Assembly: GCA_002633005.1 (NCBI GenBank)
Contig: NMRA01000122.1
Coordinates: forward strand, 1 to 60,371
DNA length: 60,371 nt
Source of the DNA: Phoronis australis
Taxonomy: Eukaryota > Animalia > Phoronida
Direction: 5' to 3'
Positions 1 to 60,371 of this stretch are shown piece after piece; the first letter of the stretch is position 1, and each line of letters starts with the position of its first letter. The translations under genes were made by a program, and so were the position numbers. Under the pieces are notes generated by a model. It searched no databases. It had not been told where the DNA came from and saw only the letters and a list, made by a program, of their open reading frames with translations.

Positions 1-3000
1 TTAAAAATAACAATAACACCATTACAAGTCACTGCCTTGAAGAGATAACCCCCAAAAGGTTTGTCATATTTATAGATTTTTCAAGAGGAGGTCTGAAAGT
101 GGAAGTTTCTAAATGAGAATATTGGTTCCTGGTTCAAATGCACCAATAAGATACATACAGTGCTCCAATAAGACATGTTTACAGTCTCAAGGCAGCTCCA
201 ACCCAGCCCTTAACCAATCACCAATAGGCTCAAAGCTGCTCACACAAGCAGAGAGGTATATTTATTTGTTCTACATTAATGAACACATGTAATGGAATAT
301 ACTATGTAACAGAAGCCCCAATCAAAACATCTACCTACAGCACATGATAGGGGGTAGCATGTGACTTAGAGGTAGAGTTGTTGCAGGTTCCAATCTAAAC
401 ATCCACCCACAGGACTGGAGGCAGTGTTGTGCCCTTGTGGTAGAGTTGTTCCAAATCATATAGGAAAGTGGACCATGTAGGAATTCATACTTAGCGAAAC
501 AACATAGGAATTGTAAAGTGTGATATCAAAATAGTGTTCACCTTTGCAAGTTCAAATATCAACTGTATGTAAATATAAATCGCTCATTAAGCATACGATG
601 CTGTGGCATGATCACTAATATTCTACCAGTCCTGCCTTCTGGACCAGGGAAGGCTGTATATAGAGATGAAAATGAATAATTTTTCATGATGTTCTGGTAG
701 AAAATTCAGTCACAGGTACAGTAGGTACACCAAGGATATCAGGAAATCCATCTTTTTAAATGGGATCCGCTCAAAAGACGGAACTTGGACTACAAGAACA
801 AAACTAAAGAGACTATCACCTTAGTAACACAAACATGCTAACTGAAGGAACAAAGTACATGCCTTTTTTAAGACTTTTTGATCCCAAAAATGAACCATTT
901 TCAGCTGTATTGAATTAATGATGAAAAGACACACTTTTGTATGTAAATTGTGGTAAGAAGTCACCCTCTACAACTTTAGAACCATGAATTACCAATGCTC
1001 TGTACTAAACATACACATGTGGACATTCTCGGCAATGTTGGAAACCTTGAAAAATTAGAAAAGGACTACCGGGGGGGGGGGGGGGTACTTTGGAATTATG
1101 TTGTCGGGCATTGGTGAGAATTTATCGTATGACCATATAGATCAATGAATTTTCGTCGCAGATTCAAGATCCAAAATTAGCATAAAAAACAAGTTTTTCA
1201 GTTTCGATTATGTCACCACAGCTGTTACCATTCAACCTTGAAACCATGGATATCGACCTTGAGACTATGGACATTGATAGGCTTCCCAAAGATAAAAATT
1301 CAATCATTAGAACACATGTGTTTTGAGTTGCACTACATTGGACAGCTGTGTATATGGGCAACATCTCATTAGACCAGTTTGGCAGACAACTAATGACCCT
1401 TCTCAGACATTCTCATTGAATCTGCAAGGTTTAACAAACAAAGGGATAAAAATTATTCACCGTTGTCATAGCAACAGAATGCATCCAGTGAGAAGTCAAT
1501 TCAAGTCATGCTTTCAAAGAACATAGGACAAGTAATAGATCTAGAAATAAAGAACACAACACAATAGCTTCAGTCTGCTAACAGTAGTACTTTGAGCATT
1601 GTACTAGTCACAGTGCTAACATTAATTGAATGATTTGATACATAATAATGGGTCCAATCAATGGTTTGAAACTCTGAGCCAGAAGGACTTAATGATTTTA
1701 TGATTTGTGAAGGTACTCAAGATAGGTCAAGTTCCTATAATTTGTATTTGGTATTAAGGCTGATTAATAACCGAATTATCGTATTAGCTTCAATATCAGT
1801 TTTTGGGCCATAAAATAAATAGAAAATGACAAAACATTTCACAAAACATTCATGCTTAGATACTGATTGTCAGACATTTAGTCGAAGTTCAGTCAAGCAT
1901 CATCACTGAGTAACTCTTTACACAATGACTGCAATGATAATCATTTTTCAATTTTCAGTACGAACCCACAGTTCAATTAGAAAATAGTATAAACCCAGCC
2001 ATTTTGTAACAAAATTTTATAACCCACTAAAACTGGTTTCAACTTGTATCTTACTCAGATGAGCAAGGTTTTCGCAGGGATAAATGGAAAAAATGAAAGT
2101 TCGCCTGTGCTTGAGACCACGCTCAGCATAAAATGACCCAGAGTGGCAAGCCAACTTAACTAGCCTGGTCTCAAACAATAGCTGTGTAACGGAAATTTCT
2201 TCTCAAGCCAGGAAATTCACTCTAATATGAAGAAAGAACAAGTTGAGAATAGTTTTAAATAACGTTAAGATGTTTAAACCAACATTTTGGCGGAAAGCAC
2301 ATTTATAACCACTATATTAACACAAGCCTTAGAATAATTTGGATGAAAATAAATTTCTGAGGTGTAAAAATGTTAATGCCCAGTAACTCTAGAGCTTTAG
2401 GCCTAGAGTAGTGAAAATTTACCAGAATAACCTTGGTATGTATCACAGATGCTTCAAATTGTTGAATATATAAGTGCTCATAGTGTATTCTACTGATCAA
2501 CACACACAGCCATGTGTAGAATAACAATACAAGGATATACATATACAAACAAGGTAAATAACATAATTAGATACAGGGTTAGTTCCCCAGGGTTAGTGAA
2601 CCAATAGAAGTACCATCTGATAACTCGTGCTCAAATTCTCTCCAACATCTTTCATCAGACAATGTTTTGCAAAGTGTACATTTTCAACGTTAGGAGACAT
2701 TGAAAATCTAAAAGGGCAATTTTGTGAATTATTTTTGTACGAAATTGGTCAGATTTTAGTGTACTGGACCCATAAGTCTCAGTTTAGTGTCAGATAAGGC
2801 AGCAGAATAGAACACAAAATGAAAGCACCACGCACTGGTCACCTCAAGTTCTTTGTAAACCATAGTTTGGTTCATGTTTAGGGGTGGAAGCTTTGGTTTT
2901 GGATTTTCAACACAGCTAAACTACATCTCTAATTACATATAAAATCAGACAAGGCTCATGGATTGATTCTGTCCACAAGAAGATTCAGCGCATAGAAACA

Positions 3001-3550
3001 CATCTGTCAACTGTCATGAACATCCTCTGGGGGATTTTGGAGAGACCGCAGAGGATGCCGGACAGAGACGATGGCATAGAGACAACATGTAAACATATGG
3101 GCTCATAATTTCAATTTCAACCCAGCCATGATGCACATATCTTTGATTAAAATAATGATACATGATGTCAGTGGTTAGTTAAGTTTATAGGTCTAGTTAA
3201 TAAACAACTCTAATGCCAAAATACTTTTGTTAAAACACCTTCCAAACTACAATGCACAGACCTCTGGTGACCAGTTAGCACTATACCGTAATATATCGTT
3301 CATGGTAAAGGTGCACTGTCTGAATGCTGGTCAGCTTCAGCAGTAATAGGGTTCATTGTGTGAGCAATAAGTTTCTACTGTGCAAATTAGTGTTTTGTAC
3401 AGGGCAGTAAGGGTTCTGCTCCTTGGGAGGAGTTCTCCATATGGCCTGTAGTATGGCTGCAATATCCTGCCCTACAAATGGGCGCTTATCTCCACCTTTT
3501 CAGAACAAACTTCTGCGTGTGTGAGGTATGTTTTAAAAAGATAACGTCAC

Positions 3551-4951
3551 CAGGGCCCGGTCTCCAATCTCCGTACTCAGACTCCTACTCATACTCGAGA
3601 TTTCATACTCAAAATCGTGCTCACTTAAGTCGTACTCAAAAAAGCGTATCTAATGTTGCATTTCGAGTAGACTCCAAATGTACTCAAATCTGACACTCAT
3701 ACTCGAGTTGCTATGGAACTTTTTATGATGTGAAATGCAAAACCACACAAAGTCGCGCTGATTCATCGCTCCCTATTGGCATAGAACACCCCAGCACCTA
3801 CATTATCGTCTGCTGTCACTACAACTACAAGAGTATGACGTGGAATTCTGAGTGTTCTGTAACTGTTATTCATTTTTTCAGTTTCAATACAATATTCTTA
3901 TACCATTTCTTTGATACATTTGACAATTATTAAGCTTTACTTCTTGAGTTCCTCATGTCCCAACAATATCTTAAGAAATTTGTAACAGCTTAAATCACAT
4001 CAACGAACCCCTGTTCCATGTGTGTTCTCTCTTGCTACTTTAGTATTGACATAGAACCCATATTGCTGTGTAGGCCTAAGCTGATGTCAAAATTTTGATA
4101 CTGTATCTTTGTATTTTACCCGGATGTATCAAGCTAGTTGATATTTGGCATGTGAGTTAAAAAACAATACATGTGCAGGCATTCAGAGTTCACCAGTGAC
4201 CGGGACGAAACTTAGAAATCAGGAAACAAAATCTGGAATACAATTTGGGGATTGAGGAATTATAGATGACTAAACAATGATGTGAAATGTACCTGACAGG
4301 GAAGCAAACTGTTTTAACTTTCGCCTCCTCGTCGTTTGGAAACCCTGAAAATCGTAGACACACCTACTGAAATAAGGGCAGCACAAACTTCTCACACTTT
4401 TCCCACAACTGCTTTTGACACTTGTGATGACTCGTCGACAAGGGATTAGAATGCACCTGTTGCCAGGAATCGTAGAGTAAGGAGTTTATGAATTGGCAGT
4501 TATGACATGCAGTGATACCGCGGGTTAATACGGTGAAGAATAAGAAGATTTAAAATGAAAATTATTATCTCTGAACTGAAATTGATGCCCTGAAATGTAT
4601 GGTAAGAAGACTTAGTTTTTTTAGATTTGCTGTGTCTGTCGGTGGCCCTTCGATATTTTGTTCTCTCGCTCGTATTTATTTTCGAGTACGATTTCAAGCA
4701 CACTGCCAGACCAAACTTGAAATTTGGAGCATTATACTCTAAATTTTATGCAAAATCTTACTTAAAATATAGATGAGATACACTTCAGTTCAAGTATACT
4801 CGAAAACTGAGAACATGCTCAAAATTTGGAGAACAGATTTTTCGAGTATGACATTGAATACACCAAAGCTGAGTCTGTACTCGAGTTGAGAATGAAGTTT
4901 GAGTTTGAGCATGATTCGACTCTGAGTACGGTGATTGGAGACCGGGCACAG
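3551..4951. mobile_element. Non-autonomous TIR DNA transposon (Harbinger-like or hAT5-like)
   Basis: TIR gcccggtctccaatc.ccgtactcaga at both ends; subterminal TACTC/GAGTA motif arrays; flanks read as CAG (3 bp) or GTCAC (5 bp) TSD. Confidence 0.8.
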
Positions 4952-5214
4952 GTCACACCTATCAGACTTCAACTAAACTACAGTCGCCTACTACCCTCTG
5001 AACTCGGACAGATCAACAGACACACTCAGTCACTTATGCCACAGCTGCTCGTCATGACACTACATTCATTATGAGTCTGGCGTCGAGTGGCTGTGAGAAC
5101 TCGACGTGTCGTAAGGTACTAAACAGCAAACAATAACATGTCGACATTGTCAATGACATCCCGTTATTCAACCCGTCTCGGGAAGATTACTGATTACTCG
5201 CATTCTTGTTAAGT

Positions 5215-5643
5215 CAAGGTACCTAAACTACACGGTCAACGGACTCATAAACACGGGCACGGACGCATGAACACGACTCACGGACCTGCAAACACCGTCC
5301 ACTGACTCACAAACACGGGAACGGACTCACAAAACACGATCCACGCACCCAAATACACGGGACACGGACTCACATTCACGAGGAAACACGGTTAACGGAC
5401 CGCCAAACACGGGCCACGGACTCATCGGCTTCCTGGGTCAGCTGACATCGTCATTTTGTTCGTGACCCGTGTTTGGCGGTCCGTTAACCGTGTTTCCTCG
5501 TGAATGTGAGTCCGTGTCCCGTGTATTTGGGTGCGTGGATCGTGTTTTTGAGTCCGTTCCCGTGTTTGTGAGTCAGTGGACGGTGTTTGCAGGTCCGTGA
5601 GTCGTGTTTATGAGTCCGTTGACCGTGTAGTTTAGGTACCTTG
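5215..5643. mobile_element. Fold-back MITE, ~180-200-bp arms made of CACGGACTC-like subrepeats
   Basis: CAAGGTACC...GGTACCTTG termini; near-perfect long inverted arms; TAAGT 5-bp TSD. Confidence 0.88.
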
Positions 5644-8618
5644 TAAGTGTGGGCATCCAAATTATGAGAAATAATGGAAGCTGCACAGAGAAACAATAAT
5701 GACATTTTATCCCGACACTTTACCTGCAGTTACCTGGTCGCCTGCTCCGGAAACTGCCCAACTGAATGATGCCGCCGCAGCAGTCAATTGGACGAGTTCA
5801 ATTAAACGGGGACACAAAGGATTTAGTTTGTTAAAAAGTATAACAAGGTAATATCATTGCGAATGGGCAGGCGTATTCTTAAAAATAAAACACTTCTTGA
5901 TAGATTTCAGTATACAATAAATTGTATTTTACGACTTTATGACAGTTTTTTTAAATTGTAATCAGTGGGTAACACCCTGGGAATTATTAGTTCACCCATA
6001 AATACTACAAAGCGACGTCTTTCGGGTTGCAGATAAGGCGTATTGCGACTGTTATGCGTGAACTTGGAATAGATTTCTACTCCGAGTTCACGCAAGTGAT
6101 CTTGAGATTAAGCAAGCGTTTGCGACATCTAGTGTGCAACTGTTAAGTAAAATTTTGAATGCGGGTCAGTCTCGTGGACACGAATTTGATAGCCATGAGT
6201 TATTGTTTGTGTTTAAATTATTTTTATTGCCCATTATGCATGTTATTCTGGTCTTGGTAATTGTTTCCATGAGGTGGCTCGACTGGGATATTTGGGTGAG
6301 TGACTGGCAACCTGGAACCTTTGCAATGAAAAGGATTAAGAGCTAGGTCGGAAACAATGAATAACTAGCGAGTAGGCCTACCTACCGTACCGAGAGGGGT
6401 TTTGCATTGAAAAGTTTATCATGCCCCGTTGTACCTGTCACCTCATCCCCCCGTGTATACGCCAGTGCTTAGAGCTCGTAATTGGTGGAAGTGTTTTCAT
6501 TTGCACTATGACATTGTCAATCGTTGGCAGCACGGGGATGATCTGGAACCTTTCTTATCTGATAAAGAAGAATTTCAGATAACACTTGTTGAGTAACGGT
6601 GTTATTTTTGGAAAATAAAGTAGAAATACTAATTTCGTTTTAAATGTGCAACTTAATGAATATTAGTTCTTCATTGGTATTCTGTGTGATGTCATCAGGT
6701 CTAAATATTGATGACAATCAGACAATAGTTACAGAACACAACTCTCTGAGGAAAAAACACTTTCCTGATACTGAGGACAACCTTCAAAGACAATGACAAC
6801 TGCATAAAAAAGCTGAAAATCGCCTATCTTGCATAACGAAAAAACAATATTAACACAACTTAGATATGTCATTACCTCTGTATGCTCCTCACTCACATGG
6901 GCACATTTTTATCAAACATTACTGTATGCCACCATGTTTCAGTCCAGTTGTTAAATGTTATCAACTGTATTTAGAGATGTCGATAACCTGCAAAAGACGC
7001 ATATGCATATGTTACCTCACTCAGTCTAACACGGTTGCTTTTCAAACAGCGAACTGCTGGGCAGTGGTTTGTAAGATATTGTGCCAAAGCAAGTGGTATG
7101 GACAGCATATTACTTCACGGGGCACTTTTGTCTGCACATCATGAAGTCTTTACATAGGGCCTACATGTATTGTTATGTGGATCTGTACTGAGCAGAGAAA
7201 GGTAAAAATATCGTAGGGCAGAAAAAATCTTATCATCTATATGAGAACATTCAAAACCTGTTAACAGTCAACTCATTCATTTATAGGTTGTAATTAGTTG
7301 TCTATAGCATAGGCGGGGACCCAGGGGGCCCGCCCCAGCAAAATGAAGCAGAAACAGCGAGAAGCGCGAAGAAAAAGAGCCAGTCCACCGATAGATTTTC
7401 TCACAAATTTCGGGCTCCCTTTGCACATAACGCGCGCTTTGCCCAATTCTCTGAGGCAACATGTTGGGCCGCTCCCTTATGGTAACCTAAATCCGCCACC
7501 ACCCCGGCCAACCCGCGATCGAGAACGACCGGAAAGCGATCGAGAACGAAATTTGGGGCGAGAAGCGAAGCCATGCAAGGTGAGTAAATTTGATGAATTT
7601 TCGTTGTTTTTTCTTCCAATGTGAAAACAGAGACATGACTTCAAGGCGTAACACATTTAGGAAGGGCAGGTAGAGGTTTAGACTAGTGTCTCTCCCAATT
7701 GTAGGAGAAAAGTTACGTTTACCGAGGCATCGCTTAAGCCGAAGGTGATTTGTATGTCATTGGCAAATTGCCGTTATTTTTGGCTCTAAATCAATAAATT
7801 GACCATGGAGTTATGAAGAAATGACGTGTGAAAATATAACGCAGAAAACGCTTGTTTTTTGTAGTTTTGTCAGGATCTCTGGTTTTTCGATGCTTTTCTT
7901 TTTAAAGATGCGATCGAGAACGCAACGATAAGCGATCGGGAACGCAAATTTGTGTTTGTTTATGCGATCGGGAACGCATTGTGGTGTGTCGAACAGTAAT
8001 GAACTTTTACTTATAAAACGTGAAAAGGTTACAAAATAAGTGTGGAGCAATGAATTATAGTTACTGTGTTACTTTCGTATCAAAACTGACCAACAACATA
8101 GCATATTTCCATTAAATGCCATGAGCACTTAATGTACATCAAGTACAATTTTAGTTTCACAAACGAATTTATTCTCATTTCAGGAAACAAAATCACTGTT
8201 AATGTGAGGCGAGCTTCAATGAACACGACGTGAAGGTACACTCGACCAGGGTTTTGAAAAGTACAGGCCAGACATGTACTTTTAGACCAAACCACTGAGA
8301 ACAAGGGTTTCTAAACTGAAGACCAGGAGTTGTTCCATGTGGCCTGTCAGCCAGGGGTAAACACATTGTTGCAGCACCGAGGTGAAAGCGAGTGTAGAAT
8401 CTTCTTGTAAAATTGTGACAGCAAAAGGAAAAAACAAATAGCCAGTGAAGTCAAAGAATGATGATGAGCTTGCTCATGGGGAGCCGAGAGAGGAGAGTGC
8501 GGCAACACTTCACAAGATGATCCAAAGATTCTCACTCTTAAACGTGTGGGATCAAAAATTGACCAGAAGTTGTGTAAACTGGTGTGCTGATAAAACAATT
8601 TTAAGCGAGCCACGCCCT

Positions 8619-9022
8619 TGCTTATACTTGGAATTGGGTAGAAAAAAATGCGAATGCGCCCAGAAGTGCTCTCTCTCAAAGTAATAGAAAAAAGCATTTA
8701 AAATGTATTGCAACCAGTTACCGAATTTTTGGTGAGTTTTTGTAAAGCAGAAATTGCTTAAACTTGGAATTGGGTAGAAAAAACTGAGAATGTGCTCAAA
8801 AGTGTTCCAAAATTAATAGAAAATGCATTTAAAATGTCTTGCAACCAGTTACCGAATGTTCGGTTTGCCATGTGATCTTTTGTAAAGCAGAAATTGAATT
8901 ATTCCAAGTTAAAGCAAGGGCGTATCTTGCTTAAACTTGAAATTTACGAGGTAGAATAAACTCGTCCAGAAGTCTTCCGAAATTAATAGAAAATGCATAT
9001 AAAATGTATTGCAACCAGTTAG
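8619..9022. repeat. Degenerate tandem repeat, ~3 units of 140-170 bp
   Basis: Recurring cttggaattgggtagaaaaaa ... aaaatgtattgcaaccagtta. Confidence 0.75.
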
Positions 9023-10329
9023 TGAGTGTTTAATTCACCTCTTGATCAAACATCAACCAGTCAGTAATTTCAAACATCAGGCTTTATTTTTATATTGGAA
9101 TAGGCAGCAACACAGAAATAATACGACTCAAATGGCCACCGTAGCCGTAGGGCTATGACCTTGAATGCCCTGTGCATTACTGAGGGAACATGTCATAATG
9201 TAATAACAATACAGCCCTTAAATGATTTTTTATTCCTGTCCTTCGGTACTAACCAGTATTTATGAACAGGCCACTGGAGCTTTATCTCGATTTTTTCGAA
9301 ATCTTTTCTCTCCGTAGCCTACCGGTTCAGTAACGATTTTAGCCCAAGCGCCTTGTTCTGTGATTGTGTGCCAGGCAGCCGCTTAATTCCAAGTTCACGC
9401 AAGATTCCAAGTTAACGTTCGGGGTTTGGCAGTTTGCTTAATCACTCCAAGTTCACGTACAGCATGACATCGATCAGCAATACTATAGTTTCACTCTGGA
9501 AACCAGTTGGCCAGTTTGATCGGTTGCAAAGAAAATAGCTTTATATATATGGCCTGTATATATATATGTGTGCGAAACTATAGTACGGTCGACATCTTAT
9601 ACTATTTGAAAATCAACTAAAATGTTATCTATTCGTTATTTACAACGTCGAGCAAATCTTACTCTCAATGGGAAGTAACGCACGAGGCCCAAATCTTAAA
9701 TTTTAAGATAAAAATTCAATTTGTAAGAAATCCGTTCTAAGAAAGAAATCTTAAGTGTGACTTAAGTTTCTGATGTAAGTAACTTAACGGATGTGGAAGT
9801 TTCAGAGTTTGGCAGTTGAGACAAATCTTAGACTATAGTCAAAAATGGACTTCAGTCAGTTTCTTGGAATGCGCCCCTGAGCACCAGATTTCCGTTCATT
9901 CACTCGATAAACGGATACCAATAAGGACAACTGGGAAAATAATAACTTATGAGTGCTGAAATAGACTTCTTTCTGAACTTCAATGACCACACAAACATAC
10001 CCGCTGCAAAAAGGCATCTCGCCAAATCAATGTTTTGTCGGAAACCACCTTAGGCCTACAACAATTAAACAGCCAATTCAGCATATGCATTTGTAAGAGG
10101 GGCTCGGTTTTTCGGGAATCGTGAGCGGACTCTTTTTGTGGCCGTGATGCTGGAAATGCCTGTGTTTCAGGAATGGAAGTTTATTGGTACTGGGGTTCGA
10201 AACGAATTTGACTCCGGTAATCGCGAAAGGGCCAAAACATCCTGATAAACGAGAATGTGTCCACCCTAATTTCCTCCTCTTATATATATGGCCTGTATAT
10301 ATGAAAATTTAATTTTTGATCACTAACTT

Positions 10330-10720
10330 GGATAATCTGTACTAAATAAAACACGGAAAAACTTGCCTCAGGATTTGTCTAAAACAACCATATTAGTAGT
10401 TACATGTAGCTTTATGATGAGTTGTTAAATAAAGCAAGCCTCACACTACTGCATGTACCGTGACCACATCCAAACTATGGTCCTTAATTTACAAAATCTC
10501 ATACATGACAAATCCCATAAATATCTCAATGACTGACTCCGCGCTAGGGCTGATCTGGCTCACAAAAAGATTTAATTGTTATACTATTCCACAAAACATA
10601 ATTGAAAAGATATTAACTCACTCCATTCACGCCTTCTCCTCAGCCGCAAAAACTCACCTATTCAAAAAACCATTTAGAAAAATGCGCAATATCAAACCGC
10701 AGAATCTGTGCATCTAGGCG
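10330..10720 (+). pseudogene. Degraded CR1/L2-like LINE ORF2 3' fragment
   Basis: Interrupted translation GFV*NNHISSY..YDELLNKASL..LIHDKSHKYLND..HAFSSAAK resembles the CR1 ORF2 C-terminus. Confidence 0.45.
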
Positions 10721-11388
10721 TTTTTAAAGTTTTAAATTTATAAAGTATTAGAGAGATGTGTCTTACTTAGTATCACAGCTTATTCTTGTTTCCCTGCGCT
10801 GTGCAATGAATTTCAATCATATAGTTATGCTTGCCTATCCATTTTTTATTTCCAGTTATTCCTTTAAAATGTTCTTCTTCTTAAAGTATTATATAATGCA
10901 TAACGTATTCATTCTTTTTTCCTTTGTAGTTCCAAACATGTTAAAGTTTAGGTTATGTCATTCTTAACCTGTACCTTATTTTAGTTTCTCCCATTGTAAT
11001 ACCTAGATATTTGTCCCTTGTACTTGTACACATTTTACATAGATATATATTTTGTTGATACTCGAAACAGGTTGTTGTTTCGCTCATGTAGTGAGATAAG
11101 TTGTTGAAACGAATACTTAGTTTATTTTGACTAACTACATATATAGATATAAGTGGCTTTCATGAAAGGGGCTCCTTACCCTTTTGAAAGTCTCCTTGCC
11201 TTGTTTTGATGTTTCTAAAGTAATCAATGACTATTATACATATAGTCTTAGTAAAACCTCAGTTTAATTGTTTACCTTTGATCAATTCAAGTCTCACTCT
11301 TGTCACTTTAAGTTGCGCTCAGTAGGCCTAAGTGGGAACGACTTGTGTAGATGCATAATTATTTGTATTATGAATGACTAAATAAACT

Positions 11389-11440
11389 ATCCATCCGTCC
11401 GTCCGTCCGTCCGTCCGTCTGTTCGTTCGTCCATCCATCT
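11389..11440. repeat. (CCGT/CCAT)n microsatellite
   Basis: Direct reading. Confidence 0.9.
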
Positions 11441-12683
11441 ATGACTTTCTCACCGACAATGTCACCTTGATGACCTGGCGGAAAATGTGGTGAAAAGATG
11501 TAATGTTTGCACTTTATTACCACCAGATGTCATTTTCCCTGTTGCTGACGGTGTCTAGGTCTACACTTTACCTCTAAACTGCTGAACTTGATGCGTGGAA
11601 TTGGATAGCCTGTTTACCCCTCAGGGTAGAAATTTAGCACGTGCATAGCGCCTTCGTTCTCAGACGACTGTCTTATGGGATTCGATGGGGACTTGTTTGC
11701 GCGAGTGTTTAGCTTCGTAACCACATCGTAATGGACAAAGTTCCATTTACCACTAAGGGGTTTCTCTGTCGAAAGAGCACCAACATGTTGTCAAGATCTT
11801 GATGCCGTATCAAATACGAAGTTTATGAATGCCAACATGGATTATGTTGCTAAATTCTCTTTCGTTCATATTTCTTCACGTCTTGTATCTACAAATAGCA
11901 CTTAGTTGTGTTGTTTTCAGTGTTTATTAAACTATCGACAAACCGATGTAAAATAAATATTTAACTTGTTTACTAATTCTTACAAGTGTAATTAAGCAGC
12001 TACGTCTACTACTCCATTCACAACATGGCTAAAGCGTCAACACTTGCGCAAGTAACAAACACTAGTAATGTGAAAGGCTAAAAGTGTCACATTTTCTAAC
12101 GCTTTGCTGGCGGTTTCAGTAACCCGAAAGCTGTTGGCGTTTTCGCTTACACTTTGGTGCCAGACCACTTAGGCCTACTTCGGAGGACACACATGCGCAA
12201 GGATGGGAAGAATATGTTTATCGTCGCAATAACCAGTTTCTGGCAGGGAGTGAACGCCGTTTCGAAATCAAATTTCGCTAAAGGCGATGCTGGTGGCGAG
12301 GGAACAAACTATCTGCTGGCGAATGACCACGACGCGGGCAAGTTGCTTCCCTGGCTTAAATGCTCACAAAAACGTTAATTTTATGTGTAAGTCATCGCTT
12401 TTCGGCCACTCACATGAACCTAGAATACGAACTGACATTGGCCCATAATTGAGCATGAAGCTCCGGAAAATTTGCGTTCACCATTCTGAACATATAACAC
12501 TGTGCAGCCAAGTGCCTGTGCTACAAAGTGAAGTGCCTAAAATCTGTACTAAACGACAAGAAATTTCCAGACCCGTGTGTCATCCCGGTACATTGCCGTC
12601 CTTGTAGGATGCCAGAGTAAAACCAACTGAGGAAGCGCGTGTCCCGTCAAAATAACATCATTTTGCAAAAGTAGAGTTGTAAA

Positions 12684-12814
12684 AATCCTAGTTTTTCACA
12701 GGGATCTATTCTACAAGTCCAAACCGGTGATGTAGTGATCTAGAAATAATCCTAGTTTTTCACAGGGATCTATTCTACAAGTCCAAACCGGTGATGTAGT
12801 GATCTAGAAATAAT
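12684..12814. repeat. Perfect 64-bp tandem duplication
   Basis: aatcctagtttttcacagggatc...tagaaat at 12684 and 12748. Confidence 0.95.
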
Positions 12815-13626
12815 TTTCATCTCAAGACTCGTCGACCATGTTATTTTCTCCGGCCAAATATAAATAATTCATACTGTGTGGTCGGGGGTATGAACAAAAC
12901 AGTCATTATAAATGTGATACATAACAGGTTATACCTTGACGTACCTCCTTTGATAGGCACGTGTCTGCGGCCATGTGAAACCGCGCCTTTAAGAATTTCT
13001 AGTCACATCCAACAACAGAAATTCAACACATGAAACCACTGGGTAAACCATAGAGCAAATTTAAGAACTATTGTGCGAGTGAAGCACAGTTTGTCCCACA
13101 CGAAACTTTAGACAGGTATTGGTATGCAATCAGTTCAAAAATCAAAAATTCTCCAAGAATACACTAAAACACACAAAACACTGAATCCAAGACATGTGCT
13201 AATTCACATATAGCAGGCTAACCGTTTGCGTATACACATGCGAGGGAAGATTAAACGCTCGTGAAAAAAAAAACGCTTTGAATATAAGAGGACTGTGAAC
13301 AAAAATACGTGATTATGATGATAGCTCTTGAAAGATTAGAAAAACAAGTGTCTATGTTAGTTCAGCCATTCTCGCCATGCACTGCAAGGAAGAGCTTCGG
13401 AAAATGTGAGAAAGTATTGCAAAACTATTGATTGAAACATTTACACAGGCAGTGAACTTCAAGAAATTCTCTCAACCGGAGATGTATTGTACACAACTGA
13501 AGCACTCTCATCCAAAACCAATGCACTGCGCAATACTTATCTGCAAGGTTTCATGAATAAATCATAAATAACTTTCTACAGGGAAACGTCTGTGGAAAGG
13601 TGTTCAGTTTTTGACTACCAGCAAGG

Positions 13627-13870
13627 ATGCGTTTCGTGTTTGTACTCGGATATTTCCGGTTCTTTGTGTGTTTTCTAGCTTTTAGTATGACTACTTGTGA
13701 AGAGATGCTTAGAGACGATCGTGAAATAATCTTTGGAGAATCGGATGACCGCGAGGAGTCATTGCTTGAAAACGACCTTTTACCGAACCAAACAACATCT
13801 GCAAGCGCCTCATCTATTTCACCGTCTCCATTGTCTACCGACGAAGAGACTGTTTCCACAACAGCTTCAC
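13627..13870 (+). CDS. LamG-PAN gene exon 1 (signal peptide + acidic Ser/Thr region)
   Basis: MRFVFVLGYFRFFVCFLAFSMTTC hydrophobic leader; phase-1 donor C|GTAAGT. Confidence 0.7.
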
Positions 13871-16800
13871 GTAAGTGACCGAGAACTGACATTTCCTGAC
13901 ATTAATAAATAAAATTTTATGAAATTATTCTCAAGTTGAGTGAATAAACTAAAAACTATTGAATGTTGTCAATTTAAATAAGGTTTATTGGCTAAACTAA
14001 TTCCACCTACCCGGTAGTTGTACAGTTCTTCATTCTAACACAAATAAAAGTTAAAAATGCACAAGCGACAAATGATTTTTGCGATCAGTAGCGCACTCAC
14101 CTTACGATAACGATCAACGTCTAGTCGTGTCAATAACCCTCAAATCCAACACCAGAATGTTAAAATCATTATTCTGACCTCACTGAAGTTATGATTATCA
14201 AATGTTGCTTTATTGTCGACTTTCGTCTACGTCACCGCGAGAACTCAAAGTTAATTAAAACTCAGCCCAATGACATAGATATCGTATTTGAAGTGGTCTG
14301 AGATTGAAACAGCTACGAACAACATCCACTAACATCAGTGCTCTAGCATACTGTGGCAGGCTTACCCTCAGCAGATAGAGTGGAATTCCGTGACTGGCTG
14401 TTGTTAACACGTACGGCTTTTACACGTTAACGCGAATAGGCTTGATTCGTTAACACAATCTATTTCGTAACTGTTTAATGTGCTGCGAAGATGACTATTC
14501 GCGTCACGATGTAAACCGACCAAGGCTGGTTGGTCACAAAGTCCAAAAACGGGTTGATTGTTTAGACTTTTACAGATGCGAACTAGATAGGATAACTTTA
14601 CCCTTTCACTTATTATGTAAGAATGTTATTCAGAAGCAGACAGAAATAGTGGAACCGATAACTGTTGCTGTCTTGTAGACATACTCTCGTGATGAAGCTT
14701 ATAAAAATAATGCAAGAAGAAATGGCCTCAGAGAAGAACCATATGACTGTGTAATACTGAGTTGTTGTTCCTTGTTGTTTGTATATAGCAGTAGTGGCTA
14801 AAATCAGCCATTAAATTCAAGATCAGCCAAATCAATGATAGTGAATTAGCATTCAAACAGACAATTGCTATGCATTCTAAACACATCCCTGTTTGTTGGA
14901 TATTTACCAGGGCATCATTTTTTATGTTTGGTACAAAATGAGGAAATAGCCAAACACGTTGAAAACAGTCTCTGAAACTGTTCACGCATAAATGAAAAGG
15001 CCAAGTTGCCGTGTGTGAGTAAGGATGTGTGCAAGTCTATCAACTCTTTATTGGACTCTGTGACATACCAACGTTGAACGCGCTACATCGTGACGTGAGC
15101 ATTCATCTTTCCAGCACATTAACCCGTTACGAAATAGATTAACGTGTTAACGTCAAGCCTACACGCGTTAATGTCTAAAACTCCTACGCGTGAACACCGG
15201 ATAGGTTTGTAATCCAATAACATAGTTCTATAGTTGGTACCATCGTCGATTATTCAAAGCAACTGCTATCAGCCGTTCTTTGTTTGCTGTTTTCCCCGCG
15301 GTGACGCAATATACCGCANCTGGGCTTTGCGGAAAGCCTTCCCAAGTGATCTTAGTTCAGTTCGTATCTCCTTGATGCGCCGTTCTCGTCTGTTGCCTTT
15401 TGGAACTTCCTGCCGTGGTGCTCTCGTACGCTCTTCCTGTGTACCAAACCGCTCTAAAGCCACGTTGTAAATGATTGTGGTGAAACTCTCGATCTTCTTT
15501 TCTACGCTGCCCATCAAAGTTGTCTTCATGATGTTGTGCACATCCCCATCAAAAGCCTTCCATGCTGATTCTTCCGTCATCTTTGGCCATTTCACTCTCT
15601 TCCTTCTTGGGCGTGGTGGAGGTCTGCCTTGCCCTGACGTGTCCTCTTCCAGGAACACAGGGTCGTTATCTGAAGGCTCATCGGCTTGGAGACTCCCAGC
15701 CCTGTGGGGTTCATCCTGTCTGGGTACCTCCAACGTCTCACCAGAGGGATCCTCTGCGCGAATGCAAAAAGAAATGGCCTCAGAGAAGAACCTTATGACT
15801 GTGTAATACTGAGTTGTTGTTCCTTGTTGTTTGTATATAGCAGTAGTGGCTAAAACCAGCCATTAAATTCAAGATCAACCAAATCAATGATAGTGAATTA
15901 ACATTCAAACAGACAATTGCTATGCATTCTAAGCACATCCCTGTTTGTTGGATATTTACCAGGGCATCATTTTTTATGTTTGGTACAAAATGAGGAAATA
16001 GCCAAACACGTTGAAAACAGTCTCTGAAACTGTTTACGCATAAATGAAAAGGCCAAGTTGCCGTGAGTGAGTAAGGATGTGTGCAAGTCTATCAACTCGT
16101 TATTGGACTCTGTGACATACCAACGTTGAACGCGCTACATCGTGACGTGAGCATTCATCTTTCCAGCACATTAACCCGTTACGAAATAGATTAACGTGTT
16201 AACGTCAAGCCTCAGTACACGCGTTAATGTGTAAAACTCCTACGCGTGAACACCGGATAGGTTTGTAATCCAATAACATAGTTCTATAGTTGGTACCATC
16301 GTCGATTGTTCAAAGCAACATACTGCTATCAGCCGTTCTTTGTTTGCTGTTTTCCCCGCGGTGACGCAATATACCGCAAATAGCTATTTGACATTCCTGC
16401 GTTAAATCATGTTTCCTTAATTGTTAGTAAAGCACAGCTAGAACTACTTGGAAAGTGAAATACACCTGGAACCACAAAAATCCGTTTTGGGAAGGCTTTA
16501 AGACAATTAAGCAAAACTAAATTCACTTTATCAGTCCACTGTCTTAGGAATCCCCCATCAAATCGGTCTGTGGTCATTTGGTTTTGCCCATGGATTCACC
16601 GATCTCTCCGGCAATGGCAACGACGCCACACTGACAAACGATGGGGCACGCATAACATCGGACGGACCGTACAGTGACGGGGGTCTCAGTCTGAGACCTG
16701 TGGGTAAATCTGCAGCGCCTGTGGCGGTGGACAACAGCAACGGTAAGCTTAGTTCTTGAACGTACTCAGAATGAGAACAGTAGACATAAAAACAGCGAAG

Positions 16801-19800
16801 AAGACGAAGACGATGACTGCAATAACCATGACGACCAGAGGATTATAATGACTGTGAAAGTAGACAGGTGACCAGGTTCTCTGGTCACCAGAGAACGGGC
16901 ACAGGGAGACTAACCGTTCACTAAAGTGCTCATTTGAGGTCCTGAGAAAACAATTCAAAATGCTATGACAAATATTATCTCTCAAGTAAACGTCTTCTGT
17001 GAACGTAGGATTTACAAACGAATACTTTATTTCAACGCATAATCATGGTAGACTACACACACAATTTTAATTCTTATTTGAGCTGTTATATTCACAGGAA
17101 AACTTAACGTTGTTGATTTCACCCTTGGCATGTGGGTGAAAGTAGAGAATTGCAGTTCTGGTACGATGCTAAGGCTTGGAGAAGGAGGTGATTATGGGTT
17201 TAGTATAACAGTTGACCCAAAGTGTGCGCTGAAGGTTGAAATATTTAACGATACATCACCGACCTCCACAACCGATATACCAACTTCGTCAACGGAAGGA
17301 TCTGGTGAGATGATGTTCGCTGAAGCTGCCAGTACGGCTACAGTGACAGAGGGCCTCGGTGAAAACAAAGAATCGCCTGCAACATTTTCATCGGCGTCTA
17401 TTGCTGAGAATCGCACGGAGAGGTCTGGTTATCTATCTAATTTTACCGTTGAACAGGCAACGACGGCTATCAAGGAGGGACCTACAACCATGATATCTAC
17501 TGAGGCAACTAACGGACCAAGTGAACTTCTAGAAACACATTCCACAACTGACGGTCGCAGCGCTGAATACATCAATGAAGAATGGAGATTGTCGACAAAC
17601 ATGTTTGAAAACCGAGACTACTTCACAGTGGCAACAACAGGTTAGTTCAGTCAGACTATTGCAGACTAGCTTAAGTATTGAGGGCGATTTCCTCTACAAA
17701 TTCTATACTGCCGACGGTTGCCACAGATTCTTCCAGTCGCCATTAGTTTCCTCTTACACCTTCCCAGGTCACTAATGCTACATTGCGTCCTCGTTGCAAA
17801 TTGTCTCAAAATTCAGTAGTTTTGTGCTATCTGGTAGGAATGCCAATCCCCCCATTACACTACAAATTAGAAAATTTGACACCAGGTGAGGCGACTGTCA
17901 CCCTAGTGGGTTACCCATGCTATTGCGAAAGAACTGTAAAATTGAAGTCATAGTGATAGTGATAGCAGACTAGTCATTTTGGATACATAGTGAATTATAG
18001 TAGTCAGCAATAGTGGAAACAGAAGAAGTAATAATATCTAACATTAGCAGTACTTGAGCAGTAGCCGAAGTAAAGTTAGAATTGTTTTGCAGGTCTATAT
18101 TTTGTAGCAAAAGCAAAAGCTGGGTCGCGGTCCTGCGACGGCCCTCTTGGACAGCAGTGTTTGCACTTAAGAGAGAGGGCACTTGAATTCTAAACGTCAC
18201 AAATGAATGAAAATACGTAGGTCTAACAGTAGCTGTAGTAGTAGCGAAAGTCGTGAGTGCTTTAGGAATTGCAGTAACAGCAGCACAAACATTGGACCTA
18301 CAATTCCATTGCAGATATTGTATTGTTACTAGAAGCAAAAGGACCCTAGTAAAATTAGTCACTAGTCATGTTGTATTTTTCAGATCACGCGGTTTCTCCC
18401 GGCAAATGGCATTGGGTGGCTGTGACTTACAACTGCAGTAGTGGTCTAATTAACATACTGGTAGATCAGTCGACCATTGAAACGTTCGCTACTGTCAACG
18501 TTACAGGTAAGGTAAAAAATGGCAATGCCCTGTATAGTGAAATGTTCTTACATGAAAATGGAGCTTTCTTTAAGGTACCAATCATGATGGTCATTCTTTA
18601 TTTTCCCACATGACCTGGAATGTGTAACGATTCGAATGGTGAATAACACCGAATACGTATTTTTTTGATATTACAAGAGCGAATCACAAAGTAGTGCAAT
18701 TTATCGTCTGCAAAACACCAACACTAACAACCAAACGTGCGCCAACCACACAATGCCGGAATTCCGTGAAGGTGACAAGGTTATGATTGACAAATCGAGT
18801 GTCGCAACTGTACGTACTCCCAGTTGGAAAGACATGCAAACGAAGTCTTAAACGGACCCATCTTCGGCGCCGAATTCCGTATCCACATTCGTTCAAACGG
18901 ATACGAACCCCAACTCAAGAAACGTGGTGATGTCTAGCTGTGATGTCTCAAGGTCAATTCAGTGCTCACGCGCTGGGAAGCCTTGTTGACTTTTATTTCT
19001 AAACATTTACAACTTTATATACTATCTATTGGGAAATATGTAAACAATTTACAATCTTTAAGTTTAAAATAAAACTATTACCAAAAGTCACGATTTTACT
19101 TTACATTGGACAAGCGTATTTTTACAAAAGTTGCGTCATGTGTTTGAAAGTTTTAGACACATTGAGTTTTTCGGCAAAAAGATAGTTTTACGGTTCATGT
19201 GAGAAAACAGACCCTACGCTCGTCTCAGGTTCATGACATGGGTAAGGCCTCTTGAAAATTTCGTCAAAGTGACTCGTGTAGGATTCTCTATTTCAATGGT
19301 TTAAAATCTTGTCTGTTATTTTTTAGGAAATTCTTAATTGCCACTCTAGAATTCCTTACACATCGATTCAATTGTGTAGTGACCTCTTAAAACCGTCTCG
19401 AACACACCTTTCAGTCCGCTGTTTCTCCGGCCATCTTCAGGTACTGCAGGGTCTTGGATAAACATCATGATGCGCATGTGTGTATGTGTGTGTGTGCATG
19501 CGTATGTAGCCTACGTGTGTGTGGTACACTCAAGGTGATCAATGATGAACACTTCCGGGAAATTGTACATATTTATCCATTTAGCCATCCATCTATCCAC
19601 CTATCCATCCATACAATAACGATAGATTGTAGAACTGAGAACACAATTATGTCAAAGTTTTATTTAGCAGTCAGCGAGTCTCACATTCTGTTACCAGTTT
19701 TTGCCAATCTCTTACTTGTACCCCGTTTCCTTTAAGAACACAGTGATACTCGTCACTGCTGTAACTGATCCAATTTATTTCAAAGAACCCAAAATCAATG

Positions 19801-22800
19801 ACACTTATCGAAATTGAGGAACATTCGTTTTACAGGACGCGTTATGTGGGCACCCAATACACCCTTGAATGTAGGATGCGGATCTCACGGTTACGAATGT
19901 TTCCAAGGCGACATTGCCTGTCTACAGATCTGGGACTTTGTATTGGATTCGACCAGCATTGTTGAAGCTAAAACACAGTGTTCCCGATATGGAAGTAAGC
20001 GCTTGCTTGTTTTGAAGCTTCACATCAACTAATAGAAAAGTGTTTTTCAACTGTACTTTACCGAGAGCTAAATACGGCGACCGGTCTGTTTATCATATTT
20101 GTTGCGAGTGGCGTTCTAACTCAACGTTTTCGTGAGTCTTAATTTCAACAATATTTGGACTTCCATAGTTTTAGTAGTCCCCGTTTTCGTTAGTTACAGG
20201 AAGTTTCCAAAAATTCCTTACACACTGCTTTTGAGCGACACAAAGTAACAATCAATCCATATACATGGCCACGAGAAATAATATATTGTAAGACCGCTTG
20301 CTGGTAAGACACCTTAGTCACTGTTGAAAATCAACTGACAGCTCGTTTACCAGGCGAGCGACGTTTTCATCGATACGTGAAGATTGCTGGAACATTAAAT
20401 GTCAAAAATCATAGTCAGGGACCTGTTTCACGAGAATTGACGTAGGACTGACGTCAGAAATTTGGTTTTAGCTCTCACCTCACAAATAGTGAATAACGGT
20501 TCAGTTACGTAAGCACACCACAGCGTAGACATGACCTGTGTATTTATCTCAATAATAATCAGTTATGGCCATATCATCCGAGACTTAGTGATTTTGCTCT
20601 AGTAAGATTTGACTATTTTTCAAGCGTAAGACCAAATTTCTGACCAAAGCCTCCAGTCTCGAGACGGCCCTGGATTCAATAAGCGTTGAATGCCTTGTAG
20701 AACCTGACCTAAATCTGTTGGACGCGCCTCCATCAAGGAAACCAACACTCGAGATTTATTCCGAACGGTACGACATTAGCAAGTGTTTGAAGGCAACTGC
20801 TGCGGACCTGGTGAGAATTAATTTCAGAAAATAGCACTGCTGCTCACTAGTTTAGCAATGGGAAAAAACTAACTAATCGATTATGCAGGAGCTTGAAAAA
20901 AACGAACCTTCTAATGAAGTTTTGAAAATCACATCGTTGACAAGTGTACAAGACGGAAACTGAAGCTCTAGTCATACGACTTACATTTTTGGATTATTTT
21001 CATGTACCAGACGGCCCTCATGATTCTCGTTTTGTTATTGTTGCTTAAATTGTGTACCTATAATAGAAACGTTTATGGTTGAGAGTACTTCGTAACGATT
21101 TTTTCTCGTAAAATTGTTTCAGATTACTTAAAAACTTAAATGTGATAAATTTTCATGATAAATGCTCCCGGTTTCGGAGTATCTTTGTGCTTTATGGTGC
21201 CAGGTACAATTAAATTTGTCTGGTTTCAAATTATGGCGTTTTGAATATTCTTATAACACCAAATTTCGTTGAAAGCACGACTGAACTTTTTGTTTGAGAG
21301 CTTAATACAGACTCGTTCGTAGTGTCGAAACAATCTCCTTTCTTCTGGGTTGTAGAAAGGAGATTGTTTTGACACTACGAGCGAGTCTGTATTAAGCTGT
21401 CAAACAAAAAGTCTAGTCGAGATCTGTGTTAACGAAGGGCTGATACCGCGCTCGGCTACATCACAATCAAGGTTCATATTCGAGAGTTGACTGTTACGGT
21501 TTAAAATAAATTTTTTGGTCACTTACGAAAAGGCGAAGACAACCTTTTTCCATGTCATTTTGACCTAAAATAAGGCTGGTTGGTTATCCTAGACATATTT
21601 TCCACTTAATTACAGCTTTTCGTAATTTTATTAATTACTCGTCCGCTACTCCGGAAGTGACGTTTTAGGAGGCAAGCGTTTCCCGCCACTTGGTTTTGCG
21701 TTGACTTTACCGTGCGAATATGTTCTATTCTACTTTTGTTTTGGGCTGTTTTTCAACAATTGTCGCCATCACTTTCCATCGGCGAGTATTCTGCGGCAAG
21801 ATAGGTTAGTAGAGAACTCAACTACGTTGGATTTAGGGATTGTTTAGTGTGTTGTAAGCTGAAAATGGCTGGAGTCGGTGACCCGTATCACAGTGACAGT
21901 AGTGTGAGTGACGGAGACCTTGTTCACAGCAGTGGTGACGAGGAATTTTTTCACGGACATTCAGTGGGTGGGTACATGTTTGAGCCCGAGTATAACGAGG
22001 CAGAGTACGCACAGGCACAGGCAGCTGTTGAGAGAAACGAGGCGGCTACTGAGGACAGACGTGGTGACACATCTTGGTGCAAATGCACTGTGTGCGTTGT
22101 TATGCCTACCTCAATGGAATGCTTGTGCTGTTCAGAGTTCGATGAGGCCAAGCCACTACTGGACACGGTTAAGTGGACCTCCGGCATACCACGGACAGAG
22201 GAACAACTGTCCCACTTGCCAGAGTGTCCCGCGACACACTCCCACTGGATGGTGACCTGAGCACCCAAACTGCTTACATCGTGTCGTGTGACTCCCTCGC
22301 CACACACCTGGCACCTTCTAAATAGCTCCAACACTTTAGACAAGTCCACAATAAACTTATCAAAGTTTGGCTCACCGATCTGTTCACTGGACGACGAACT
22401 GTCCTCTTCACTGGGTGTCGAACTGAGCCTGTAATCACTCCCACTACTCAATATCGCTGCAGGGCTGCTTAGAGGCTCTGGGCTGGAGAAAACAGCACAG
22501 GGCGAATCACTACTGGTTCCAGGAATTGCACGCTCTGGGGTACGTTCGGAGGCACGGGTGACAGTAGATGAAGTGCCTCCACTGGCTCCAGTCACTGTAC
22601 TGGCCACAGCTCGCGAGGCTTCTCGCTTCAAAAACGCACTTCTCGGGGGTGGCGACGGGGCACTGCCGGGAATCAACACAGACGGAATGGCATCCTTCTT
22701 CAGGCGTTGTTTCGCGGGGACCTTCATCAGTTCAGCGTACAAATCCCTTTCGTAATCGGACGGCAGAAAGTGCTTGCCACACATACGGTAATTCTCCACT

Positions 22801-23823
22801 GCTTTGTACGTTGCGTGGACGGGTAACGTTGCGTTCTTCACACGAACGAGCCAAGTACGGCGAAGTGTGTCATCCATCGGAAAGCGATGCAAAGGTACTC
22901 CCAAAGCGCGCGTGAGCCGATTATTAGTACATCCCGGTACACAGCAACAGTGTGGCATGTTGACTGACTAGTAAATGAAAGCAAACGACGACGGAACTTA
23001 ACACAACCGAGGTAGAACAATGACTGACTCGGCAGCTCTCACAGTCAGACTATATGAAAAGAAATGCTTGCCTCCTAAAACGTCACTTCCGGAGTAGCGG
23101 ACGAGTAATTAATAAAATTACGAAAAGGTGTAATTAAGTGGAAAATATGTCTAGGATAACCAACCAACCTTATTTTAGCTCAAAATGACATGGAAAATGG
23201 TTGCCTTCGCCTTTAAGTATGTGATATTACTTCCATTCGATCAAGAACTTATTAAATTAACAACTACCTAATGAATTTTTGCATGGTAGAAGTGGGTTGT
23301 GACCACAAGTTGAAGTGTACCTACCCTTTTATACAACACTGGTGCATTAGGCCAAAAAATTTTAATCGGTGGCTCTTGTGCAAAAATATTTTAGATTGCA
23401 AACCTGGAATGATGGTGCTTTAAAGTAACCCAGCTTTTACAGTTCTATGACAACCTTCATTTTTCACCAAATGTGGCCACCTTGATTGTAATTTGCCCGA
23501 CATACTTATAACACAAAAGTAAAAAAGCAATTGTTTTCATAAACAAAATGCCCACGTGGAATTTTCAGGTACAAAATCCTCAGAGACGAATGTACGATGA
23601 CATCTTTGTGTCCTTTTTCACTGTTTTTTACTTCTAGACGCCACAAGCCACTTCTTCTTTAGATTGTACTGGCAGATGCATGGCACTGGGCGGGAAAACA
23701 AGCAGTTACTTAGCAACCAAGCAAGAGTGTCGGTGTTCATTGCAAGACAGGATCACTGTGCAGTCGAATGAAGAGTTTTTCTTTGAATATTCCGACGACG
23801 GAGTAACGTTCTTAGGGATGTAA
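13627..23823 (+). CDS. Secreted LamG/pentraxin-like (ConA-type jelly-roll) protein with mucin-like insert and C-terminal PAN/apple-like module; 7 exons, ~519 aa
   Basis: Exons 13627-13870, 16548-16742, 17098-17640, 18384-18506, 19836-19994, 20701-20810, 23638-23823. All introns GT-AG and phases join into one 1560-nt ORF. Motifs GLWSF..DLSGNGND, FTLGMWVK, WHWVAVTYN..G.INILVD, FQGDIACLQIWD. Confidence 0.8.
14402..15196. mobile_element. MITE-like element with ~110-bp imperfect TIRs
   Basis: 14402-14513 is the reverse complement of ~15085-15196. Confidence 0.65.
14709..16378. repeat. Near-identical ~610-bp duplication (14709-15318 vs 15761-16378) around N at 15319
   Basis: Copies differ only by scattered SNPs and small indels. 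Confidence 0.9.
15320..15760 (-). mobile_element. RLE-type non-LTR retrotransposon fragment (HERO/NeSL-like), 5'-truncated and cut by the N gap
   Basis: Open frame QDEPHRAGSLQ..RVKWP..WKAFDGDV..GSVEKKI..IIYNVALERFG..NRRERRIKEIRTELRSL, typical of the region upstream of the RT. Confidence 0.75.
16548..16742 (+). CDS. LamG-PAN gene exon 2
   Basis: cttag| IPHQIGLWSFGFAHGFTDLSGNGNDATL...DNSN |gtaagc. Confidence 0.85.
17098..17640 (+). CDS. LamG-PAN gene exon 3 (LamG strands + Ser/Thr-rich insert)
   Basis: cacag| KLNVVDFTLGMWVKVENC...YFTVATT |gttagt; overlaps ORF 17130..17645. Confidence 0.85.
18384..18506 (+). CDS. LamG-PAN gene exon 4
   Basis: ttcag| HAVSPGKWHWVAVTYNCSSGLINILVDQ... |gtaagg. 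Confidence 0.9.
19836..19994 (+). CDS. LamG-PAN gene exon 5
   Basis: tacag| RVMWAPNTPLNVGCG...FQGDIACLQIWDFVL...CSRYG |gtaagc. Confidence 0.9.
20701..20810 (+). CDS. LamG-PAN gene exon 6 (linker)
   Basis: tgtag| PDLNLLDAPPSRKPTLEIYSERYDISKCLKATAADL |gtgaga; best candidate bridging phase 1 to phase 0. Confidence 0.65.
21277..21420. mobile_element. Hairpin MITE (~65-bp arms); half copy at ~50997-51099
   Basis: ctttttgtttgagagcttaatacagactcg...ctcctttc / gaaaggag...cgagtctgtattaagctgtcaaacaaaaag. Confidence 0.8.
21865..22260 (+). CDS. KolX-like / P2X7 cytoplasmic-ballast-like Cys-rich ORF, truncated
   Basis: YMFEPE..RRGDTSWCKCTVCVVMPTSMECLCCSE pattern; after ~22170 it reads antisense transposase. 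Confidence 0.7.
   Translation: MAGVGDPYHSDSSVSDGDLVHSSGDEEFFHGHSVGGYMFEPEYNEAEYAQAQAAVERNEAATEDRRGDTSWCKCTVCVVMPTSMECLCCSEFDEAKPLLDTVKWTSGIPRTEEQLSHLPECPATHSHWMVT
21951..22958 (-). CDS. THAP-domain protein, truncated Kolobok transposase (no catalytic core)
   Basis: MPHCCCVPGC..HRFP..W..RMCGKHF..RLKKDAIPSV THAP signature, then CxxC..CxxGH..W; C-terminus runs into antisense KolX sequence. Confidence 0.8.
   Translation of the reverse strand: MPHCCCVPGCTNNRLTRALGVPLHRFPMDDTLRRTWLVRVKNATLPVHATYKAVENYRMCGKHFLPSDYERDLYAELMKVPAKQRLKKDAIPSVLIPGSAPSPPPRSAFLKREASRAVASTVTGASGGTSSTVTRASERTPERAIPGTSSDSPCAVFSSPEPLSSPAAILSSGSDYRLSSTPSEEDSSSSSEQIGEPNFDKFIVDLSKVLELFRRCQVCGEGVTRHDVSSLGAQVTIQWECVAGHSGKWDSCSSVRGMPEVHLTVSSSGLASSNSEQHKHSIEVGITTHTVHLHQDVSPRLSSVAASFLSTAACACAYSASLYSGSNMYPPTECP
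23638..23823 (+). CDS. LamG-PAN gene terminal exon (PAN/apple-like Cys pattern)
   Basis: tctag| TPQATSSLDCTGRCMALGGKTSSYLATKQECRCS...FLGM*; ATTAAA at 23952. Confidence 0.7.
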   Translation, partial: TPQATSSLDCTGRCMALGGKTSSYLATKQECRCSLQDRITVQSNEEFFFEYSDDGVTFLGM

Positions 23824-23951
23824 TGACGTTAATTGCTGCGTCATCGAGTGATAGTGCCATGGGCTCACTCAACTTGTCCATGAAGCAAAGTACTAAGGAC
23901 TGTTTCGACTCTCACCTGTGTTAGCATATTGCTAAAATAATGTCACAGACA

Positions 23952-23970
23952 ATTAAACATTTTATTTATT
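23952..23970. terminator. Adjacent opposing polyadenylation signals of the two convergent genes
   Basis: ATTAAA on + at 23952-23957; AATAAA on - at 23961-23970 (tttatttatt), between the two stop codons. Confidence 0.5.
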
Positions 23971-24085
23971 AGTATTCGCACTTTACATACAAGTGATGTA
24001 AACCACATTCTTCCGTTAAATTGGGACGTTCACGATTTTCTAAAGTTGCTCACCCCTGACATACAGAGTGACGAAGTCTTGCGTC

Positions 24086-24127
24086 TTACTGCTTGAACAA
24101 GAGCCAAAAGGTTACCATGGGACGATC
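24086..24127 (-). CDS. rGC terminal exon 22
   Basis: ttcag| [13 protein letters not shown], matching the M.TYWL end motif of rGCs. Confidence 0.85.
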   Translation of the reverse strand, partial: DRPMVTFWLLFKQ

Positions 24128-27100
24128 CTGAAAAATAAACTCTGAAAATAAGGGTATCAGAGATTGAGTAGGCGACTGTATAGTCAACGATTTTACACGC
24201 TGGGTACACGTTGTACTCTACGGAAGCCAATATCCAAGCCTGACTCAATCGAAGTCAAAAGAAAACTATTTTGAAAGTGCAATACTTAAATTACTAAAAT
24301 TCAATGGGTCTCTGGTAACAAAAACATTGCATTTCAATGCAACTGCCGTCTATCAATGACACAATTGGTTTGGTGCCGTAACAGTACCTGAATCATGAAC
24401 ACGCCGCGTCTCTCAGTAACGTAGCCGCCTAGTTTTTGAAGGATATCATTGGTTGCCGAACTTAAGTGGATTTCACCCTCTGCAAATAAAGGGGCAATGA
24501 CGAAAATGAAAGTAAAAGATATGTGTTGTAATCTTGGATTACGTTGTAATATTTTATCACAGCTACTGTTGTACCATTCAAGCTTCAATAACACAATTTT
24601 CGACTGAAGTCGACTCTTATTAGACTCTCAGTTTTTATTTCTCGCGAAACACAAACTTTAAAAGTCAGACGTCGTTGCTGTTGCATCATAAACGTCATCG
24701 CAGCGCACCTTTTCCCATCGACTCCAGACTCTGCGAAATGTTCACGCTTTCTCCAAGCAAACAGTACCGCGGCCGCGTGTGACCGACGATGCCAGCACAC
24801 ACGGAACCCGTGTGAATGCCGATCCTGAGCTGAAGCTTGAACGTCCTCTTGTGGGGCACTACAAACATGGCTATAGCATCCCGTATTTCCAGAGACATGT
24901 TGGCTATTTCGGCAGCGTGGCGATCACCGTTCAAGATGGGTAAGCCACTAACCACCATGTAGGCATCGCCAATGGTCTCAACCTGAAAACTCATCATTAG
25001 CTGTCTGAAGTGCGGCGCAGACGAAAAATTACTAGCGGAGCTGCCCGCCTCAAGTGCTTGTAAGCTGAGAACACAGCTCACATTTGTGAGTGAAAACGAG
25101 ATAGCAGGCGAACTCAACTGTATGTCATAGACCACTTCCATTTGTTTGCCGGTAACCGGCATGGAGCGATGTATTCAGCTTACTGACACATGAGAGAGAT
25201 GACGGAGCGCGCAGCTCTGCGTTTGCGTCATACATAAGACAAACCAGATATTTTTAAAGCCGACTGAATGTTCTTCATACATCAGTTTTGATCATCTCAA
25301 ACAGCTTATTTGGAGATGAGCTCGGAATTACATATACCACTGTTTGGTCTATTATACCATTAAGAAAAGGTACATAACTACGAAAAAATTTGATTTAGGC
25401 CATCCACTGTTATCAAACGGTATCATCTTGTTCCTAATTCAATCATATGATCTGGCATTTCACTACTGCTTCCGACAAAGACTATTAACGCTTTTGCCGA
25501 TTCGCGTTTTTTCAGTAGTCGAGAATTCCAGGCGATTTATTATAACCGTGCAATTTCAATTGAAAAAACGATGGAGACGTATTGGCGTTGCTTCAGAAGA
25601 TCAAAATACGCCAAACGATAGTTTATAGGAGCTTTAATAGTAATCGTCACGTGATGATAGCCGCAGAAATTACTTATTTGGGATATCACATCGAGGCTGT
25701 AAATAGACCAAATAGTAATAAATGCTATACTTCAAATTTCTCGTACTACGTGATCGAAAGCTACAGTCAGTAATATCTACCTTCCACTGAAAGTTTACCT
25801 GAGTTTTTCGTTGACAAAAACATCACGTATCATTTATTGAATGTGGACTAACAGCAAATAGATTCTATTAAAGTTATGAAATAAGAGGGTATTTATAACT
25901 ACTAAACACTATGAGAAATGACAAGACATGCGTCGCCTCTATTACTTTAAAGAATGTCTTCAAAATGTAGACCTGCCTTGTACACATCGTAATGATCTAT
26001 GATACTATCGAAGAGCGTGTACAACTTGTTCAACATGTTGACTATCTCGAGCGGAGTGCTCTCTGACGAAATCACCGTGAAGCTCTTAATGTCGCTGAAG
26101 AAGATCGTCACACTTCGGAAGCACTCAGGGTCAACGTCTTTTCCAATTATTAGGCTCTCGGCTACCGACCTGGTGTGGAAAATCTTGTGAAACGTCAGGT
26201 GCCATCAAGCTAGCACACTCAATGAGAAGTATAGAACTACGGGTTTCAAACTGGAAAACCTAATACTGAAGGCCTCTCAAGGATTACTATTTTCAGGCAC
26301 ATTTTGCGTGTCTAAGATATCAGTGCCGCTTCGATGCTTTGAAGGTTAGCAGGTGATGAATCAAAATAGTGAAATGTTTGATGAGAGAACCCTTCTGATG
26401 AAAAAAGGATATACATGTAATTGTGAGGAAGCAACAACTGAGCTCGCCACCAACACAGCTATTGTATTAAAATTTTGGTCATTTTTGTTAAAAGACGCAC
26501 CTTATAGCCATGCGCGTGCGCGAGTGTACTTTTGAACCTGATCCGTCTCCTCCTCCCCAGACAAACCTTTAGGTACAAGTAGACCGCGTTTGTCTCATTA
26601 ATCCTGTCCCTTGTTCTCATCTATTCGATCCTAATTGATTTTCAACTTATTCTCATTCCCCCTATCCGGTTTGCTCCCTTGTCACCGGTTTCCCCAATAG
26701 GACGGTGGTACGGAAAAACACATTCCCAGTAGTTCTAAGAATGTTCAAAAATAGGTATTATCAGGAAGGCATTACGAAGGGCCGCTCTTTCTAATGGAAT
26801 ACGTTATTTTTTTCTCAATTGAGCAATAATTCTGCAATTAGTTTTGGAAAATAGCCAAAATCGTTGATCTAACACTTGACCCTTTCTGATAACGTCTTCC
26901 TAGTGTTATGAATCAACTCTAGAATTCATTGAAAAACAGCCTGATTAGTAATCTACGAGCCCTTGAACAACAGTAGACGTACAGCCTATAATCAGCAGTG
27001 CTCCTCTCTTTTGCCCTAGTGGTTTTACTCTTCTGTCACATCAGTTCTTCTATAAAACGGTTGAAAGCTCACTAACGCGAAATTTTTCTGCATTTGACTT

Positions 27101-30100
27101 AGACGTTCATAATGATCACCAGGCGTACAAGTGGGTCAGTAATCGACGTAAAACCGATTTGTAGTGCACATCATGGCCCATCCTGGGATATAGCGAGACA
27201 TCCCAAACCTCAGCGTTAACCAAGTTAATTATTAGCCGCCAGGATGGGTTTGGGACAGCAATCCACGTGAATGCTGGTTTATGAAATTAAAGTTGCATTA
27301 AACTAATTTCCTAACTGCCTATGGTCAAAATGAGAATTTAGTTTTTGAACGAAGTCGGATTTAACAGCAACTTGACGAACTGACTTCGGCAACAGTCTTC
27401 CCAGCAGCGTGTCTGTTTTTTTCTTCTCCTCATTCAACTCCTCTGTGCGTGCTTCCACCATTTGTTCCTGCATCTCGGCGTACTTGCGCATCAGTTTCAA
27501 CAAATTGCTCACTCTGTCCTTACTGCAACGCAAACAATACTTTAATCAGTTAGTTCGTTCTGCATAGTATATGTTGCTTTTATTGCGACACAGAACGGAA
27601 AACACGGAAGTAACGCAAGAGGATTAATGTCATCTATTAATAGCACTGGCTTTAGAGAGGTTGCAATCAGATGCAGTTATATCAATAAAAGAACAACATG
27701 ACGTATCACATTGTCGTACAACATACAAATGGACGATTAGGCGAGACATGGCAAGACTTCTGTCGCGTCCGAGACACAAAATAATTAGTACAGGAACCTA
27801 GACTTCGTAACTGAAAATTCTTAAAATGGAATATTATCGAGAACAATCATTACCAAGACTCATTTTGTTACTGAACTTTCAGAAATTAGAGAGGTGAGCG
27901 ATAGAGTCAGGCTTAGCAGTGCGTTGTCATAGTGACTACCAGGTGCGCATTTTCAGTAGGCACAATACATGTAGACTTGCGAAAAAAGCAAAATCACGCA
28001 CACGACAACGCAAGATCACGCGTGTGAAAAACGAGTGTATAGGCTTGAGATCTTGCTCGCGTGCACTTTAACAAAATGGCGGAAAAAATGAAGTGATTCA
28101 GTGGTCGGCGAGTCTGAAACTTGTGAATTATAGGAAAACTTTTGAGACTCGTTACTAAAGTGTATGTACTAACTCGGAACCCCTCTCCTCGGCTAACATG
28201 GCGACGATCTCCTTAAAAGTAGGCCTGTCATCGGGATCTTCGCTCCAGCACAGTACCATCAGGCTCTCCATGATTTGATGATGTCCTGTGTCTTCCTCAG
28301 TGTCATTGTCATTGGCGTACAGGATGGGACGAATCACTATCCCTGATGTCTTACGTACGCCGGCAACAAGAACTGCGAAAAAAATGCATGTGTGAATTAA
28401 GTAATCGGGCGCAGTAGGCCTACACTGTTTCAGTTACTTTGTAAGCCAAAACTAGACTATGTTACCTTACAAATATCCGGTCATATTTTCTCCACATATG
28501 GCCACATGTGGAACTTGAGAGGAAAAAAAACATGACATCTTGTAATATAGAGCATTTTAAAAAACAATGCAAAACGACGAGTTCTGCTTCGGATAACTTC
28601 TGCTTCCCTTTCGTGTAAAGTTTCTCTTAACTGAACTATTTTTGAGCGGACTTGAGTGAAATTTCGCCGAATTTCACAGCGTGTTACCGACTCGTGCACG
28701 CGATCAGTAGACGTGAACGTTCATCTTATCTCAAATAACGACGACGAATGGCGCTCATACTTCAAAGTATTACAGAAAGGGAAATTTTTGCAAAGTTATT
28801 TTAAAAGTGAGAAACCCAACTACGGGCCTGCCCAGGGGTCACATACACGAGTTTTACAACATGGTTCGATAGCATTTACATGACACTATTTTCACCTAAA
28901 AGCTACACGTGTAAATTACTAAGCACAAGTAGAAACTATCAATTTTTAAGTCTAGGTCAAAAATAAAACCTTCCTGTTTCAAAACTGTTAGTCGAAAACT
29001 TGACCCTTTTTAAGTGTGTTAGATGATAACCTGTGAAAGATCTTGCAGAACTGACAACTTTACATTAACAAAAATTATTGAAAAATATTCTGGACAATTT
29101 TCCAAGTTCACTTTGATTCATAACGTGTGAGATGATGTTTGGAATCGAATTTCAAAGTTTGAAGCCACGGTGCCTCAGGCACAAAAATTATCATTACTGC
29201 CTCAGGAATTGGTGGTAATTTTTTTGTTTACCTCAGTACGTTAAAGTCATGTCCACACTATTAATTACCCCCGGAATAACTTACTCTAGAATAACTTGCC
29301 CTCAGTCAGCTGAACGTCACACTACGCACCCGACACCTGGTCAAAAATATGGCACACGAAAAACCGGACACACGTAAGTGTGTAATTGGACAAGAGTGCA
29401 GCTGGTAATTACTTCCGCCTTGTCTGCAGCCTCCCGTTCAGTAACGCGAGAACTTTGCTAAAAAGCAATACTTCGCGAGATTACGAGAGATATTGCCGTG
29501 TATTTTAAATGAGAACACGTGACTTAACGTTACGCCAGACGTGCGTCCAGTAATGCTAGTACCTACGCTAGGACCTAGCTAAAATCTAGCTAAAGTCACA
29601 TGTTCTCATTTAAAATACACGGCAATATCTCACGTAATCTCGCGAAGTCTTGCATTTTAGAGAGGTCCTAACGTTACTGAACGGGAGCCAGGTTTGCGTC
29701 CACATTACCATTTGCGCTGGGGATCGTTATCATGGATTAAGTTACCATTCCACGATAAGTTGTTACACCTGTGTCAAGTTTTCAGAGCGCACAGCGTCAA
29801 CACTACTACTGTACCTATCGACAACTAGTTATTGGAGTACTTTATTCTAGGGTAACGTGGAGAGGAGGGAGATTATTTTAGATGTCGTGGAATTGGTACT
29901 GAAAACCGCTCCACCAGTAAAGTGACTGACTGTGTTGAACTTGAAAGATGAAGGAAGTAGTCTGATGATCTTTTAGTTCGTGCGCCTATAAATTACCGAT
30001 ACGTGAGGTAAACAAGTGAGATTCTTGTGAAAATGCAGAACGACGGAAAATAAGACATTATTACATTTATCCATTTTAAACCTTACGCCGGCATATTAAT

Positions 30101-30568
30101 TTATAAATGACAATGTAGAAAACCAGCCTACCCCATGTTCGAGGTTTTCATGAAAAGGTGACTAAAAAGAAACTGTGTGAAATAGCTTATATTTACTGGA
30201 AGGGTTTGCAATATTTCCAAATGGTCCGGCTCTAAACATAATTTCGTGGAGAATAATTGCGAAGCTGTATACGTCCCCTTTTTGTGACCCCCTTGGGTGT
30301 ATCGTGTCTTTTCTGAGTAGTTCAGGAGCAACCCACAACAAATCTGAAACGAAATGCAATATTTATATATTAACAGTAACAACCAAGAAATGACTGTATT
30401 ATCGCTACCACCAGTGTCAACAGTAGCTGAAGCAACAAAACGAACAGCTGTAGCAGTAACGAAACCTCCTCCACCACCACCTTCAGGAGCAGCAGCAGCA
30501 GCAGCACTGAGCAGCAGCAGCAGCACTGAGCAGCAGCAGCAGCACTGAGCAGCAGCAGCAGCAGCAGC

Positions 30569-30617
<49 letters not shown>

Positions 30618-30636
30618 CAGCATAAACAACAACATT

Positions 30637-30671
<35 letters not shown>

Positions 30672-33600
30672 CATCAGCAGCATCAGCATAAACAACAGCA
30701 GTAACAGCAGCAGCAGCAGCAGTAGCAGCAACAGCAGCAGCAGCAGCAGTAGCAGCAGTAACAGTCGTAGCAATAATGATTGTGTATTTGGCATCATCAT
30801 CAGCAACAGCGGTAACAACCTGCTACTGCATGTTCAGTTATTTGTTATTTTAGCCCGAGGAAAATACTTAAAAGGTCTAGTTGCACTGAGAGAGATTGAG
30901 GATGTTTTTTCATATTATAGCAGACATTGTTTCCAACTACAGTTTCGGCTTAAATAGGTGTCAGCAGAAATGACATTTCCATGCATGTATCCTTTACAAA
31001 ACAAAAATTTCATTTTTGTCTTCCACACTCAATTTTAGCACATATTGTCATCGGTCAGCTAAATTTTGCTGATTGTGGTCGCATAAGCGAAGGAACATCT
31101 CAACTTCACTTCAGGCTACACGAACAACGTGATTCGCGCATGAATGCATAGTTCCTGCTGCTCGCAGACCTGTAAACTAAGCTTGCTGACTCACGAACAC
31201 GATCCCGCACACGTAAAACAACTTACGCAGCAAAGCACATGACTCACCAACTCACATGACCCCTATAAGAGTAACCTGTATGACACCGAAGACTGTGAAC
31301 CGTGTTTACTGGTGCCGGAGCCGTATTTCCGCTCCCGAAGCCGTGATTTTTTGGTAGCGTAAGCCGTGTTTTTTAGTCAGTGAACTGCGTTTACAGATAC
31401 GTGAGCCAAGCCCATGTCTGGCAGACCTATGTCCATGAGTAAGTGAGCCGTATTGTTCGGCCAGTCTCCACCTCCGCCCAAAAAGCTCACTCAATGCTAC
31501 GTTGCTCAAATATTCAAAACAGGCTGCCCGTTACCCCTTGTTTTCTCATCTTCGTTCAAATTGCGGAACTGTTCCTCGTGTATCCTGTAATCAACCATTC
31601 CGTAGTCGGTTATTTTTAACACCCAGCGACTGTCCACGATGCAGTTACTGCTCTTTAACCTTCCGTGTGACCCAAATGACGTGTTGTGGTGGATGAAGTT
31701 CATTCCCTGACACAAAACAAATGGAGTATCCGTAATGAACGAGTTATGGTGAAGTGTTCGTAAAAGACCGTTTACACTATCTACAAATTCCCTGTATCAC
31801 AGTTGATCAATATGCAACAACAACGTTTAGCAGAGTGAACTACTTCTCATGTTGAAGGGCAAGCTTCAGTGGTAGGTACTGTGTCAGGTCATGTGACGAT
31901 ACATGAGAAATGTCGGCCATGCTTGAAGAAAGCATGGCTTCGGAAGGCTTTGAATGAGACTTTTGGAAAGTCAGTATTTCAGTCCTGCATCTAGAGAAAT
32001 GAATATTAGTACCATGGGCCCAACTGTGTGGCATATCATCAGTGCTCCATGGGATTTGTTGACAATGTAAACCCTGTACACTTCAAGCATTCACATCCCG
32101 GAAGCCTGGAGAATCACTAATTGAGCTGGGTTGCGCTCTAAGTTAAGTGTTATCGAAAAAGGATGGTCTCGCCACTTTTACTGGTGACTTTCTTGCGTTT
32201 ACGAGACACAACCCATGTGGTGCAAGTCGTATATTGAAAATTCACCCTGAGGTCTTCCAAAATTTGATTCGAGATCTCACAAGAAGAAATAATATAGGAG
32301 AAAGTCGTTCATCCAAATAGCTTACCTGGGCAATATCTTCCAAAAACGACTGCTGAAACAACCAACCTATGTTGACCTTTTCTTCATCCAAAATGTCCTG
32401 CAAGTAGTTAGTATACGCAAAATGTGATCACTAAAATGCGGCTGTTATCTGAGCATAGTGGCTACTTAGAGAGTATCAGAGCCTGCCAATGCAGATCGGC
32501 AGATTGCAAATTATTCATAACTGCATAATAACCTGAAAATTGTTTATACGAACATAAAGTTAAGTTGCTTATTAATTAACAGACAAAGTAATTATCAACT
32601 AATTTTATTAGCTCCACTGCAAATTTTTTCCTCTTGTCGTTGACTGTTGCAATATCCCAGTGAAGAAATCATACGTGAAATATCCACTCGGGTATGAATA
32701 GTTACTTAGTTCAACCAGCAGTCACAAGCGCTTGTCAATACGGTACAATAAGGTCGTAGTCGCTGGCAATTTTGGCGCGCAACATTTGCACTGCTAAGAA
32801 ATTAAAATCTTGAGTTAGGCCAGGCTTGGAAGCAGGTTTGAGGCATGCATTGCAAGAATCTTCAGCGAGTCCGGCGTGCTTGTGCTTGTGAATATGCTGT
32901 GAATCAGAAAAGTCCACTAGTTTAGTTGTAGATTCCCTCTTCTTCAAAATTAGGCTCTCTGTAGCAGAGTTGCATTGTAGTGCAGTGCTGTGATTCCAGG
33001 TAGCCAAAATTTCAAAAAAAGATATCTGCATGGCTGTACTTTTTGAACCACATTAATGGATTCTGTAGTGAATATGCTTCCAAAAATTAGTGTTAGCTCG
33101 TGTCAAGCATTGGCAAGGAAGTTGTGTTTTGGATTCCTTTTCGGTGGATGTGACTGAATAAACTTTCTGTGCTCACGTGTAGTGCTTTTGAGGTAAAAAG
33201 ACTCACAACTTTTCATTTTGTTAATAGAGTTTTCGACAAATTGGAGGAAAGGAAGTAAGTCCAGTGACCTGTGCACTGCTATGCAAAACCCAGTGAAAAG
33301 TATTCAGTGCCTCCCATATAGTCCATGAAAGGTGGCGAATCTTAGTGGTAATGTTATACAAATATAAAGGCCTTACTTCTAAGCTTCCTTTCTTGCCATA
33401 CCAGTACACCAGGCAAAAGTTAGGTGACTGAACGCAGACGCCCACGAATGGGTTAATATTTCCGTGCTTCAACGTCGTCAACTGAAACGTGGGAAAAGTC
33501 TCTGCTTCAGAATTGTACATGCGCAGTGATAGACACAAACAAACAATCTTTCTTCCTGCTTGTCAGTTACAGTCAGTGATTTCGTCGTAAGAATGTTTGC

Positions 33601-36600
33601 ATGGTTCAACTCATTCGAACACTTCGTCAACTCAGTGGTCTCGTTGGCGAGGTGTAAACCTTGCACTAATGCTAATATAGGTGTAGGGGCTGGATGTGAG
33701 ACAAATTTCCCCTCGGAGGAGTTTAATAAGTAGCAAGTCATGTGATATTTAAACTGGGGAAAGATTGGCCGTAGGACTGATGTTCGCCTAGGCGCAGATA
33801 TGAAACACCTCTGAGGGAGGGGGGTTGAGGTTACAAAAATGTTTGTAGTGTTCCGAGCACTGCCTCACCTGAATATACCAACAGATGACAAATGCCATGA
33901 CAGTCGCGAGTTCTTACCGACCATGATTGTCAGTGGGCAAGTATAATTGGGTGATAAAACATGCTGGGATCTATGTTCCAATGTATAGCTGCACGAAGAC
34001 TTGTTTCTGGCCATAAAATGGTAAGCACTTAAGACCAGTTTAATAATAGATGCTGTAAATAGGTGAATACCTAGAGGAGATTATTTTGCATTTTTTGGGA
34101 GTTGTACTGTGTTGTTGGATATCATGCATGATATCTAATATTACTCACCAGGCAAAGTGAGGTTTGCATTTAAGACGCTCACCTAGATCAACACCTTGGG
34201 AAATCTCGCAGATTTTTCGAAATCATGTAAAAGCAGAAGAAACATAAGAAAATCGAAGCCTTTTTGATGAAAAACCCGTGATCAATCGTTGAAGTTTTGT
34301 TTAAAATAAATGCTGTTTAACTTTTTAGGCTACATTGTTTGCATGCCTCTTTGTACATTCCTTCGCAGCACCCTGACACAGCGCCGCCGATAGTGAAAAG
34401 CGGCCCTGTGGAAACATGATGAACGACACACGGAATTCCGCGTGTGGGCATCAATTCGCATGCATTGGTCGGAAGTAAACCGATCACATCGTCACCACTT
34501 GCACACGGATTTATTCACTACTTGTTTGGGCTTAATCCAATGGATCGGGGTTCCCTTGATTTTGCTTACTTCGAGCACTGTTCGTTCTAAAGAAATGCAA
34601 CTACTCAAGTCAAAAGTGATCGCCATGCTTAATAACTGTAAACTGAAAGGGGTTTCCCAACTTTCAACCAATAGGAATGACTGAATGTTATGACGTCGCT
34701 TTCATTTGAAGCCATGTTCAACACCTTTCGACAGGGCTACCTTTCCTAGCACAGTGAAAGAGTGTAGTACTGACAATGGCATTTCAAATGACAATGCCAT
34801 GGCATCACAGAGTCTATTGTGGACGCGAGTTAATCGTCCGACCAAGTGGTCTAGTAGCTTTAACCCTGCCGTGCACCAAAAAAAAAAACCTAGTGTCCAA
34901 CATGATGCTTTGACATCTGAAGTGTGGCCGGAGAAGTAGCCGACCGAAACGTCGTGACAATGTAAATAGGCTTGAAGTTGGTGTAGCCTAACTATACTGT
35001 ACCTATAAATTTTAGATGTTGCAGTTGATTAGCTAAAAACGTGGAACATCTTAACCTCATTCAACTCCAGAATATGTCTGTAACCCAGAGCAAGTTTCTT
35101 CACGTTCATGCGCTTCAAACTGACGATCTGATCCTTGTACACTCCAGTCTCGCCAAACACTTCGCCATACTGGCCTTTGTGGAATTCTTGCACACTGTCG
35201 CGACGTCGTAATGAATGCAACGAGGTGGCGCGCCCATCGGCGGAGGATGACCTCTCATGGTGCTGTTTGATCAAAGCTGAATTTTTATGCCAGGTTATTC
35301 TGGTCATGTAACGACATGCATGCAAATGATCTCTGTTGTAACCGTTCACTGCATAGCCTGAGCAATAAGAACACAGGTATTGCATTTAGAGTTTCGCCTC
35401 AACACGTCTGAACCAAAGCACTAAAATAATGTACTTCTTCCCTGCTTTTTCACTCTCTTTAGAAAAAAGAAGCAGTTTCCGCAAAGATCACAAAACCTTC
35501 CTACCAACAACAACGCATAAACATTTAAAGTAAACATGTTTTGTTCTTACCCCCGCATTTTTATCTTCTATGTCGGCGTAATCAATCAACCACGTCGGTC
35601 TGGGTCGACACCGTCCCATGTCGAAGGTCTGGAATCTGCAGTTGTTATGAGGTACTTTATAACATAGCCTAATTTGGGACCCGTTTTACCCATGGTCGTC
35701 AGTCCTGTCTTTGCTAAGACTGACGTAACTTACATTTCAATTTACACAAGTTAATTAACGTGACTAGCGAAAACAGTCATTAAATCTGATTATGAAAAAT
35801 TATCAACTTATTGTCAGTTGATCGCCGGTAAAAAACAGCGTTGAGTTAACAATAACGTGCCTATGACTGTCTTAGCTGCGAGTGGGATTATTGCCTTCGA
35901 AAATACGAGCAGCACCAAAAATAGAAACCAAACTAAATATTAAATTAAGTTAAGCTTGAAATATTTGGACTTGTGTTAAATGAGCATTATTTGGGCTTTT
36001 AAGCTTAAAAGCTTCGACTGAACTAACGCGAATGTTTAGGAATATGATATGATCTTGAACTTGTATGCATCGCGTGACAAATCATGGATTTTCAAACCTT
36101 ACTTACCGTTGTGCAGATTTTACAAAAAAACAAAATAAAACAGGGTCAGTTAGCTCTGGTTTCAAAATGCGCCGGAGCACACATCAGAATCAACTACGTT
36201 GTCTTGATCTAATGTTGAAAAGTACGCGAGGTTTGAACTTGAAATAAAAACAAGAAGAGTTGCGAACGAAAAGAAGCATTTTCATAACTATCAAAGATTC
36301 TGAGTAAAAGGATCAGCAAATTTTAGTTAATGAAACTTTTAACCAGGATAAACAGTTTCACACGAGGTGCTAAGTCGAACAGAATAGGCGTTCCTGCCAC
36401 GACTGTTCACCTAAAAAGAATTCTAACACCAGTTCTGGTTTTGTGTCACAAAATATAGTCAGTGCTTTTCTGGGAAGATTTGCTTTTAAAAAAGTTCGAT
36501 CCGAAAAAAAAGAAATCATGAGCCACAAACCGAAATCGAGCTGAAACTGAGAGATTACATATATTTACCGTAGGCACACCCTGCTAACGACGCAAAAAGT

Positions 36601-39600
36601 ATCTATAGAAACTGAAACAACTTACATCAAGGGTAGACTTCGGCACGACTTCGGTGTTCTGCGATAAACAACGCTAACGTGAGTTCAAGAAATTTTCTTG
36701 CATATATAGAAATCTATCGTGTCTACGGCACGCATGTGTGATTTACTTCATGGACATTGTAGATTGATATGATGGCGTTTTGACAGTCTTTTCTAAGTGA
36801 CGAAATTTGACCCATTCGCCACATCCCAAATGTTTTTTATTCACCGCAGTTTTCTATCACCATTTCGACGAGTATTCTGGGAAACCCTTAAGATTATTCT
36901 ACTATCAAAGATAACACGTTTTTGACTGATGTCAATTAATGTAAAAACATAAGACATGTGAAGAAAAAAACAGTTACGTTAGCTCAAGTCCTTTGACACC
37001 CAAATTGCGAAACATTGCAAATAGCTTTACAGTTGACCTTCCACATCAAGCTTTTAAATTCAGATCTGATCTCAAGTCTGGCATGTTTCACTTCCTGAAT
37101 TCATAGGTTGTCAAATGCGAACGAAGACTATGCATTGAACTGTGTAAATCATAATGTAAACCAGCACAAATCAAAGACATCGCCAGTTTGTATTACACTA
37201 AATAGACCTTAAGGTGGAGTTGGAGTTTATGTTCCGAGTTTACAAATATCGGTTTAGTGTTGATTCAAACAGCCATCGACAAGTTCCATAAAAGGTTATG
37301 AATTTGAACTTGAAGTAGGGCCAATGCCATTGTGTCTGCAGAAGATTGCATGACAGTACTCACCTTAAACACATTAAGAGAAGAACGCTTATATTGATGG
37401 CTACAAGAACTGTGGCCAGAGCTGCATTTGGAATGGTGGTGACTGCGAAAAAAAGAGAACAATTGTCATTATATCTAATATAGTACTAAATAATAAATGC
37501 AATAAAACACTACTTCTAGCGCGCTGTAACCGCAATGCCCTTCCTGAAATTTCCATCGTCTCGTACTCACACGACCAAGAGAGCTCGTGTTCTTTATTTG
37601 TATTTTACATTAGATAATAAATGCTCATATTATACCATATTCTATTTTCACATTACCCTCCTCGACCTATTACGTCTATCCGATAGAAATGGGATAGAAA
37701 GAGTGATTGTGTGTGAACTGGGTGCATCAGAGTCCGAGGGAACCGCGGCCAACGCTAAAACGGATAGTCACAACCTCCTGAACCTTTAGTCTGATGAACC
37801 TAAAACCCAAAGACATTCTGGAGCCTATATTATGTTGCCAACTTGACCGATTAAAACATTACTCTGTCGCCGTTCTTACGCTTGCAGTCGACGTCATGGA
37901 AACCACACAAGGGTCTGTCTGCAGGAAGACTTCCGCCAAGAATCCATTTTGGCTTTATGCCATCAACAAATTCCTGAAACAATCACATGACAGATGTCCG
38001 ACTTGCTTCCACTAACGTGGTCAAATAATGCATTACTACATAACACCTTTCAGTTTGCGCTTGTGATAAAAGTTGCAATAAATGAGCGGTTTCTGTCAAA
38101 ACGACACAAAATCGTTACGAAGTTCGGTCTCGTCTTGTTCCTTGCTTAGACAGGAAATGATTGCTGGACGTTACACGAACTAACAGATAACTATTGAGTC
38201 AAACAACGTGGGTTATATTCTTCCACCCAAGCAGTAAAACCGTCAAGCGTTTTGTAGCGACCTAGTGTAGGATATGAACACCGCACAGCTTTGGAAGACC
38301 ATAGTCATGCTCTTACGAAGAAAATCGACTTTGAAACCAGAAGATGATTTACAACGGCTTATAAGTCACCATTTTGAAGATGTCGAATGTCTAATGTATC
38401 GCACGACACAAGTCAAATTGAATAAACGGTGGATAACAGTAACAATACGTTATCGTGTATCACGCTGCGCATTGGCGGATATATACGGTGTTGCCAGAGT
38501 GGGAAATGTTCGCGTAGATCCCAAAAATGGCATATCGACTTCGTTTTTTGTCGTGTCCGGAGGGTGACCCTTCCGTAAATGTGCCAATGTTACTATTGTC
38601 TAAAGCTACTTTCGACGCCAAATTTATCCATTGAACAACTTAATTATAGAAATATGCAAACCTGAACGGTTGACAGGAACATTGTTTGTCGTAAACATAA
38701 ATTACACATAATTTGATGAGGATGCAAAAAAAGCAATTTTGCTGTCCGGATGAAACTTTCTGCTTTAAGTAGTTGTCATTACTGGTTTCGCAGTTCCAGG
38801 AACTAATAAAGCTTAAAATCGTAGTATGGGTGAGCATGCTTTGTAATACAAGTGCTTATTAATAGGATTAAATTGTGTAATGCCAATGTAAAACTGTCAA
38901 ATAACGGAAGAAAAGCTGATCCACCGTTGCAAGCACTGATCCTTCAGACAAATTACAAATTTCAATGAATAATACCTTTTTATTCATAGACATTTCAGCC
39001 ACCTTCTGGAAATTGCCCTCTCCATCCAGAGAGTAGAATGTGGCAGTTTCAAGGAGGCGGTCGCCATCCTTGTCAAAAGCGATTTTGCCAGACATTCCTG
39101 ATAAATGAAAAGTATTTCAGAGAGACAATATTTCTGCTGTATTGACAAGGTCTACACTGTCGCCTCTTAAGCAATTCGTCACAAGCAAACCAATAGCATG
39201 GGCCCTTACCCTGTGGCGCACGACACTCATCCTTACCATATGACGCACGACAATCATTAGGGCGCGAAGCACCAAAAACTGTCACTGCTCCACTAAACAT
39301 TCACCACGCACCGCAAGGACACTTACCACGCACACAAAACCTTTACTACGAAACCTGATCTACAACAGCGTTCACGCACACTGAGGACGTCGCACATAAT
39401 GGTTCCGCTTTAATGGTTCGATTATCATTTACCAAACAACAAACATTGCTCTACTTGTAGTATTTAGTGGAGAGTGACAAAGGCTCTCTAGGCGATAAAA
39501 TCACCCGAACTGTCCGAAGTTTCGGGTAATTCAAATTCCGCCTTATTTTTGAAAAGCATCAGTTAAAGGCCACACCAAAACACAACATCTGCGATAAATA

Positions 39601-42600
39601 AAAAGACCATGACTTTGGAAACAATGTAGGGGGCTACTGTTGTTTTTCAAATGCATAGTGGAACGGTTATCGGCGCGTAAACATCCGCTGACATCCCACA
39701 TAACTTGGTGAGTGAACGACTGTCGGAAAAGCACTGTCTCTTGAACGCACAACAAAGAAGCAACAGCCATTATACATGCTTTTGGTGTCAGAACGACACA
39801 AAATAAAAGAGTGAAAGTGTGCCTCAAAATTAAGCTCATTCCAAAAAATAGTCGTAAATTTCCATCATATTAATTAATGTGTTTGCAGCCAATTTCGTTG
39901 CACGAGCTTTATAACATCTTGCGGAAATTTACGAGTGTACTCCACTAAATGAGCGTGCTCAAAATCCTTCGATTAGCAAAACCTTTTCATGAAAGATCCT
40001 CCAGGCACGCAGCCTGTCATCAGAAAACGCTGAAATTATATCGCACCAATGACCCGTAAAGCGCAAATCACATGTCCCGATGACGTCACCGCGAATGATT
40101 ATGAGCCTAAAACGCCGCAGAATGCATTTGACGATCACGAACACTGCTTCATTAAATTCTGTCAAGCCGAATTGATTTTCCGCCTACCAAGAGACTCCAT
40201 TTTGCAAAATAACTTTTAGAAGACACCACCTGGAGCACTGTGATTGGTCTCATAACTCTCTGGTTAATCAAATTCTGAATTACGCCATTTGTTTCAACCA
40301 CTAAAAGTGGTTCCGGTACCCTCTGACACTGCGTGATCTCGCTTTTTCGAGAGTGTGTCGCGTCTATGGACCCTATCCCAACGTTGAAATACAAAAAAAG
40401 CTTCTATGATTCTTTTCATCATGATAGTGATCGGATCACAAATAACAAAGTGAGAACTAAAATTTCCAGCTCAAGACAATGCAAGCGTCAGACTAACCGT
40501 AATATTTGAGTGTTTTCATTAACCTGAACATCTCTCTGCCGTCCATTAGGTCTCTGTTGAAGTTGCGAGCTTTTCTTACGGCCATCAGGTACATATACAC
40601 AGCATCGTGTAGGAATACAGCATAGCTAGCGGTCTACAATGTATACAATCATCAGCTATCACCGAGGTCAATATGTTGATTTTCAGACTCGAAAAATTTG
40701 GTAATGTAGAGGCGGACATGAAATAATACCCCACGAGGCATTATTCCGCGTATCAAGCGTGACCGAAGGTCAAGGTCGATACAAGGAATGACGTCGAGTG
40801 GGATATTATTTCATGTACGCCACTCGAGATACGTGTTTGAACTTGAGCAAAAGTTATGAAACCGAACAAAATTTTGAGTCTTTATAACGGTAATTGACTT
40901 ACCAGATTAATTTTAGGGGGACCAAATTGAGCGTTTGTCTTGGCAATAACTGTCTTCTCAAAGTAAGCGAGATCCTTGTGTTTGAAATAGGCCCAATCAA
41001 TCTATGGAAATGTTAATCGCATTTTCAGAAAAGTAAATATCACTTTTGATTAACTAATTCAAAGAGATCAAATTTTCTATGATATTTCTCATGTACGTCT
41101 GCTGTTTTCATCCTCGTCTTTACCTCTATAATCGCTTACTTTACTGGGTGTTACTGCAGACGCAATCATTCATATTGCCTGTGTATATTAGGTATTGTTC
41201 CTGTTGTACTCATTTTCAAGTACCCCCCAGATTGTGAACTTGTCACGTGGTACTGACATTTAAAAGCGTTTTACCCGCCAGTTCCATTCATTCGTATTTC
41301 GTATCTGTGTGCAGTGTATGCATCTCATTGGTTTCGTCGTCGAGATTGCAGGGTTTTCATGATGTAAGTAGTGTTCTTTTGCTTATCGTTATATTCTGGT
41401 TTGTGCAATGCATTTTCTCGTGTCCCGTGTAGTTTCAGTATTTTCGCTTTATTTACTTTGCCGTATTTCGTCCATCGTGGTTCGTGTCGAGGGTTTGGGC
41501 GTTGGTCACTGCGACCTTGAGATTGCAATTCACAAACCAGTCTGTTTCTAGCTCATATTATTGTAAAGTTTAGCGTGACTTCATATCTAGTTTGCGTCAC
41601 GGTCTCACGGCAGAATTGTGTATGAATTAGGTTCGTTTTTGTATATAGTATTTTCATATAAGATTCAGTTTATCTGATGTAGCCATTTCGTTACTTGTAC
41701 ATTTTCTTCGTTGATGTAAATAACGGTTTTGTATATATTGTCACTGCCTGTGCTTGTATTATATTTCGTAGTAGTGACTCAGGGTTTTGTTTATTTCAGT
41801 TTACGGGTTTGTCTATGTACTGACGGCACACGAATAAAAGAATTATGCTGTACGTAGAATCACCTGTGTTTCTCTCGATTGTTCGCTGACACTGCGCCAG
41901 AACACTGGGCCAATATTAATTAAGCGATATGTTAATGTTTTCTGAGGAAAAGCCAAAAAAGAATAATTAAAATATGCCCTGTTGTAGTTGGCATGCTGGT
42001 GAGACTCTTATGTGGGAAGCATTTTCATGGAACTTAGTGCGATGTTTTTATCTCACATATATCACAGATCCGTATGCTTGCTTCGCTACACTGTCATCTG
42101 CGTCGCCTCGTTGCCATGGTTTAGTGAGATGCAAGCGATAGTGATTGGCCAGTAAGAACACAAACTTGTCACTTCGCGAAAACTTGCGATACGCTCGAAT
42201 AAGAATTTGGCGCTCGTTGTCAGCGGAACCGCACAGAGCTATCACTAAATACAAAATAGGATAATTTTGTGAGTACATAGTCAGAGGCGTTTGCCTTCAA
42301 GTAACGTGATTATTCCACCAAAGACGTAGGAAGCATTTGATGGTTGAGGTGGCGGGGAGATCCTGTTCAATTTTCAATTTTACTTTAAAACACAGTTTGC
42401 GTGTCGAAACTTTAATTAATACTTATAAAAACCCGGAATATTTGGGGGGCGGATACCTATCTTCGCCCCCCCAACATTTTGGTTGAGGGGAGCTCGCCCG
42501 CCTCCCCCCACCCCCAACTATGTCCACGGTCCAGTCAATTATTGCACATCATTTCAAAAACATGAGCAAAAGGAATAGCATATTATATACCGTATGTATT

Positions 42601-45600
42601 TGAATCTTTACAGACTATAGACTTCACCGGATGTTCCTTATGCTCTGAACATGGACGTTGTAAACCAGACAGTTTAACTTCGACAATTTTAGTTCAAATA
42701 AAAAAGAAAGATAACTTGTGACACACTGGGTTTTGATTTTTTCAACAATCGCGTCTACCATGACAAAACGCCTACCAACCCTCCTTCAAGCGCGCAATCG
42801 GCTTCATGCAAGCCAAAGATACAGTCGAATACCTGACTATATTGACTTCCTTATTTGGAAAGTCATGTCAGCTGCCAAGCCTGATAGGTGTGGTTACCTT
42901 CTCATTTAAAAAACCTGTAGAAAATAAATAAAACATTGCTTGATTGTTTGATATTTTGCTATTATTTTGTATATAATGAATTATTTTAAGTATCCTATAA
43001 ATATTCCTATAAACAATACAATACGAGGACAATAGTACAGTTTGTAGGTTTTTATCAGTCCTGTGCAGTATACACGGTGAGTGAGCTTTCAAAGGCGTTG
43101 TCGTTACTAAGCTGACATCAACGAGGAATTATAAGTAATAGATCATAGTGATCAGGGGACCAATCTGTGCCTTTGTTGGAGAGCCAACTCTTTATTGCCC
43201 ATCTACTCGACTTCACTTTTAAAACCAATCAGGAACCATAATAGATCAGAGGTGTCCAGTCCCTAGGTACTGGCCTACGCGCGTGCAGGACTCACGACAG
43301 GGTGAGGCCACACACAAGTCCACGTTTTCGATTTGAGATTGCACAGTGCGTTTGCACTCGCGTGGTGGAGAACTGGGACCCGACTGCAAAATCCAGATTT
43401 CTCTTAAGATAGCAGCAATTCTCAATTATAATGGAAGTATTTCTAAGAGGCATGGAAAGCGAAAACTCGTAAAAATACCTTGAAATATGTCTTGGTGAAT
43501 CTATTTCTTGGGGATGTTACCGTGAGAGTTATTCACTTTGAATATTGCAAGATCTAGAAAAAGCACCAGATTCACTGTTTTTGAAACACAGACAAAACAT
43601 AAACTTATTCATCTCAGTAGAGGTTTCAAATTATCGCCCCGCATGCGCTCAAAGTAGTCGAACTGGCTGCTGCTTGAATTCACGCTCATTCTATACAGTA
43701 TTTGTCATTTTCCACATGACATTATAATGTATCTAAGTATATTCAAATGTAACTCTTCACCCATCCAGGAAACGGTTGTACCAACAACAGAGGAATGCGA
43801 GAGAAGGTGCTTCGTCGGCGGTGCATAGACACTTGCGTGTGAATGGTCACGAACTCGAAAATGCCGGTGTTGAAATTTTAAGTAGGGACAACAACTGGTT
43901 CAAAAGACGCGTTCAGGAAGCCATTTTTAAATGCGCGTACCCGGGGGGGGGCTAGAACGAAGTGAACAAAAAGGTCCGCCTCAGAGAAACAAAAAGTCCG
44001 AGAAAACGAGACAAAAGGTCCACTAAAAAGGCGCAAACACACAATTCAGAGCTCTGGACGTGGTACCCCGTTTTTTTAGTCCTTCGGCTTTTTTGTCGGT
44101 AAAGAGTCCACGTCGTGAGAAATTCGAGCCCCCATATTAAAGGCTGGGTGCGCGCATGTTTTATATTGTTTTTAATCCATCACTTAACTGACACGGAGGT
44201 GGCAGGTTCGCCTTGTCCACCGCTTTGAATGGTGTTGTGGGTTTTATCTCGCGAGAACACAACGGAAAGCTCCACCTGTCCCGCCAGACCAACCAGACAT
44301 TCTTCTAGCAGGGAACGGGGCGCTACAGAGAGCTTAAGAGAGTTTAGTAAGTGCGATACAGTTCAACTGAAGAGGATTATTTTGTCTGACTATAAATATT
44401 ACTTATGTACAGTAGATGTACATGTACGCGATGACGACACACGGAAATGTACATACTTCGTATCGAATTAGCATGCTTGGATTCACCATTGCGTTGTTTC
44501 ATCAAAGGTCAAAGGTCGCATTTTCCACATTAGGGAAATGTTTTGTCTTGCCATGCCATATGAGAGAAAACCGAGGAAGTGACGTGTAGTTGACAGGTCG
44601 TTTTTTTCAAATTTGAAACTAAAGAAAAAAATTTTGACATCAGCAGAAATCATTCAGAATCTTAACAAACAAACCATAAAAATATTTGATGATTTCTGTT
44701 TGAGTGGCAAAGGAGCACTTTGAATAATCTTATTCGATTTAATCTGTTAGAAACGTTCTATGGCAATGCCACTTTACCTGCAGTAATTTGAATTTTTTTT
44801 GTTGTGTCGGGGGTCAATTGACCCTGAGGTGGACTTTGCGTGAAAATATGGATGGCCTTACAAATTATAATAACATTACAGCATTTTTAAAAGCGCTTCA
44901 AAATCCAGCACATATGGCTCTCCGGAAGAAAAATGAGCTTGTCGTAATGTAATGCTGAATATTTTGATAATCTAGTCGAAAATATAGATTTGAGCGGATT
45001 GCTCTAAGACCCCTCAACCCCCACACCCCCTGACCCCCCTCGATCCTCGGCCCACAACCCCCTCGACCCAGTCTACACAAGTTCGACTCGATCTGAACAT
45101 AGAACAATCGTTGACTTGCAGAACAAACGAGTCTGACCGTGAGCTGGGCTGTTTTTTCCTTGTTTTTTTTGAAATTAGGACAGTAGATTCGGAAAGTTTG
45201 AAAGCCAAAAATAAAAAAAAACAATGCAACCAAATCAAATCAACGACATACCAACGTTACGAATGTCGGTCCCCGCTGAGTGTAATCGTCTTCTCTGCTC
45301 TTCAGTGAATGGCAGATTCACGCCCCTTTCGGGAGAATGTGAGGAACCGACGAATATGAAATTTCTACAGAAAATACATTTTGAAAGAACAAAACTGTTA
45401 TCTAAAGCATCCCCACGTTACATGCCACAGTAGATTTGCGTGTAGGCGAGTCCTATGAGAAAGTCATTTAGCGACGTACATGTAATATGAAATGTGTAAA
45501 TCGCGCTAACAAACATCTATTGCCACAGATCGTGGGTGGGGTGTGTGTGGGTTGTGGGTCGAAGGGGAGGTGGGTCGAGGGGGTCGTGGGAGTCGATTTG

Positions 45601-48600
45601 AACAGCTCTTACTCTCCCGTCCATCTGTATGGAAAAGCACGTGAATTGATTTGTTTACTCTCAGTACACGTTCAAGACGGAGGACGAAAAAACGAATGCT
45701 GGTACCATAGCATAGACTAGACGGCTCCGATCTATTCAATCATGATTGGTCATAGAATTGACTTCAAGTAACCTAGCAATGAAGGCCAGCTGTTCTAACA
45801 AGGGCCCTGGTTGTTATACTTTTCACAATATCGTTTTTACTGTTTGCTGAGTAAGGACAGCACATTTAATTCCCCAAGTTTCGTAATAAATTTCCCATCC
45901 CTGAAGCGCCAGCAATCCTAAAAGTCATTTCACGTGACCTTCCAAATGAGAAGCGCTCCGATTGGCGAAATTAACCAAAAAACCACGTTAGAATTGACCA
46001 GAAAAGACGACGACAGAGACGATGACGAAGATGACAGCTATGACGACGATGGTGGCGATGATGGACAAGTTATGATATCATTCATATGACGAACGTAGAG
46101 GTCAGAAATCACTAAGAAATAGGATACAGTCTTGAGCGACACTTGGCGAAATTAACTGAAGAAAAGACGACGTCGGAGATGATGACGAAGATGAAAAATA
46201 TGATGATGGTGGTGGGGATGATGAACAACATCATAACATTCATATGACGAACTTAGATGTCATAAATCAATAAGAAATAGGCTACAGTCTAGTTCAATAG
46301 AAGCTAAACCAACATCAATGCAGCAAGAGCGCTCAACAAAGGAACAGCGTTATCAGAAAATCTCAAATAACTCAAAAAGTAGACGTGCTAGTAAAAAATG
46401 AAAAACATCTTCTGAAAGCCCGTTCAAAACTCTATTTAAATTGATAGTATCATATAATTCCGTAAATTTTTGTAAAAAATGAAATTTTGAGTTTTTTAAG
46501 AAATTCAAAGTCAAATAACTTGAAAACCATAAGTCTGAGAAAAAAATTGTTAAGTTCATTTGAAAGAATATACCTTAGAGAATACACATGCAAAAATTCA
46601 CGTCATTTCCTCCTCTCGTTTAAATGGCACCTCAGAGCGACTGAAAATGGGTCAACATGCGGCAGATCCGCCATCTTGAAAGCAACTTCCGGTTTTCTGG
46701 CTTTGTATAATAGCATGTTTTAAAAAAATAATTTCTGAAAAAATTCAAAATTAGTCTTACAATGCGCATTCTACAGGAGAAAACATTTTTCCCGAAATCG
46801 AGGTGCGCATGCGCGAGTGCCAATATTTCCGCCATCTTTGAACGGAAGTGTACATTTTCCGGAATACGTCTAGTGCACCTCCGGTCCATTAATTGTGCCG
46901 ATTTTCAGCTCTGTACGCAAAATATTGTAGCCTTCAGAAGCCTTTGAATCTTAAAATGAAAACAAAATGGCCGCCACAGTCGCCATCTTGGATCCGATTA
47001 TGATGAAAAACAATAGGCTTCCAGTACTTCCGGAACTACGTATTATGTGATTGGACGAAAATTGCGACCAGTAAGGTGACTATTTTCGGCTTGCACAAAG
47101 CCAACTGCACGCTGATTGTAAGGTTTTCGTGGACACATATATTGACTGCTTGCTCTCTGTTGACCTAATTGAAGGAAGTGAACTACTTTACGCGCAGGTT
47201 TTAGTCCGATATAGATAAGACTATATTTTCAGGATATAGGTAACATATATGCTTGTGTAACTTACCCCTTGCATTGTCACTCAAGCGTTGGAGGTAGGAA
47301 TCTATTTTCTCTCCTGTCAATCTATCGCCGCTAGGGTAGCTGATCAATTTCGACAGCTTCACACTATCTTCACCAACAGGCACCTCAAAAGCGTGCCGTA
47401 AAGCGTCTTTCAAGTGTTCACATCCGGGGTATTCTTTATGTCCTATTGAAGCCCATAAGAATGAAGTGAAATATCCTATCAATAAAATCAGGAGTAAAAG
47501 AGATAGAACGAAGACAAGAAAGGCTAAGAGGAAAAGATGGATTGCCGGGGCGGGGCGGGGCGGGGGTGATGAAAGGATGCAAAGATGACGGACGGAGCTG
47601 GGAGATGGAGAAAACAGGGAAGGAAAGGTCGAGTGAGAGGAACGAATGTAGCGCGTGGGCGCCCGTGCCTATGAGATGACACTGCTACATACGATAACTC
47701 TTCAATACGTCTCGTGCAACTTTGAGCTGAAAGGGACATCACCGGTTTTAGGTTAGGAAAACACAATTTTTGATGATTGTTGGGTGTGATATACTCCTAT
47801 ATGTTAGTTTTAACCAGAGGTGTAAAACAAAAAATCTGTTCTGTTTCTAAAGTTTCTGAAATCAAGGTCAGTTACTTAACCGTGTACTCTTGCAATACCC
47901 TGACGTTTATCGAATGGGATTTAGCTCTGCCAGCAGAGCACTTAGTGACTACGATTGCAGGTGTGCAGGTTCTATTTCGCGCTGGTGGATATCTCAGAAA
48001 ATTTCTTATATCGCCAGTAATGTCCCTTTAGTAGCCGATATTTTATCTCGATTATGAGTGACAAAGTTTTACTATTATTCCTATTGCTGCTGTTTCAGTG
48101 ATGATGTTTCAAGTTAAAACGAAATGTTAGAACATTTGTTTTGTTGTTCTGACACCTATTAATGTCAAAAGCGCATATTATTTGCTTGATTTCCATAGCT
48201 TACCACTGTCCTCCATAAGGGCACCCAATATTGTCCACCCCATGCTGCGAAAAAACACCGACAACATGTCAATGACTCCATGCAAGGGCGTGTATGTTCG
48301 TATCAAAGTGGGGAACGCACTCTTGTTTCCGGCAGCGAGCGCCTCTGCTCCCCAGGAGATGTGAAGCACATTTCTGAACGCAGTGACGTAACCAATTGCT
48401 TCACTGACTGCAAGCAGAAACTGGCGTGACAATTACTTGACGGACTGGATTGCATAAAACATTTAAAACTTGTCCTCTGGATTAGTTTAAATGTCGTCAA
48501 ATACATTATGCTGTAGGACACCATTGTAGTTATCCAACGTATACCTTTTATGCAACGGCCCCTGATGAATTGCTTGGCTCTGGCCGCATATGGTCGACGT

Positions 48601-51600
48601 TTCTCCAAAGCAAGTTTTGGAAATACACGAGGGCTCATGGTCTATTCTCTGAACTCGAAACTCGACTCGAAAAATTGACCAATTACTGGACGAGCTTCGA
48701 GTGAACTTACACATCTGTACTCGAATCATGTTACGCGATTGGATAGTTTCGAGTTTAAGTGAGAGTCCTGAGATTAGATCCTGTGGGCAGGTGATTGTGA
48801 ATTTTCTGAGTGTGCCCTCAATCTGTGAATCCCATCCCTTACCACAATCGTCATTTCCCCTCTCTAATATTTTAACTCTCCCATTTAACACTACACATTT
48901 TATATCGGGTTAGTTTCTATTTTCAGTTTGAATATTTTGATAGACGCTGATGCTTATTGTTAACGTGAGTGTTATCGTGTCCTATTTTGGTCAGTCCAAG
49001 TCAACTGAAATCAGAACTGGAGGAATGGCATACCAACTCTGGCACGTAAACCATGCATTCTAGTGTTTGAGCTTGCAATCCCGAGATTTCATGGGAGTGA
49101 CCGCGAATTTGTATTGTTTATTTCCGGTTGCCTGCTCGACTGAGTTTTAATTTTATTATCAAATAAAGCTTACTTTCATTGCGTTGTTTTCATTTTGTTC
49201 AAAATTAAGACAACCAAGACATGAAGTGAGACTCTTGAGTTAACCTAATGATTTATCGCAAAATTAATCAAAACACTGCCAATTACATTGGTCATTCTTT
49301 CGCTTACCGACCCATGACTCTGGCTGGATGCCGGGGGTAGTCTGGCCTATGTTATCTTTTCAGCTCTGGTTTTAGAAAACGTTAGGTCTACAAAACAAAC
49401 TGTCAGATTTTGGGTTGTGCTGCTCCCTCATGACTCTCTGGTTTCATCGTCGACCTCACTTTTAAATTTTTATTCGATTTCACCAAGTGTTGCTGCTCAT
49501 AACGCTATCACTTATCTATCAAAAACACTTATCTGCTAACCTCACATAGGCTGTCGGAGTAAGTACTTTATCACGTTTGTAGTAAATGTTATTGTAACCT
49601 GTAATAACCAATAATTTTGAATGAATGCCTGACGGGCTTATACAGGACACCATAACTGGGAATCCAAATTTTCGAAAAATATATGACCGAACACGTCTCG
49701 TTTCCTCCAGCACTGGCGGTCCGCCGGTAGCGCTGCGGCCGAGACACCGTAGAGCGGTGTGTGAAGCTTCGAATGATCTCGCCATAGTTACAGAAAATTC
49801 ATTTTCTAAATGACTTAGCCAAATCCGATTTGAAAGCAATACGGAATCAATAAGTTCATGTTTAAAATACGTAGCTGTTGGTCAGATGGCCCCCAGGGCA
49901 TCAAATGTGTGAGCCTATAATTGACGTTAATATTTTTGTCCTCCTGATTCGATTTGAGGATGTGCTATTTTAACGTGTATATTTCGTCAGCTACCTATGT
50001 TACGCGAGGATGACTATTGATTGACATGGCTAACCGAAAGTCACAAAACATCAAAGAATCTCTATAGTTGAGGTCTGGACGCTTTCATGAACTCTGGGCA
50101 TGATCGCGGTGTCAACATTACTGTTTAGGTCACTGACATTAGTTTTGATCGGCTGCTCTGCATTGTTCTTGTGAGGTTTAAAAGAAAAGCGAGACATTTA
50201 CGGTTTCAAAAAACTTTGGCGACGTTGTCATTCGTAAACAGTTAACTGGCTGATCTGTAAAGTACATACCTGCCGAAACCGGGGAACCAATGATGACACT
50301 GACACCTTCTTCAATAAGTTCATAGGCACTCGATATTCCGTATTTTGGAGAGAAATGGTCGTCCCGGAATTTAAACCTAACGAAAAGTAAACTAAATTAA
50401 CACATAGATGTGTATTATGGCGCATTTTTAAAGCTACTGCATGATGTACGTAAGTTTTTGCCGGATTAAATTGAAAAAAATGTGAAACACACTATTGCAA
50501 GTGGTCGGTTGCCTAAAATTAATTGCATCGGACTTACGCAGGCCTTATAAGTCGGGCCCAAAACACCTGAATTGAAACCCTGCTATGTAATGTTCCTACA
50601 TACAATCGTACATATTTATGTACCTACTTCCCCTTGTCATGAAAAACAACCCTAGTCGTGAAAGATTACGACCAGTGGCCAAATGTAATATGTTGTTTAC
50701 CCAAGAAATAGTAGACACTACCATCATTCACTGAGTTTGTAATCCAATTGACCAGTAACAAAAAACCTGTGTTGAATGAGCAGCTCACAGGTGTGTACCG
50801 CCCGCTGGCTCTGTTTTGATAGGCTTGTGGGCTTCCTACCGCGTAGAACGTGTGTTTCACTGTTTATTTCGCTTCGAAAACGCTCATTTCACTTATTGCC
50901 TGTTGATGGCACATGCAGTCTCGAAATATAGCTAGAGTTTTAATGTGTATGTTTGTCATTTCTCTCGCCCTTTTGCTTCACAGTTGCACACCTGAAGAAA
51001 GGAAATTGTTTCATCACTACGAGCTACATGTATCAAGCTGTCAAACAAAAAGTTTGGTCGTGTTTTCAACGAAGTTTGTGTTAACGAAGGCTGCTACCTA
51101 ACTACACACGCATACATACATACGTACATACATACATACATACATACATACATACATACATACATACATAATATATAGATATAGATATACATGTACACAT
51201 ATACGTGTACGTATAACATTATGTATATGTATGTGTAGTTATACTCGCCGGATTATTTGTGTAGATGAATATATGTGCAGATTAATATTTAGAATACAGC
51301 TTTGTACCAAGGCTAATATTTGATGAGCAATTCGAGAGTAATATGTGTGTCATACTTCTAAACTTTCAATGTATGGGCTTCCAACCTCTGTTTAAAGGCG
51401 AAAGCAACCTTTTTTCATGTCACTTTTAGCAAAAATAAGGTCTTTTGATTATCCCAGACATATTTTCCACTTAATTACAGCTTTTCGTAATTTAATTAAT
51501 TTCTCGTCCTCTACTCCGGAAGTGACGTTTTGGGAGGCAAGAATTTCGCGCCAATTTCTTTTCATACAGTCAGACTGTGAGAGCTGTCAAGTCAGTCATT

Positions 51601-53280
51601 GTTCTACCTCGGATGTGATTAGTTCGGTCGTCGTTTGCTTTTGTTTACGAGTCAGTAAACATGCCACGCTATTGCTGCGTACCAGGATGTACTCATTATC
51701 GTCTCACACGCGCTTTGGGTACCTTGCATCGCTTTCCGAAGGATGACACACTTCGCCGTACTTGGCTAGCTCGTTCGTGTGAAGAACGCAGCGCTACCCG
51801 TTCACGCAACGTACAAAGCAGTGGCAAGCATTTTCAGCCGTCAGATTACGACAGAGATATGTACGCTGAATTGATGAAGGTCCCTGCGAAACAACGCCTG
51901 AAGAAGGGTTCCATACCGTCGCTGTAGATTCCCGGCAGTGCCCCGTCGCCACCCCCGAGAAGTGCGTTTTTGAAGCGAGAAGCCTCTCAAGCTGTAGCCA
52001 CTATAAACAGTTACTGAAGGCATTTCATCTACTGTCACCTATGCCTCCGAACGTACCCCATAGCGTGCAATTCCAGGAACTAGCAGTGATTCACCGTGTG
52101 CTGTTGTCTCTAGCCCACAGCCTGTAAGCAGCCCTGCAGCGATGTTGAGTAGTGAGAGTGAATACAGGCCCAGTTTGACACCCAATGAAAAGGACAGTTC
52201 GTCATCCAGTGAACAGATCGGTGAAGCTAAGTTTGATAAGTTTATTGTTGACTTGTATTGGAGCTATTTAGAAGGTGCCACGTGTGTGACGAGGGAGTCG
52301 CACGGCGGGATGTAAGAAGTTTGGGTGCTCAACAAGTCACCATCGGTAGTGTGTCTCGGGACACTCGGGCAAGTGGGACAGTTCTTCCTCTGTACGTGAG
52401 ACGATAAAGAATACATCTCGGTAGGCAGCAACAGCGTGGCATGTTGACTGACTCGTAAACAAAAGCAAACGACGACGGAACTTACCACAACCGAGGTAGA
52501 ACAATGACTGACTCGACTGCTCTCACAGTCACACTGTATGAAAAGAAATTGGCGCGAAATTCTTGCCTCCCAAAACGTCACTTCCAGAGTAGACGACGAG
52601 TAATTGATTAAATTAGAAAAGCTGTAAATAAGTGAAAAATATGTTTGGGATAATCAACGAACCCTATTTTTGCTAAAAATGACATGAAAATAGGTTGCCT
52701 TCGCCTTTAAGGGTTGGTTTACCGACTAGATCACAGGTTGCAGTCTTATTGCCTCTCACGTGCAAGCTATGATTAGACTTTCAATTGAAATAACTCCAGT
52801 TCGTATGCTTTTTACTTTTAAATGAACTGAGCAGCTAAAACATATCCGTTCTCAAAACAAATAGATCGAGGTGTTCCATCGAATTAGAACCCCACAGCTA
52901 ACCTAATGAGCGATGCGAGTGTGACACGTATAACATTAACTTCACATTCACCCCTGAATTCCGGGTTGGTTTACTAACAGTTACGACCAGTTAGAATACT
53001 CGATCGGACAAGAAGGTCTACTACCCTAACCTCTTTCACGTTTTAGAGTTATGAAAAAGACCCACTCGATGTGAATACCAGACAGTAGTTTTTCAGCCTT
53101 CTCCTTCGATATATTGACCGCTCCAGCACTTCCACGGAAGCCCACTGTATCCAAGGCAAGGTCTTTTGGGGAGATAAGACCGATCTTCACTGTTAGAGAA
53201 GACGATATGCGAATAACCAACGCCAGGGTAAGATAGTCCAACATCTTATGATGGAAAAGTAGTCGATAGCCGTGTTGCAT
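24086..53280 (-). CDS. Single-pass receptor guanylyl cyclase (natriuretic-peptide-receptor-like: ANF-receptor ECD, TM, kinase-homology, coiled coil, class III cyclase) with degenerate catalytic residues; 22 exons, ~1048 aa
   Basis: 22 exons joined by hand into a 3147-nt ORF with consistent phases. Motifs [30 protein letters not shown] helix, [59 protein letters not shown]. Confidence 0.93.
24388..24479 (-). CDS. rGC exon 21
   Basis: [31 protein letters not shown]. Confidence 0.9.
24709..24982 (-). CDS. rGC exon 20 (cyclase core)
   Basis: [15 protein letters not shown]...[39 protein letters not shown]. Confidence 0.95.
25977..26169 (-). CDS. rGC exon 19 (cyclase N-half); ends at GC donor
   Basis: [31 protein letters not shown]...[19 protein letters not shown] |gcaggt. 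Confidence 0.92.
27385..27522 (-). CDS. rGC exon 18 (coiled coil/signalling helix)
   Basis: [40 protein letters not shown]. Confidence 0.92.
28174..28372 (-). CDS. rGC exon 17
   Basis: [15 protein letters not shown]...[19 protein letters not shown]. Confidence 0.92.
29430..29689. mobile_element. Palindromic MITE; related arms at ~59248-59330 and ~60080-60208
   Basis: ctcccgttcagtaacg...cgttactgaacgggag termini with long internal inverted match. Confidence 0.8.
30197..30343 (-). CDS. rGC exon 16
   Basis: [10 protein letters not shown]...[23 protein letters not shown]. Confidence 0.93.
30487..30770. repeat. (CAG)n interrupted trinucleotide microsatellite in rGC intron 15
   Basis: Direct reading; source of spurious poly-Leu/Gln ORFs. 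Confidence 0.95.
31535..31706 (-). CDS. rGC exon 15
   Basis: [36 protein letters not shown]... Confidence 0.93.
32326..32397 (-). CDS. rGC exon 14
   Basis: [24 protein letters not shown] |gtaagc. Confidence 0.9.
33377..33481 (-). CDS. rGC exon 13
   Basis: [35 protein letters not shown] |gtaagg. Confidence 0.92.
35056..35262 (-). CDS. rGC exon 12 (start of kinase-homology domain)
   Basis: HHERSSS...[17 protein letters not shown]...ILELNE. Confidence 0.85.
35551..35635 (-). CDS. rGC exon 11
   Basis: [28 protein letters not shown] |gtaaga. Confidence 0.85.
37364..37442 (-). CDS. rGC exon 10 (transmembrane helix)
   Basis: [26 protein letters not shown] |gtgagt. Confidence 0.85.
37880..37973 (-). 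CDS. rGC exon 9 (juxtamembrane Cys pair)
   Basis: [31 protein letters not shown] |gtaaga. Confidence 0.9.
38976..39097 (-). CDS. rGC exon 8
   Basis: [18 protein letters not shown]...MNKK. Confidence 0.9.
40498..40633 (-). CDS. rGC exon 7
   Basis: [19 protein letters not shown]...[15 protein letters not shown]. Confidence 0.9.
40711..40820. mobile_element. Short hairpin MITE
   Basis: ggcggacatgaaataata...tattatttcatgtacgcc. Confidence 0.7.
40903..41001 (-). CDS. rGC exon 6
   Basis: [33 protein letters not shown] |gtaagt. Confidence 0.8.
41149..41904 (+). mobile_element. Solo LTR (756 bp) in rGC intron 5
   Basis: TGTT...AACA termini, perfect CTGGG 5-bp TSD, AATAAA at 41833. Confidence 0.85.
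42057..42244 (-). CDS. rGC exon 5
   Basis: [18 protein letters not shown]...[21 protein letters not shown] |gtgaga. Confidence 0.9.
43760..44250 (+). pseudogene. Penelope-like GIY-YIG endonuclease 3' fragment interrupted by a MITE
   Basis: [39 protein letters not shown], resuming after the insert as ..[13 protein letters not shown]. Confidence 0.75.
43930..44158. mobile_element. CATGCGCG-ended MITE nested in the Penelope fragment
   Basis: (a)atgcgcgtaccc...gggtgcgcgcatg; TTTTA TSD; same family at 57870-58118. Confidence 0.8.
45962..46290. repeat. Diverged ~180-bp tandem duplication with GAT/GAC-rich core
   Basis: ttggcgaaattaac...gaaaagacgacg...aagaaatagg.tacagtct occurs twice. Confidence 0.8.
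47266..47442 (-). CDS. rGC exon 4
   Basis: [10 protein letters not shown]...LQRLSDNAR |gtaagt; an alternative in-frame acceptor lies upstream. Confidence 0.8.
48204..48407 (-). CDS. rGC exon 3
   Basis: [20 protein letters not shown]...FPTLIRT...[12 protein letters not shown] |gtaagc. Confidence 0.9.
50270..50376 (-). CDS. rGC exon 2
   Basis: [35 protein letters not shown]; ag/gt boundaries. Confidence 0.85.
51110..51170. repeat. (CATA)n microsatellite
   Basis: Direct reading. Confidence 0.95.
51396..52706 (+). mobile_element. Second, degenerate Kolobok copy built from two THAP-side ends
   Basis: TTAA TSD at 51392-95 and 52707-10; AGGCG...CGCCT ends; frameshifted THAP at 51661 homologous to 22958; right ~310 bp is an inverted copy of the left end. 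Confidence 0.88.
53066..53280 (-). CDS. rGC exon 1 (signal peptide, start of ECD)
   Basis: (MQHG..)[26 protein letters not shown]...GIHI; donor GA|GTGGGT; which ATG is used is uncertain. Confidence 0.75.
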
Positions 53281-55199
53281 TATCCTTTACTAAATAGTGG
53301 AAAATTTATGTGCCAGTTGTCTTAAAAGAATGTTTTTTTTCTTTAATGTTTACTCACGTGTTCGTTCAATTCGAATGTGTAATCACGAGACATATTTCTC
53401 AGGGGTTGTGATCGAACCCTGGCTATTGACCCCAGAACACTTTCCACTCTCTACAAAATTTTTACCACACTCCAAAAGAACTATTATCATACAAAAATAA
53501 TGCTCACAATGGAAGTTGAAATTCAGCGGTTTGTGCATGGCAAGGGTCCTCGCGGTGTGTGGCACGAGATTTATGGAGAGTACGTGGCAAATGTTCGACA
53601 CTCCCACGATATGGATTCTGTTCCTTGAGAAATGTTCTTCTGTCCGCGATAGCAAGAGCGGGATTAACTGTTAACCACTCTCCACAAATACTTTCCATGC
53701 ATCGTAAAAACTCTTAGCACGCACAAAGTTTATCGTTACCGCAAAAATAAGAAAGGGTCGAGGGTACAAGAATTGGCCGCCAGGGGCCACGGCACCCGGC
53801 TGTAGTCTGCAGAGTTGATCTGATATTTTGGCGTTAGGGATTCTCCGCAATTGCGAACAACGAATTACGTGACATAGATATTCGTGTGTGAGGCAGCTGT
53901 TTGTTCTGAGGAGCCACAAAGGAGACTGGTCTCGTGCACTGACGAGTTTTTTGTTTTTTGTGTCACGATATTTTTACAGTTTTACATTTGTATTAATCAA
54001 CTATTCAATGAAGGTCTACTGTGTCGTTATCAAAAATGACACGACTTAGAAAGACAAAATTAAACTGTTTTTGCCCGACTCTTTTGCAGGCATGGGTCAC
54101 GTATAATGTTATCGGGGGTTGGAGAGGAGCACACATTAATATGTCGTCGCCAAATATTGGCCCACTTCGTGGTCCCAATGAACCAATTTCTCGCTATCGC
54201 CACTACGTCCGGCCGACCCCATGGTCGTCGGCATCGAAGTTCGCCATACGAGCGAGGGCTGTTTGGGGGATCGGGAAAACTCCAGAAAGGAACCACCTGA
54301 AACTTGTGAGCCCACATTTTAACAAATTAAATTTCATGAGAAAGAGTCACTTTTACAGCTGAACTCGTTAAGCGTGCCAAAAGGTATGGTGATTTTGACC
54401 TTAATGGTGCGAAAAATCATTTTCGCGGCCCAGACGAAAACTGAACGTAAGAAATTCCAGTTGCAAGAGAGATAAAACTGTAATAATTCATACTTCATTT
54501 AAGTGGCATAGTACGAGCCCTTATAAGTTTATGATTCATTACAGTACTGCTTTAAACCATGTTGTTAAGGGCAAACGCAGTTCCGTGTAGTTCATAAAAT
54601 AGTCGGAGATCCATAATTGCAGAAGTTTTTATGCATATCCATTATATAAACCCAGTTTCCTTTAATCTTTTGCATTTCAACAATCATTTTACAATATTCA
54701 GGGCTAAAACATGCAAAAAACCGTACGATGACACTTGGCTTCAATCAAAGTCCTGCTGCCTGGTGGTAATTGCCGGCCCAATTATGTTGCACACCCTGCC
54801 AAGAATTAATGAGAAACATAGTATGGCAACATTATAGAAACTTTTACGTTGTACAAGTCACATATCTTGTCAGATCAAATTTAAAAACCCAATCACGTGT
54901 ACTTTTCACGAACTATTCAACTGTCTAAACGAATATTTAAAATTACTTATTGTCGCCGCTACATTAAGAAAATCTTACACTAACAGGACTTGTACTACAC
55001 TCCAGTGAATGAGAACGTGTGGTCTATTTACCCCAGACTATCCAGTGAAGTCCTAGTCACAAGGCTTGACAGCGCCGTCACGGACTGAAGTGGGATAGTT
55101 GCTATTCATGAGCGTGGGTGAACGTGCTGTCGTCTTGTAAACCAACACTTTTGTTTAGCGTTCGAGTTCAGAAGTAAAAAAAAAAAACGAACAATAAGC

Positions 55200-55655
55200 A
55201 AGGCCCTTAAAAGCCATGGTTTTATGCACAGATGAAATCACAGCCCTTACAAGCCCTGAGGCGCTCAAGGTTTCATGGGCGGATGAAACAATGACTCTTT
55301 AGTGACCGCGTAGCGGCCGTGGTTTCATATCTGCCTATGACACCACCGACCATTTGCTGACCCTGAAGCGATCGAGGTTTCATGAGCAGATAAGACCACC
55401 CCTTCCAGACCCCCGAAGCGGACGTGGATTCTTGCGCAGATGAAACCACTACCCTTTACAGACCCTGAAGCAGTCGTGTCAGAGTCTTTACAGATCCCCG
55501 AAGCGGTGGCTGTTAATTGTGTCATGATCAGATGAAACCATGTCTCTTTACAGACCCTAAAGGCTAAGTGGTTTCATGGGACGATGAAACCACGACCCTT
55601 TACAGGCGCTGAAGCTGTCATGGTGACAGGGACGGATGAAACCATGACCCTTTAG
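55200..55655. repeat. Minisatellite, ~50-55-bp unit, ~8 diverged copies
   Basis: Recurring gatgaaacca..accctttacagaccctgaag..ggtttcatg. Confidence 0.8.
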
Positions 55656-55658
55656 AGA

Positions 55659-55888
55659 CAAGCACATTTATCTGTACTGGCCGGTCATATAACCTGCATA
55701 TGATCCTGAACAACAACAGTGAATTGGAAGCAATTTGGTCTCCACGAATTGTGTATAGAAAAGCTTTCATTTTTACCTTTAGAGTAAATTGTTTCTCGTT
55801 TTATCACTGTGGACTGCAATGCCTGTTGTTGCTCAAGATAATATGCACCTCAGGTTATATGACCGGCTAGTACAGATAAATGTGCTTG
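55659..55888. mobile_element. Palindromic MITE
   Basis: caagcacatttatctgtact.gccggtcatataacctg and its reverse complement at the ends. Confidence 0.8.
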
Positions 55889-56067
55889 ACTAGAAACTCC
55901 TGAAATGAAAGTTTTACAGATCAATTATGGTACCTTGCTGTTTTAACAGAAGGGGTTAATCACTTTTCACTCCAATATAATGATGAGATTGATATGAAAA
56001 AATGGCAGCCATACAGGAGCTGAGCCCCGTTCCCGCCGCGAGCGCTATACCCAGTTACCGACGTTGA

Positions 56068-56201
56068 CATGGGCGGCGCACCATAGGGGGCTGGGGGGCT
56101 ATAGCCCCACTTTTTTCAGGGCCACTGTCTGTAGGCGGCGCACCACAGGGAGGCTGGGGGGCTTTAGTCCAACCACTTTTTTCAGTGCTGCGTCGCCCAT
56201 G
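56068..56201. mobile_element. Short CATGGGCG-ended MITE
   Basis: catgggcggcgca...tgcgtcgcccatg; GTTGA 5-bp TSD. Confidence 0.8.
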
Positions 56202-58018
56202 GTTGAAAATGCCGCAGTTTAGCGGTATTGAGTGGCAGGGATTCTTGTTGCCCGTGTGGATGAGACGGATCTGCCTGTTATCAGAAAGTTTTCATAGATC
56301 TTTCTACAGTCAATGTTGACCGGTGAAGCTAGCGGTGTGAATGTACGGTTCCCCGTCAGTTGAAGTACAGATTATAGATAGCACCAGCTTTGGTTATGAT
56401 CCTGTTTTGCTGCTAGCCAGGGTCGTTGTTTCTGTTGTGAATGTAGTTTTATGCGGCCTAGTCTTTCGTGTTGTCTTGTTTGTTCATGTTCGACCGTCAG
56501 TTTCTGTTAGTGGCCGGATGTTGTGAGGATTAGTGTTGTCACGAGGCTGGGGCATGTTTGGATCTGGCTGGTCTCTCTTCGTCTGGTGCTGCTCAGGGAT
56601 GAACGCCTGCGTTTGGTGCTCTGAGTCTGATCTCCAGTGTGTGTGTGTTCAAGAAGCCGGCCAAAGGAGTAAGGGTAAGCTGCACGTGAACCTGCAGTAA
56701 ACACAATATTTCATTGACTTTTGGAACTTTCGGCTGACAAGACGTCGGTTTTTTGAATGTCACTATATAGAACCCGAAATAGTGGTACTTATGTATGAGG
56801 GTGCCTTACGACCTCGGTTATGGCGTGATACTGTAGTGCAGAATTCCGCTTTGAATTTGTGGCCTACATGTTTGACCTACTTTTATGGTTTGACTTTGTC
56901 ACGTAGGCTATGAGCACGCTATCTGTTCGTTGTAGGCCTACAGCACAAGCGCGCACCCAGCCTCTAAAGTCTAATGTGGGGGGGGGGTCGAATTTTTGTC
57001 GATGTGTCCCTTTTGCTGACAAAAAGCGGGAGGACTAAAAAATACGGGGGATCATTGTGCGTCTGCGCCCTTTTAGAGCATTTTTNTAGTCCCACTTTTT
57101 TCAGTGCTGCGTCGCCCATGGTTGAAAGTGCCGCAGTTTAGCGGTATTGGGTGGCAGGGATTCTTGTTGCCCGTGTGGATGAGACGAATCTGCCTGTTAT
57201 CAGTAAGTTTTCATAGATCTATCTACAGACCGGTGAAGCCAGCGGTGTGAATGTACGGTTCCCCGTCAGTTGCAGTACAGATTATAGACAGCACAAGCTT
57301 TGGTTATGATCCTGTTTTGCCGCTAGGGTCGTTGTTTCTGTTGTGAATGAAGTTTTATGTGGCCTCTTCGTGTTGTCTTGTTTGTTCATGTTCGACCGTC
57401 AGTTTCTGTTAGTGGCCGGATGTTGTGAGGATTAGTGTTGTCACGAGGCTGGGGCATGTTTGGATCTGGCTGGTCTCTCTTCGTCTGGTGCTGCTAAGGG
57501 ATGGACGCCTGCGTTTGGTGCTCTGAGTCTGATCTCCAGTGTGTGTGTTCAAGAAGCCGGCCAAAGGAGTAAGGGTAAGCTGCACGTGAACCTGCAGTAA
57601 ACACAATATTTCATTGAGTTTTGGAACTTTCGGCTGGCAAGACGTCGGTTTTTTGAATGTCACTATATAGAACCCGAAATAGTGGTACTTATGCAAGAGG
57701 GTGCCTTACGACCTCGGTTATGGCGTTACTAGCTTTAGAGTCATTTTGTGATACTGTAGTGCAGAATTCCGCTTTTGAATTTGTGGCCCACATGTTTTAC
57801 CTACTTTTATGGTTTGACTTTGTCACGTAGGTTATGAGCACGCTATCTGTTCGTTGTAGGCCTACAGCACATGCGCGCACCCAGCCTCTAAAGTCTAATA
57901 TGGGGGGGGGGCTCGAATTTTTGATGATGTGTCCCTTTCGATGACAAAAAAGTGGGAGGACTAAAAAATACGGGGTACCTCCTTCATTGTGCGTCTGCGC
58001 CCTTTTAGAGCACTTTTG
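56165..58018. repeat. Near-identical ~920-bp tandem duplication joined at N 57086
   Basis: 56165-57085 vs 57087-~58018, differing by SNPs and small indels. Confidence 0.9.
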
Positions 58019-58118
58019 TCTCGGACTTTTTGTTTCTCTGAGGCGGACCTTTTTGCCCACTTCGCCAAATGGGGGGGGGGTCCTTCCAACCCCCCCACCC
58101 ACCCCCGGTGCGCGCATG
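57870..58118. mobile_element. CATGCGCG-ended MITE (family of 43930-44158)
   Basis: catgcgcgcacc...ggtgcgcgcatg; flanks CAGCA/TAGCA. Confidence 0.8.
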
Positions 58119-60371
58119 TAGCACTGGCACCTTTAATCAGCCCTCAACTATCAGTGTTCTTTACATCTGAAAATCTAAACAGGTCGCACGCGTAAGAACT
58201 GCAACATTTAGAACAAACATGGCGGAACCGCGCTGCGGTCAACGTTCTCCATAGGCTAGTATGTGCCTTATTTTTACCCATGCACAGTATTGCAAACAAG
58301 TAATTGTGTTTGTTCAACTTTTTATTTTTAAAATGTGGACTTATTTCACATAAACCATTTGTTTAGTCAATGACTTCGAAATGGAAGTCTACACAGACGT
58401 CTTTGAAGAGTATGGGGGAAATATTTTACTCAATAGGCCTACTTGTGATGTCAACGCGACTAAGTCAAAAAGAACTGAAGACTAGAGGTAAACTTTTCCC
58501 ATGAAGTAGACAGCCCAAGTGAAGTGTCTTAGTAAAGCCAGCCGAATTTTTGTCTTGATAGCCGCGTCTACGTTTTCTCTCATTCTAATGTCTTTGCACA
58601 GCATTCTTATAGTCAATACTCCAGCTTGCATTGTCTGTCTGAATTTGATGTTCTTTAGTTGGTACAACATTAAACTTCTGCACTACCAGAATTCTTGTAA
58701 AAACTGCACGATATGCGAGTCCTCCATCATGAATGCAAATTAGGTAAACAAAACGATTCACGTGCGCTTTCTATTTACTTGGACGACAGTGTTAGGGCTG
58801 TTGATGAAAACCAATATTTTCAGAAAGATATCGACTGAATTGTCAAACGCTTGCAACTACAGAATTTCCATAAACTTCAGGATTGTCACAAACTAATTCT
58901 TCCAGATGAGAACCATCTATTCTCAAGTTGGAGCAAACTGTAATTTGTAATTGTAAGACTGCCGATCGATGACGTTGTCATATGTTGTCGGCAAACATTC
59001 GGTCTACTGTTCATGGCACGGATATTTGCGATTCGCTGACTGAGCCGGCAGTATCACCACATTCCGGATCTGGATTATGTGTCCTGTCTGCATCTGAGCC
59101 AACGTTAGTATCTGAAACATCTCTCAGTTTTTAACAGTCCTTCTACGCCTTCTCGCGGCAGACATGTAGAATGCGTATGGCAATCGGTAACAGAAGCCAG
59201 GATAGTGTTCAATAACTTTTAAGTTGTTTACCTAGCGTGGTCCTTAAAAGGACCACGCTAGGTAAACAAGACTCTGTGAGATTACGCGAGATGTTAACAT
59301 GCGTTTTCAATGAGAGCACGTGATTTTGGCTACAATTTCTCACCGCGAGACATATATTTTGAACTTTACCCAGTGACGTCCCTAGCTGTCCCAAATCTTG
59401 GAATTACTCCGTGAAACCGCAAATGTCGCTCACGTCAGCTACCGATGTTGAGTTGCGGCTTGGCAGATTTTCAGAGGGAGTATGTGCCACAGATATAATG
59501 TTTATGCTGCCAGCGAAACTCCTTTTAAGGCAATGAGATGAACTCGGTCAATCTCGATGGCACCAAAAGTGACCAATAATATTCATCTAAGCGTGAAATT
59601 CACAAACAACAACCAATGAGAGTCCTCAAAAGCGTTTCCAATGCAAAGGTTGAGACTGGTGTCGGTAAGTCACTAAAGACCAGTTTGGTGTGGTCCACGG
59701 AATATTGAGAAGTGTGCTACGAAAATAAAATTTTGGCCACCAAAAGATTCACTGTCTACCCAAAAGACGGCCGTTGTATAAACTCATGCGTAACGCTGTC
59801 TTTGCTGACTAGTTAGACTTCGCAGAACTAACCACTGAGCCTTAGGCCTAATTATTTTCAATGGGTTATTATGATCAGTTGTCCGCCGAACACAAACGGT
59901 GACTACAAAAGAGCGACTTTAGTGCCGGACTGCACCTCCAGTGAGCAGGTAGTGGATTAGGCTTCCAGGTGGCACTGGGCATTTGTTTAAATTCAATTGA
60001 CTTTGTCCAACTGGTCTATATGAATTGAAAGGAGATTATTTACAAGCCAAAGAACAGGCGTGCGTTCAGTAGAGCTATGACCTACGCTAGGACCTAGCTA
60101 AAATCTAGTTAAGGTCACGTGTTCTTGTTTAAAATTCACGGCAATATCTCACGTAATCTCGCGAAGTTTTGCTTTTTAGCGAGGTCCTAGCGTTACAGAA
60201 CGGGAGGCAGAATTGGTATACCCGCAAGTTAAAAGAGTCCATAAACATCAGCACTCAGCGCCTTCTCTTGAACCGGGACCGAGGTCTCCACTTACGGTGG
60301 CACTGAATAGTTAGGCTGCGGCCGCGGCCAATTTGCACTCCCAAAATATAGAAATTTTGGGGTAGGCCAAG

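What the first reader, a model, noticed from the sequence alone, without database searches (positions are those of the whole stretch)
24086..26169. Receptor guanylyl cyclase with a one-sided catalytic loss: candidate obligate-heterodimer or dominant-negative subunit
Seen: the ORF and splice sites are intact, but canonical CLFGDTVNTASRMES reads [15 protein letters not shown] (catalytic Arg to Ser) and KGKG.M.TYWL reads [10 protein letters not shown] (phosphate-binding Lys lost). Both metal-binding Asps (SDI, IGDAY), the RIGIH Arg, the guanine-specificity Glu (VET) and Cys (RYC), and the Asn are retained. Established: class III cyclase active sites form between two halves, with Asp/Asp/Arg from the C1/sGC-alpha side and Asn/Arg/Lys from the C2/sGC-beta side. 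Inference: the losses are confined to the beta side, so a homodimer should be weak or inactive. The protein could still complete one active site with a canonical rGC partner (an 'alpha-like' receptor subunit) or act as a modulator.
Basis: partly seen in the sequence, partly recalled or inferred. Interest (0 to 1): 0.8.

Follow-up and report, generated by a model that had tools for sequence, protein, structure and literature searches.

The report
Half-disabled receptor guanylyl cyclase subunit
An intact, expressed cell-surface signalling gene of an invertebrate animal has lost only one of the two halves of its cGMP-making site, so it likely works only when paired with a normal partner receptor, as is known in a roundworm; in the two samples that express it well, most spliced messages skip the main catalytic exon.

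Summary
Observation confirmed. The minus strand (53280-24086) carries a 23-exon, 1059-aa receptor guanylyl cyclase with an open frame. RNA reads support the sequence and the last exon, so Arg→Ser and Lys→Gln are real. The eight-residue signature is D-E-D-R-C-N-S-Q; 177 of 195 homologues read D-E-D-R-C-N-R-K. The damage is one-sided: 11 of 23 conserved columns changed in the beta-side segments, 3 of 54 elsewhere, 1 of 33 in the kinase-homology domain.

Most reads from the GC donor of exon 20 skip the 274-nt catalytic exon 21 (27 of 32), giving a frameshifted 929-aa product. The alpha-side loop after the first Asp is also changed (VG→KS). The idea is known: C. elegans ODR-1/DAF-11 is reported as an obligate heterodimer.

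Best reading (0.5): an alpha-like subunit that completes one active site with a canonical paralogue, its amount limited by exon skipping. Main rival (0.3): a folded but dead, decoy receptor. No orthologue or partner was found, and activity is untested. Arg-less cyclases also occur in an EGF-bearing clade that includes hydrozoans and in echinoderm NIT-cyclases.

The parts
24086..53280 (-). Whole gene: 23 exons, 3180-nt CDS, 1059-aa receptor guanylyl cyclase (signal peptide-like start, ANF-type ectodomain, one TM, kinase-homology domain, coiled coil, cyclase)
   Evidence: Open frame in a script model. 15 of 22 introns seen as RNA joints and 1 more by loose ends; 6 inferred from GT-AG and frame. 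Pfam hits on single exons.
37880..53280 (-). Exons 1-9: N-terminus and ANF-receptor-type ectodomain (aa 1-447)
   Evidence: Exon 3 hits PF01094 at E 3.5e-5, below the curated cut-off; 24% identity over 399 aa to P0083. Exon 1 was not covered by the reads laid.
37364..37442 (-). Exon 10: single transmembrane helix (about aa 450-473)
   Evidence: Hydropathy peak 2.59; both flanking joints in RNA
28174..35262 (-). Exons 13-18: juxtamembrane Ser/Thr stretch and kinase-homology domain; 32 of 33 conserved columns kept
   Evidence: joints
27385..27522 (-). Exon 19: dimerisation coiled coil; L832Q at a column that is Leu in all 141 homologues
   Evidence: joints with 89 and 43 reads
25977..26169 (-). 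Exon 20: first third of the cyclase; metal Asp886 (26093-26091) kept, followed by V888K and G889S; ends at a GC donor
   Evidence: GC..AG joints
24983..25976 (-). Intron 20, GC-AG, 994 nt; partly unspliced in the RNA
   Evidence: 5 joint reads to exon 21; intron depth 1-10
24709..24982 (-). Exon 21 (274 nt): Glu926, Asp930, Arg977, Cys998 and Asn1005 kept; Arg→Ser1009 (24730-24728). Skipped in most spliced reads.
   Evidence: 27 skip reads against 5 upstream and 15 downstream inclusion reads
24388..24479 (-). Exon 22: ends in Gln1046 (24390-24388) at the phosphate-binding Lys position; in the skip form it is read out of frame to a stop after 5 residues
24086..24127 (-). Exon 23: [17 protein letters not shown]; the loop after Gln1046 is one residue shorter than canonical
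   Evidence: 73 joint reads

Best explanation
This is an intact, transcribed receptor guanylyl cyclase that keeps the alpha-side catalytic residues and has lost the beta-side Arg and Lys, and it likely makes cGMP only as the alpha-like half of a heterodimer with a canonical paralogue. Shown: gene structure, residues, one-sided divergence, expression and exon-21 skipping. Established: class III active sites form between two subunits. Inferred: in a heterodimer, site 1 (this protein's Asp886, Asp930 and Arg977 with the partner's Glu, Cys, Asn, Arg and Lys) would be catalytic. Site 2 (the partner's Asp, Asp and Arg with this protein's Glu926, Cys998 and Asn1005) would bind nucleotide without efficient turnover. 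That would fix in the genes the catalytic/allosteric asymmetry reported for GC-A and GC-B. The protein would lend its own ectodomain and kinase-homology domain to the pair. Skipping of exon 21 would limit the full-length subunit, either through decay of the message (stop 74 nt before the last junction) or through a 929-aa receptor without a cyclase that could act as a dominant-negative.
For: Signature D-E-D-R-C-N-S-Q against Table 1 of PMC6005667. Changed conserved columns: 11 of 23 in beta-side segments, 3 of 54 elsewhere, Fisher P 4e-5, with the segments drawn after seeing the changes. Kinase-homology domain: 1 of 33 changed. End branch 0.75 for the whole cyclase (median 0.18) but 0.33 for the alpha half (median 0.20). 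The asymmetry lies inside the skipped exon, so the inclusion form looks constrained. Two alpha-type domains of the soluble cyclase P0005 show the same logic: Asp/Asp/Arg, Glu and Cys kept, Arg lost. Differences from other individuals: 21 in 2209 intron nt, 1 synonymous in 938 exon nt, P 0.008. Precedent: ODR-1/DAF-11 (passages of PMC5225109 and PMC8045692).
Against: No canonical partner is in the window, and no genome was held to look for one. No orthologue was found (best whole-length match 34%), so selection across species is untested. Only 5 of 32 reads from the exon-20 donor and 15 of 42 into exon 22 include exon 21. V888K and G889S alter the alpha-side loop after Asp886, and neither letter occurs there in 195 rows. 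Conservation of the alpha half could reflect folding alone. Exon 21 by itself shows 0 differences in 274 nt, which is not significant (P 0.16). In ODR-1/DAF-11 each monomer is said to supply essential residues; here the partner is assumed to be canonical.
Confidence: 0.5

Rival explanations
1. Non-catalytic receptor: the cyclase domain is a folded pseudoenzyme or is dispensable. The gene is kept for its ectodomain, kinase-homology domain and coiled coil, as a ligand decoy or a dominant-negative brake on a canonical receptor.
For: Most spliced reads skip exon 21 (27 of 32 and 27 of 42). The skip product keeps ectodomain, TM, kinase-homology domain and coiled coil (929 aa). The alpha-side loop is also changed. 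Dominant-negative GC-B2/B3 splice forms are described (passage of PMC4249455).
Against: All three alpha-side catalytic residues and the normal identity of residues 861-989 are kept while the beta side diverged. A dispensable exon should decay evenly. The skip stop lies 74 nt before the last junction, a likely decay signal (the 50-55 nt rule is recalled).
Confidence: 0.3
2. Low-activity homodimer with compensation: the new Lys888 beside the metal Asp and Arg1048 in the shortened loop take over phosphate binding, leaving a slow but self-sufficient cyclase.
For: Six of eight key residues are kept, including Asn. New basic residues sit at 888 and 1048. Lys or Ser at these loop positions occurs in other fetched cyclases of unknown activity (8 and 7 motifs).
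Against: Seven conserved columns in 1000-1010 and three in the KG loop are changed, against a median of 1 changed column per homologue. Both Arg and Lys are listed as phosphate stabilisers in homodimeric cyclases too.
Confidence: 0.13
3. A paralogue in early decay: relaxed selection, with leaky splicing as a symptom.
For: Long branches in both the cyclase (0.75) and kinase-homology (1.15) trees. Weak splice sites around exon 21. One amino-acid difference between individuals, F489C.
Against: 1059 codons open over 23 exons. Kinase-homology motifs intact. Exon differences depleted. Strong, sample-dependent expression: 209, 155 and 6 joint reads per 1000 million letters. Changes are clustered, not scattered.
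Confidence: 0.07

Closest known systems
C. elegans ODR-1/DAF-11 obligate heterodimeric receptor guanylyl cyclase
   Same: Receptor cyclases that lack key GTP- or Mg-binding residues and need a complementary subunit (passages of PMC5225109 and PMC8045692).
   Different: There both subunits are described as supplying essential residues; here the partner is unknown and may be canonical. Orthology was not tested. I did not see which residues each worm protein lacks (Morton 2004 and Murayama 2013 were seen only as citations).
Soluble guanylyl cyclase alpha subunit / adenylyl cyclase C1 domain
   Same: Keeps metal Asp, metal Asp, phosphate Arg, and also Glu and Cys; lacks the phosphate Arg and Lys (Table 1, PMC6005667).
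   Different: This protein keeps the ribose Asn, has receptor architecture, no haem domain, and is closer in sequence to NPR1 than to sGC alpha (104 vs 65 bits).
Vertebrate GC-A/GC-B (NPR1/NPR2) homodimeric receptors
   Same: Same domain order; gap-free alignment of exons 20-22 to NPR1. GC-A and GC-B are reported as asymmetric dimers with one catalytic and one allosteric site (PMC3765477, whole meeting abstract).
   Different: They carry all the catalytic residues in one chain (PMC8045692). This protein lacks two.
Dominant-negative GC-B2/GC-B3 splice forms
   Same: Alternative splicing yields inactive receptors that block the full-length form (passage of PMC4249455).
   Different: Those delete part of the kinase-homology domain or keep only ectodomain. 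Here a catalytic exon is skipped with a frameshift, and it is the majority spliced form in two samples.
Arg-less cyclases found here: EGF-bearing receptor clade (Hydractinia, Clytia, unnamed contigs) and echinoderm NIT-domain cyclases
   Same: Keep Asp/Asp/Arg and lose the position-7 Arg (to K, Q, S, D or H); some share GE[ST]VN.
   Different: Different architecture (EGF repeats, or NIT without kinase domain). Most keep the position-8 Lys. They form separate well-supported clades without this protein. A shared origin was not rejected by AU tests (P 0.54 and 0.31).

Membership tests
Receptor (particulate) guanylyl cyclase | Ectodomain - single TM - kinase-homology domain - coiled coil - class III cyclase | tested here: met
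   (the ANF hit is below the Pfam cut-off on a single exon)
Receptor (particulate) guanylyl cyclase | Guanine-specificity Glu and Cys | tested here: met
   Glu926 and Cys998
Canonical homodimeric receptor guanylyl cyclase | All eight catalytic positions present in one chain | tested here: not met
   D-E-D-R-C-N-S-Q; positions 7 and 8 lost
Alpha-like obligate-heterodimer subunit (ODR-1/DAF-11 type) | Alpha-side Asp, Asp and Arg kept; beta-side residues lost | tested here: met
   with the caveats that Asn is kept and V888K/G889S are changed
Alpha-like obligate-heterodimer subunit (ODR-1/DAF-11 type) | Inactive alone, active with a partner | not testable with these tools
   Needs an enzyme assay
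Alpha-like obligate-heterodimer subunit (ODR-1/DAF-11 type) | A co-expressed complementary paralogue in the same genome | tested here: inconclusive
   None in the 60-kb window; whole genome not held; genome index gave no answer
Alpha-like obligate-heterodimer subunit (ODR-1/DAF-11 type) | Pattern conserved in orthologues under purifying selection | tested here: inconclusive
   No orthologue found; within-species exon differences depleted
Soluble guanylyl cyclase alpha subunit | H-NOX/PAS N-terminus, no transmembrane helix | tested here: not met
   TM and kinase-homology domain present
EGF-bearing Arg-less receptor clade / echinoderm NIT-cyclases | EGF repeats or NIT domain, and placement inside the clade | tested here: not met
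   Ectodomain of about 450 aa aligns to plain ANF-type receptors; outside both starred clades, though AU tests do not reject union
Pseudogene | Disrupted frame, no transcription, neutral change | tested here: not met

The most novel reading that the evidence does not exclude
Receptor guanylyl cyclases have split into alpha-like and canonical subunits more than once in animals (nematodes, this lineage, an EGF-bearing clade that includes hydrozoans). In this gene, skipping of one exon from a GC donor switches the same ligand-binding receptor between an activating half-site subunit and a cyclase-less brake on its partner.
Probability: 0.2. Interest if true: 0.7.

Novelty: new variant of a known kind. 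Interest (0 to 1): 0.42.

Why it matters
Outside C. elegans, receptor guanylyl cyclases are treated as homodimers. A second animal lineage with a half-site subunit would make heterodimers a recurrent design. Genes annotated as 'NPR-like' could not then be assumed active, and one catalytic partner could serve several ligand-binding chains.

Tried and rejected
Sequence error or a different last exon: rejected. Pseudogene: largely rejected.

Orthologue hunts, all without a close relative: exon 21 against longer proteins (120 listed of 7771, best 68% identity); ectodomain exon 3 (33 candidates, none at E ≤ 10); a three-sequence GESVN profile; metagenome contigs (80 loci of 429, scan cut at 13 of 64 parts); ESM Atlas (generic PF00211 clusters only). 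These blanks are weak: proteins under 161 aa were not searched with exon 21, and unannotated genomes are missing.

No whole genome was held. The genome index gave no answer in six tries, so paralogues and related species were not seen. No indexed RNA holder was listed; the RNA runs laid came by species label. An alignment of separate exons to one scaffold protein was unusable and dropped.

The first idea that GESVN marks one conserved subfamily was not supported: carriers fall in separate clades with different domains, though AU tests do not reject a shared origin. All trees were quick LG+G4 on subsets (76 of 195, 50 of 116, 47 of 300 rows).

No structure or complex was predicted, because the domain spans four exons. 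Earlier-finding look-ups returned nothing. Literature searches listed no paper on this gene or on Arg-less receptor cyclases outside nematodes; the library lacks most subscription papers. PMC1435932 and bioRxiv 2023.08.02.551600 (passages only) added nothing on catalytic residues. No supplements were read.

Full report
Gene and sequence. The finding covers the last four exons of a minus-strand gene. Exons were placed from translations and from RNA joints. The script model has 23 exons from 53280 to 24086, 3180 nt, 1059 aa and one terminal stop. Fifteen of the 22 introns appear as joints in the tables and one more through loose ends. The protein has an ANF-type ectodomain, a hydrophobic helix near 450-473, a kinase-homology domain, a coiled coil and a class III cyclase. 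The organism is an unnamed animal. The best whole-length match among 365 fetched proteins is 34% (P0083, a hemichordate receptor), which is not an orthologue.

Exon 21 aligns gap-free to human NPR1, with Ser in place of the Arg of the conserved helix. Exon 22 ends in Gln where the Lys stands in 98% of 192 rows, and the next loop is one residue short. Three RNA runs and one DNA run list no differing letter in exons 20-23; the exons are well covered in X6, X7 and X1 and thinly in X8. The only listed joint from the exon-22 donor goes to the DRPMVTFWL exon (73 reads).

Which side is damaged. Table 1 of PMC6005667 (passages) assigns positions 1, 3 and 4 (Asp, Asp, Arg) to the alpha/C1 side and positions 2, 5, 6, 7 and 8 (Glu, Cys, Asn, Arg, Lys) to the beta/C2 side; PMC3591389 (passages) agrees. 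This protein reads D-E-D-R-C-N-S-Q. Of 195 aligned homologues, 177 read D-E-D-R-C-N-R-K, 12 lack the position-7 Arg, and none has non-basic residues at both 7 and 8. That set was enriched for Arg-less rows by my profile search; the unbiased rates were 1 of 120 proteins and 1 of 64 motifs in loci. Of 77 cyclase columns conserved at 90% or more, 14 are changed here (median 1 in others). Eleven of 23 lie in residues 990-1013 and 1042-1050, and 3 of 54 elsewhere (P 4e-5; segments chosen after seeing the list). The kinase-homology domain differs at 1 of 33 columns. Identity to canonical cyclases is normal in the alpha half (60% vs 64%) and below every canonical row in the beta half (42% vs 64%, lowest 48%). 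The exceptions are V888K and G889S right after the first Asp, V989I, and three coiled-coil changes including L832Q.

The exon-20 donor is GC. In X6 and X7, 27 reads join exon 20 directly to exon 22, 5 join it to exon 21, and 15 join exon 21 to exon 22. Skipping is 84% at the donor (95% interval 67-95) and 64% at the acceptor (48-78). Introns 19 and 20 are partly unspliced, while intron 18 has no reads. Exon 21 is 274 nt, so the skip shifts the frame to a 929-aa product with a stop 74 nt before the last junction. It keeps everything up to the first third of the cyclase. Exon 21 has one of the poorest pyrimidine tracts (7 of 14) and a weak donor by a crude count. The skipped exon still shows the one-sided pattern: 62% identity in its 5' part (norm 66%) and 51% in its 3' part (norm 86%, lowest 79%). 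I read this as constraint on the inclusion form; it is inference.

Selection and expression. Counting only X6/X7 differences in introns 19-20 and exons 18-23 (7 listed sites seen only in X1 or X8 were left out), there are 21 in 2209 intron nt and 1, synonymous, in 938 exon nt (P 0.008). Exon 21 alone is 0 in 274 (P 0.16). Upstream, one amino-acid difference (F489C) was seen, but one search showed only 40 of 400 sites. Thirteen constitutive joints give 209, 155 and 6 reads per 1000 million letters in X6, X7 and X8, so expression depends strongly on the sample; tissues are not given.

Relatives. No orthologue was found. The searches did show Arg-less cyclases in two other groups: EGF-bearing receptors (Hydractinia, Clytia, unnamed contigs; Arg to K, Q, S or D, in some also Asn to Lys) and echinoderm NIT-domain cyclases (Arg to K or H). 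Each forms a starred clade without this protein. AU tests on the alpha half do not reject joining it to either (P 0.54 and 0.31), so independent origin is likely from architecture but not shown.

Mechanism. Shown: residues, asymmetry, expression, skipping. Established: the active site lies between two subunits; GC-A and GC-B use one site for catalysis and one as an allosteric site (PMC3765477, whole meeting abstract); some C. elegans receptor cyclases lack key residues, and ODR-1 and DAF-11 work only together in a chimera test (passages of PMC5225109 and PMC8045692, section 12 of the first); inactive GC-B splice forms are dominant-negative (passage of PMC4249455). Inferred: a homodimer would have two sites without Arg and Lys and be weak or dead. 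A heterodimer with a canonical paralogue would have one complete site and one nucleotide-binding, poorly catalytic site. Skipping would lower the dose of the full subunit or yield a brake. I put this at 0.5, a non-catalytic decoy at 0.3, a compensated homodimer at 0.13 and decay at 0.07.

Verdict. It is a receptor guanylyl cyclase by architecture and fails the test for a self-sufficient homodimer. It looks like an sGC-alpha or ODR-1/DAF-11-type half-site subunit, but the defining biochemical test and the partner are missing, so membership of that class is not established. It is a new variant of a known kind, with majority skipping of the catalytic exon as the added feature. Interest 0.42.

Noticed in passing
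P0121 (L002:1-3450), P0123, P0126, P0127, P0136, P0143, P0156, P0208, P0252: A clade of EGF-repeat receptor guanylyl cyclases (named members: Hydractinia, Clytia) keeps Asp/Asp/Arg but lacks the catalytic Arg in all 8 rows placed in the tree; some also lose the Asn. It may be a conserved alpha-like subfamily and is testable in model hydrozoans.
   Followed up: partly
P0115, P0122, P0129, P0142, P0150: Echinoderm NIT-domain cyclases with Arg→Lys/His; the two sea-urchin proteins also lose the position-8 Lys, while crinoid paralogues mostly keep Arg. P0115 is a fragment placed with them by tree only.
   Followed up: partly
window 21519-23224 and 51392-52711: THAP-domain element (ORF 21951-22967, PF05485; opposite-strand ORF with a weak PF20478 hit) just past the gene's 3' end, with an inverted 85% copy in intron 1.
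   Followed up: partly
window 24028-24520: Run X8, where the gene is nearly silent, has opposite-strand reads (depth 1-4) over the gene's 3' end: a possible antisense transcript.
   Followed up: no
window 24983-25976 and 26170-27384: Introns 19 and 20 carry sense reads (depth 1-10) while intron 18 has none, which suggests selective retention around the cyclase exons.
   Followed up: partly
window 14709-16378: A 618-nt direct repeat (97%) flanks a 197-codon open frame (15269-15862) that looks like a retroelement fragment; the resemblance is recalled, not tested.
   Followed up: no
window 30370-30830: Long CTG-type triplet tract inside intron 16.
   Followed up: no
window 12100-18613 (+): Scattered plus-strand frames, including a Ser/Thr-rich 187-codon frame at 17082-17645, may be exons of a neighbouring secreted or membrane protein; no Pfam hit for that frame.
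   Followed up: no
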